Assembly: GCF_006345805.1 (NCBI RefSeq)
Contig: NC_043015.1
Span: forward strand, 18,662,001 to 18,726,000
Direction of reading: 5' to 3'
DNA from: Octopus sinensis
Lineage: Eukaryota
DNA: 64,000 nucleotides
Part shown: one piece after another, positions 1 through 64,000 of the stretch
How the letters are laid out: each line of letters begins with the position of its first letter
Numbering within the stretch: the stretch's first letter is position 1
Notes under the pieces: model-generated
Database searches by the model: none
What the model was told of the DNA's origin: nothing
Seen by the model: only the letters and a program-made list of their open reading frames with translations
Translations under genes and position numbers: made by a program

Positions 1-850
1 CAATTTTATACTTCCTTTTCAGTGCCCTGTATTTCTGTTCGCTTTTTAACTCCCTTTTCTCTTTTCGGTCTAACAGAGATTTCTTTCGAGAGCATGTCTA
101 ACCCTGCCTGGATTCTTCTTTTCCACCATGGATCTCTTCTTTTCTCACTCCCATTATGTTTCTTTTTCTTGACACCAACACCCACGTTTTCTGCTGCAAC
201 AATACTTGCTGCCTTGGTCAAATTATTTGTTTTTGTGATGTTGTTTGTTCTGATGTACTTCAGAATTCCATTGATATTTTTCGTTTCTGATTCAATTTCC
301 ATCGATCAACCTTTTTAAGGTTGCAAATAATGTCGCTATCATTCTCCTGTAGTCTTGCCTTTATTGTCATAGATTGCCTTTTGTTCATCTGTCATGTCAT
401 CATTAGTTTTATTTTTAGTTTTATTGTTTGTTATATCATCTATATGTGTCTCATCAAGTAAACTACCACTGCTCCTTTCCTGTGCTGTGGGCTGACTCTT
501 ATTCGTAAGAACTGTATTTTCATTGTTATCTCTGCTGCTCTCCGTCTTCTGATAGCTTCGAGCTCTACTTCTATGAACCAACACTTTTTCCTTATTGTTC
601 TAGCTTGATCATAATCTCTGTTCCATGAGTTGAAACAATCCCTTTTCTCTCCAATGATCATACATACGTTGTCGGTAACCCCTAATTTGAGCACCATTTT
701 CATCTACCGGGTTGCTCAGGCAGTAACAGTCCATGACCACAGCATTAATTTGCTTGCTCCATCTACGCCATGTGTGGTGGTCCCTTTCCCGATATCGACA
801 GGCTGGAGCTGGAACAGAATCTCTGAACCTACAGAGTGTAACGCTGTCAC
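1..850 (-). mobile_element. 5' part of a decayed R4/Dong-clade non-LTR retrotransposon, cut by the window start
   Basis: Minus-strand peptide ILKYIRTNNITKTNNL...RRDPWWKRRIQ closely matches the N-terminal region of the element at 36594-37500 in this window; an (ATT)n tract lies upstream at about 1053-1127. Confidence 0.75.
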
Positions 851-1051
851 CATCACCATCACTAATATCACTGATATTATTATTTTTATGTGTAGTCGCA
901 GCAGTGTTTGCAGCAACAGCAACAGTAACGTGGGTGGGTTAGTGGTAAGGGTGGTAGTTGGGCCTCAGATTCCAGTGCTATCATAATAGTAGAAGTTGTA
1001 GTGTTAATGTAGTGTTAGTAGTATTAAGTATTATCATCAGCTGCAGCAGTA

Positions 1052-1052
<1 letters not shown>

Positions 1053-1127
<75 letters not shown>
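1053..1127. repeat. (ATT)n microsatellite
   Basis: Direct reading of the sequence. Confidence 0.95.
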
Positions 1128-1394
1128 TTTATCATTATCACCATCGCCACTACCACCACCATTGTTTTTGGGAAAAGTTGGGTAGCATTTTGTTAAGAGG
1201 TCATATTCTACAGGTCTATAAATAGATTCGGCAGATGGTGGGGAGGTCAGCCATAGAGACAAAAGACTCTTCGCACCCTTTAGGTTAGGAGAGGTCAAAC
1301 GATACTGGGAGCGCTGCTTTGAAAAGAAGCAATTCAGCTTGTTCTATTTGAAATTACTGGTAGGAAAACAACAACAACAACAACAACAATAGAT

Positions 1395-1725
1395 ATTAAG
1401 GCAGAAGTGAGGTGTATTAGAGATGACATCGAGTACGTAACGAGGGGCAAACAAAACGGCACCATTTTGATGCTGTTTAAATCAGAAGCCCTCACTATGA
1501 AACATTCAGTGACCCCTTGCAAAACTAGCAAAGTCATTATATGCCCCTCCCTCATGGGGAAACGTACAGTACGTGTCTGCATTCCTAGGACTCCATCAGG
1601 ACTTGATATTTGGTGGCTTCCGGGATGCGTAATCGTGGAGGGGACGGATACTGTTCCGATAGAGGTGACAAAGACTGCCAGGGAAGACTGGTCCGGGACT
1701 GACCGGGAGATACTTTTGTAGATCA
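1395..1725 (+). pseudogene. Fragment of a Tx1/L1-like LINE ORF1
   Basis: FKSEAL..KTSKVIICPSLMGKR..LDIWWL..EDWSGTDREILL aligns by eye with FHTEEL..RTYQVTMVPSYLGRR..VDTQWL..EIWTGKKLEILL of ORF1 at 27771-28030. Confidence 0.7.
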
Positions 1726-1769
1726 GACCCGAAAAAAAAAAAAAATCCCGGACCACATCCATCACCAAA

Positions 1770-2950
1770 TGACTGAGAGCAAAAGACCACATTACCCTCC
1801 ACCGCCGCACCAATCATCCACATCATATAATTCGGTCGAATCCGAAATCCCAATTTTTGAGGATAAAACAGATTTCTACTGACATAGGGGATTACTGGAA
1901 AGCTGCAAATGTTTTTATACGCCATTATGTCAAATGCGGTTACAGTGAGTCACGATTAAAGGAAATAGCAAATGAGATAGCTAAGATTACCAAAGAAAGT
2001 CAAAACTTCACGCACAAGTTTAGCAAACACAATGCAATATGTGACAGAATTCCTTTAGTGATTAATTGACACCGCAACTTCGCTGGTATTTCAAAAGTGT
2101 TGCATAAAAGTTACCAGCATGTTGCGGGAAAGTATCCTTGTTTCAAACAGATATTTCCTCAGTCGCCTGTTGTAACCTTTAAACGGAATAAAAATATAAG
2201 AGATCTATTGACTTCTATTTCTGACTCCAAGAAAACTAAGATTGGAGTATCTACACGCTGTAACTTAAAGAACAGCCGCAAGAGAGGTAATCCCTGTGCA
2301 ACAACATGAGTGAAGTGAATTCCATCAGGGATCATAAGAGAAATGCTATGATTTATACAGAAGGTGGAACATGTAAAGATTCCCATTTGGTGTACGCTGC
2401 TGAATGCACGAAATACAACTTAATTTATGTTGATTGCACAACAGAACAATTAAACAAAAGGTTTAATGGTCACAGATTCGACGTCAGGCACAAAACAGTA
2501 GTTCCACAGAACTTGCTGAACATTTTGTTTCAAGCGGCTTCAATTTTGAGGAAGTCTTGAAAGTGCATATTCTCAAAAAATATTCTGAATCTGCTTCTCT
2601 TTCAATACTCAAAATACATGAGGAGAAATATGTTTGTGGGTTACATCACGCCCTGGAGGAATGAATAAAATGACAGAATATCATCAAAATTTATACAAAA
2701 CTGTTTAATTGAATATTCTTCTTTTTCCTTTCTTTTTTTCCTGTCTTTTTCTTTTCGCCTGTTATAAAATTGAAAGACTGATGATGTCATTCCATCAACG
2801 TGTGAACGCTGGTTGCTCTCGTTCATACTTTAGATTTGAATTTCTATAATTTTGCATTTTTATCACATTTTATTTTGAATTCGACAAAGTCAGGCTTGCT
2901 GTCGAAATATCGTTCAACCAATAAAATATCTATTGCAATCGCATCGCGCT
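1770..2950 (+). mobile_element. 3' part of a Penelope-like element (RT thumb, GIY-YIG endonuclease, 3' pLTR region), degenerate
   Basis: HRRTNHPHHIIRSNPKSQFLRIKQI...CGYS (the PLE HP..K.SIPYSQFLR...RGY motif); CKDSHLVYAAECTKYNLIYVDCTTEQLNKRFNGH (GIY-YIG); terminal TSRPGGMN matching the PLE TL.P.GLN motif. Confidence 0.85.
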
Positions 2951-3004
2951 CTTCGTCTTGTCTATTTACCTTTGAGAAGAATTACGTCAATCCTTTTAAA
3001 ATAT

Positions 3005-3025
3005 AATAATAATAATAATAATAAT

Positions 3026-3064
<39 letters not shown>

Positions 3065-3076
3065 AATAATAATAAT
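3005..3076. repeat. (AAT)n/(AAC)n microsatellite at the 3' tail of the minus-strand LINE
   Basis: Direct reading of the sequence. Confidence 0.9.
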
Positions 3077-3254
3077 TTCTTTATTAGCCACAAGGGTTTA
3101 CATTAAGAAAAACATTATGCACTATACAATCTCGTTCACCATACAACCTCTTTCACCATGGCCACCAGGTATATAAAAGCAGTCTTTCCTTCCCGGTTAA
3201 AGGAAGGCGGCGGGGCGATGATCACGATGGATTCAGTTGACAGTCGGATCCGTC

Positions 3255-4412
3255 TGTAGCAATATTGTTTTCTTCATTGCTATCTTCACTGTTTGAGAAA
3301 AATATTAAGAATGATCTCATTTGAGATTACAAACATCTTTGGCTAGTTTAACGTTGTTGTGTCCACTATTTTGATTGGTTAGCATCTAAGCGCGGTCTGT
3401 CTCTCTACTTACTTCGCGACAGTGTGTAAACTGACCAATCACGGCTTTCGGATAGGACTTTTCATTTGAGCCATCTTAACTCTTTAAATAGGCTGATATA
3501 TCACGATTCACTGTCTTTTGGCTTAAGACCTTTTAAAGTCTTAGTCGGAGACCACACAGAGCATACTCAACCATGTTCCATTTCGAAAGGCAGACGACAA
3601 CCAAGCAAAAGATAATATGAAGACGCTATAGTAAACCAAGCGACAGACATAACGTCATCACCAACATCGTCTCTATCTACGAAGATTTAACTTGTACACA
3701 AGATAACTACAGATTCAACTCATGCTGTTAGGTGAAAATCTCACCACGGAAAAACAGTTGCAGTATATATATCTGAAAGAATATCTATATCAAGAGAAAA
3801 ATAAGCATAACAAGTGACTCGACTAAACCTCTGACCACAGAGCTACTCAACATGTTCATCACTGTACCAACTTCAAGTCACCATCACCATCGTCCACTTC
3901 AGACATGTACACACCAACTTCACAGAACCACGCTGTTAGAGTGAATCCCTTCACCAAGTAGAAACAGTCCATCTGAAGAATTCTATATTAAGAGAACCCG
4001 CTCGCCGATTGAGACCACGACCGCGACTCGACAATAATTCGCCCAACTGGCCTCCGCCCGAGACACAACATCTTGATATTGACTCTTACATATCGTGTAC
4101 CTTATGAACTGTAAACCAATTTCCATCATTAACTCTATGCCCTGTACCTACTATGTCACACGCTTTCACCCTTATTGTATCTCTCACGCACACACACACA
4201 CTTGCTAGCACTCACAACCTTCTAACATTAACACCATTGTAAATAAAATCTTCTCTTCTCTCAAACAGTGGAACGACTTGTCGTCAATTCATCTATATTC
4301 TGTTGGCACTGCATTGTATAAATTGTATTTATGGCTTATCATATTTCGTTAGGGATGCGACCGTGTGACTTACCTACGTCACCAACCTCCACATATGGTC
4401 GTATTTCCTACA
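3255..4412 (+). mobile_element. Solo LTR (1158 bp) inserted into the LINE ORF2
   Basis: TGTAG...CTACA termini with a 4-bp TSD CGTC (3251-3254 and 4413-4416). Removing it restores the LINE frame LSHVRRIRLSTESIV. It contains CCAAT-like boxes, AATAAA near 4243, and an internal diverged duplication of roughly 280 bp. Confidence 0.8.
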
Positions 4413-6693
4413 CGTCTTACATGAGACAGCAGGTGTGCGACATAAACCCACATGTCAGAAATGCTCGGGCAATACTGACATGTGAGTGATGCAGGACTGT
4501 CTTGTCGTCCTGCGCGATTGTCGGACACTCTCGGCTGACGGCACCTACCTGTAAAGTTAATCTCGAACAGGCAAAGCTCCCCGGTAGAACTGCCAGGCCA
4601 GAGATTTCAGGAAATTATTCATCGGTCCCGGGCCGTAAGTTCTCAGCGGTTAGCTGATCTTCAACGCCCAAAGTCTTACCAAGAACGTCGTCGCTCTTTT
4701 CCTCCACTAATCCTCTATAAAAAGCTAAGGTGGACGTTCCATCTATCGCATTGTCCGATTGGCTGAGGGCTGTGAGCGCTTGGAGACATTCTACTTCTCA
4801 ATGCTCTGCCTTGGTTTCTGTTTTACCCTGGACTGCAGTCCGTTCAGCGCCCGACAACGCAGTTGGACGGCATGGACTTGCTTCTTCAGGTGCCGAGCTG
4901 CAAGCTCACTGATTTTTCCTGGTTAATTGTCGCTCCTGAAACCGCCTCGTAGTCCCTGACAGCAGTGCCCATCATTTCTATTTGTTTATGATCCGACACA
5001 ACTACGGTGACGTCGTTGGCATATGCCGACACGCATCTCCCACATCCTAGGACATACAGGATGCCTCTCAATGCCTCCAGTTTGTGTATTAATGGCGCGA
5101 GAATCAGTACATACAAAAGAAACGAGAGGGGGCAACCTTGTCGGACCGAGTGCATGATGTTAAACTGTTCTGAGAGGTGACTGTTCACTCTGACCACTGA
5201 AGAAATGTCTCTGTGCATTACAGCGATCCAACCGCCGAATACAGGCTCGAAGAGGACGATTAGAATAGAATCGATAAAGCTTTGCAAAGGATTTGCAGTA
5301 GAAAGAAACAGAGTAGAGCAGAGTTGCCTCGAGGACTGCCGCCAGGTATAGATGGTCGCACCTATTGAAAGCTTTAGTTGAGCTAAATTGATCAGGGCCT
5401 TACCCGTTCCAGGTTCTTTAGCCACTTTATCAATGATGTAGCGCATGATGTGGAGGTTGTCGTTTGTCCGTTGTGTTCCGGCTAGGATCGGATCGTGAAT
5501 TTATTGCCCTACCGTGCCTCTTCCACTCGGGCCCATTGAATGGCTTTCATTCCTTCGTGTATAAGTACTCGTGCCTTAGCTCTGACAATGCAACCTTCGT
5601 GTTTCGCGTTGAAGAATTTGTCGAGTGCCAATCTCGCTGCGAGCACGTCGTTCGCGATGCCTTTTCTAAATGCCTCTTCTAACTTCTTGACTAGCTCTGC
5701 TCTACTCTGTTTCTTTCTACTGCAAATCCTTTGCAAAGCCTTATCGATTCTATTCTAATCGTCCTCTTCAGAGCGAACCACCATCTATTGTTGATTATTG
5801 CCTTAGTCAACGCCCTCTTAACTAGTTCACTAAACCGGTCTCTGAAATCTTTACGCGCCTGCAATGACGTGTTCAACTTCCAGTAACCGGGTCCCTTTCT
5901 ATGAATCTTATCTAAGTCGGCTGTACAGATCTCGAATTTGTGGTTTGTGTAGCCGACTACTTTAAACTGTGAACAACCTATGCTATCCATATCTGCTACT
6001 GTACAGAGTACCCTATCTAGGTACAATCAGGATGACCCGATGCAGTTTTACCAGGTCAACACTGGTCCATCTGGGAAATCGATACCTGCCAGACAGTTGG
6101 AATCGTCTATGCAGGTCTGCGAGGATTTTGCGCCCTCCTCTCCTATCTGCTAAACCTACACAGTCCCACCTTACATCTAAAACTCCATTCCAATCTCCCA
6201 CTAACACTAAAGAGCGGGACGTTCCCAGGAAAGTTTCCAGACGTCTGAAGAAATTAGGTCGTCCTGCCCCTGTCTGGGCATAGACGGCAACTAGCCTGAA
6301 AGTATGTCCTTTGCTGCTTGTTACATGTAAGACCACCGGCTTACCTTCCGGATCCAGGAAGGTCGTCCGTATTGTAAGATCCAGATTTTTCTGAACCGTC
6401 ACGGCGACCCCACCTCCCGCTCTCGGACGACTTGGGGATACATACACCTCATAGTCATGGAAAATGGGTTGGAAGTCGTTTGAGTCGGAAATCCGAGTTT
6501 CACTAACGGCCACCACGTCGACATTCAGTGTCCTGAGATCGTTGAGCAGGTGACCCCGCTCCTAAGGCAACCCCAGGCCACGTATATTCACATTGTCTAT
6601 TCTGTGCACGACCATATCGGAAAAATAAAATAAAAGGGAAACTTACTTGGATTTGCTCGTCCCTCCTGTTTCCCGAGTAAATAACCAAGTATT

Positions 6694-6792
6694 TTCTTGG
6701 TCATATTCCCTCGGAAATCTCTGAGTTCTTGGTCATATTCCCTCGGAAATCTCTGAGTTCTTGGTCATATTCCCTCGGAAATCTCTGAGTTC
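6694..6792. repeat. 3 x 32-bp tandem repeat TTCTTGGTCATATTCCCTCGGAAATCTCTGAG within the LINE ORF1 3' end
   Basis: Three exact copies read directly. Confidence 0.95.
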
Positions 6793-6829
6793 CTGTGGGA
6801 ATTGGGCTTTTAGGCGTGTGTATATGTTT

Positions 6830-9805
6830 TGTGTTGTTCGAATGATTTGTATGTGTGCATACAAATATGAGTGTTGTTCGAATGATTTCTGGGTGTGTGC
6901 ATACAAATATGAGTGTTGTTCGAATGATTTGTATGTGTGCATACAAATATGAGTGTTGTTCGAATGATTTCTGGGTGTGTGCATACAAATATGAGTGTTG
7001 TTCGAATGATTTTATGTGTGCATACAAATATGAGTGTTGTTCGAATGATTTCTGGGTGTGTGCATACAAATATGAGTGTTGTTCGAATGATTTGTATGTG
7101 TGCATACAAATATGAGTGTTGTTCGAATGATTTGTATGTGTGCATACAAATATGAGTGTTGTTCGAATGATTTCTGGGTGTGTGCATACAAATATGAGTG
7201 TTGTTCGAATGATTTGTATGTGTGCATACAAATATGAGTGTTGTTCGAATGATTTCTGGGTGTGTGCATACAAATATGAGTGTTGTTCGAATGATTTGTA
7301 TGTGTGCATACAAATATGAGTGTTGTTCGAATGATTTGTATGTGTGCATACAAATATGAGTGTTGTTCGAATGATTTCTGGGTGTGTGCATACAAATATG
7401 AGTGTTGTTCGAATGATTGTATGTGTGCATACAAATATGAGTGTTGTTCGAATGATTTCTGGGTGTGTGCATACAAATATGAGTGTTGTTCGAATGATTT
7501 CTGGGTGTGTGCATACAAATATGAGTGTTGTTCGAATGATTTGTATGTGTGCATACAATATGAGTGTTGTTCGAATGATTTCTGGGTGTGTTGCATACAA
7601 TATGAGTGTTGTTCGAATGATTTGTATGTGTGCATACAAATATGAGTGTTGTTCGAATGATTTGTATGTGTGCATACAAATATGAGTGTTGTTCGAATGA
7701 TTTCTGGGTGTGTGCATACAAATATGAGTGTTGTTCGAATGATTTGTATGTGTGCATACAAATATGAGTGTTGTTCGAATGATTTCTGGGTGTGTGCATA
7801 CAAATATGAGTGTTGTTCGAATGATTTCTGGGTGTGTGCATACAAATATGAGTGTTGTTCGAATGATTTGTATGTGTGCATACAATATGAGTGTTGTTCG
7901 AATGATTTCTGGGTGTGTGCATACAATATGAGTTGTTGTTCGAATGATTGTATGTGTGCATACAAATATGAGTGTTGTTCGAATGATTTGTATGTGTGCA
8001 TACAATATGAGTGTTGTTCGAATGATTTCTGGGTGTGTGCATACAAAATGAGTGTTGTTCGAATGATTTGTATGTGTGCATACAAATATGAGTGTTGTTC
8101 GAATGATTTCTGGGTGTGTGCATACAAATATGAGTGTTGTTCGAATGATTTGTATGTGTGCATACAAATATGAGTGTTGTTCGAATGATTTCTGGGTGTG
8201 TGCATACAAATATGAGTGTTGTTCGAATGATTTGTATGTGTGCATACAAATATGAGTGTTGTTCGAATGATTTGTATGTGTGCATACAAATTGAGTGTTG
8301 TTCGAATGATTTGTATGTGTGCATACAAATATGAGTGTTGTTCGAATGATTTGTATGTGTGCATACAAATATGAGTGTTGTTCGAATGATTTCTGGGTGT
8401 GTGCATACAAATATGAGTGTTGTTCGAATGATTTGTATGTGTGCATACAAATATGAGTGTTGTTCGAATGATTTGTATGTGTGCATACAAATATGAGTGT
8501 TGTTCGAATGATTTCTGGGTGTGTGCATACAAATATGAGTGTTGTTCGAATGATTTGTATGTGTGCATACAAATAGTGTTGTTCGAATGATTTCTGGTGT
8601 GTGCATACAAATATGAGTGTTGTTCGAATGATTTGTATGTGTGCATACAAATATGAGTGTTGTTCGAATGATTTGTATGTGGTGCATACAAATATGAGTT
8701 TGTTCGAATGATTTCTGGGTGTGTGCATACAAATATGAGTGTTGTTCGAATGATTGTATGTGTGCATACAAATATGAGTGTTGTTCGAATGATTTGTATG
8801 TGTGCATACAAATATGAGTGTTGTTCGAATGATTTGTATGTGTGCATACAATATGAGTGTTGTTCGAATGATTTGTATGTGTGCATACAAATATGAGTGT
8901 TGTTCGAATGATTTGTATGTGTGCATACAAATATGAGTGTTGTTCGAATGATTTGTATGTGTGCATACAAATATGAGTGTTGTTCGAATGATTTTATGTG
9001 TGCATACAAATATGAGTTTGTTCGAATGATTCTGGGTGTGTGCATACAAATATGAGTGTTGTTCGAATGATTTGTATGTGTGCATACAAATATGAGTGTT
9101 GTTCGAATGATTTCTGGGTGTGTGCATACAAATATGAGTGTTGTTCGAATGATTTGTATGTGTGCATACAAATATGAGTGTTGTTCGAATGATTTGTATG
9201 TGTGCATACAAATATGAGTGTTGTTCGAATGATTTGTATGTGTGCATACAAATATGAGTGTTGTTCGAATGATTTGTATGTGTGCATACAAATATGAGTG
9301 TTGTTCGAATGATTTGTATGTGTGCATACAAATATGAGTGTTGTTCGAATGATTTGTATGTGTGCATACAAATATGAGTGTTGTTCGAATGATTTCTGGG
9401 TGTGTGCATACAAATATGAGTGTTGTTCGAATGATTTGTATGTGTGCATACAAATATGAGTGTTGTTCGAATGATTTGTATGTGTGCATACAAATATGAG
9501 TGTTGTTCGAATGATTTGTATGTGTGCATACAAATATGAGTGTTGTTCGAATGATTTGTATGTGTGCATACAAATATGAGTGTGTTCGAATGATTTGTAT
9601 GGTGCATACAAATATGAGTGTTGTTCGAATGATTTGTATGTGTGCATACAAATATGAGTGTTGTTCGAATGATTTGTATGTGTGCATACAAATATGAGTG
9701 TTGTTCGAATGATTTGTATGTGTGCATACAAATATGAGTGTTGTTCGAATGATTTGTATGTGTGCATACAAATATGAGTGTTGTTCGAATGATTTCTGGG
9801 TGTGA
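6830..9805. repeat. About 3-kb minisatellite of interspersed 40-bp (A) and 42-bp (B) units, roughly 70-75 copies
   Basis: A = ATGAGTGTTGTTCGAATGATTTGTATGTGTGCATACAAAT; B replaces GTAT with CTGGGT. No unique spacers. It accounts for the long repetitive ORFs at 6701-9861. Confidence 0.97.
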
Positions 9806-10145
9806 CAAAATCTTTTGGTTATGTACTTCATTAATTCATTGTATTTTGTGCTTATTGACATGTAGTTTGCAATGCTAGTCTTTTTAATTTGTGTTTGTTG
9901 TTGCTGTTGTTGTTGTTACTGTGGTTGTTGTTGTTGTGGTGGTGATGATTGTGGTTGTGATTGTAGTTGTGGTTGTGTGTGGGAGATGGCTTGTGTTTCA
10001 GGTGTTAGAGGTGGTGGTATCGATGCAGTGTTTGTTTTGGGTGTATTTGCTTTTGTGGGTTTGATATTTTTCTTTCTACTTCTTGCGTGGATGAAAATTG
10101 TTGTTTGTCCATATATTTGCTTTTCTTTCTCTTTTTTCCGTTTGC

Positions 10146-10420
10146 ATGATCCTTGAGAAAAGTCATAATAAACGCAGATGTTTCAGTTCTGCGTGGATTG
10201 ATTATAAAAAGGCCTTTGACAGCATACAGCATTCATGGATCTTGAAATCGCTGGATATTTTCAAAGTTTCTCCTGTAATTTAAAACTTCCTGAAGCACAG
10301 CATGTTAGTGTGGAATACGAATCTCCAATTATACCACTCTAATGAAGTGCTGACCACAGAAAATATTAATATCAACTGTGGCATTTTCCAAGGTGACTCA
10401 CTTTCACCTTTAATTTTTTG
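10146..10420 (+). pseudogene. R4/Dong-type reverse transcriptase fragment
   Basis: LEKSHNKRR..AWIDYKKAFDSIQHSWIL..NININCGIFQGDSLSPLIF is clearly homologous to the RT at 39420-39725. Confidence 0.9.
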
Positions 10421-10639
10421 GTGTCTCTAATTCATGTTTGGATCCGACCAGAAAATCTATTGTGTCTTTCGCAAGACAGCTGTACGTTATTCCCCCCTCC
10501 CCTTTGTAACTGTTTGTGGAATTGTGACCCCAGTTTGGTGTATAAAATCTTGTGAAAATTTTTATTTTTCGGGAAAGTGTTTCATGTCAGTGTTTTGCTG
10601 TTGGGCAAAACGCTAGCAAAAGACACTTCATCGTTGTTC

Positions 10640-12121
10640 GTATTTGCACCCGAAACAATGAATTTACACAACATAAAAATGACTAGTGAAACTGCGAGCA
10701 CTGACACAGAGGCTGCAACTAATTATTCTGAGCAGTTGAAGTAAGTTATTGCTGAAAGGGGCTACACATGAGAGCAAGTATACAATATTGATGAAACAGC
10801 ACTTGTCTGAAAGTGCATGCCTGCTAGAACTTATTTCTCGTTTGACAATTGTTTTGGGAGGAAATGCTACTGGTAATCAAGGGCTTCCAAGGGTTACACA
10901 AAGTTTAATTTTCCTCTAATTTGGCATTCAAATAAGAAGGCATGGATGATTAAAGCCTTTACACAGAGTGGTTTACAAAGGTATTTTTGTCCTGACGTAG
11001 AAAGGTACAGTGCCATACATATTTCCAACAAATCATTGCTTCTTTTAGACAATGCACCAAGCCAACCAGCGACCTTAGATGATCTTTCTGATGAGGTGAG
11101 AATAAATTATATCTTCAAGAATACAGCTTCTTTGTTCCAGTCAATGGATGAAGATGTGATAGCTAACTTCAAGGCATTATTATATGAGAAAAACGTTCAA
11201 GCACCTTATGAAAACAATTGATAGAGAGGATAAGCCTACTGTTGGGGATTTCTGGAAGAAATTCATTACGATGGATGTTGTGAATAATATAAATGAGTAA
11301 TGGAGTGAAGTGAAACTTACAACTTTGAATAGTGTTGGAAAAGTATCTGGCCAAAGTATATGTATCCATGACATTCCAAATTTTCCCCAAGCGGAAAGTC
11401 TACATCAAATTCGGAAGTCATCGAGATGCTGGTGTCCCAGACAGAATATTTATTTAACGAGGAGCTGATGCTGAGTGAAAACGAACAATCTGAGAATACA
11501 GATGAGACAATGGAAGTTCCACCTAAAGCACTTATTGCTAAAGGGTTGGCACTTATAGAGGAAGGCCTGCAGGGTTTTGCTGATAACGATCCTAATCGTG
11601 AACATAACATAAAAATTACAAGACGCGTTTACAACGAGCTCACTTCCTGCACTGAGTTGCACAAAGATATGATGCATCATAAACAACAATCAACTTTGGA
11701 TAAATTATCCACCTTTCAAGCTGATGTTGGTGATAATTAACTATAAGATAGTAGATATTGTTCCTCATCCTCCTAGTACGTTCATTTCACCACCCGCCTC
11801 ACACAATAGTCAACATCTTTTGTGGTAAGAACGTACTATTACAATACTACGATTTTTAATTCTCTAACGTATATTTTTGTGTTTTTATGTATCTATATTG
11901 TACTGTGTATGTTTAGAAATTGTTACTTTCATGTATAAAGGTAATTGTGTAGCTTGTTCTCTGTAATTTTCTCGTTCTTGTTTTTTTCGAAAAAGTACGT
12001 AGGAACGCAACCTCACTTAATAACATGAAAATCAATAGGAAAATTAACTTTGCGTTACGAGATTTCGCATTATGGCCAGATTTTCAGGGATGCATTATTT
12101 GTGTAAAGTGAAGGATTTCTG
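10640..12121 (+). mobile_element. Tigger/pogo-like DNA transposon relic (DDE_1 transposase pseudogene and right end)
   Basis: LHNIKMTSETAS..EQVYNIDETAL..KCMPART and LLLLDNAPSQP..NTASLFQSMDEDVIANFKA match Tigger consensus motifs; a TIR-like right end finishes ...AAGGATTTCTG. Confidence 0.85.
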
Positions 12122-12415
12122 CACTGCCTTCATAGTTCTTAGATCTAAAATAACTAGAATCATCCAGTTTTACTCCTAATTTTCTCTTATGTGCTATACA
12201 CTAAGCTCTTAAGCTATACACTAAACTATATTTTAAAACACTTTAACTCAGAGTCGTTTTCTCTACAATTTTATTTAACAAATAACTTGCAAACAATCAA
12301 ATTAAATATTTGTTGCAGTAACCTCGTCTTGGTATTTTTATATTTTTCAATGAAGGAGTAAATTTAATCTTTATTGTTACAACTCTCCTCTTATAACTAA
12401 AATGTGTAAGTGATC

Positions 12416-12702
12416 AGTGGCGGACCGGGTCTAAAGATATTGGTTGCCAGGAGACTAAGGGGCCCACCCACAACTACAAATGCTGTCATCTAATTTTTTT
12501 TTGTTAAAAGTATTCTTTTCAACTGTCCACAAACACAGCCAGGCTGAAATAATTAATGCATTCTTCCAGGAGGGAATAAAAAATTCTCAAACTTGAGGGG
12601 ATGGGCTCCTTAGATACTAACACGGGACCCATATATGGATTCTAATGGCGCAGGGGCCCACTTACCATCGGGCAAGCTGGTAACCTGGCCAGTCCACACT
12701 CG
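12416..12702. mobile_element. Possible hAT-type MITE
   Basis: GC-rich island starting CAGTGGCGGAC and ending GTCCACACTC with GGGCCC subterminal motifs; the TIRs are imperfect and no TSD was found. Confidence 0.35.
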
Positions 12703-12839
12703 TAAGTGACTGTGTGTGTATCTATGACCGTATATACATTTGAGTCTGTGTACTTTCCAACACGTAAAGAACTAAATGTGTATCTAAACTCTTCAATTTC
12801 TCTATCAATACATGTACCTACCTATACACAAAGAGGAAT

Positions 12840-12960
12840 AAAGAGAGAGAGGGGAGAGAGAGAGAGAGAGAGGAGAGAGAGAGTGAGTGAGAGGGAGAGA
12901 AAAGGAAAGAGAGAGACGGAAAGACAGAGAGAAAGAGAGAGAGATAGAGATAGAGATGCA
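12840..12960. repeat. (GA)n-rich microsatellite
   Basis: Direct reading; it explains the ORFs at 12706-13134. Confidence 0.9.
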
Positions 12961-14843
12961 AATAAATGAAGAACGTACTCGAACAAGAGAAACTGAAGAA
13001 AGGAGGGAAAGAATGCCTGACCAAACAAAAGAAGTGAGTTGAAAGGGATGAATAATATGATAGAGTATGATAAAATCTGCAACCGATAGAAATTCAGTTT
13101 CTAAGCTAACAAGTATACTTTCAAAAAAGGACAAAGTTAGCGAAATATCATTCGCTTACATCTATTGTTAAAAGAATCAAATTTACTATAACAGAGCTTT
13201 AAATCTTGGACATTTAAACGAGATCTTGCCTTTTAGGGAAAAAAAAATTATTCTGGAAAATAGCTTTCGAACTTGAAAGACTTCAGCTGTATTAAATAAA
13301 AGCATTCTAAACAGAAAAGGGAAATCTTCAAACATTCACGAAAACTACGTTGATTTTGTTGTCACCATTGTTCTTGGGTTAGCATTCCTAGCACACAGAA
13401 ACATTTTATATGCCGCTATTTGCAAAAAAAATATCCCACAATATACACTAAAAACATACAATTATACCAAAAGCTTTATTAAAGCGAGAATATTTTATTT
13501 CTATATCACTTTTTATGTCATGTTTCAACAATATGTTATTAACATTTAAATAAATTTTGAAAAATGTTCTACATTTCCATTTTACCGTTAAACATATACA
13601 TATAGATACTTGGATGGAGAGAATAAGGGGGAATCGGAATTTAAAATATTCTGTTCAAAACCATAACTGTAAAACAAATATTTTAAAACAAAAGATGGAG
13701 AATAACCAACCTAGCTAATTCTAAACAGCCAACACTATTTCAATAAATCTTATCGAGTAATGTCAGCTGCAGTTACACTTAGAATAATATTATCCATTCA
13801 TATATATACATCTATATGCTCGTATACACATAATTAAAATAACACTTTTGCTTTCTCTGTTGTTTTGTCTACCTTGCACATATGAAGCGTATTAAGATAA
13901 CAATATTGAAATATGTTAAAGCCATAAATATGATTTAATCAGAACTTTATATAAATTCTGCTGTTTGATATATTAAAAAAGCTTCTCTACAAAGTCGACA
14001 TATTAGACATTTTTCAAGCTAAAATATTAACACTTTTATAAAAATTCCCTTATCTTCTTACTAAACTTCAAAATAGTTTATTTTTTGTCTTCTTTTCAGA
14101 ATTTGCACGCGATATGATATAATGTCGATTAGATAACCCATATCTATATACAAAACTCTAACATACCACGCTGAACACATTTGGTGATTTTTGGTATGAG
14201 ATTGTACAACTTAGAAAAGTCAATGAATTAAAGAAAAGAAAAATCAATCATGGAATTAACAAAAACGTTTACTAATTTACAATAGCGTTCTTAGATATTT
14301 CCACGCAAAAGTTTACATTAGCATTGATGCTATTGCATAATAGAAAGTAAACCTATTGTTCTAAAACCAGCATGGCGTGTGAAAATTAACCCGCTAGTAT
14401 ATTAAAGCATCTAAAACATACACTGCAAATGTGTAATTTATGAATTATTATTGTAATTTGATTTATTTCAGTACGCATTTTGTTGACAACGAAGGGACGA
14501 GTGGAAAAGTCGAACCAGATAGGATTTTAAAAAAACTATTGGTACAAACACACATACACACATGTGTTTTTGTGTGTGGTGGGATAAATATATATTTAAG
14601 TATTTAAGCACAACACAGCGTAATTCATTTCACCTGAAATAGATTTAGAGATTATCAATTATGACAATGGATTAAATAAGAATTTGAACAAAATTTTTTT
14701 CTATACTGTTGATTTGCGGTAAAAAGAAGATTGGAGTCTCCGACGGACCGATATATGGTTTACTGTCTGATCCTCTGAGAGAACGTACTAGGTTTCCTTC
14801 TCAAATTAACAGCATAGATCGACTGCTTATAAAGTAACCATAA

Positions 14844-15054
14844 ATTAGGCAAGCACCTTAGTGGATAGCTTTAATAGCATCCAGATAACGCATTTAAATT
14901 CCTGTTTTATCCTTACTATGGATTCATAATATCAACATTTATTTAAGTTCTTTTAATTTACACTGTGTTTTACTTAAATGGATAGTTTAATTAATAATGA
15001 ATTGTGAAAATACAAATATGCAAATTAGGCTATCCACTATGGTGCTAGCCTAAT
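14844..15054. mobile_element. MITE-like element with 26-bp terminal inverted repeats
   Basis: ATTAGGCAAGCACCTTAGTGGATAGC (14844-14869) versus GCTATCCACTATGGTGCTAGCCTAAT (15029-15054), 2 mismatches. Confidence 0.6.
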
Positions 15055-15737
15055 ATATGACTGATTTATAACCAGTTGATCTATGAGGCAGGAAGCTAGG
15101 AACGGCATCTCTGAGAAGCGTTAAACAAGCAGTGAAATTGTCAGTCATGAGACTGCCTCCCCATTTTTCTGCACCTCAATGGTACAGAAAAAACGTGTTT
15201 ACGTTCTAATTCAGCCCATAACTAAGCCATCTATCTGTATATTTATATTAGACCACAGTTTGTTTTACTTAACCCAAATTCATTTCCTTTTAGTTTATTT
15301 CTAAATTTGCTTAGCATGGCCACAACTGTAGACTGCCTATTTTTACCGTATTTTCCGTACATCCTGATTGTTTTCCTTGCAGAATCTTAAGACAATTCCT
15401 CTACTTCCTGCTACACCCGTCATATCCTCCATATCTACTTCACCCCTTCACTGCCTCACCGCTCACTGCATAAACTCTGTTTCTAATTTTACTTTAATAC
15501 CCTTTCCTCCAAAAATGTAATCATGTTAGTTCACGGAAAACATCCGCTGGATAGCTGTGACTTCAAAAATGCATTGGTGCATCTGGCACCTACTAGCGAA
15601 AGTTCATATCTGCTTATAATTTTGTTTAAATCTAAATGAAGTAGCTGTTAGGCTCTGTCGACTGTTTGGAATAATCCTGTTACGAAACTATTAGTGACGA
15701 TATTCTACGCTCTGTCAGGACTATATTAAAATACACA

Positions 15738-15968
15738 AGGCGGTGAGCTGGCAGAAACGTTAGCACGCCGGGCGAAATGCGTAGCCGTATTTCGTCTGCC
15801 GTTACGCTCTGTGTTCAAATTCCGCCGAGGTCGACTTTGTCTTTCATCCTTTCGGGGTCGATAAATTAAGTATGAGTTACGCACTGGGGTCGATGTAATC
15901 GACTTAATCCATTTGTCTGTTCTTGTTTGTCCCCTCTATGTTTAGCCCCTGTGGGTAGTAAGGAAATA
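15738..15968 (+). mobile_element. tRNA-derived SINE, full length, tail type A
   Basis: Head GGCGGTGAGCTGGCAGAA, B box GTTCAAATTCC, 3' tail TGTTTAGCCCCTGTGGGTAGTAAGGAAATA; several homologous copies occur in the window. Confidence 0.9.
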
Positions 15969-17367
15969 TATATAAAAATACACATACATCGCTCTACTCT
16001 TTTTATTCATGTAATTGTTTTACATTACTTTATTCCCCTGTGCTGTATAGTGACTTGTTACAGAGGAATAGTAGATTGCATATCACTTGATTAGTGATAT
16101 GTAACGAAGTATTATGACGTCATATTGGGTCCCATTATTGTATGGTTGGCTACACATCACATTACGTTTGGTGTAACCCATGTACACTCACGTACACACA
16201 TATGCATACAGAGAGAGCTGCTTATTAATGTGTGAATAATAACGCCTTAAGAACTACAAAAAACGTCACATATACTTGAACCAATAAAGGTTTCTATTAA
16301 CTAATATGAAAATATGTACCTCTTTATTTGCCCACTGGCTAACATTTCTGGCAGCAACACTTATGATCAATGTCATAGAAAGCAACTCTCATGTGTAAAG
16401 CAAATTCTTTTGATCACTAAACTGACCAGTAACATTAAAATAGGCAAGACATTTGTGTGTGGTTGCTGAAAACTGAAAATCTCTAATATACACGCGAAAA
16501 TATTCCAAGGAACGTGGAACGAGAAATAGTTGCATAGCTTCAAACAAATTAATGTTATTTTCTATTTCTGCGCATCCAAACATATTGAAACACACACATA
16601 CACACTATTACACACACATACGCACACATACACACATATACAGTATCATACACTGGAATAAGAATTCCTTTTGTTTGTGAATGCTTACTTAGTTAATTAT
16701 ATTATTTTGGTTTGCATGGAAATGAAGCATGCTAGCGGTCGAGGAAATATAACTAAACATTCGGTCATGAATATAGCCATCTTCAAAGTAGAGGTATTAA
16801 AAATTTATATAGATTTGGTGATTGTGAGCAAGTACTTAAACATAGAAATAGAAAAACTGATGAAGTGCAGTTAATAATTGCTTTTATTTGCTAAAAAACA
16901 GTTGGCTGGTTGGGTTAAGGAATGGATATGTTATTATACAGTAGCTGTGTTCATAGATTATGATGTGGAAAAGATAAGTATTTTTGTTTACATATTGATC
17001 TTATGTAGATAGTTTTGTCCTTTGTTAAAATAGATTTTGTAATTAATTAATTTTAATAACTTAAATAATTTTTACAATAAAGAATAAAGAATAAACTTTC
17101 AACTTGTCGGTAAACAAAATGTTCCACAATGTAAACAAATTAATACTAAGCATTAATATCAGACGATAAATCTATTTAGATATAGCTGTACCAAACTATA
17201 AGTAAAACTTCAAATTAATAATGAAGATGTTAACAAAACATGAAACTATTTTCATATCACTAAGTTAATACATCCATTTACTAATATTTATCCCAAACAA
17301 AACAAACTTCCAATAATACGGTGGTGGGGACAAACACAAACACAAAGAAACACAGATATACATATAC

Positions 17368-17520
17368 AACAGGCTTCTTTCAGTTTCCACCTATCAAATC
17401 CACTCACAAGACTTTGGTCGATTCGAGGCTATAGTAGAAGACACTTGCCCAAGATGACACGCAGTGGAACTGAACCAGGAACCACGTGGATGGGAAACGA
17501 ACTTCTTACCACACTGGCAC
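17368..17520 (-). mobile_element. SINE fragment of another tRNA-derived family
   Basis: The reverse strand has a B-box-like GGTTCAGTTCC followed by CTTGGGCAAGTGTCTTCTACTATAGCC, a SINE-like body. Confidence 0.55.
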
Positions 17521-17574
17521 ACTACGCATGTTCATAATATATTTGTAAATATAGTAAATAAAAGTAAATGGATC

Positions 17575-17695
17575 TCCGGTGGTGGCGAAGGTAAATATTC
17601 AGTTGTTCGATCAACTGAACCTGGGAATAGCGTGTAGGTGCTGAGTATTCCACAGACACTTGTACTTTTAACATAATCCTCAGTCAAATCAGACC
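17575..17695 (-). mobile_element. Diverged SINE 3' fragment related to 57005-57330
   Basis: The reverse complement GTACAAGTGTCTGTGGAATACTCAGC..GTTGATCGAACAACTG resembles the 3' part of the SINE at 57225-57330. Confidence 0.45.
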
Positions 17696-17928
17696 TCGTT
17701 TGCCTTAAAAATGCGATGGGTGCAAACTAACATTTGCTGATTCTTAAAGAAGCATGTTAATATTGCTTATGGACCCTATCACATAAAAAATTTATGTTAA
17801 TTAAATTTTACATATTCAAATGAAGTTTAGATATAAACAAAATACGCTGAAAAAGAATTTAGTCTATCAACTAAACAAAAAATAAAGCATAGACGTTTGA
17901 ATAAAAAAATATAAAGTAAGTTTATCTA

Positions 17929-18240
17929 TTAGAACTTTCCAAATGCATTATATCTCGCATCATTACTGTCAATAAATAGTTTAGCAACTTCTTCACGACT
18001 AATCTTTTTCAAAACATCTTTATGAACGTGGCACATTAGAATATGATTCAACCTTTGCTGAGTCTTAGTCAATCGCAACCACGTTTTGAGTCTCCCCTGA
18101 GCGTTAAAATATCTTTCGGCTTCACAAGAACTGGTTGGAAACACTAAAAATAGCCTGAGCAATCGCTCAGCATTTGGAAACATGCGACGGACATCTGGTT
18201 GCATTTCACCGAATTGTTTACGATGATCCTCGAGAGATGA
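17929..18240 (-). pseudogene. hAT transposase C-terminal dimerisation domain fragment
   Basis: FPNAERLLRLFLVFPTSSCEAERYFN..RLKTWLR..QQRLNHILMCHVH matches the hATC consensus (P.TS.ER.FS.L.R.K..LR.TM.Q.RL). Confidence 0.85.
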
Positions 18241-18289
18241 TCCACTATGATGATTTCTATAAAAAAAAATTCATTCCTTAATGAAAATT

Positions 18290-19800
18290 CACCAAGCTCT
18301 ATCTTCCATCATCCATGACCGCGTCTCTTCTGCCCTCCCCCACCGCCACCAACCTCATCGTCCGAACACCCCTTACCTCTACCATCTATTACCTTCCCAA
18401 AATACATAAACCCGACAACCCTGGCTGCTCCATTGTTTCCGTCTGCAATTGTCCCACAGAACTCATCTCAAAATACCTTGACCGCATCCTGTCCCCTCTG
18501 GTTGCTGCCCTCCCATCCCATATACATGACACCAATCATGCTCTTCGCCTTTTTAATTCCTTCTTAAATCCTGGCCCCTCACACCTCCTCTTACCCTTAG
18601 ACATCAAATTCCTACGAACGCTGATCCCCCACAACGACGGTCTCTTAGTCCTCCAATACTTCCTCGACCGCCGCCCTGACCTCACACCCAGCACCTCCGC
18701 CCTTCTCCGTCTGGCAGAGCTCGTCTTCACCCTAAACTGCTTTACGTTCGCCGGGGAGATCTACCAACAGATGTCTGGGGGTCGCTATGGAAACGCGAAT
18801 GGGCCCCAATTTCGCCAACCTATTTGTTGGTCACATTGAGGTCCAAGTATTCTCCCAATTCTCCGGACCGACTCCAGAGCTATTCGGCCGCTACATAGAC
18901 AACTCTATAAGCACCGCCTCCGTCTCCCGCGAACAACTCTGCCGCTTCATCTCTTTCCTCTCTAACTTTCACCGTTCTCTCCAATTTATTTCTACCATCT
19001 CTCTTACTATTGACCTCCCCTCCCACTCTCTCACCACATCCGCCACTTCAAACCCACGGATTCGCACTTCTATCTTAACCTTTCTTCCTCCCATCCCTCC
19101 CACATCAAGCGGGCCATCCTCTACTCCTAGTCCCTCCGCCTCCGACGCTTGTGCACCCAGGACCAGGATTTCGAGACCCAGTTCCAGTACATTAGCCGCC
19201 TGTTCTTGCATCGAGGATACCCATCCACCCTTGTCCAAACCGCCCTTGACCGCGCACATCTAATCGATCACACCACTGCCCTCTCTCTTCTGACCGCACC
19301 CCTTTCCCCTCCTTTTCACCCCTTCATCCTACTATTTCGTCGGAGAATCCTACGGACTTTCCGTCGACTCCAGCTATATCGCACCACCCACCCCATTTTC
19401 CCCAACCCACACTTGCCTTCCTTTAAACACAAAGTTCACTCATACATACACATATAAACAGCCAACAACACACACACACATGCTATTACACACACACAGA
19501 GACTTGTGCGCACGCACATACTCACACATACACACACATACCGCCTTTTCTTATTCTCTCCTGTCTTAGAACATGTTTTTCAATCATTCCCTTCTGGTCA
19601 TTTCAAAATGTAACTGCATGTGAATCGTTGGCGATTTTTTCCCCTCCGTCTTCCTTTTCTCTTGGACTTTCCTCTGTCTTCCGTTATTGAAGAAGAGCTT
19701 TGCTTGAAACGTAAAACTACCTTTCTTTCCTTCCTGAGCATCTGCTAATCCTTTGCATGTATCACGTCCTCGCGCTGTTTTTTTTTTGTCTTTCTTCTTG
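18290..19800 (+). mobile_element. Decayed Penelope-like element (RT fragment and pLTR with a degenerate hammerhead motif)
   Basis: YYLPKIHKPDNPG..SKYLDRIL..DIK...IPHNDGL; AMETRMGPNFANLF..FGRYIDN; ...LFLHRGYP; TTGAAGAAGAGCTTTGCTTGAAACGTA at 19687-19713. Confidence 0.9.
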
Positions 19801-21689
19801 ATTTTTTCTTTTTTGGATTTACTATCTTATATATATATATATATTATATATATATATATATATATATCTGTGTGTGTGTGTGTGTGTGAGAGAGAGGGAG
19901 AGAGAGAGAGAGAGGGAGAGAGAGAGAGAGAGAGTGTGTGTATGTGCATTTGCAAATGGACACTTCCCGATTGAACTATATTCGAAGAAATGTATATATA
20001 AATGTATGTATATTTTTTTCAATGTGTACAAATTACAAGGAAAAAAATAAATAGTTACCAGAGTAGCAAAAATTCCCATAAGAGCCAAGGATATCACACC
20101 CTACTTATAAAGATAGAAATTCCGGAGTTAAGTGAAATGCTTTTGTATAATATGGATAAGTTAAGAAATTGAGTCAAATGCAGGTGTTATTCAAATCATT
20201 TATACTTCCAACATATGTTTCGAAAAAAGCATTGAGATTATTCACCTAAATCAGCTTGCAGCCCCACCTATCTAGACTGTGAGATGCAAGCATTTTGGAG
20301 TGGTTATCTCCTCTTCAGTCACAGAAACCAGACTGTGGCGTTGCAATATCATTATCTACGACATAGCTATACCTACACTCAAAAATGTTACGGAGGGAAT
20401 AAAAATGATGTAAAATAATGCAATCATCTCGTCAAGGTAAAAAAAGGAACAAAACACATCAATAAGCTATTTTAACCGAATGTGATTACCGTGTATGTAA
20501 GGAGAACGCTTGCAAGTTATTTTTTTAACAAACGTTAATAGATTTAACGTCAAAGGTAATTTACAGAATGAGAAGGAGGAGAAAGAAAAAAATTAACAGA
20601 AAATTAAGAGTGGAAAAATATAGTGTGATAGATGAATGGGAATAAAGTTTAAAAGCGCGTTCCTATAGAAACCAAATTAATTTACTAATCCCAGTATTGT
20701 TGCGTTTATTGATATGTCTAAATGTAGAATAATGGTTCGATATTCTTTCGACAACTGAGACGAAGAAACATTATAAAGGAACATAATAAACAATACGGTT
20801 TGGAATGGAAAATTCTGTCCAAATCCTTCCCATATGACAAAGGTTAATCTTTTTGTCCGCTCTGTAACGAAGAGCACCTTTTCATCCTTTTCCCGAAGAA
20901 TACTCTTGTAAATACGTTTAAAGAACGCGTTTATCGCTGTAAGCATTGGCAAAAATATGCCTTTAGTTCCTATAAGTAGTTTCTACCAATCTATAAAATT
21001 CGACCTTTAGCTGTCTTCTTACATTTCATTTCTTCTACATACATCTGTTTCCACGTTTAGTTTGCGAAAATATTCATTTCCGAAAATGCGACAGAATTTT
21101 AATTGCGATTAGCCAATCCGTAATTAAAATAATAATGCACGCTAGCAAATTATTGGGAATAAATGCAGTGTGGAATTAATTCTTGATGTGAGTATGGGTT
21201 CTTACAAAGGTACTAAAGATTGGGAAATAATAGGATTGTATATTTACTGTAGGGTTCGATCTTTACCATAATTATGAAATATGAAGTGTCATTCAATGAA
21301 TACTGTTCGGCAGAGGTTTACAAAATTGAAGAGTGAGAAATGAACTTTAGAGTGAACTCTGCTCTTATAACAAACTTAGCAAAAAGTTACATTACATCAC
21401 TATAAAATTCAACCATCCTTCGACAATCGTAAAACACCGAGTAACTTCAGTAAATTTATAGCCGGCATATCGTCAGATGAACACCTAGTGAGCAGTTCAT
21501 TGTTACAATGAAGCATTAAGAGTCACTGGCTTCCAAGATATAATATATTACATACAGAACAATATTAGTATCCATAAATGCAAAAGTTTGAGCTAAAAAT
21601 TGTACGTTTTGAAAATGATATAGTTTAAATTATATGATCTATACCCTATTTAAATGCTTATTGTATTATTTTTCTAATACAGGTATAAT

Positions 21690-21835
21690 GCCAGAAATTT
21701 GATGGAGGGGTTTAGTCGATTAAATCGGCACCATTGTTTGAGTGATACTGATTTCATTGACCTCGGTTGGATGAAAAGCAAAGCTAACTTCGTCGGGATT
21801 AGAGCGTAAAGATCCGGTAGAAATACTGCGAAGTA
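21690..21835 (-). mobile_element. Diverged SINE copy
   Basis: Contains AGTCGATTAAATCG..GGATGAAAAGCAAAG..AGAGCGTAAAGA, similar to the reverse strand of the 15738 SINE. Confidence 0.55.
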
Positions 21836-22254
21836 TTTGGTCCGTTGCTCTTACAATTCTGCCAATCTGCACTTCTTGAACCTTTCTGTAGAGGGAACAG
21901 AGGTCATAAAAATCTTTAACGTTATGGCGCGCTACAGTTGCATCAAAAAGTTTCCTGCTTCCGTAGGCAGTATGAATACGCAGTTACTTGTGCGTGATTG
22001 TAATCATCCTAACATCTTTCCTCAATATGGCGTGTCACTTTCTAAACCATTAATTTATCGAGCTAATTTCGTTTTTTGCTGATTACAGTGAGACAAAAAT
22101 TTATATTACGCTCGTTGAAAATGCTTTCGAAAGATTCTTGCAACCGCATACTCATACACACATATATGTATATACACAAACTTTCAAACACACACACCAT
22201 ACGGACACACACACCGCACAGACACAGACATAGACGCGAGCGCGCACACACAAT

Positions 22255-22304
<50 letters not shown>

Positions 22305-22435
22305 GTAAATTACATTTAATATTTGCTGAATTACCAAATAAATTTAATCAATAAATCCAGTGTTGATGAAAATCTATCCCAAATTAACGTTTAACACACG
22401 CACATACACATAGCCATATACAAACACGTTTATAT

Positions 22436-22479
<44 letters not shown>

Positions 22480-23151
22480 TTCAGAATCACAAAAATTTAC
22501 CTTGCAACTTCCCTATTTAAATATCTCATCTCGCGACATTGTTATAAATGGTGAAATCACTATCTTTCAGAGAATTATTATATTACAGTGTCTTGCAATT
22601 TTCAATGAAATACCTGAATTCCTGAAATCTTGCAGACTCTTCCACCTCTATTTATTGAGGAAATTGCGACTGTTATTGGGGTTAAAAATTTTATTTACGG
22701 TATAGTAAATTTATTTTACTCTGAATGATGAGCTCATGATCTCATATTTCAAAAATAGTTCTGTATTCAACAACATTAAGACTTTATCAGCAAAAGTCAC
22801 TTTTGATTAGGGTATTGATTAAATGAAGATGTGACTCCTTTTTCCAAAGGATTTTCCAGGCAAGCAGTCAAATTTCCATGTAATGTGAAGAAACCATATC
22901 TCTGTGTATTGCTGTACGTGTTCTTAAATCAAAAGATTTAATTATTGAGATGTTGAGAAGCGATATAAATTTATTGATGGGATTGATTGGTATATTTGGA
23001 GTTTGTGTGACTATATTATATTCAATGTGAATAGCAATTTACATAGAATGAGCTAATGTTAAGAGTATGGTTTGTGAAAATATAAAGGATTGTGATATTG
23101 TTGTGGTCAGCCGTGATTGAATAGAACTATTATCAAGGCTTCCAGCCTTGC

Positions 23152-23227
<76 letters not shown>

Positions 23228-23496
23228 TTAATAAGGGTGAGAGAATTAGATACTAATTTAATAGTATATTTATTCAACACCAAGTGGCCTAGTGCTACGA
23301 GAAACCTGGATTATTATAATATTTTATAACATATTATAATATTTTTACAAAATAAATATAAGAGAGTGGTCACTATATTGCTCATTCTAGCACCAGTTAA
23401 TCCAAAAGGTTTCAACCACGAAAATACATGATTCCCATGAAAGCCAGTACGACTGTTAGCTCACACGGACAGGGCAAGTAAAAAATAACAAAAATA

Positions 23497-23592
23497 CAGA
23501 TTATTTTGGGACAATTGTTTCGCTATTAATGAATTAAATGTAATATTACTTACAAAAAAATCCATTTGTAGCTCGTCAGCCAAGACTATCTG
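23497..23592 (-). ncRNA. Type I hammerhead ribozyme, copy 1
   Basis: Reverse complement of the motif described for 25584-25679; predicted cleavage after the C at 23510. Confidence 0.85.
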
Positions 23593-24030
23593 GATGAAAT
23601 CCACTCAATCACACGCCAGATATTACCATAACGATAAATACGCGTGTGGTTCAATTGATTACATCCGACGTTATAATTCAAATGCCCCAACCAACAGCGC
23701 GCCAAACTTTCACGGAAAACAAATACAGCATTTAGAAATAAATGCAGCATAATTATAATTAATTAATAAGGGTGAGAGAATTAGATACTAATTTAATAGT
23801 ATATTTATTCAACACCAAGTGGCCTAGTGCTACGAGAAACCTGGATTATTATAATATTTTATAACATATTATAATATTTTTACAAAATAAATATAAGAGA
23901 GTGGTCACTATATTGCTCACTCTAGCACCAGTTAATCCAAAAGGTTTCAACCACGAAAATACTGATTCCCATGAAAGCCAGTACGACTGTTAGCTCACAC
24001 GGACAGGGCAAGTAAAAAATAACAAAAATA

Positions 24031-24126
24031 CAGATTATTTTGGGACAATTGTTTCGCTATTAATGAATTAAATGTAATATTACTTACAAAAAAATCCATT
24101 TGTAGCTCGTCAGCCAAGACTATCTG
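24031..24126 (-). ncRNA. Type I hammerhead ribozyme, copy 2
   Basis: Identical core; predicted cleavage at 24044. Confidence 0.85.
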
Positions 24127-24563
24127 GATGAAATCCACTCAATCACACGCCAGATATTACCATAACGATAAATACGCGTGTGGTTCAATTGATTACATCC
24201 GACGTTATAATTCAAATGCCCCAACCACAGCGCGCCAAACTTTCACGGAAAACAAATACAGCATTTAGAAATAAATGCAGCATAATTATAATTAATTAAT
24301 AAGGGTGAGAGAATTAGATACTAATTTAATAGTATATTTATTCAACACCAAGTGGCCTAGTGCTACGAGAAACCTGGATTATTATAATATTTTATAACAT
24401 ATTATAATATTTTTACAAAATAATATAAGAGAGTGGTCACTATATTGCTCACTCTAGCACCAGTTAATCCAAAAGGTTTCAACCACGAAAATACATGATT
24501 CCCATGAAAGCCAGTACGACTGTTAGCTCACACGGACAGGGCAAGTAAAAAATAACAAAAATA

Positions 24564-24659
24564 CAGATTATTTTGGGACAATTGTTTCGCTATTAATGAA
24601 TTAAATGTAATATTACTTACAAAAAAATCCATTTGTAGCTCGTCAGCCAAGACTATCTG
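24564..24659 (-). ncRNA. Type I hammerhead ribozyme, copy 3
   Basis: Identical core; predicted cleavage at 24577. Confidence 0.85.
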
Positions 24660-25055
24660 GATGAAATCCACTCAATCACACGCCAGATATTACCATAACG
24701 ATAAATACGCGTGTGGTTCAATTGATTACATCCGACGTTATAATTCAAATGCCCCAACCAACAGCGCGCCAAACTTTCACGGAAAACAAATACAGCATTT
24801 AGAAATAAATGCAGCATAATTATAATTAATTAATAAGGGTGAGAGAATTAGATACTAATTTAATAGTATATTTATTCAACACCAAGTGGCCTAGTGCTAC
24901 GAGAAACCTGGATTATTATAGTATTTTATAACATATTATAATATTTTTACAAAATAAATATAAGAGAGTGGTCACTATATTGCTCACTCTAGCACCAGTT
25001 AATCCAAAAGGTTTCAACCATGAAAATACATGATTCCCATGAAAGCCAGTACGAC

Positions 25056-25144
25056 TCTTGGCTGACGAGCTACAAATGGATTTTTTTGTAAGTAATATTA
25101 CATTTAATTCATTAATAGCGAAACAATTGTCCCAAAATAATCTG
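25056..25144 (+). ncRNA. Type I hammerhead ribozyme, copy 4 (distal helix I truncated by the inversion junction)
   Basis: TTGG-CTGACGA-GCTA..TAGC-GAA-ACAATTGT-C-CCAA; predicted cleavage after C25131. Confidence 0.82.
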
Positions 25145-25583
25145 TATTTTTGTTATTTTTTACTTGCCCTGTCCGTGTGAGCTAACAGTCGTACTGGCTT
25201 TCATGGGAATCATGTATTTTCGTGGTTGAAACCTTTTGGATTAACTGGTGCTAGAGTGAGCAATATAGTGACCACTCTCTTATATTTATTTTGTAAAAAT
25301 ATTATAATATGTTATAAAATATTATAATAATCCAGGTTTCTCGTAGCACTAGGCCACTTGGTGTTGAATAAATATACTATTAAATTAGTATCTAATTCTC
25401 TCACCCTTATTAATTAATTATAATTATGCTGCATTTATTTCTAAATGCTGTATTTGTTTTCCGTGAAAGTTTGGCGCGCTGTTGGTTGGGGCATTTGAAT
25501 TATAACGTCGGATGTAATCAATTGAACCACACGCGTATTTATCGTTATGGTAATATCTGGCGTGTGATTGAGTGGATTTCATC

Positions 25584-25679
25584 CAGATAGTCTTGGCTGA
25601 CGAGCTACAAATGGAATTTTTTGTAAGTAATATTACATTTAATTCATTAATAGCGAAACAATTGTCCCAAAATAATCTG
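25584..25679 (+). ncRNA. Type I hammerhead ribozyme, copy 5
   Basis: Helix I CAGATAGTCTTGG/CCAAAATAATCTG; core CUGACGA; helix II GCTA/TAGC; GAAA; palindromic helix III ACAATTGT; GUC cleavage triplet, cut after C25666. Confidence 0.88.
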
Positions 25680-26118
25680 TATTTTTGTTATTTTTTACTT
25701 GCCCTGTCCGTGTGAGCTAACAGTCGTACTGGCTTTCATGGGAATCATGTATTTTCGTGGTTGAAACCTTTTGGATTAACTGGTGCTAGGGTGAGCAATA
25801 TAGTGACCACTCTCTTATATTTATTTTGTAAAAATATTATAATATGTTATAAAATATTATAATAATCCAGGTTTCTCGTAGCACTAGGCCACTTGGTGTT
25901 GAATAAATATACTATTAAATTAGTATCTAATTCTCTCACCCTTATTAATTAATTATAATTATGCTGCATTTATTTCTAAATGCTGTATTTGTTTTCCGTG
26001 AAAGTTTGGCGCGCTGTTGGTTGGGGCATTTGAATTATAACGTCGGATGTAATCAATTGAACCACACGCGTATTTATCGTTATGGTAATATCTGGCGTGT
26101 GATTGAGTGGATTTCATC

Positions 26119-26214
26119 CAGATAGTCTTGGCTGACGAGCTACAAATGGATTTTTTTTTAAGTAATATTACATTTAATTCATTAATAGCGAAACAATTGT
26201 CCCAAAATAATCTG
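26119..26214 (+). ncRNA. Type I hammerhead ribozyme, copy 6
   Basis: Same core; predicted cleavage after C26201, 535 nt from the previous site. Confidence 0.87.
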
Positions 26215-26352
26215 TATTTTTGTTATTTTTTACTTGCCCTGTCCGTGTGAGCTAACAGTCGTACTGGCTTTCATGGGAATCATGTATTTTCGTGGTTGAA
26301 ACCTTTTGGATTAACTGGTGCTAGAGTGAGCAATATAGTGACCACTCTCTTA

Positions 26353-26440
<88 letters not shown>

Positions 26441-26602
26441 GTACGTACACACACACATCAGTATCAAGATTCGTTGGAATCTAGGTATATCAACGCATAG
26501 GGCGCCATGATTGGCCGGGTGCGTAGTATTGAGCTTACAGTACGTTGAAGCAACTCATAGTTGTCCTTGATGGTAGTATACTGTAAGTATGTATACACAC
26601 CC

Positions 26603-26694
<92 letters not shown>

Positions 26695-26727
26695 GTCTGT
26701 CTGACCGTCTGTCTGTCTGTATGTCTG

Positions 26728-26818
<91 letters not shown>
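26603..26818. repeat. (ATCT)n microsatellite with an interrupted middle
   Basis: Direct reading; it abuts the 5' end of the Tx1-like LINE. Confidence 0.95.
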
Positions 26819-27030
26819 GGACGGACGCAAGTCATATGGGCTCCAAGTAAGTTGGTAGTTTTCTACGTTTAAAATTGTTGATTGTCAAACATTTTATGTC
26901 TAAAAGGTGTACAACAACACCCAACCCATACTTTCATTAACATCCACACAAAATTTCGCCCTCTGTGGGCAAAATTTAAAAAGTTCTCAAAGGCTTCGAG
27001 GTTTTATTTTTGCCATTTTTATTTTCAAAA

Positions 27031-29006
27031 ATGGCTACTGGTCGCCACGAGGCCAAGGCGCAAATCAAGCGTGACGCCGAAACAAATGAGCAAGATTCCC
27101 TGCCACTAAACGCTGAACCTGACAGTTTGAACGACACTAACACCACCACCACCACCAACTATCAGCATCAACAGCAGCAACAACAACAAAACCAAGGTCG
27201 CCACTAATGATTCCACCATCAACACCGACACCCTCCTTGAAAACGCTTACGACGTTGATTTCCCTATACTGCCTTCTCCACAATTTCATGAAGGAGAGAA
27301 AAAGGGAAAAAGCAACACAGGCGCAAATGAACGCTAACATCGCGACCTCCACACTGGTAAACAATCCGACTTCACAGTTATCTACTGCTACTACGAACGA
27401 CTCTGCCACAAACATCACCACCACCACCACCACCACCACCACCACACCACCACCACCACCACTCCCCACCACCTCCACAAAAAACAAGACGAATTTCGCG
27501 GAAGCCATACGACCGAAAAGAAGAATTTTAAAATTTACTCATCAACAAATACAAGACACAAAGTCTTTACTCACCAAACAAGGCGACACAATACATTTAA
27601 ATATTCCACGGAACATTTTGGAAGAAACACAAAAGAAGACCATCATCTACAAAATACTCAACACCAAAACAAAGAAACCAGAAAGCCCAGCTACAGAAAA
27701 GATTGAGAAGTGCCTCGCTTCTGTGTGGAAGTTCCGAAATTATGTGAATTGAGGGTGTAAATTTGCTACCGTGCAAGTTCGCTTCCATACGGAAGAACTA
27801 GCAAATACGTTTTCGACGCTTTCTCTGCGCACATACCAGGTAACAATGGTACCTAGCTACCTTGGGCGCAGAGTAACGAAAATAACAATAAATAATGTGC
27901 CCCCAGAAGTGGATACCCAGTGGCTGGTATCGGCCATCTGCTTCGATATAGAAGAAGCAGATATTTTAGAAATCGCCGACATTCCAGAGGAAATCTGGAC
28001 TGGTAAAAAGCTTGAAATATTGCTTCAAATCACTCAAGAAGCAATAAATAATTTACCAACCAGTGTTCAACTGACAAAAGACCAAAAATTGTATGTAGTA
28101 GTGCAGGGCAGGATGCCAAGATGCTATTTGTGCAACAGTGAGGCACACCTCAGATATGATTGCCCAACTGCTGCCAGAAATAGGCAACAGCAACCACCCC
28201 CAAAACCTGGAAGAAAACCCCTGCTACCCACATCACGTTCAACGCAAAAGACAGGACAAACAGCAGACGACGTAAAAACTGTTTCCCCCTCACCAAGAAG
28301 AGAAACAAAACCATCACAATTACCTTCGACATCGCAACCAACTAGAGAAAAACACCACCACCAACATACAAATACAGACCAACACCAACACCAGCACCAA
28401 GAACAACAACCAAGAAAACAAATAACAATGACGAAAAGACAAATTCTGCCCCTAATACCTCAACAACACAAATACCACACAAAACAACAACACCTTCTAC
28501 AAACACACATATAGAAGCAAACACTTTGCCCTTACCCCCTTCTGATTCGTCAGACTTTTCGTCTAACGACAAAAGTTCAACAGAATGGCACAGGGGGTAA
28601 AAGGAAAAGACCCCCCAAAACCACGAAACAAGCAAATGCAGGTAAAACTGGGAGATATATAACTTCTGACAGTCCCTTACACATACAAACCAACAACGAC
28701 GCTGCAAAAACACACAAACATCTAACAGCAATAGACACAGAAAATACAAAACTAATGAATCACATCGCATCTAACACAAAAATTTGTGAAGATGACTATA
28801 AACTGAACAACCATCCACGCACTACACCACCGACACACATAAAAATAGTACACGTCACACAAACGCAGCACCACACACTCAAAACTCTCTTTCCAAATGC
28901 GGTCGGGGGGTACCAGAAGTATTTATCAAAAAAACTTTTTAAGAACCTCCTCAAAGTCATCCCAAAAGAGGAGGAAACTACTCAAACTTTCGAAACAAGT
29001 AAGTAA
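27031..29006 (+). pseudogene. LINE ORF1 (gag-like nucleic-acid chaperone), with stops and frameshifts
   Basis: CYLCNSEAHLRYDC = CX2CX4HX4C zinc knuckle; T/Q/P-rich low-complexity flanks; pieces in ORFs 27010-27207, 27207-27752, 27771-28514 and 28755-29006. Confidence 0.85.
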
Positions 29007-29064
29007 CCTTCCCTCTCGTCTCTTTCACTGTTGTGTGTGAAACACAAATTTTTGACCATCAATT

Positions 29065-31951
29065 ATGCTTAAATTAGGTTGTGTGAATGTGCGTGGCTTG
29101 GCGTCGGCTTGGAAGCAAGGTTACCTTCTAAATGACATCAAGTTACTGAACGTTGATATAGTAGCTATCAGTGAAACTAGACTCAGTAAGCCGCGGGCCC
29201 TCGCGTCCATGTTTGGCGGTCAATTCGACATTTATTTTTCTCCCTGTCTGCCAAACATGGGTGGTGGTGGTACCGCGGTGCTTTTTCGAAAGAGTCTAAA
29301 CGTAAAAGTAAGATCAATATTCCTAGACCCGGAGGGTAGGCTGGTTGTCTTGGACGTGGATGGCAGAAATGGGTGTGCATTCCGTCTGATGGCAGTGTAT
29401 GCACCGTCCTTAACGGGTCGGGCGGATTTCTTCAGACGTCTAGAGGTTTTCCTGGGAACGTCTCGACCTTTACTGTTAGTAGTGGATTGGAACGCTACCT
29501 TGGACACGCATCTAAATTATGTGGGAATGGATAGTAAGAGAAGGGGATGTAAGTGCTTCAATGACCTGCTCAGACGTTTCCATTTGTCTGACAGGTTCCG
29601 ACTCGACCATCCGAATGTGCCAACGTAGACTTGGACAAACCGCTTCGGATCGTCGAGATCGTATCTTGATAGAGTTCTATGTAGAACAGAGGATAGAGAT
29701 AGTGTAGGATGTCCACAATTTAAAATAGTCAGCTACACAGATCACAAATTTGTGACGTGTACGCTCGACTTAGATAAGACACATAGGCAGGGTCCCGGTT
29801 ACTGGAAACTGAACACGTCGCTCTTAGTGCGACAGGTTTACAGGAACCGGATTAGCGAGTTAATTAAGAAGGCGTTAACGGGAGCCATCGTTAACAACCG
29901 CTGGTGGTTTTCCCTGAAAATGGCAATCAGATCGGAATCAATTACGTTTAGCAAGGAATTAGCGATAGATCGAAATAGAGTAGAGGGAGACTTAGTTAAG
30001 AAACTAGGAGAGGTACTTACAACTGGCAGTGCAACAAACGTGCTGGCTGCGAGGATGGCCATCGACCAACACCTCAACGCCAAACACGAAGGTTGCGTCG
30101 TCAAAGCTAAAATGCGTGCCTTGAGGCCCGGGTAGTGGAGGCGCAACGTGGCAACAGAGCTACCATTCGGTCTCTAATAGATCAACAGGGATGCAATTTA
30201 CTCGAACCCGAAAGGATGTGTGAGGCCTTTCAACAGCACTTTGCTCGACTGTTTGGTGCGAGTGGTGGGTCGGAACGCGGAATGGACTTCAGTGCCTACC
30301 TGAACGGCCTGCCGCGGCTCTCGGCAAGAGAAGCAGAGTGTTGTGAGAGACCCATCACAGCTGCCGACGTACGGGATGCGATGGCGGGCTGCGCGAGGGA
30401 TAAGTCGCCTGGTTTGGATGGTCTACCCTACGAGCTGTATTGTCAAATGCCAGACTTGTTTGGCGACCTCTTGGCATCCGTCTACTGCAACTGGCAACAA
30501 AACAGGAGAATCCCCGGTTTCGTGAGCCGAGGTGCAGTGACGTTGCTGAAGAAAGACCCAAACAAGGGGAATTTTATAGATAATTTCAGGCCCATCACTC
30601 TGCTCAACGCAGATTTGAAAATTTTGGCCAAAGTAATAGCCGAGAGGCTGGCGCTTGTCATCGATAAACTGGTCAACAAGGCGCAAACATGCGCCGTGCT
30701 GGGCAGAACCATCCATGTCAACCTCCATCTGATGCGCTACATCGTGGACAAGGTAGTTAAGGATCCTGGCATGGGTGGGGCGCTGATCAATTTGGATCAA
30801 TCTAAAGCTTTCGTTAGGGTCGACCTCAGGGTGGCTGGCTTCGGTCCCGTCTTCCGCGGTTGGATCGCTGCCTTGTATAGCGGCATCCGATCGGTAATTC
30901 GAGTAAACGGTCACCTGTCGAAACCGTTTGACATCACGCGTTCGGTCCGTCAGGGATGTCCCCTGTCGGCGCTTCTGTATGCATTGACTCTCGAGCCGCT
31001 ACTGCGGAAGCTGGCGACACCGATAGGCAATCCCACGGGAACTGGGTTGCGGGACGAGCGTGTCGGCATATGCGGACGATGTCACCGTCATAGTGTCGAG
31101 CGAAAAGCACATCGAGATGCTAGGCGAGACACTAAAAGAATACGAAACGGTGACGGGAGCGAAAATTAACCCGGAAAATCAGTGGGTTTGCTACTCGGCA
31201 CCTGGAGAAGCAAGCCCATACCGCCCAACAGCGACTCAGTAGTGGGACGCTGGACGGACCAGTTAAATTGCTCGAGGTCTGGTTCAGTTCGGACCTCCAA
31301 ATGGATAAGAACTGGGACGAGATCACGAGTAGAGTGGTCGCTCTCAGCCAAACATGGGCCGAGAGAAAGCTGTCTCTAAAAGGTCGGGCGGAGGTGGTTG
31401 ACCGTCGTGATATGTTCCGATGCAACCATCACGAAATTAGAACGCATACTCTTCCGCTTCCTGTGGAAGGGTGGCGTTCCGATGGTGAGGCGGTCCATTT
31501 GCTGTCAACATCCGTTAAACGGAGGACTGGGCATGCCGTGGTTAATGATGCGCAGGCATGCGCTGAGACTGCGGCATCTCTGGAACTTCATCGATGACGG
31601 TGAACAGGTGTGGACGCTGTTTGTGAGGCGCGCCTTTCCGCAGCTCGTCTCACTGACCGAACTGCAAACATGGATCAGAAAGAGACCGAAACTGGGCGAT
31701 TGTCGCCAAGCTCTACTGCAGCTCTGATAGCTATGGCGAAAGAATGCGTGTGCTGGACGCGTTTGAAAGGCCTACAAACAAACATTTTTCTCTCTGGTCA
31801 GTCTCTCGTCAACTTTTTCAAGTACCACTTGAAAAGGAGGATGAGAATAGAGAGGAAAGTATTGTCGAATGAAAGTTTCAATAAAAAATGGATAAATGTG
31901 GCAAGAATGGTCAGTATGAAAGACGACACCATTTTAAACATAAATCTGTAA
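29065..31951 (+). pseudogene. LINE ORF2 (APE endonuclease and reverse transcriptase), with stops, frameshifts and a C-terminal deletion
   Basis: MLKLGCVNVRGL..AISETR..VDWNATLD; KSPGLDGLPYELY; NFRPITLLNADLKILAK; SVRQGCPLS; SAYADDV; GGLGMP. The zf-RVT segment seen in the 3075-10145 copy is missing. Confidence 0.92.
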
Positions 31952-32262
31952 CAAAAAGAGAAAACGAGAGGAAAGATTCTTACTCTTATGGACATTTTGA
32001 ACTGCCTGAGGTGACCTTGGTCTTTTTTGTAGGTTTTTCTTTCCAAGGCTACACCTAAACTGTAAACAATATCGTTCCCCCCTTTTTTTTGGAACTTTAT
32101 ATATATATGTCTTTCCTTTTTTGTACATAACACAGCCCAACGATCCCTATTAATCGGACTTTTTCTTTTATGTGTCCCACCCGTCACACCTCGAAAAGAA
32201 AAACTCTACATTGTATTTCGTCTATTTTCTATGTTTAGCCCTGTGTGGCCATAATAAAAACA

Positions 32263-32353
<91 letters not shown>

Positions 32354-32354
32354 A
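32263..32354. repeat. (TATC)n microsatellite
   Basis: Direct reading of the sequence. Confidence 0.95.
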
Positions 32355-33369
32355 CTTACGTACACATAGACACACGTGCGCACGCACACATACATTGGGA
32401 AAGTAACAGAAAGAAGTCAAGGGGAGTGCTGTTTCAGAAGTTTCGGTGTACGTTCTTCTTCAAAATTGAAAGGAAAGACAATGAAGATAGAAGACTTTTA
32501 CATCCTCTGTATTAAATAACAAGCAAGCCACTGATGATTACTGAGATTACATGCGAAGACAGAAAGTTGTGGAGAGAGAAACTCATTTGGACTGATAAAG
32601 GAAATGGAGACGAAAGGTAGCTGTTAGAAGCTACTGCATTTCAAACGAATAAGAGTCGTAGATTTCTTTTTTGCAATTTTTTTTAAACGCCGTGGAACGT
32701 CTCATCCACTTTTTCTTTGACTTAATATCGTAATGATGTTGCCGATCATATCAGACATTAAGTAGAACAGATTGGTCCTGCATGGAATTAGGGTACACAA
32801 AGCAGCCCTCATTAACATTGGAAACAAGCTCAAGCATATAAAGGGTCAAGAGCATGACCTCTCTGTCTAAATCTCCTGAAGACATCATACTATGTTGAAT
32901 CCAAGCTCACAATGAGAAACTGGAATTTGCTTTCTTGATGCTCCTAGAAGAATTAGAAAGTTACACCTGGAAAGTCTACTGCTTACCAAAGCCCTTTAAC
33001 ATAGCTCCCAGAGTTACCTCCTCAAGTGCTCCTCATCACTCCTTCCTGGGGAACGTATACTACATTCTGATTTCAGTCTTCTCTTAGCCCTGGGCATAGA
33101 AAATGCCCAGGTTTGCAACTTTGCCAATAAATCGGATCAGTTCTTAAGAGATGTCAAATGCTTGCCTGGGATGAATACATAATGGCACGAAAGAGGACTC
33201 TAGAAATCCTGAATATGACAATGCACGACTTGATTGAGAGTTAATCACAAATGGGGGAACCGGCAGTGGTGTTGTCAAGTAACGAACAGCAGAATCTGCC
33301 ATTGTTTCCAAAAGACAAAAGCTAAATAGGCTCCCAAAAATATGCTCTAAAATTGACGCCTTGAGTAAT

Positions 33370-33590
33370 ATTGGTTTCAAATTTTGGCACGAGTCCAGCA
33401 ATTTCGGAGTGGGAGTAAGTCGATTACATTGACCTCAGTGCCCAACTGGTACATATTATATCAACCCCGAAAGGATGAAAGGTAAAGTCGAGCCTAACAC
33501 AATTTGTACTCAGAATGTAAAGACGGACGAAATATCGCTAAGCTTTTTGCCCGGCGTGTTAACGATTTTGCCAGTTCGCTGCCTTTTAAC
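33370..33590 (-). mobile_element. SINE copy, tail type B, diverged
   Basis: CCCCGAAAGGATGAAAGGTAAAGTCGA..ACGAAATATCGCTAAGCTTTTTGCCCGGCGTGTTAACG matches the reverse strand of the SINE. Confidence 0.75.
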
Positions 33591-34127
33591 GTCAAGAATA
33601 ATATTAATTTCTTCGTGCCAGAATAATCTTTTAAAAATGCTAAAGATGAAAATTACAATAGATAAATATATAAAAAGTAAAAATACTAAATACTACATAA
33701 AAATAAAAAATAGAAAATGCACATTCGATTTTCTCTTCATGGAAATAAAACTATTAGGTTATACATTTCTAATCACAAATTTTTTTGTTTAATTTTGTTG
33801 TTATACACAGTGTTTATGCTATATTGAACTTCGTGATGGTCATTCATTTTAAGGTATGTCAAATTTCTTTAGTGGTCACATAATCACAACTAAAATGGTT
33901 ACAAGTATAGATTTAGAGATGTTACGCAACGAATGTTCATTCAATTTCTTTAACAATGTTACCTACTGATATTCTCAAGCTCTCATAATTCTACTGTGGA
34001 GTCATAGTAATTGTTTTCCGTCTATGTCAGAAAATCCAGATTTAAAATGCAAAAAAAAAGAGCTAGGTTCTTATTTGTATGTAATACAGGTATGCAGGAC
34101 ATACTATCTGAGCGTCTTTTTTCTGCA

Positions 34128-37100
34128 TTCTTCTTCTTCTTCTTCTTCTTCTTCTTCTTCTTCTTCTTGCTATTTATTGTCTTTGCACAGATTCTAACGC
34201 TGGAGATGTACTACGTTGCCAGCTGTTCACTACCAGCGAACTACGGTAACACCCCTTATTTTTCGAACACCAACTGGAGTATTCGAACGGTTCCAAGCAG
34301 TGCTGCTTTTTTGCAAGTGCCCCACCCTTATTGCAGCCCCTATTTGTCCCATATACTTCTCAAGACTTTTACTCACTGTTCCCAGGGCCCTGGCAATATT
34401 GGTAGTACTACCACCTTTTTCATCGACCACAGCTGCTTAATCTCTCAAGTTAGCTTGTCATCTCTATCGACTTTTCTTCCTTCCTTATCGCATACCTTGT
34501 AGTCAGCTGGGCATGCTATATCTATGATCCAGCAGCGTTTGCTTTCTTTCTCAATTAACACTATGTCTGGCTTCCTATTCTCTATCTCATGGTCGCACTG
34601 AATCATAAGATTCCATAGGATCTTTGCATTATCATTTTCGATGATGCCTTCGGGTTTATGTTAGTACCAATTTTTTGCTCTGTCAAGTTCCTACTTGTTG
34701 CAAAGTGTCCAATGGACAATCCTTGTTGTATTGTCATAACGTCCCTTATATTCTTTCTGGGCTAGAGGCATACATTGACTGGTAATATGCCATACAATTT
34801 CACCATTTTTCCCACAAATTCTTCACTTATCACTTGCTGATGTGTTGTCTATTCTGTATTTGATGTAATTGGCTTTTAGTGCTAGCTCTTGGGCAGCATA
34901 GATGAGAGCATCCATTTCCAGTTTTAAATAACTTTTAGTCAACCATAGCCATCTTTTTCTCTGTCTTATCTTCAGCATCCCTATGAAATTGTCCATGCAT
35001 TCTTTTCTTTATCCACCTATTTCCAGTTTCATTCATTCTCAAGTGCTTCTACACTGTTTTATCTTTGCAATCATCCATCCTACACAAGCCTGACCTCCTT
35101 ACTTCCAATAACAGCGGTTATGTGGCATTTTTTACATACCATGCTATGTTATTTTCTTCTGCTCTAATTCTGTGTTCGCATCCAATCAGCCCTCTTCTCC
35201 CTTTTTTCCTGGTACATACAGTCTGTCTGTGTCACTTTTTGGGCGGAATGACCCATATCTAGCAAGCAACTTCCTTGTATTTCTGACTTAGCTGCTTAGT
35301 TCGTCTACTGTCCATGCGATTACCCCTGCTCTATATCAAAGGAGTGAAACCGCCCAGGTGTTGATAGATTCAATCTTATTCCGTCCGTTTAATTTCGATT
35401 TAAGGATCAGTCTCAGTCTGCGCAAGTATTCCACCTTAAATTTTTGTCATTTCTTTCTCCATCAATTTATCCATTTCCAATATCCCAAAGTACTTATAGC
35501 CCGTCTCTTCTATCTGCTTCATAACCTTCGCCGACGGTACCGCTAGCCCGTCCGTACATTCGATTTTGCCTTTCTTCAAGACCAACACACCACACTTTTT
35601 CAGTCCGAACTCAGTTCTGATATCAGTACTGAAAGTATGTACCGTATCAGCGAGGTAACTGACTTGGGATTCATCTTTACCATAAAGTCTGAGGTCATCC
35701 ATATTGTTGACTTTTTGTTGGTGGCTTTTGAATACATACCAAGCCTTTGCTTTCTTCAGAATCAGTGTTAGTGGTATCATTTACAGTACAAAGTCCCTTG
35801 GAAGATGTCTCTCCTGAATTTTATTGTCTCTAAGCTTCTTCCATATGCTGTCAGTTCCGTCCTCCACTTCGCCATACTTTTTCCAAGCAATCACTCAACA
35901 TTCGATGCAATACCAAATAGGTTCATACATTCCATAATCCAAGAATGTGGGATCATATCGTACGCCTTACGATACTCGATCCATGACATGGCTAAGTTAC
36001 TTTTCCTCCTCTTGCAGTCTCTAAGTACAGTTTTATCTACCAGAAATTGATCCTTGGTACCTCTGCACTTACGCTTGCAACCCTTCTGTTTATGTAGCAG
36101 GTCTCCATTTTTTCCAGATGTCCGTACATTGGCTATTCCAGTTAATAACTTCCACATGAGTGGCAAGCAGGATATCGACTTCTAATTGTCTACTGTATTG
36201 CCTTTTTCGATGTTTTTCAAACACAGCATTGTCCTACCCATTGTCAACCATTCTGGTGTTATCTGGTCGGCATTTAACAAGGTGCTGGGTTGTGCAGCTA
36301 TTCGTCGTGTATGACATCAATCTTTTGATCCAGTAGCCTTGAACTCTGGTCCCGGGACCTTCCAGTTGCCCATTTTTTGCTGATTTTCTTCACTTCCCTA
36401 ACTGAAATGACTAGTTCTGCTTGTTTTGGACAGACTACTGTTTGTTTCAGTTCTTGCAAACATTCAGCATCCTTTTTGTGCTCCTTGTCTTTGCTCCAGA
36501 TGTCACTCCAAAACGTTTGACTTTCAATGTTATCTGGTATCAACTTTTCATCTGTACACTCTCCATTTATTTCTTTGTACGATCTCTTCTAATTTATTCT
36601 GAATAACCTATTCTTTGGTCGTATCTTACCATATTTGCTTTCTTTGTAACGAGACGCTGTTTTAGTTCTTCTATTACCACTTTCAGGCCCTTTCTTTCAA
36701 TATTATATTTCCTGTTCAGTGCCCTGTAATTTTGTTCGCTTTTAAGCTCTCCCTTCCCTTTTCGGTCTAACACAGAAATGTCCTTCGAGAGCATATCTAA
36801 CTCTACCTGTATTCTTCTTTTCCACCATGGATCTTTTCTTTTGTCACTCCTATTATATTTCTTTTTTTTTGACATCAAGTATTGTTCTGCTTTGATCAAA
36901 TTATTTGTTTCTGTGATGTTGTTTGTTCTGATGTATTTCAGAATTTCATTCACATTCTTTCGTTTCTTGGTTCAATTTTCACCGATCAACCTTCTTAATG
37001 TTGCAAATGATGTCGCTATCGTTCTCCTGTAGCCTTGCCATTATTCTGTCGTAGATTTCCTTTTGCCCATTTGTCATGACACCATTAGTTTTATTGTCTT

Positions 37101-37600
37101 CTTCCAAACCATCTATTTGTCTGTCATCGAGCAAGCTATCACTGTTTCTTCCCTGTGGTTTTTTAGAGATTTCACCTCTGTTTTCTGCTATGAAATTACT
37201 TTTTCCAGCTCTACGTCTGTGAACCATCGATGTTTTCTTATTGCTCTAGCTTGATCACATAATCTCTGTTCCGTACGTTAAAACAATCCTCTTTCTCTCT
37301 ATTGATTATACATACGCTGTTGGTATCCCCTAAGATGAACACCATTGATTTGTTTGTTCCATCTACGCCGTATGTGCTGGTTCCGTGCTGGATAATAATA
37401 GGCTAGAGTCGGACCAGTATCTCTGAGCCTGCCGGGTGTAACACTATAACCATCATTGGCTTCAGTTTCATTACCAACGTTATTCACAATATTTTGTTTT
37501 TTCATTGTCACTCATATGAGGTAGCGATTATCAGGTTGCGCAATTACCAGTGTTTTTATTGTGACACCATCATTAGATGTATCATAAATTAGAGCATGAG
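34128..37600 (-). mobile_element. Decayed R4/Dong-clade (RLE) LINE with a (GAA)n tail
   Basis: [41 protein letters not shown], and the RLE end ALGTVSKSLEKY..HLQK; many stops; (TTC)n at 34128-34168. Confidence 0.88.
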
Positions 37601-37639
37601 GAGATTCTAACCGCTTTATTATTATTATTATTATTACTT

Positions 37640-40600
37640 TTTTTTTTCTTCTTTCAAATTTTCTTCCATTTCTTGCCGAGTGTCTTCCCGACTCCTAGGG
37701 CAAAGAAACTCATAGTGTATATTGGTAGGCCATTAAACCAAACTCAGTAGTTCGTTCATTTTTTTTTTTTTTAAAGTTAAATTAAAATACATGAGCAGCA
37801 ACAGTTCTCACATCGACAATGCTCTTCTCAATACGTGTGATGTACCAGTTAAGACAATCTTTTGCACTTCTTGCAGGGATGGTAAGCCAGGGATCATTCT
37901 CATATAATTTTCGGTTCCCTTCTTGATCATTCCTAGTGCTCCTACGATCACTGGTATTGTAACCGCCTTGAGATGCCACATTTTCTCAATTTCAATGTGT
38001 AGGTCTTTATATTTTCTGAGCTTGTCAAACTCTTTCGCTGAGATATTATGATCACAGGGGATGCTCATGTCGATCAATAAGCAAACTTTATTGTTTTGGT
38101 CTTTCACAACAATATCTGGTTTATTGGCCTTGATGGTTCGGTCTGTATGTACTGGAAAGTCCCACAGAATGGTTACATTTTCTCCTTCAGTTACAGCCTC
38201 AGGGTGGTGATTATACCACTTGTCGGCAGTTTTGATATTGTAATGCCGACTTATTAGCCAGTGTAGATATTGGCCAACTCTGTCATGTCTTAATTTATAC
38301 TCCACTGGTGCTAAGACTTTACATCCAGAGATTAGGTGGTCCACTGTTTCAATCATGTCGTTGCAGAATCGGCATTTTGGGTCTGCTCCATTTTTCATCA
38401 CATTGGCCTGGTAGTTCCGGGTTAATAGGCTTTGGTCTTGAGCAGCCAGGATGAAACCTTCGCTCTCTGCTTTTAGCCCTGAGCTCCGCAGCCACTGATG
38501 GGTTTGCTTCTGGTCAACATCAGCTTGTTTGCTGCGGGTCACATATTTGCCGTGCAGAGGTTTCTCCTCCCACCTATCAGCCAATTGCTCGTGCGCTTTT
38601 TTCATTGCCATCATTTTCACCTTCTTTGCAACAATAGTTGCCGTACTTCCCTTGGGTTGTTCAGTTTGGGTATCCTGCACGAGATCAATAGCAAATTTTT
38701 TGCCTTCCTTGATGATAGAATGAAGCTTCTTTCGTCTCTCGTGATTTTCCACGAGCTTTAGCATCCAGTCATTCGATATTTCGAGATATTTGGCCAGTCC
38801 AATTGTGGTTGTTTTGTAAGCTAGTTCAAATTGGATCAGGCCTCGACCTCCTTGGGCTCTGGGAAGGTAAAGGCGATCTACGTCTGCCTTTGGGTGGTGC
38901 ATCCTATTACAACTCAGCAGCTTGCGTATTTTTCTATCTATATTCTTTACTTCACTTATATTCCAGTTCAACACATTGTAGCTATAAGTAACAACTGGAA
39001 CTGGTAAGGAATTTATAGCTAACACCTTGTTACGTGCATTTAGTTCAGATTTCAGGACTGCACGAACTCTCCTATAACATTCCTTCCTGATTTTCTCTTT
39101 CATGCTTGCATGCTGAATACCAGAGCCTTCATTTATCCCTAAATATTTGTATGTCTGTTCTTGCTCAAGCTCTCTTATGACTGTGTCAACATCTAACACG
39201 ACTGAATTTGTGGTCTTCACTTTCCCTTTCTGGAAAGTGGCCTTGGCACACTTCTCAAGTCCAAACTCCATCCCGATGTCATCGCTGAATGCTTTCACGG
39301 TGCGCAATAGGCCTTCAAGTTCATTATTGTCTTTACCATAAGTTTTAAGTCATCCATATAAAATAGATGGCTTATTTTTTTATTGGCAATTTTATACCCA
39401 TACCCTGTTCTGTTTAATTCACTTGTAAGGGGTATTAGGGCTATGCAGAATATTAAAGGTGAAAGTGAGTCACCTTGAAAAATTCCACAGTTGATGTTTA
39501 TATTTTCTGAGGCAAGTACTCCATTAGAGTGGTATAATTGGAGATTCGTATTCCACAACGACATATTGTGCTTCAGGAAGTTTGAAATCACAGGGGAAAT
39601 TTTAAAGATGTCCAGCGATCTCAAGATCCATGGATGCGGTATACTGTCGAAGGCCTTTTTATAGTCAATCCATGCGGTGCTGAGATTTCTGCGCTTGTTG
39701 TGACAGTTCTCAAGGATCATACGATTGATTAGCAGTTGATCTTTGCATCCGTAAGAGCCTCGGCGGCACCCTTTTTGTTCAATGGGGAAAATATCGTTCT
39801 TCTCCATGAATGCATATGTTTTCTCCGCCAGGATAGATGTTAGGATTTTATACGTGGTGGATAGACAGGTTATAGGCCGATAGTTTTTTGGAAGGTTGGT
39901 TTCGTTATTCTTTGGGAGTAGGTAAGTAATGCCACTTGCTAACCATTCAGGTGTTTTCTTTGGGTCTCTCAAAATTCCATTGAGCAGCTGAACTAGCTTA
40001 CCGTGTGCGCACGGGAGCGATGCGAGCCAGAAATTCGGCACCCTATCTTTACCGGGGGATTTCCAATTATGGGCCTTCGTGAGTGCCTTTCTTAGGTCTG
40101 CTATTGTGATGTCTTCCCATGCTTGTTGTTGTAAATTTTGGTAGGATCCTTCAGTTTGTATAATCCAGTCTGCATTTATGTTGTACGTCTTCTTGTCACT
40201 CCAAATCCTTTCCCAAAAGTTTTGAACTTCTTCCATGGGAGGGGGGTCTTTAACGGTTACTTTCTCCTTCCCTATTTCTCTGTAGAATTTTTTGGCATTG
40301 GATGTGAACAGCTTATTTTGCTTGTAAAACTTGTTTCTCTTCTCAAATCTTCGTATTCTTTGGGCTTTTGCTTGGACTTTTTGTTTCAGCGTTTCTTTTA
40401 TTGATATCAGTTCTTCTCTTGGTGAGGATCCAAAATTTCTCTTCATCTTTCTTCCTGTTCTGGATCTTACATCATTTCCACATATTAGTTCATTTAATAT
40501 TGATATTTCCCCTCTCATAAATTCAATCTCTTTTTCAATTTTACTTCTCCAGGTTTGATTTCTTCCCAGGTTTTGTTTTCTTTGTTTTTTCGGGGGCATA

Positions 40601-41479
40601 CAGCTGGTTTCAATTGCCCTAGCAGAAGCGTAAATAATTTCATTTAACTCAGTAAAATCAGGTTTTAATTCTCGTATTATTTCATTTGTTACATAGTTGC
40701 CAATTTGGATTTGTTTTTTATTTTGGTTTGTATTTGAGAGTTTATGAAGCGGTTCTCTATCATTCATACTTGTATGTCTTACAACTTCAAGCGTATTCAG
40801 GATTTTCTGCCTCATTTCTGCCATAGACTCTCTGTGTTCTTCAGCAAATGCGAGATCTTCAGTTACTGTTGTTTTTTCGTTTTCCTGGCTATCTATTTAA
40901 CAGGTACAATAGAATTTCTTGTATCTTCAGGCCTTTGCGTACTTTGGTCAGATGGCAGTCTTTCAATTAAGCCTCGTGGCGGGCTATACTGTTCATCTGA
41001 TTCTTCATTTCCTTTGTGTCTTATATTTATGTCATTTTCCGTTGCGTGCTTGATCGCACTTATTTCACTGTCTGTGAGTCTGTTATTTCTAAAGATATCC
41101 CTCCTCACATTTGCTAATTTGTTCTCGTCCAAATAGGGCCTACTGTCTTGATTCCGTGTTCTCCATATACTGTAAGAGTTTGCGGTGTGTCTCTCTTGAG
41201 ATGGCCTACCTAATGCATAGTAATAAGCGTATATTACTTCTTTATACTCTTCTCGGGTCCATTTGTTCCGCTTACATTTTTCTTTCTGTGGTGGTTGTGG
41301 TGGTGAACTTGGAGGGCTCGAGTTGGGGGATTTCCCGTTCAAGTGACCATCCATGTCCGTATTCGGAGAAGAGTTTGTGCAAGTTGTTGACTTTTCGATC
41401 CCAGGCTGGCTCTTCCCTGGGGGACGCGCTTCCAGATTAACCATAGGACAAGCGATTTGGTATACTGATTTAGTTTTCC

Positions 41480-41480
<1 letters not shown>
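37640..41480 (-). mobile_element. Near-intact R4/Dong-clade non-LTR retrotransposon flanked by (TAA)n on both sides
   Basis: Single long ORF with RT, CCHC finger and restriction-like endonuclease; (ATT)n at about 37617-37637 and 41481-41551. Confidence 0.93.
37808..41444 (-). CDS. RT-ZnF-RLE polyprotein, about 1210 aa if two single-base frameshifts are corrected
   Basis: NYRPITCL, QKGCRRG, AWIDYKKAFDS, GIFQGDSLSP, HLFYMDDLKL, CRFCNDMIETVDHLISGC, KPDIVVKD..LIDMSIP..K.RKY. The breaks near 40885 and 39345 each look like one missing base in a short homopolymer. Confidence 0.85.
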
Positions 41481-41551
<71 letters not shown>

Positions 41552-42005
41552 TTACTACTATTTGTCATTATTGATATTTCCTCTGATCCGACATGAGTTT
41601 TCATGATTATTATTATTTTCATTTATTATTAAAAGGTATTATTGAATGTAGTTTAGTTTCAACTTTTGTGTTGATCTTGAAATGATCATGAATATGTGAG
41701 TGTTTAAGGGAATAGTAGGAGCAAGAAAGACAGCTTGGTGAATACATTAAATTCCTCAGGTCTGTAAGTAGAAAAGATCAGCAATAGGCATTCCTGTGCG
41801 ATAAGGAGATCAAAGCGGCTTCACCCCCTTGGGGTCAGCAGAGGTCAAATGTGTTTACTACTACTAGCGATCAATGAGAGCGCTGATCATGGCCTTGAAA
41901 AGAACCAATCTACTTTGTTATATTTTTAATTACTGATAGAAAAATATTTATATGTATGTATATATATATATATATATATATAGATATATATATATATATA
42001 TATAA

Positions 42006-42083
<78 letters not shown>

Positions 42084-42257
42084 GTTTAATATTTGTTGTG
42101 CAAGATTTTTTATGTGAAGTCGTGTGTTGAAACAGATATTGTTATATTTCGGAATGGTCATATTGCCAGTTTAGCCAATAAAAACACACGCACTATATAT
42201 TTGGTGTTATTTTGCTTCAGTGATATTTATTTTTTACATTAATCTTAATCTTATTTC

Positions 42258-42302
42258 GGCCAAAGTTCTTTCGTCACACTCCTGTGACCGCATCAGTGGT
42301 CC
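42258..42302 (-). ncRNA. Minimal hammerhead-like motif (A9 to C variant) in the PLE 3' region
   Basis: Minus strand reads GGACCA-CTGATGC-G-GTCAC-AGGAGT-GTGAC-GAA-AG-AA-CT-T-TGGCC. Confidence 0.5.
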
Positions 42303-42615
42303 TTTGTTTTCTTCTCACTTACTTGTGTCTTTCCTTACTAACCGTCAGCCATTTTGTATTTCTATTGTATGTCTTCATCTGCGCATGCTTATATCTCTAT
42401 GTGCGTCTATGTTTACTTAGTGTGTGTGTGGGGGGATGCCTGTAATATTTGTATCTTCTGGTTATATACATTCTTGTAATTTGTATTTTGTTTTTGTTGT
42501 TGTTGCTTTTGTTCTAATTTTGTTCATGTGTTTACATCCACCCATTATTATCATTACATATGCTTGTATGTATGTATAACAACAATATTAGTAATAATAA
42601 TAATAAATCTAATTG

Positions 42616-42696
<81 letters not shown>

Positions 42697-42812
42697 TATA
42701 CACACATACACACACATATACACATATACATACACATATACATATATATAGTTATTCATTTCTATTTCTTTAATTATCTGTGTATTTATTATGTTTGCAG
42801 GATCCACTATCG

Positions 42813-45207
42813 TCATATGTTGTGGTGTGCGCTATTGCTCCATTCTAGTTTTCTATTCAGGCTAGGTTTATTTTCTATTATATGTGTAGCTTCTGTAATT
42901 TGTCTAATTGTTGCATCTGTTCTATGTGTGGACAATATCTTAATCTCTATGTTATTGATTGATCCCCCGTGTTCTTGTTCAGCGTGTTGGTACAGAATCG
43001 ATGAGCTTTTACCTTCCTTGAGTTGTCTCCAATGTTCATTCACCCGCTCACCAATGCTTCTTGCTGTTTCCCCTACGTATGTCGTTGTCTTGTTACTGCA
43101 TCGTCCCTCTATACATCTTATACTATAGACCACATTTCTGGCTTTACAGTTTGTTTGTGGGCTAAATCTACATACAGTGCAATAGTTATCCGTACAGAGA
43201 GTTCTACTAAAAGGATAGCTTCTACCAATTATAGATCTGATAGGGTTGCCTGGCTTTTCAACAACCTTAATTCTTAGTTTATCTAGGGTCCTTCTAAAGC
43301 GGTACGCCAGTTCACCTCCAGGGGTGGTGTCAACGAACATGACACTCTGGTATTTATGGCTATCATACCAAGAGTTGGCCTTCCCTATTTTCTTTTTTGT
43401 CCTTTCTATAGTGTTCCATGACTTGTTCCTATAGAGTGGGCAAATCCCATTCCTATCATTACATAATATATTATCAAATTTCTTCATGGCTCCTTTGTAT
43501 ACTCTGACCCTTTCTTTATGGCTGTAACCTGAGAACTGCATGCGGTGAATGAAATACTGTATGTGTCTCTTTAATTATGTAGGCTCGCACATGCGTGACA
43601 CATTTCTCATTATTCTGACGAGGTCTGCCATCAAAATATTGAATTTGGCATTGCCCGCAATGGCTGAGTTCCGGTGGATCAGGTATTTTGAGGCCATAGG
43701 TTTTGCATAGTATGAATGAAGGATTTGGGTTTTATTTTTCACAATTTCTAGCCAGAGTTCAGTGTCTAGTACTGGTAGTCTATGGTTGGGGTGTTTAGTG
43801 GGGTAGTCTATTGTGACCTTAATACTCTGGTGGATGGAGTTAGCTATTTGCTGGATGCTCTCCATAGTATTAGTTTCTATTACTATATCAACATTACTCT
43901 CTTGTGGGGGTGCCTTTACTACTATATTGATATCATCAACATAGCGAGAGTACATGTTTACAAGTATGGATTTCTGCAGTAGGCATTCTTTAAGCCTTCT
44001 GTCCCACCATACCATGAAGAGGTTGGCCACATCACAGCGATACTAACACCGATGGCTGCCCCCTCGTCCTGGGCATATATTTTATTATTAATTTAAATGT
44101 GTGGCCTTTTAGGGTAACTCTTATACTAGCTCCTAGTGCATGTGCGATCATTTTCTTTACCTGATGGACATTTGCGGGGCTCCGTATGGCTCTGGTCCAT
44201 CCGCGCCATCTTTCTATATGTGTCTTCCTAGCCATAGAAGTAATTGTAGGCGGTCTACCTCTTAAACATCTACTGGGGCAGAAACTACTAAGATTATGTT
44301 TATCTAAGTATTCACTATTATATGTCAGTCTAAGTAGGAGGCCCAGTTCTTCTGTGTCGACATTACAGAACTCCACCTGGCTCTCGTTGATCATCTCCAC
44401 GCACTTCTCCACTGCAAAATCTACGTCAATCGATGGGTATAGGGATACCACATCCATGCTACCTACTATACATCCTGTCAAGTCACAAGTTTTGTTACAG
44501 TCACTGATCCTGCTTAGGAGATCTTCTGTGCTGTCACACACATCAGGTGACATCCTGATTATAGGGCGTATGATCATTGAGAGGAAGTAGGAGATTCTGT
44601 AATTGCTAGCGATATTCGCTCCACAGACTGGTCTTGTTGGTGGTCCTGCTATAGGGTCAGTAAAACCTTTATGGTCCTTGCGAAGTCCATACAGTGCCGG
44701 GATATCATTGTTCCAGGCTTGGAAATTCCTTGCAGTACGTTTCTGAGGTCCTAGAACAATTGTCCACATCATCATGTGGGCATTGAGGACCTTTTCTCTC
44801 TCCTCATGCGCCTGTACAGTTGTTACTTTTGTATTGACGATATGAGGTTGCATTGCCTGGATGTAGTTCGGTAAGCTGTCTATTGACATCCTGCCGGACT
44901 TATCCGTGGGAAGGCATATCACCTCTCCGTTCCTCGTGCGCTGAATGAGCTTCTGTAGGCCACATGCAGGTTTAATCCCGAGTTGTTGGGCATCTGTCTT
45001 ATTCTGTCTCTGTCTCTTAATGTATAATCCTAAAATCTGTCTAAGTTTGGTCCTAGCTATAGTAAACTGTGCTTCCATGTGGTCATTAGTACGTCTTGGG
45101 ATGTATACTCTTTTGTTGAAGGGTAATGTTGTTGGATAAATTCGGTTCATGCAGTAAGTTTTGTCGCATACGTTGAAGAATTGAGTGTCAAAGGGATGGG
45201 TATACAT
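42813..45207 (-). pseudogene. PLE RT and GIY-YIG endonuclease ORF (two 1-nt deletions and one in-frame TAA)
   Basis: LPTDKSG, LYGLRKDHK, PTRPV, GSMDVVSLYPSID, YSRYVDD, LPVLDTE, Cys-rich linker CTDNYCTVC, CKARNVVYSIRC..YVGETARSIGERVNEH. Confidence 0.9.
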
Positions 45208-45601
45208 GTCAATGGTCTCTCTAGGGTTATCTTCATTATCGTTACTGTTTCCAACATCAGCCTTCCTATTATTATTATCACCATTACCACTACTACTACT
45301 ACTAGTATTCCTATTACCACCACAACTATCACTACTATCCTCATTACTACTTCTACTGTTACCATCACTACTACTACTACCACTATTATTGTTATTACCT
45401 TTATTCCTACTATTGCCATTATTACTATCATCGCTAGTGATATATTCATTGTTCCTGTTTTAAGATTAATGTAAAAAATAAATATCACTGAAGCAAAATA
45501 ACACCAAATATATAGTGCGTGTGTTTTTATTGGCTAAACTGGCAATATGACCATTCCGAAATATAACAATATATATATATACATACACATATATGTATAG
45601 T

Positions 45602-45639
<38 letters not shown>

Positions 45640-45894
45640 TAGACCAAAGCGTACGTACGCCGCTATATTTTTTTATATATAAAAAATACAAAATAGGACA
45701 AGAACGCAAAACATCCAGACGGTTAGGTGATACAAAAAAGGGACCACAAAACATCCAGATAGACGATACAAAGAAAACAAGGACGGGTCATTCGGAGTTT
45801 TCTATCCTCAGTCGAGTTCCAGATTATCTTTGCAATTTCGGCTGGTTATACTCGAGATTGCTCCAATCTGGCCAGTCCCAAAGAAAAACTAAGC

Positions 45895-45939
45895 TAAGAG
45901 CATTAGATTTCTTGGAAGAAAGCAGCGAATGTATACGAA

Positions 45940-45970
<31 letters not shown>

Positions 45971-46047
45971 TGTATGTATGTATGTTATATATATATACAT
46001 ATTTCGTATACATTTGCTGCTTTCTTCCAAGGAATCTAATGCTCTTA
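45895..46047. repeat. 53-bp inverted repeat around a (TATG)n/(TA)n spacer
   Basis: 45895-45947 versus 45995-46047, 2 mismatches. Confidence 0.9.
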
Positions 46048-46048
46048 T

Positions 46049-46149
<101 letters not shown>

Positions 46150-46201
46150 TATATATATATATATACTGATGCTCACCTCGTTGAATTTTTTAATTTCTGA
46201 A

Positions 46202-46278
<77 letters not shown>

Positions 46279-47244
46279 GTTATCATTATTGTCTTATCAC
46301 TGAAGAGTGGGCTTAAGCATTTAAGTGTGTTCAATTCATGTCATTACTGAGTGTGTTACGTATGTGCGCATCTAAATAACTACTTACCAAAAGTTTTGTG
46401 TTTTATAATGCTTGCACCTGAGATTCTTATAACTGAATGATAATCACGTACTTCGAAATTTTAGGATGACGATTATCATTTTGTTTACTACGCAAATGAA
46501 CTGCATAAAATTTCTGAACTTTTTGATTTTGTTCTTTATTCTTTAGATATGTCCGAAACAGACCAACACTAAAGAAATTGTCTTCTTACATAAGCAAAAA
46601 TCTGTGATCTGCATAGAGAGAGAGAAGAAATAAGATTTTATGATAGTATACTTTCCTACAGGATCTTATTGATGTTAAGTAAAATGAAATAACTTCAAAT
46701 AGGAAGCGAAACACGTCTGAAGCTCTATGTAATGCGAACTTATTACTCTACGATATTCATCATATGAATCTTAATACAGATGCAAGAAAATTTAAACCAG
46801 ATTTCTTTTATTTATTTAACTATAGATATAAAGTTTTTATGAGATTCCTTACGTGACAAAGAGACAAAATGTTTGAAATTATTTCACGATGAAGGCTTTT
46901 ACTCTGAATCAACTGTAAAGATTATTTATGTTGCTGCTTCAAATGATGCTGAATTTTGTGAAATTTGTTTCATAGAGAATATGTACAGAGCTGTAAACAC
47001 GAACAGATCTTGTTGTATCGCCACGGTTTCTAGTTTGCTACATTATCGGGATGGGTGGGGGTGTTAACAATTCACTACGTGTGTAGTTTTACAACATTCT
47101 AATTAAAATACCAGGTTGTATGATGTGAATAATTACTGTAGATATGTTTAATATAGTTAAAAATTTACCGAATAATTATATCACAGAGTTAAACTTTCAA
47201 TATGACATAGTATCTATAAACTCTAAAAAGTATAACTATGATAC

Positions 47245-47833
47245 CATATTCTTTTCTACTCTAGGCACAAGGCCCGAAATTTTGGGGGGAGGAGGCCAGT
47301 CGATTAGATCGACCCCAGTACGCAACTGGTACTTAATTTATTGACCCCGAAAGAATGAAAGGCAAAGTCGACTTCGGCGGAATTTGAACTCAGAGCGTAG
47401 CGACAGGCGAAATACCTATTTCTTTACTACCCACAAGGGGCTAAACACAGAGAGGACAAACAAGGACAAACAAACAGATTAAGTCGATTACATCAACCCC
47501 AGTGCGTAACTGGTACTTATTTAATCGACCCCGAAAGGATGAAAGGCAAAGTCGACTTCGGCGGAATTTGAACTCAGAGCGTAACGGCAAACGAAATACC
47601 TATTTCTTTACTACCCATAAGGGGCTAAACACTGAGGGGACAAACAAGGACAGACAAACGGATTAAGTCGATTACATCAACCCCAGTGCGTAACTGGTAC
47701 TTATTTAATCGACCCCGAAAGGATGAAAGGCAAAGTCGACCTCGGCGGAATTTGAACTCAGAGCGTAACAGCAGACGAAACACCGCTAAGCACTTCACCC
47801 TGCGTGCTAACGTTTCTGCCAGCTCGCCGCCTT
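47245..47833 (-). mobile_element. Head-to-tail SINE trimer (head-body-tailA, body-tailA, body-tailB)
   Basis: 184-bp period (47417, 47601); junctions read GAAATACCTATTTC. Confidence 0.9.
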
Positions 47834-49870
47834 AACTATGACACTATATTGTAGTCGTTCTGAGTAAACTTGAATGTTATTCGAAACATCATATTATCAC
47901 ACATTCTTCAGAAAGAGCTGCCTATTACCAAATTTCCTTTCAATACGATGCATTTGATTAATTAACTCTTTTAGCTTCTTGATATTCTTTAATCTTTCAT
48001 GGTTACGAACCATGGAACCAAAGGAATTTCCATAACTTAATTTGTGTAAGATGAATGAATAGGACAGAATGAGAGGATGGATTATTTGGACAATATTTCT
48101 TTGCCAAATCAGCTTTCTCTCGCTGATAGTTCAGATGAACGCATCTATGCGTGAATTTTTGAAGCGTACCAAAAGGGATACAAAGACAGTTACATTACTT
48201 TGCAGAAGTATTATCGGTTTCAAACAACATGAGTGGAAACTTTTACATATTTTTCTTTTGTTTGCCCCAGGAGAAAAAGGAGCGTGCTAATAACCCTTCC
48301 GGGTCCTTGGAGATTGCTGATAGTGATGATTGATGTTCAATTTGAACAGCTGAAAGTTAACGCCTGTGAAATATAAGTGGATGAGAAGGAAAATTCAGGG
48401 GGTCAATATCCTGGAAGGAAGGATTGGGCTGATTAAGTGTAGGGCTCTGAGGGAAAAATAGAGAATAGCTAACGGGATGACAGACGAATGTGCTTGGCTG
48501 AAGGTGTTACAAAAGTAGCTAACTCTTAGGAGCAGGGATCGTTGCTGAGGCAGAGTAAGTTGAAGTGATACTGGGTCTGTGGGTTAGAGGATGGGATTTG
48601 TTGATAAGTGGCTCCTTGTCAAATGACATTTCTTTTAAATACTGTGGAGAATATGCTTGTAAAGCCCCCCCCCCAGATTTGGGAGTAGTATTACAGTGTG
48701 TGTCTCACTGGAGCTTTGTAGAAAATCAGCAGCTTTCTTAAAAATTAAACAAAACCGTAATATCTGTTACCTGCAATGAATTATTATCTAAACAGAAACA
48801 AATATCATTCCTTTCTTATTTCCTCATATCATTAAAAACAGGGAAAAATCCTTGCTAAAAGATGATGTAGACATGTTTATTCATACATACATGCATGCAT
48901 ACATACATATGTATATAAATATGTGTGTATATAATGTATATGTGTATGTGTGAACGTAAGCTCACGCACATAAACATACATACACACACATAGAACGCAT
49001 ATCCGTATAAATTCCAATATGCATATATATATCTGTAAAGATATATGCGTATATATTTATGTGCACACGCGCGCGCACACACGCAATACAAACACACACA
49101 TACACGCAATACGAACACACACACACACGTGCAAACACACCAACTCATGTAAGTGCAAACGTAGCCGCATCCACATGACACATACATATATGTGTATGAT
49201 GTGAAATTGTTAATTCTGTGTAGTGAAAAAACAATGAAAAACAAAAAAAAAAGGAAAAGAAAACGAAGTCATCAACAGCAATTTAGTATTATCTATACAC
49301 AGGTTTTTTTCATGTAAAGAATGCAAACTTAAAATGCGACAATCAATCAACCCTTTATTCATCTATTCTACGATGATTCTTCTTTCGACCGAGCCTCATT
49401 AGAGCCACTTGCGCTTTAATTGGCTGAGTAGTGATGCTCTCAATTATGTTTTTTTCATCATCTGTAAAGTATCTCTTGTATCCTGCATCCTACTGCACTG
49501 TTCATATAACTGCAATTGCTAATTCTAGTTTTTTGCCTGTGAAGAGAGAGAATTGAGCAATTATCATTTCCAACACGTGAATATCGATATATTCAAACCT
49601 TAAACTAAACGTTATGGCTTCATTCGTTTGTCTTTAATATTGAGCATTGATTTTACTGAATTGTCACTTCATAATTGTTCCCTTAGTCTGAACGTAGACA
49701 TCTAAGCATTATGATTTTTAAAAACTTTCTGTGCAGTGCCCAAAATATTGATTGGCAAGTACTACTTTATATTAGCAGTTTAAAAACATCGTTTGACGAA
49801 TGAGCTCGAGTTTCCAGTTTTTGCCTCTTCTCCACAGGAAAATAGTCTAATGTTTTTGAATTAACCATTT

Positions 49871-49907
<37 letters not shown>

Positions 49908-50324
49908 TCTTTGTATAAACACATATATACATTTGCGTGTGTGCATATGTGCATAGAAGCATTATGTGTTTATGTGTGTTTTAGGGCTAACCTTCATGAC
50001 GAAGCTAAACAACTGAAATTAGTATTTCCCAAGGAGGTTATTAGCTTGTTAAAAAACTTTAGGAAGTAGTCAACAGTCAAACTCTTCGCGAGAATTTCTT
50101 CAACAAACTGGAGACAAAAATTGTAAACTGGAAGAATTTTAATTAATTTTTCTTCGAAAATATATGGTTCTGATCTTACTAGAAAGTTTCATTGAATAGA
50201 TGTTCTTATAAAGCGGAAGGTAAGATTTATTTTGGGAAAGCAAAAAGGTTCCATGTAATCCTGATAGGCATTTGGAGTTATAAATTGTTAATCAATAATG
50301 CTAGTCAGTATGAATGCGTTGTTG

Positions 50325-50535
50325 ATGGCGATAAGCTGGAGGAATCATTAACACGCCGGTAAAATACTTAGCCGCATTTCCTCCGTCTTTACGCTCTGAG
50401 TTCAAATTCTGTCGAGGTCGACTTTGCCTTTCATCTTTTCGTGGTCGATAAAATAAGTACCAGTTACGCACTGGGGTCGATGTAATCGACTTGCTCCCGA
50501 AATTGCTGGCCTTGTTCCAAAATTTGAAACCAATA
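50325..50535 (+). mobile_element. SINE copy, tail type B
   Basis: GGCGATAAGCTGG head, GAGTTCAAATTC B box, and a body homologous to the 15738 copy. Confidence 0.8.
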
Positions 50536-52094
50536 TGAATGCGTTGGTGAGGTATTGGAGGACACCTCTATACCTACCATATTTCAGAGTTGTTATGCGG
50601 TTTTCTTTTTCTTTAGAACTTGATTTTTCTTACGCAATCAACTCTCAAAGAATAAATATGCAAATTGCAATGTTCAATATATTCTTTAAATCTAAAGTAC
50701 TGTGTTTTAAAAAATCCCGTATCTTGCTTATATTTCATCTGAAATATGAGATATCGTTGAACACTATAACTTTTTAACTATCTGTGCCACAACATCTGCT
50801 TGGCATCATATAAAAATATCTATCTGACTATAATGTCTTCACGGAGATTGCTGGGAACATAATATACAATTAAAACTACAAGCGAATGAAACCCCACGAA
50901 GTTACACGAACTTGTAGTAGAAATAGCAGCCAGATTTCTCTCGAATTGAACACTACCGTCTTATGTGATGGTAGTAGATATAACACCTTTGATCATAGAT
51001 GGTTTGAGCCAGAATCGGCTGAGGATTACCAACCTCAACAGTGAATTTTTTCTTAGTAATGGCAACATTTTCATCTTCCTTATCACATTCTCAGTAATTG
51101 TAGCTTAATTTGTTGCAGTAATCTGATCTAATATAGTTTATGATATCTATTAATACCTTCAGCTTTACCCGATTTAATGTCTTAATTAATATATACATTG
51201 TGTTTTAGATCAGATCGTCTGGCAGCCTGTATAGCATACTTTGTTCAAGATAGTGAGTATTGTGTGGTTAACATCTGTTAATTTACGGGCAAAGTGTGCT
51301 ACGTATCATATGCTTAACATCTATTAATCTCTGGTAGTATGTATTTCGTACTATGCGTTTGATAACATCTGTTACATTCTATGTATAGCATCTGTTAATT
51401 TTCTGTTAGCATGTGTGAAATAAATGGTTATCTATTAGTCGGTCAAATGCTTTTGGACTGGTAGGGATTTTCTGATGTTCGAGATAACGGTACAGTAGCT
51501 ATATTATGTTATTGTATTTTTATGACCCTCAGAAAGTTTTATTTGAACATTCATTGCAAAATTAGGTTATTGTAGAAAGTTATGAAAAAAACAAGATATT
51601 GAATCATTTTTTGTTATTCTATATTTTGTAAACAAGTAATGCAACACTGCAATATAACTACAAGATATAGAATAATCTAGCAAAGACATCTAAAAATATT
51701 GTAAACTGTAACTTTTATCAATTAATAAGAAAGTGTGCTTCTTGTTAGATTATCCAATTGAGGATAGAGCCATGTTCAATGGATAACGAACATTCACGCC
51801 ATACTACTATAGTACAATCGACATTTCTATCAAAATGAAGAGATTTAGAAATATCATTCTTTCTCTTGTTGAACAGATATTTAGTAGCTATCTGCTGTTT
51901 CTGGACGTAGCTTGCTAGGGGAGATACTATGTACCTATTACAAGTCCAGGAGAGACTACAGTTCTTGTCTACGTTGTTGGTATTCTCTTGCATGCAAGAT
52001 AACTTTCTTAAGCTTCTTCTGGTATGATGATTAATTCTCTCCCAACTCTCTCAGCTCAGTCACCGTTAGTTAATGTAGAACAGATGTAAACTTG

Positions 52095-52923
52095 CGAGGC
52101 CGTATCAAAAAGTTCCCGGACTTATGTTTAATAAAATATAGCTATTTTACCTAAGTTTTATTATCTTCTTCGAAATACTCAACCTGCGCAGCAATACATC
52201 AGTCGCAGTGTTCCCGCCAGTTTGGGAATCCAGACTGGAAGTCATTTTCCGCATGCGAGTCGATTCGCTCTGGATCTCGACAACAGTGTTAGAACGGTGA
52301 CGTTTGAGCTGCTTTTTCATCTTGGGGAAGAAATGAAAGTCTGCAGGTGCTAAATGGTGAGAAAGTCATAAGTGAGGAGAGCTCGGGAATTGGGTGCATT
52401 GTCGCCGTGAAGAATTCAATTCTTCGCGCTTCACAGATCCGGTCACTTTCGCTGAATGCCCTTCCCCATACACTTCAAAACATCACAATAGAACTCTTGA
52501 TTGACGGTCTGGTCCTGGATATCGAAAAAACGAAGAGTATGCTCTTGATTCAGCTGCAGATCTGTCGTACCTTCTTCGATTATGACTCTTCCATTATAAC
52601 GACTATTGCTTTGTCTCTGGGTCGTACTCATAGACCCAACTCTCGTTACAGATGATGATCCTTGACATGAAGGATAGGTCATAAGTGGTATGCTGACGGA
52701 AATCTTGGTAGATTTCGACGTGATGTCTATAACAAAATCACAGACTACAATATACACGTGATCACAAAAACACAAATTTCACAACTTGTAAAGTAAACAC
52801 AGCGATGCCACTCAGCACACTGCCTCCTTAAGGTCCCTGCTAGCTTTCACTGCGTACGCAACCGTGTGCTGATATGTATTGGCACGCTACAGAATTATCA
52901 GGGAACGTTTTGATACCACCTCG
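52095..52923 (-). mobile_element. Internally deleted mariner (Tc1/mariner) element
   Basis: Imperfect TIRs CGAGGCCGTATCAAAAAGTTCCCGGA / TCAGGGAACGTTTTGATACCACCTCG followed by TA on the right; transposase remnants FFD..QTVNQEFYCDVLK..IQRK, HGDNAPNSRA and DFHLFPKMK. Confidence 0.88.
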
Positions 52924-55154
52924 TACTTTCACTGTTGAAAACACACATGATATAATTTCTCGTTTTACTGTCCAATAGGTATTGTGTAAGTGATATGATG
53001 CAGCACTCAATGTATTCTGAACTGATCTTAAGCCTCTACCTCTATCTTTCTGATGTATATTCTGTCACTGCTGAAGATACTAACAATAGTTGCTAGTATT
53101 TTTCTAGTTCTGGCGTCCGGGTAGCGTATTCCTTCAAGTATCCTGCATGTTGGCACAAGCAGTGGCACTGTTGTTTTATTAAATGCAGAGAGATCTGTCT
53201 TTTATACTTTCGGAATTCTGCAGAACTATTTTCTCTTCACTCTAGCTTTAATCAGAGTACCAGTGTATGCAACATTCAAGTCATATCATTTGTGATAAGG
53301 GAGATAAACTGTTTATTGGTATCCATAATCCTTGTCTGGTCCACTTGTCAGTCTTTTAATGGCGTCGACTATCGACTATAACACACTGTAGAGACTCGAG
53401 TGTTCATGAGTAAGGAAGAGTCATACAATTGGCGATGCTGCTTTGCTTCCTTAATATCAGCTTTGTTGATGTCGCTACGTTTGGTACAACCCGAACTACT
53501 TTCTTTTCTCCAGCTTTCTCAACAGTCACCATATTGTGTGTTTTTCGGTCATTCTGGAGGAATACATCAAAGCAATCTGTATGCAGTTTATATAGGATAT
53601 TCAAACACGTCCTATAGGTTTCGGTCATATGCAGTCCTTGGATTTTAACAACTGGTGCTATATGCGCAACTGTCAGCCAATGTGGTACATCGAGTCGGGG
53701 TTCCTTGTTCTTTTGAACATGTTATCAAGGACTGATACATAGACTGAACTTTCACTATCAGTAACCGACAATCAGTTATCTTCCTGAGGATTTTCTGTTC
53801 GGTAGTTTTGCAACAATTGTTAGAGTTTCACTGGTAATATTAGATATTCTATGAGAAACGTTTACATATTACTTCTATCCGTAGCTCATTTAACCACATT
53901 GCATCACTGTCGCATTGCTTACTTACATTCTAAATTTCTGCCTCAAAATAGATGGATCATTCTGGGGAGGGGATTTTACAATCTTGAGGGTATGACATTT
54001 CGTACTGCAATACATCGCTTATCAGTTGAATGTAAACTTGCGAATGATGTTCCCCTTTGTATTAACTCCTTGCTCAACGACGTTTTTTATTTGCAGCTTC
54101 TTGGTCGTGTTTAAAGAGACACTAACAGGTTAAAAATACACGTCAGTGTCTCTTTACGGCAGTTCTCGACTATTACAAAATTGTTGCAGTTAGTGGTTTG
54201 AGAATTTATTATGTACTTTTCACTTAATGATAGTATCTCATTGTTCAATATCTTTTCTGATCTTTCGACATTTGTCTGGTGAGAGTTAATACATTTTGTT
54301 GCCATTTTCTCGTTACAATCGATTTCCGTTGCATCAGTCTGTTTGCGAATGGTAACTGCAGCAGCTCAGTATAGCAGAGCATTCAATGTCTTAAAGGTGA
54401 GAGTCTCGATTTGTGCTAAATGTTTCTTAGCAACTTGATCGATCATAGATAACATCATGTCTGTAGGTTTCCAAATCACGTTTGTCATAATAGCTCTTTC
54501 ATATAATTGTCTATCGATGTAAATGAAGTTTTGTTTGAATTTTGCTATTAGTTGCGCTTTGCGGTGTTTATATTCCTCCCTCATTTCTGTTTGGTCATTT
54601 GTAACTGCTGTTTGTAATTTTGGCATGCTTACTTCAGTTTTCTTATTATTGTTTCTGTTGTTAGGATCTTCTCAGTAGAAGTATCCACTGAACTGTTCAC
54701 ACTTTTATTTAATGGGAAATTTTGTTGGCCGGTAGGAAGAACAAAGTTTTCTCTCGACAAAGACTTTTGGGGTTGAAATGGGAATAGTTGGGATACTTTA
54801 GATTCCAATAACTCTTCGTCCATTTTATATACTCATTCGAGGGATTTTCTATCTATTTTTTTTAATAGAATTAATGCGTCTTCATTCAGTTCAAAAGACC
54901 ACCGAAATTACTCTCGGTAGTTCAGCGACTGGGAACAGTGATAAATGGATAAATGATCCTAGTTTCCTGTTGTGCCATCGTTTATGTAGCAGGCATACAC
55001 GTGTTGAATTTCTGTTGATTTTTACTGCATGATTATAGCTACGATCTTCTCTAAAAATAGCGCCTCGTGGTATTTATCCGAATGAGATAACTAGTATTTT
55101 TTTTACCATGCTTGTTTTAATGGCATGAGTTTTAGATGATAGTATTTATTAGAC

Positions 55155-55780
55155 CAGGGATGGGGAACCTTTTTTGTGCATGAAGGCCACCCTACAATTC
55201 ATCATCCCTCATAGTGGCGCCATTGAACAAATCATTTTTCTTTTTTTTTAGTTATTTTATCTCCTAAGTAATTTATTAGTAATCTAATAAAAGAAAGAGA
55301 GGCGTGTAGAAATCGAAAGCATGACTTTTCAAATATTTTATTTAAGTAGGTACATTGTATTCAAGTAATAAGTAATTGAAAAATTATCTTATAAAAAACC
55401 TTTATGGGTTCTTCATCACTGAATAGCTTACCTTTTTTCCAATCAAATATGAAACTTTATAGCTGGCTTCCAATCTGCATCACAGACTGGAAAATTGTCT
55501 TTGCTTTTGTTTTCCATCTTTCAATTTCTACAATGCTATCTTTCGAGACTCACCCTCTAATTTGGCATATTCATTGTCTTTATGAAGAGCATAATGTTGC
55601 TGTGCATTGAATTTACTTAACTGTTATAATTGCGGTATCACAAAACAAGCAAGACATTTTGCCTCCACTATTTACTAAAAAATTTGCAATTCCCATTCTT
55701 CATTGAAGATCCTGTTTCCTTCTTTCAAAGTTCATTTTAATTTTCTTGACATGATTATGGGTTAAAAATTAAAAAAAATG
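55155..55780 (-). mobile_element. hAT (Charlie/SPIN-like) transposon relic
   Basis: TIR-like CAGGGATGGGGAACCTTTTT at 55155; minus-strand RIFNEEWE..AKCLACF..KFNAQQHYALHKDNEYAKLEGESRK resembles the N-terminal BED-finger region of SPIN/GTF2IRD2-type transposases. Confidence 0.7.
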
Positions 55781-56551
55781 AAAAGTTTAATAATGAATTT
55801 GTTAAGCCAGCTGCACACTGACCCAAATAAAACAGTCTTAAATAAAACACAATAAACATGGATCCAAAACCATGTTTTTGGTTTTGACTTTAGCAATTGT
55901 TACTACCATTCGAGACTGAACAACATCTAGATTAGCTATAAATTTTTTTCTGTAATTAGTACTATTATCTATCATTACCTAATTGTTGCAGAAATAATAT
56001 CAAATATCGATGGTTTCTAATCTCACAAAATAATGACTATTGTTGAAGTTATGACCAAGATTCCAAGAACATTATTTCGGACGCTGATTGATAGTGTCTT
56101 GTCTAAGACCGTGTTGTCTGAAAGAGTGTGCAGATGGCTTAATAGAGTAGCAATGAATACGATCACTGTATCACTTATCATGTCTCAATGATAAAAAGCA
56201 AGTCTGTAAAATTAATGCCCTCGCTGATGGATTTACGGTTTCAAATAAGGCTATAACTAACTCAGTCTCACAAATCAAGTCAGTATGAAGTTGGGCGCGA
56301 CTATGCAACTACTAAGTAAAGTACATAGCAGAGATCACAATGAAAAGGTGGATGAGATAGGAGCTCTTCGTGTATCATACCCGACGTCACTTACTCCCAC
56401 TAGGCTGGTATAGTTGACAAGGAAATATTACCTTTATATACTTGTTACTTTGAGTTTAAACTCACTGGATTCAAAGAAAAATGTTTCCAATTTCTGGGAG
56501 TGATATAACTAAACACGGTTATCGTTCCGTTCGTTTATGTGTGTGTGTGTA

Positions 56552-56627
<76 letters not shown>

Positions 56628-56706
56628 GTGTGTGTGTATTGTAAGTTTAGGGCGTATAATGATTTTAGACAAAAAATATTCAGTGTCAAAAAGAAAGAAA
56701 ATATAC

Positions 56707-56761
56707 CAATGGCCGCAGACGGCCGCACTTGATGGCCCGGAAGGCCGCAAGTTCCCCATCT
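56707..56761 (-). CDS. Candidate 55-nt host exon of an unknown gene
   Basis: GC-rich island with acceptor TTTATCTTTCGTCTAATGCAG and donor TTG|GTATAT; open frames DGELAAFRAIKCGRLRPL or RWGTCGLPGHQVRPSAAI. Confidence 0.35.
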
Positions 56762-56915
56762 CTGCATTAGACGAAAGATAAATAGTGAGTTCCTTCATTC
56801 AAACGTGACTGAATTCGACGCCATATCATGTATGTATGTATGTATGTATGTATGTATGTATGTACGTATGTATGTATGTATGTATGTATGTATGTATGTA
56901 CGTACGTATGTATGC

Positions 56916-56993
<78 letters not shown>

Positions 56994-57004
56994 ATATATA
57001 TATT

Positions 57005-57330
57005 AGGTGAAGGCGCGTGGCTTAGTGGCTAGGGCATTCGGCTCTCGATCATAAGGTCATGAGTCCAATTTCCGGCAATACGTCGTGTCCTTGAGCAAAA
57101 CACTTTATTTCACGTTGCTCCCGTTCTCACTGCTGGCAAAAATGAGTTGTACCTGTATTTCAAAGGGCCGGCTTTGTCACATTCTGTATCACGCTGAATC
57201 TCCCTGTGGCCTACGTTAAGAGTACACGTATCTGTAAAATACTGAACCACTTTCACGTTAATTTCACGAGCAGGCTGTTCCATTGATGGTGTCAACTGGA
57301 ACCCTTGTTGCCGTAACCGACGGCGTGCCA
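57005..57330 (+). mobile_element. tRNA-derived SINE, second family
   Basis: GGCGCGTGGCTTAGTGG A box, GAGTCCAATTCC B-box-like, CCTTGAGCAAAAC body; set between microsatellites. Confidence 0.8.
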
Positions 57331-57583
57331 TCGCATGTATGTATGTACGTATGTATGTATGTATGTATGTATGTATGTATGTATGTATGTATGTATGTAT
57401 GTATGTATGTATGTATGTATGCATGCATGCATGCATGCATGTATGTATGTATTTATGTATGTCATTATTCAGTTTATATCAAGATTTCTTGCAAAGAGAG
57501 AAAGAACCTGTTTCTAACCTAGATCCAAGGCTCCTTCATTGGAATTTCGATATCAACATCAAAGTACTTTTGTATATATATAT

Positions 57584-57663
<80 letters not shown>

Positions 57664-57676
57664 GTATGTATGCATG

Positions 57677-57710
<34 letters not shown>

Positions 57711-57829
57711 TGTATGTATGTATGTATGTATGTATGCATGCATGTATGTATGTGTGTATGTGCAAGTTTGTATGCTTTATGTATGTATTCTCATGCATAT
57801 AGTTGCATTTCTAGACATGCTCATATATA

Positions 57830-59085
57830 TTTAAATGATAAACTTCTGGAAAGTCTTACAGATTTTTGCAGTTCCAGTGATGTATTGGATCTGTAGTCTT
57901 CGAATTAAATTTCTCGTTTCTGGTTTTGAGAAGCCTAATTTCTCAAGATTGTTATTTAGGCGGTGTGTTACATATCTCAGGGCCTCAATAATTACATGTG
58001 TAAACCTGAACTTGTAATCTGGATAGAGTAACTGGAAATTTCTCAATACTTCAGCATAAGTGTTCTCTCTTTCACTGATGTTTATGCTAATATCTGCTGG
58101 GCAGCTAATTTCCACAACTGTGCTCAGTTTCTCTTCTCTATCCAAAATCATTTTATCAGGTCAGCTGTGCTTACATTTTATTGAGGTTTTAACTGGTACA
58201 TTCCACCAATATTCCTTTTTTTAGTGGTTATGGCTTCTACCATAGTGTTGGTTCTTATTTCTTTGTCCTCGGGATTATCCTTCTGACAGATTTCACTATA
58301 GTGCCCTAGCTACAACATCATGTCTCATCAGTAGATAATACTGTAATGACATTTACGGACAACTGCTTATGATATGAGTGATATCTTCAGTGTGAACTCC
58401 ATAAAGTCTCCATCGGTTGTCGCATTTTACTGCTGTTCCTGCATCTCTATCGCTTTTGTGCATCAGATATTTGGTTGATATTTCCTGTTCCTGGATTGCA
58501 AACGCATACCCTTCAAAGTGGGAGGTAGTAATCCAGCTGTTGGTCCATGATAAACTGCTTTGATGATCGATGTTACTATCATGACGGAACTTTCTTACAT
58601 ATCCATGCATTGTCTTCTCATATAGGCTCATCCTTTTATCTGATAATACGTTGCGGTAGAGTCGTGCAACTCCTTTGGGCGTGTATTCTAGGTTATCAGA
58701 CAAAGAATGTTGCTCAAGGAGCTGCCTTCCAAGTCTTATGATGTTATTAGCCTCATGTATACAAACTTGGTCAAGGGATGCACGTCGACACTTGGTAGTG
58801 AAAAGATGTTGCCGAAGGGATATGATTCAAAAGCATTTTGGATCAATTTGTTAAGCCTCTGCCGCCTTATTTTCGTTTTAGGTAAAGGCGGTCTACGTCA
58901 CTATTTATGAAGAAATTATGTGTGCTTGTTAGTATTTTTCGGGTTTTCACATCAATGACTCGTATCTCATCAAGCGTCCAATCAAGCAGCCCAAATATTG
59001 GTATGAATACTGGCACTACAAACACATTGTGGGCCACTGTTTTATTGAACGCAGAGAGTTCTGAGGTCCAAATTTACTTTATTTG
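57830..59085 (-). mobile_element. 3' fragment of another R4-clade RLE LINE
   Basis: DVDRLYLKRK*GGRGL, MHGY, SHFEGYAFAIQEQEI, EDITHIISSCP, RHDVVAR, VVEISCPAD..GTAKICK. Confidence 0.85.
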
Positions 59086-59321
59086 GCAATAATATTTTTA
59101 GCGACACATGTTTTGCTACAGGTGCCATTGTATATATATATGTATGTATGCATGTAAGTATGTATGTAGTTGTTCAGTTTTATTTCAAGATTATGTATGT
59201 ATATGTATGTGTGCTGTTTGTGTGAGCATACATATAATGTGCATACATTACGTAGTGTGATGGAGGAAAAGGACAACAGAAAAAAGAAGCAAACAGGAGA
59301 AAGAAATACAAAAGGCCTTAC

Positions 59322-59623
59322 CTGTTGACCTCGGCTGAATCAGCGGTCACTCTCACGAATTAAATACATCTTGTCTCGCTGCCCTCTCTGCTCGAACTGC
59401 CCATACGTGCTTCCTGTCCATGCATGCCCTGTGCCTGTGTCACAGGCCCCTGCAGTCCTTACTTCCGTCCACCTCATATGCAATCCCCTCCACCAACACC
59501 ACATAGCTCCATCACAGCTCATAACACCACTAACACCACGCGTTATACAGGTATAATCACTAATGGTCAGAAAAATGCGCTTGTACATACATATCCCACT
59601 CATTTAGAAATAGTCTTAAGTTT
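59322..59623 (-). other. Candidate spliced exon, probably UTR/non-coding or with a uORF
   Basis: Acceptor TCTCCCTTTCAG and donor CAG|GTAAG; higher GC than the flanks; stops in all three frames near its 3' end. Confidence 0.35.
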
Positions 59624-62600
59624 CTGAAAGGGAGATAACCAAGATATAGCAAGAAAACTTTTAGGAGATGGTGGAAAGGTGAAAGGAGCCTCCAGAAGTT
59701 AAGTTCATAATGTTAAAACTGTGTTCCCGGTTCGAATCCTTTTTGTAGATGAATGATAATTCCGTTGTAGGATTGAACGCCACTTCAATTTCAGGAAATA
59801 TTTCTTGAAGGCCCGGTATATTTTTATTATGGTTAGATAAATTGAAGGTATATTTAAGCTTGATGTATAGAGACAGTTAAACGACAGAATATGCTATAAA
59901 ACTTTGAGATCAGAAGTCGCAAACTGCTTGGCTTTTTTTTTAGACAGATATTTTTTAGACAAATATTTTTACCTTGCGTGTATGAGCCGTTGAACTCATT
60001 AATCCCATGATAACGCCGCATAGAATATATGCTACCCATCTTTGTGATACAGGGATTGCTTACTTGGAATGTTATGAGAAAACAAATTTCTTTGAACACT
60101 ACGCTAGCTGATACCGTTTTCATATTTTCTTCTAAAGATGATCGAGCACTCTGGGAATGGACATATTAAGCACATTTAAAAATAAACACAATAAAAGAAA
60201 TAAATCATACACAGTAAAGACTAAAAGAGGACAAATGGCTCGGTTTTTGAAACTGGCATGCATAACGCGGTACACTTCTGTCTGTACTGTGTTTTGATTG
60301 AAAGAGAATTAAGATAAAATTGTAGAGTATTTGGGGAATTTGATGTAAAATTATCTAGATTATGTTTTCATATATTAATCTTCCTCTGTGAACTGTACGA
60401 TGAAAGATGTACTTTTGAAATTGTTGACTATTAGTGTGGTATTACGTCAATAAATGAGACATAGTTACATAATTATAATAATGACTAAGTTGTTTACTTT
60501 ATTATCAATATAATTTCTTCTATTACACACTCACATTGAAACACTCAGAGATTTAAATATTTAATTTCTTCTGATATACAGTGCTCAATGTATAAACATT
60601 AAAAACACAATTATAAATAATTAATTCTAGCTATTCTAAATTGATTTTTACGTTTAAAATGTTCATAATTGCATACATGCCTTTTGATGTAACCTTGCAT
60701 ATCATCATCATCATCAGGCATCGTCTGCACTTAGCATAAAAAGAAACTTAAACATATACATAGATCTTTATTATAATATCTGAAATCAGTTGAAATATGT
60801 GCCCATATAATAAACGTTTATGATAATTTCTTTTGATGTTTCGATATTAAACAACATTTTAACGGCAGTGAAGGCAAAAGTAGAATGAATGGAATATTGA
60901 AGTTGGCGCTAGCATGCTTGATGTACTAAGCTAAAAAGTATTAATAAATTTAAAATTAAAATTACACATATAATGATGAGAGCTACAATGTTCTAAATGA
61001 CTAACTGGACAAAAGTCAGGGGAAGATAACAGCAAAATTGTTTATTTATTTTAATTAGTTAAATGTGGAATGCAGTAGATAATAAGAAAAATCATTAGTA
61101 TCAGCGCGACACTTCAGATTCGTTTCGGTATTATTAGGCCTCCTTAGCGAAGCATAGATTAACTGTGGCTGCTCCATCTTAAAACGACTAGAAAGACAAC
61201 AGATTTTTGTGAATCGAAATAGATCAATGTTATATATATTAAAAGGAGTCTGATATTTTTGTCGGAAAATCTTAATGCTTCATTTTCGGAACTGTTTTTG
61301 TGTTTCGTCAAAAGAAATCACTATACTGAAAAGTTTGACAATGATATGTCTATATGAAGTGCCATCTTCTTCGTTTGATCCTAAAAAATTTAATTATTTT
61401 CATATAAGTTATATAAATTTAAATTGTTATTTTCCTCATATCAAAATAACCGCGTTATGTTCAAAATATAGACTGATGTACGTATTTAACGTTATTATTG
61501 GTTAAATGTATCAAATTTTACCAATGTGTCTCACCCTTTAATGGTATCGATATCAGGTTTAAGCGACGATACACTGGATTTCGAAACTCCATAAAATGAA
61601 CTTCACTAAATATTCTACTTTACATTTGTTTTCCTCTCAGTTTTAGAGACTTTATTGATTATATTCAACTCATTAATTTCTCATTTTCATATTTTCATAA
61701 TTAAAGCGAAACCAGGCTTTGACACCGAGGCAATATACATTAACTGGTTGAGTGATTGCGGTTAACTGGAGACTAACAGCTTGTTTGTCTCCAGCCTACA
61801 AATTCATTTCTTAAAACATTAATTATAGACGCGTGTCATGCTATCCAATGTGAATTTTATGTTTAACCGCTTAGCACAAATAAACCTAGTGCTAAGCAGT
61901 GGTTTTGGAAATCCCTGTGGCTCGTGAGGAAATTTATCATATCAACAGTTAACCTACTGTCTTACCATTATCGTGTTGAAGGTTATTAAGCAAAGATATA
62001 TAGCAGAAAAAAAAAAGTTGTCAAGAGAAAAACTATTCGTGCTACCTTTTAAAGATTTCCTGCTGCTTCTTCGATTTCGCTAACCAGACAAAATAATTCA
62101 ACAGAAAAAAATCTTCTTGGCAAAATATAAAAAGAAAATAATATTTTTTGTAATAATTATTTTATCTTTCAAACAGAACCTTTTCTTTAGGATAGAGGAA
62201 AACATGCTATTCTATTTTGTTATGTTATTTTAATTAGCATCTTAGCACTAAATGCATTCCTGGAAAATTTGTTTACTTTTTGCGAGTTTTTTGTCTGTGA
62301 ACTCTACTCATATTTGTTATCTTTCAACTTGATTACATACCCAATGGCTACATTAGATTGTCGGTTTGTGTTCTTGTTTATCATATGTTTCTTTTATGTT
62401 GGTCAAACAAAAGCGAATGCATAGTTACCAGATTATGAAATACAATAGGATGGGGGAACAATATTTCATTGAAAAAAAAAAAAGAAGCAGATAAATATAA
62501 ACGGAAATTTTCACATGAATATACATTGTTGAGTACATTGTTATACACACCTGTAGAAACAGACGTTCAGCTTCAGCTACTTTTCATAGCGTAAAGTATG

Positions 62601-62917
62601 ATATCATTTTAGTATATTTATCTGGTCCTCGGCTTTTACAGAGACGTGCAAACAGGTTATATTTGATTATAATAATATTCACCAATTTCTGTCGATCACC
62701 AGCGAACAGGATTTTCGTGAATGCAATCTTTTAACTCGCTTTCGATCACAATGGAAGTCAATTCCCTTCCTTAGCACAATTAGCATACTTGGGATATACA
62801 TAAATTTCAAATCTTTCCATTTATGCGTAGTCAGAAAAAGCATTTTATGCGTAGTCAGAAAAAAGATATAAATTCTATAAAAAAAAGAAAACAATAAAAA
62901 ATGATATATAAATTACT

Positions 62918-63334
62918 TATTTCTTTACTACCCACAAGGGGCTAAACACAGAGAGGACAACCAAGGAAAGACAAACGGATTAAGTCGATTATATCGATCC
63001 AGTGTGTAACTGGTACTTATTTAATCGACCCCGAAAGGATGAAAGGCAAAGTCGACCTTGGTGGAATTTGAACTCACAACGTAGCGGCAGACGAAATACC
63101 TATTTCTTTACTACCCATAAGGGGCTAAACACAGAGAGGACAAACAAGGACAGACAAACGGATTAAGTCGATTACATCGACCCCAGTGCGTAAATGGTAC
63201 TTATTTAATCGACCCCGAAAGGATAAAAGGCAAAGTCGACCTCGGCGGAATTTGAACTTCAGAACGTAGCGGCAGACGAAATACGGCTACGCATTTCGCC
63301 CGGTGTGCTAACGATTCTGCCAGCTCGCCGCCTT
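62918..63334 (-). mobile_element. Head-to-tail SINE dimer
   Basis: 183-bp period (62918, 63101) with the same GAAATACCTATTTC junction as the 47.4-kb trimer. Confidence 0.9.
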
Positions 63335-63439
63335 AATGATAAATAAATTACCTTCAGGGACCAATGCCACAAATTTATATGAAAATGAGAATTGATGTTG
63401 CACAATACTTGAAGCAAAATTACTATATATAATCCTTCC

Positions 63440-63648
63440 TGCTATCGACACAAGACCTGAAATTGTGGGGACGGGGAAAGTCAGTAGCATCGACCCCAGT
63501 GCTCGACAGGTATTTACTTTATCAACTCCTGAAAGAATGAAATGCAAAGTCAATCATGGCAGAATTTGAACACAGAGCGTATAGACGGACGAAATGCCGC
63601 TAAGCATTTTGTTCAGCGTGCTAATGATTCTGACAGCTCGTCGCCTTA
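63440..63648 (-). mobile_element. Diverged SINE copy, tail type B
   Basis: GAATGAAATGCAAAGTC..GAATTTGAAC..GCTAATGATTCTGACAGCTCGTCGCC. Confidence 0.75.
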
Positions 63649-64000
63649 AAATAAATAAACATAATGAAAATTGACAAGCTACAAATAAAATTGAATCGTG
63701 GTTTTGACTCGTTTGAAGAATAAATCTTTTTCTAACGCCTGCTTTAAAGTGGCAACGTATTGATTTCAAAAACATAAGTTCATACTTTTATATGTCAGCA
63801 AAGAAACTGCAACATTCATATATTTCACTAGTTGTTAATTAACAAACACAGCAAGGAAGAAAATTTGCAACTATAGTATATAACGAAACATATCTGCAAA
63901 GTTTTGTAGACTCAATGTTTGGCTCTTTACTCTTCATCGTTCAAAACTATTTTTTAACTTTGGTACAGGTCTGATGGACAGCAGAGGCTATTAAATTGAC

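What the first reader, a model, noticed from the sequence alone, without database searches (positions are those of the whole stretch)
23224..26358. Tandem array of 535-bp non-coding units, each with a canonical type I hammerhead ribozyme (retrozyme-like element)
Seen: near-identical units of about 535 bp with no internal ORF. Every complete unit contains TTGG-CTGACGA-GCTA...TAGC-GAA-ACAATTGT-C-CCAA. This is the full hammerhead core (C3-A9 CUGACGA, G12-A14, A15.1:U16.1, GUC triplet), with helix I extended to 13 positions (CAGATAGTCTTGG/CCAAAATAATCTG, two mismatches and one G-U). There are six copies, with cleavage sites spaced 533-535 nt (for example C25131, C25666, C26201). Established: tandem repeats punctuated by type I hammerheads define non-LTR retrozymes in metazoans, whose multimeric transcripts self-cleave into monomers with 5'-OH and 2',3'-cyclic phosphate ends that can circularise; reported animal monomers are usually shorter (about 150-400 nt). 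Inference: this is a young, unusually long-monomer retrozyme family, probably cephalopod, that yields 535-nt linear or circular RNAs. I cannot check whether it has been described.
Basis: partly seen in the sequence, partly recalled or inferred. Interest (0 to 1): 0.95.

Follow-up and report, generated by a model that had tools for sequence, protein, structure and literature searches.

The report
Octopus hammerhead-ribozyme repeat (retrozyme) locus
This stretch of an octopus genome holds about six near-identical 535-bp non-coding repeats, each carrying a complete self-cutting hammerhead RNA motif. It is a new cephalopod example of the known animal "retrozyme" kind, arranged as two opposed arrays inside a TA microsatellite.

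Summary
Window 23223-26361 contains 5.9 units of a 533-535 bp repeat, over 99% identical, 33% G+C, with no reading frame longer than 87 codons. There are six complete type I hammerhead cores. The locus is not one head-to-tail array. It is two arrays placed head-to-head: 3.4 units on the minus strand (25056 down to 23223) and 2.4 units on the plus strand (25057-26361). The motif exceeds chance: 0.015 matches are expected per 64 kb at the stringency observed. Rfam Hammerhead_1 aligns full-length at 27.4 bits (E=3e-5 in a 116-nt search). That is below the 34-bit gathering score, because of a 39-nt insertion in loop 2. The genome is Octopus vulgaris or a very close relative. The anatomy fits the metazoan non-LTR retrozyme, so multimeric transcripts would self-cleave into 535-nt RNAs that could circularise. 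A 535-nt monomer is inside the published range, so it is not unusually long. Both outer 3' ends run into (TA)n, and both 5' ends are truncated and joined head-to-head. A Penelope-like element family in the same genome shows the same signature, which points to that machinery. Cleavage, circles, copy number and conservation are untested. No other copy was found in about 400 kb of other octopus DNA.

The parts
23155..23222 (.). Left flank: compound microsatellite (CT)19 followed by (TA)15, abutting the 3' end of the minus-strand arm
   Evidence: TRF rows 23155-23192 and 23194-23224; sequence read; end mapping
23223..25056 (-). Minus-strand arm: 3.4 head-to-tail units. The sense (ribozyme) strand is the minus strand. 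The 5' end is truncated at unit position 56 and lies at the centre. The 3' end lies at about unit position 287, in the A+T-only stretch TTATTAATTAAT
24564..24659 (-). Hammerhead, minus strand, C17 at 24577, with both 13-nt strands of helix I
   Evidence: core 24577-24646; helix I read
24031..24126 (-). Hammerhead, minus strand, C17 at 24044
23497..23592 (-). Hammerhead, minus strand, C17 at 23510
24044..24576 (-). Predicted 533-nt cleavage-to-cleavage monomer (minus strand)
23510..24043 (-). Predicted 534-nt cleavage-to-cleavage monomer (minus strand)
25057..25186 (+). Central spacer of the inverted repeat. It starts at the head-to-head junction 25056|25057 (1-nt microhomology). It contains the junction hammerhead (C17 at 25131), whose helix I 5' strand is cut down to CTTGG
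25057..26361 (+). Plus-strand arm: 2.4 head-to-tail units. The 5' end is truncated at unit position 461 and lies at the centre. The 3' end lies at about unit position 160, in the stretch TTATATTTATTT
25584..25679 (+). Hammerhead, plus strand, C17 at 25666. Layout: helix I 25584-25596 / 25667-25679; core CUGACGA 25597-25603; helix II element 25604-25654 (4 bp plus a 43-nt hairpin insert); GAA 25655-25657; helix III ACAAUUGU 25658-25665
26119..26214 (+). Hammerhead, plus strand, C17 at 26201
25132..25666 (+). Predicted 535-nt monomer RNA. Linear fold -146.8 kcal/mol, z=-5.9. Circular fold -142.4 kcal/mol, 67% of bases paired
25667..26201 (+). Second predicted 535-nt monomer
26362..26440 (.). Right flank: (TA)n followed by (TG)n microsatellite, abutting the 3' end of the plus-strand arm
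   Evidence: TRF rows 26351-26408 and 26404-26440
42052..45599 (-). Context, inferred partner only. [quoted passage not shown] Its family shows the same insertion signature elsewhere in the genome. It has no sequence similarity to the repeat unit

Best explanation
This is a locus of a non-LTR retrozyme, a non-coding and non-autonomous retroelement, in Octopus vulgaris or a very close relative.

Shown. The 535-bp units are over 99% identical, 33% G+C and without a usable ORF. Each carries a complete type I hammerhead: core CUGACGA, G10.1-C11.1, GAA, A15.1-U16.1 and a GUC cleavage triplet. Helix I is open. Helix II is 4 bp extended by a 43-nt hairpin. Helix III is 2 bp with an AAUU tetraloop inside the 8-nt palindrome ACAAUUGU.

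Inferred mechanism. Transcripts that run outward from the centre of the locus, rightward on the plus strand and leftward on the minus strand, carry several hammerheads. Each hammerhead cuts after C17, either alone or as a double hammerhead in which two ACAAUUGU segments form an 8-bp helix III. [quoted passage not shown] Helix I holds those ends together, and an RtcB-type host ligase could close them into strongly self-paired circles.

Inferred origin of the locus. A retrozyme RNA, circular or multimeric, was reverse-transcribed at a break in a (TA)n microsatellite, primed from both sides at A/U-only stretches of the RNA. That would explain why the units run straight across the cleavage site, why the two 3' ends sit at different internal positions of the unit, why both 3' ends face outward into (TA)n, and why both 5' ends are truncated and joined head-to-head. 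The Penelope-like element family resident in this genome shows the same three traits, so it is the likely source of the enzymes.
For: Motif and chance. Only these six sites fit the descriptor, 0.015 are expected per 64 kb, and RF00163 matches full-length at 27.4 bits with E=3e-5.

Unit properties. These cover identity, period, absence of ORFs, 33% G+C, and absence of a PBS or polypurine tract. No protein relative exists for any frame.

RNA folding: the monomer folds far better than shuffles (z=-5.9). In the circular fold 67% of bases pair, and helices I and II of the hammerhead form. Helix III as a hairpin costs +2.4 kcal/mol, against -6.4 kcal/mol as an intermolecular 8-bp duplex.

Host.

Locus architecture.

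The Penelope-like family shows the same traits. Inverted 5'-truncated copies abut direct copies in L001 and L006. Partial or complete tandems occur in L002, L005 and L008. In most copies the 3' end ...AAACGTA runs straight into (TA)n.

Literature: the defining features of metazoan retrozymes, and a 2-bp-plus-tetraloop helix III as the usual invertebrate form, are in PMC7229834 and PMC7761336. Tandem and inverted insertions and microsatellite bias of Penelope-like elements are in PMC8557442. Retrozymes as derivatives of Penelope-like elements are in bioRxiv 10.64898/2026.07.22.740005.
Against: The Rfam score is below the curated threshold (27.4 against 34 bits), and the match vanishes in larger searches.

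The 43-nt insert in helix II is atypical. Whether the loop-loop contacts needed at physiological Mg2+ exist is unknown.

Predicted minimum-energy folds pair the core GACGA with UUGUC at the cleavage site, in place of helix III.

No second copy of the unit was found, neither in the rest of the window nor in about 400 kb of other O. vulgaris DNA. Mobility and conservation of the core therefore rest on a single locus.

The nine differences among the units carry no information about selection.

The unit has no sequence similarity to the Penelope-like element, and no hammerhead was found in that element.

(TA)n could have expanded from the A+T-rich ends of the array rather than being the insertion target.

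No expression data could be reached.
Confidence: 0.72

Rival explanations
1. It is an ordinary young satellite or segmental tandem duplication in which a hammerhead-like string arose or survives by chance and does nothing. The array grew by unequal exchange, and a fold-back event inverted part of it.
For: Only one locus was seen. Rfam is below the gathering score. There is no comparative or expression evidence. The octopus window is full of tandem repeats and microsatellites.
Against: A complete descriptor match is expected 0.015 times per 64 kb, which is about 1e-4 per 535-bp unit. All invariant core positions, G10.1-C11.1, the GUC triplet, a 13-position helix I and a palindromic helix III are present together. 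The RNA is unusually well paired. Every other retrozyme feature that could be tested is met.
Confidence: 0.12
2. The tandem units are real, but the head-to-head inversion is an assembly artefact, for example a chimeric fold-back long read. In that case the true locus is a single head-to-tail array.
For: Long near-perfect inverted repeats (1172 bp, 99.3%) are a known failure mode of long-read assembly. PMC8557442 notes that such complex structures often cause assembly problems. Three of the nine differences between units are 1-nt indels.
Against: The junction is not symmetric. The arms are offset by 130 nt and start at different unit positions, 56 and 461. A read-through of template and complement strands would give a perfect palindrome. 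The arms differ at several sites and have different lengths and different outer end points, each ending in its own microsatellite flank. The same head-to-head pattern recurs for the Penelope-like family at independent loci in GCA_951406725.2.
Confidence: 0.1
3. The repeats are the terminal (pseudo-LTR) part of an autonomous Penelope-like element, not a stand-alone non-autonomous element.
For: Hammerheads of Penelope-like elements lie in pseudo-LTRs, and those elements form tandem and inverted structures at microsatellites (PMC8557442). Such elements are present in the window.
Against: No RT or endonuclease ORF lies inside or next to the array. The unit has no similarity to the element at 42-45.6 kb or to anything else in the window. 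The hammerheads described for these elements are minimal variants (PMC7229834), whereas this one is canonical with long helices I and II.
Confidence: 0.05

Closest known systems
Metazoan non-LTR retrozymes (Cervera & de la Pena 2020, PMC7229834); the closest by host phylum is the Mytilus galloprovincialis retrozyme
   Same: Head-to-tail repeats, each with a type I hammerhead. Low G+C. No ORF, LTR, PBS or polypurine tract. Strongly self-paired monomer RNA. Helix III of 2 bp with a tetraloop, as in invertebrate hammerheads. Penelope-like elements in the same genome.
   Different: The unit is 535 bp, against about 350-390 bp in mussel and 170-400 nt in that paper. Helix II carries a 43-nt hairpin insert. 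The locus is two opposed arrays. Circular RNA and self-cleavage are not shown here. No sequence similarity to the mussel element could be tested.
Dolichopoda cave-cricket pDo500 satellite with hammerhead (PMC2837043)
   Same: A tandem repeat of about 500 bp with one type I hammerhead per unit. Single-hammerhead and double-hammerhead cleavage modes were both proposed for it.
   Different: pDo500 has documented conservation of core and stems across 12 species, and processing in vivo. Here there is one locus and no comparative data.
Newt/axolotl satellite 2 retrozymes and Schistosoma Sm-alpha hammerhead repeats
   Same: Type I hammerheads in repeats with a weak helix III. A palindromic loop allows two motifs to act as a dimer.
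   Different: The amphibian helix III is 1 bp with a palindromic tetraloop and clearly needs dimers. Here it is 2 bp with a tetraloop inside an 8-nt palindrome, so either mode is possible. The repeat length differs (about 330-350 nt in axolotl).
Penelope-like elements and their non-autonomous derivatives (PMC8557442; bioRxiv 10.64898/2026.07.22.740005)
   Same: The insertion signature: partial tandems, an inverted 5'-truncated copy joined at the 5' end, and junctions with microsatellites. The resident octopus family shows all three at independent loci.
   Different: No sequence similarity between the unit and the resident element, and no hammerhead detected in that element. In Xenopus, by contrast, retrozymes resemble the pseudo-LTRs.
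Plant LTR retrozymes
   Same: Non-coding, hammerhead-bounded RNAs thought to circularise and be reverse-transcribed.
   Different: Plant elements have type III hammerheads inside about 350-bp LTRs, a tRNA-Met PBS, a polypurine tract, 4-bp target duplications and over 55% G+C. None of these is present here.

Membership tests
Hammerhead ribozyme, type I (Rfam RF00163) | Invariant core: C3-U4-G5-A6-N7-G8-A9, G12-A13-A14, A15.1-U16.1 and H17 at the cleavage site | tested here: met
   CUGACGA ... GAA ... A...U-C in all six copies. The cmscan alignment matches every core position.
Hammerhead ribozyme, type I (Rfam RF00163) | Three helices around the core: helix I open, helices II and III closed by loops, G10.1-C11.1 at the base of helix II | tested here: met
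   Helix I has 13 positions (10 Watson-Crick, 1 G-U, 2 mismatches). Helix II is GCUA/UAGC plus a hairpin insert. Helix III is AC/GU with an AAUU loop.
Hammerhead ribozyme, type I (Rfam RF00163) | Score at or above the family's curated gathering threshold | tested here: not met
   27.4 bits against 34. No hit in the 64-kb, 4-kb or 601-nt searches. The shortfall comes from the 39-nt insertion in loop 2 and two unmatched helix II pairs in the model alignment.
Hammerhead ribozyme, type I (Rfam RF00163) | Tertiary contact between a helix I bulge and loop 2, needed for fast cleavage at low Mg2+ | not testable with these tools
   Internal mismatches exist in helix I (positions 1.5/2.5 and 1.8/2.8), and there is an internal loop after 4 bp of helix II. 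No structural or comparative test is available.
Hammerhead ribozyme, type I (Rfam RF00163) | Site-specific self-cleavage | not testable with these tools
   Needs in vitro transcription of monomeric and dimeric templates.
Metazoan non-LTR retrozyme | Head-to-tail repeats of a few hundred bp, one type I hammerhead per unit | tested here: met
   Spacing is 535 and 535 on the plus strand, 533 and 534 on the minus strand. The length lies within the 51-972 bp reported.
Metazoan non-LTR retrozyme | Low G+C (below 45-50%) | tested here: met
   0.327.
Metazoan non-LTR retrozyme | No protein-coding capacity; no LTR, PBS or polypurine tract | tested here: met
   Longest frame is 87 codons, longest ATG ORF 54 aa. 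No protein relatives. No purine run of 9 or more, and no tRNA-Met PBS within 2 mismatches.
Metazoan non-LTR retrozyme | Monomer RNA predicted to be stable and highly self-paired | tested here: met
   z=-5.9 against dinucleotide shuffles. Circular fold z=-6.0 with 67% of bases paired. The antisense strand is equally structured (z=-5.8), as expected for any self-complementary DNA.
Metazoan non-LTR retrozyme | Many copies dispersed in the genome (evidence of mobility) | tested here: inconclusive
   No other copy in the other 61 kb of the window or in about 400 kb of O. vulgaris loci. The whole genome could not be searched.
Metazoan non-LTR retrozyme | Expression as monomeric linear and circular RNAs | not testable with these tools
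   No transcriptome search by nucleotide sequence is available.
Metazoan non-LTR retrozyme | Co-occurrence with autonomous Penelope-like elements | tested here: met
   A Penelope-like element lies at 42052-45599(-). Further copies at 89-99% identity (most 93-99%) occur in seven other O. vulgaris loci.
Non-autonomous derivative of a Penelope-like element (Li et al. 2026 preprint) | Sequence similarity of the unit to the terminal (pseudo-LTR) region of a resident Penelope-like element | tested here: not met
   blastn of the unit against the window finds nothing outside the array (best hit E about 0.1, 20 nt). Only one family of these elements was available to test.
Non-autonomous derivative of a Penelope-like element (Li et al. 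2026 preprint) | Insertion architecture of these elements: partial tandem, inverted 5'-truncated copy at the 5' end, microsatellite junctions | tested here: met
   Array. The same traits in the resident family. Published description.
Plant LTR retrozyme | Type III hammerheads inside LTRs, with a PBS and a polypurine tract | tested here: not met
   The hammerhead is type I (helix I open). No LTR, PBS or polypurine tract.
Viroid-like, satellite or delta-like circular RNA replicon | Ribozyme in the complementary polarity as well, and/or an ORF, with no fixed genomic DNA copy | tested here: not met
   No ribozyme family matches the antisense strand (sensitivity is limited by the filters). No ORF. 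The DNA is embedded between host microsatellites.

The most novel reading that the evidence does not exclude
The locus is a readable record of how animal retrozymes integrate. A circular or multimeric hammerhead RNA was copied by the reverse transcriptase and GIY-YIG nuclease of a Penelope-like element, from both sides of a break in a (TA)n microsatellite, in a twin-primed rolling-circle reverse transcription started at internal A/U stretches. This gave two opposed multimeric arms joined head-to-head. If this pattern recurs at other loci of the family, it would be direct structural evidence for the proposed but unproven link between retrozymes and Penelope-like elements, and for a circular template. 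A side consequence: read-through transcripts of this locus would fold into a hairpin of about 1.17 kb that could feed small-RNA silencing of the family.
Probability: 0.3. Interest if true: 0.6.

Novelty: new member of a known kind. Interest (0 to 1): 0.4.

Why it matters
Tandem repeats carrying type I hammerheads are already known across animals, including molluscs, so the existence of this element would not surprise a specialist. No paper in the searchable library describes hammerhead repeats or retrozymes in cephalopods, so it extends the host range to a well-studied clade.

Two details are worth following up. First, the large hairpin inserted in helix II pushes the motif below the Rfam threshold and through the search filters. 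Standard annotation therefore misses it, and similar elements may be under-counted. Second, the locus architecture matches that of the resident Penelope-like family: head-to-head 5'-truncated arms, 3' ends at internal A/U stretches, and (TA)n on both sides. That makes the question of which enzyme mobilises animal retrozymes, and from what template, testable by a simple genome-wide survey in a species with a chromosome-scale assembly.

Tried and rejected
1. Rfam at the gathering threshold on the whole window, and at E<=10 on 4 kb and on 601 nt. No hammerhead was reported. Only a 116-nt search recovered RF00163. The microRNA, snoRNA and pestivirus UTR "hits" around the array are microsatellite or A+T-rich artefacts far below threshold.

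2. Looking for relatives. Exact and degenerate hammerhead patterns were scanned in metagenome, viral and prokaryotic genome collections. The single match, L003, is a chance hit inside a bacterial coding region.

3. Exact look-up of the 54-aa and 52-aa ORFs, and homology searches with the 54-aa ORF and with all 16 stop-to-stop frames concatenated. Nothing was found, so no gene caller has produced a protein from a relative of this unit.

4. Sampling about 400 kb of the O. vulgaris assembly through loci of Penelope-like elements. No copy of the unit and no credible hammerhead were found.

5. A hammerhead in the resident Penelope-like element. None was found by descriptor or by Rfam.

6. tRNA-like content of the unit. 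ARAGORN finds none. An apparent A-box-like string on the antisense strand (TGGCCTAGTGC), noted by eye only, was not pursued.

7. Selection inferred from variation within the array. There are only nine variable sites, none in the core or stems, and about half of such samples would show that by chance.

8. Minimum-energy folding as a test of the active structure. It is uninformative, because the predicted folds pair the core with the cleavage site.
Full report
**What is in the sequence**

Window 23223-26361 (3,139 bp) is built from a 533-535 bp unit. The repeat finder gives start-to-start spacings of 535, 533 and 534 for one set of copies and 535 and 535 for the other. It also reports long inverted repeats between the two sets, up to 740 nt at 100% complementarity. 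Cutting the region at the predicted cleavage sites and aligning the pieces in one orientation gives eight pieces: four complete units and four partial ones. They differ at nine positions, three of which are 1-nt indels. blastn of one unit against the window gives 98.8-100% identity over the long matches and nothing outside the array.

Three copies are on the plus strand, with C17 at 25131, 25666 and 26201. Three are on the minus strand, with C17 at 24577, 24044 and 23510. The locus is two tandem arrays in opposite orientation.

**How the two arms are arranged**

The sense (ribozyme) strand of the left arm runs from 25056 down to 23223 and holds 3.4 units. The sense strand of the right arm runs from 25057 up to 26361 and holds 2.4 units. 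The two 5' ends meet head-to-head at 25056|25057. Both are truncated at arbitrary unit positions, 56 and 461 counted from the cleavage site, and they share one nucleotide of microhomology. The innermost 1,172 bp of the arms form a 99.3% inverted repeat around a 130-nt spacer (25057-25186). That spacer holds a hammerhead whose helix I 5' strand is cut down to five nucleotides.

The two 3' ends face outward. They lie at different internal positions of the unit, about 287 and about 160, each inside a stretch made only of A and T. Each runs straight into a (TA)n microsatellite: (CT)19(TA)15 on the left and (TA)n(TG)n on the right.

**Is the hammerhead real?**

Reading the sequence gives the following layout:

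- Helix I: CAGAUAGUCUUGG pairs with CCAAAAUAAUCUG as 10 Watson-Crick pairs, one G-U and two mismatches.
- Core: CUGACGA.
- Helix II: GCUA/UAGC, with the canonical G10.1-C11.1 at its base, closed by a 43-nt segment that folds as an imperfect hairpin (-10.0 kcal/mol for the 51-nt element).
- G12-A13-A14.
- Helix III: A15.1-C15.2 / G16.2-U16.1 with an AAUU loop.
- C17.

A structural descriptor requires CUGANGA, helix II of at least 3 bp, GAAA, helix III of at least 2 bp, U-H at the cleavage site, and helix I of at least 3 bp. It finds only these six sites in the 64-kb window. Two hundred dinucleotide-preserving shuffles give 0.145 hits per window, or 0.015 at the stem lengths actually seen. That is about 1e-4 for a single 535-bp unit.

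Rfam gave no hammerhead hit at the gathering threshold on the window, at E<=10 on 4 kb, or on 601 nt. When only 116 nt were searched, which makes the filters lax, RF00163 Hammerhead_1 aligned over its whole length (positions 1-45 of 45) to 25591-25672. The score was 27.4 bits with E=3e-5, it was the top hit, and every core position matched. The score stays under the curated 34 bits because the model must pay for a 39-nt insertion in loop 2 and loses two helix II pairs. The motif is therefore a type I hammerhead by anatomy and by the family model, but it does not pass the curated threshold. This also explains why routine annotation would miss it.

**The unit as an RNA**

G+C is 33%. The longest ATG ORF is 54 aa. 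The longest stop-to-stop frame in a tandem reading is 87 codons, on the antisense strand. Neither the 54-aa ORF nor a concatenate of all 16 frames of 22 aa or more has any relative among 5.8 billion proteins. There is no purine run of 9 or more and no tRNA-Met primer-binding site.

The 535-nt cleavage-to-cleavage RNA folds at -146.8 kcal/mol, against -111.9 +/- 5.9 for shuffles (z=-5.9). The antisense strand is similar (z=-5.8). As a circle, 67% of the bases pair and helices I and II of the hammerhead appear in the minimum-energy structure. The program, however, pairs GACGA of the core with UUGUC at the cleavage site instead of forming helix III (the isolated 96-nt domain behaves the same way). 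Helix III is weak as a hairpin (+2.4 kcal/mol). The 8-nt palindrome ACAAUUGU can instead pair between two motifs (-6.4 kcal/mol). That is the double-hammerhead arrangement known from amphibian and cricket repeats. According to PMC7229834, a 2-bp stem with a tetraloop is the usual invertebrate form and often cleaves well as a single motif. Both modes remain open.

**Whose genome**

The 391-aa retroelement ORF at 44032-45207(-) is 98-99% identical to several proteins annotated in Octopus vulgaris, on chromosome-scale records. Loci fetched through those proteins come from assembly GCA_951406725.2. The window is therefore from O. vulgaris or a very close relative.

**What it is**

Every feature of the metazoan non-LTR retrozyme that could be tested here is met (PMC7229834; PMC7761336):

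- head-to-tail repeats with one type I hammerhead per unit;
- low G+C;
- no ORF, LTR, PBS or polypurine tract;
- a highly self-paired monomer;
- Penelope-like elements in the same genome.

Not testable here were self-cleavage, circular RNA, transcription and genome-wide copy number.

The length is not exceptional. A 2026 preprint reports consensus lengths of 51-972 bp, with a mean of 650 bp in ray-finned fishes, and finds that 75% of families have at most seven units per array. The cricket pDo500 hammerhead satellite is, to my knowledge, about 500 bp (PMC2837043, for its hammerhead and conservation).

I found no paper in the library that mentions hammerhead repeats or retrozymes in cephalopods. 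The only co-occurrence of those terms is a paper on Naiad Penelope-like elements, which lack canonical hammerheads.

**How the locus probably arose**

This part is inference. The window holds a Penelope-like element at 42052-45599(-). It has a broken RT ORF followed by a C-terminal GIY-YIG ORF. Pfam gives GIY-YIG at E=6e-4 in the window copy and 9.6e-7, above threshold, in the homologue P0118. Weak RVT_1 matches appear in homologues. The element is flanked by a 127-nt inverted repeat.

Copies at 89-99% identity (most 93-99%) occur in seven other octopus loci. In L001 and L006 an inverted, 5'-truncated copy abuts the 5' end of a direct copy; in L006 the junction is at adjacent bases, 9809|9808. 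L002 and L005 hold partial tandems, and L008 holds three full copies in tandem. In most copies the 3' end ...AAATATTTAAACGTA runs directly into (TA)n. These are the published hallmarks of insertion by Penelope-like elements: partial tandems, an inverted 5'-truncated copy at the 5' end, and microsatellite bias (PMC8557442).

The hammerhead array shows the same three traits. In addition, its units run uninterrupted across the cleavage site, and its two 3' ends lie at different internal A/U-only positions. That is what reverse transcription of a circular or uncleaved multimeric template would give, if primed from both sides of a break in (TA)n. It is not what a linear monomer ending at C17 would give.

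Against this reading:

- The unit has no sequence similarity to this Penelope-like element.
- No hammerhead was found in the element.
- (TA)n could have expanded from the A+T-rich ends of the array.
- It is a single locus.

**Alternatives**

A functionless satellite with a chance motif is unlikely, given the chance estimate and the coherence of all the other features. It cannot be excluded without cleavage or comparative data.

An assembly artefact could explain the inversion. Against that, the junction is offset by 130 nt, and the arms differ in length, in end points and at several bases. The same head-to-head pattern also recurs for the Penelope-like family at independent loci.

The repeat is not the terminus of an autonomous element. 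No RT or endonuclease ORF adjoins it, and nothing else in the window resembles it.

**Consequences of the head-to-head layout**

Sense transcripts must start near the centre and run outward. Cleavage would release two 535-nt RNAs from the plus arm (25132-25666 and 25667-26201) and RNAs of 533 and 534 nt from the minus arm (24576-24044 and 24043-23510). A transcript reading through the whole locus in either direction would carry antisense units first and sense units second. It could fold into a hairpin of about 1.17 kb, which would hide the ribozymes and might feed small-RNA pathways. This is speculation.

**Verdict**

This is a genuine type I hammerhead repeat and a new cephalopod member of the known non-LTR retrozyme kind. 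It is not a new category, and it is not unusually long. The added value lies in the corrected architecture and its match to the insertion signature of the resident Penelope-like element, and in the helix II insert that hides the motif from standard searches. Interest is moderate (0.4).

Noticed in passing
window 42052-45599 (-); L001 6783-13046; L006 7827-13238; L002 9351-15916; L008 220-12911: A young Penelope-like element family (most copies 93-99% identical, range 89-99%). It forms head-to-head inverted 5'-truncated pairs, partial tandems, and a run of three full tandem copies. In most copies the 3' end ...AAACGTA runs straight into (TA)n. The window copy has its ORF broken into three pieces and is flanked by a 127-nt inverted repeat (42122-42248 / 45460-45586). 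No hammerhead was detected in it, although canonical C-terminal-endonuclease Penelope-like elements usually carry one.
   Followed up: partly
window 25057-25144: The hammerhead at the inversion junction keeps only CTTGG of its helix I 5' strand. It lies in the 130-nt loop of the 1.17-kb inverted repeat, so it would be the only hammerhead left single-stranded in a hairpin transcript.
   Followed up: no
window 6831-9795: A large 40-bp satellite: about 73 copies, 93-95% matches, also scored at periods 82 and 122. It is preceded by three perfect 32-bp repeats at 6694-6792 and lies next to LINE fragments at 4886-6516 (-). The long 'ORFs' listed across it are repeat artefacts.
   Followed up: no
window 47298-47784: A 184-bp unit repeated 2.6 times (93% matches). 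From memory it resembles octopus SINE-like sequence. It was not checked.
   Followed up: no
window 26362-26467, 42632-42747, 41944-42017, 23182-23244: The Rfam microRNA matches (mir-297, mir-3149, mir-466, mir-1277) are (TA)n/(TG)n microsatellites scoring 20-49 bits against thresholds of 81-100. They are false positives.
   Followed up: yes
window 27771-31169 (+); 37808-40824 (-); 4886-6516 (-): Three LINE-type retrotransposon copies or fragments: an Exo_endo_phos endonuclease at 29065-29628 with an RVT_1 domain at 30135-31169, an RVT_1 domain at 39295-40824 with zf-RVT at 37808-39307, and fragments at 4886-6516. The window is mostly transposable elements and microsatellites, and no host gene was recognised.
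   Followed up: partly
window 18315-19263 (+): Two overlapping ORFs with an RT-like 'LPKIHK...' motif. There is no Pfam or NCBIfam hit and no similarity to the Penelope-like element at 42-45 kb (E=0.46). The retroelement fragment remains unclassified.
   Followed up: partly
window 25575-25690 compared with larger spans: The same hammerhead that scores 27.4 bits (E=3e-5) in a 116-nt search is absent from cmscan output for 601 nt, 4 kb and 64 kb, even at E<=10. The speed filters, not the score, remove it. Hammerheads with long helix II inserts are likely to be under-reported by routine Rfam annotation.
   Followed up: yes
L003 1210-1294: The only metagenome match to the degenerate hammerhead pattern lies inside a bacterial membrane-protein-like coding region. 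It is a chance hit, at roughly the rate expected for a 22-base pattern.
   Followed up: yes
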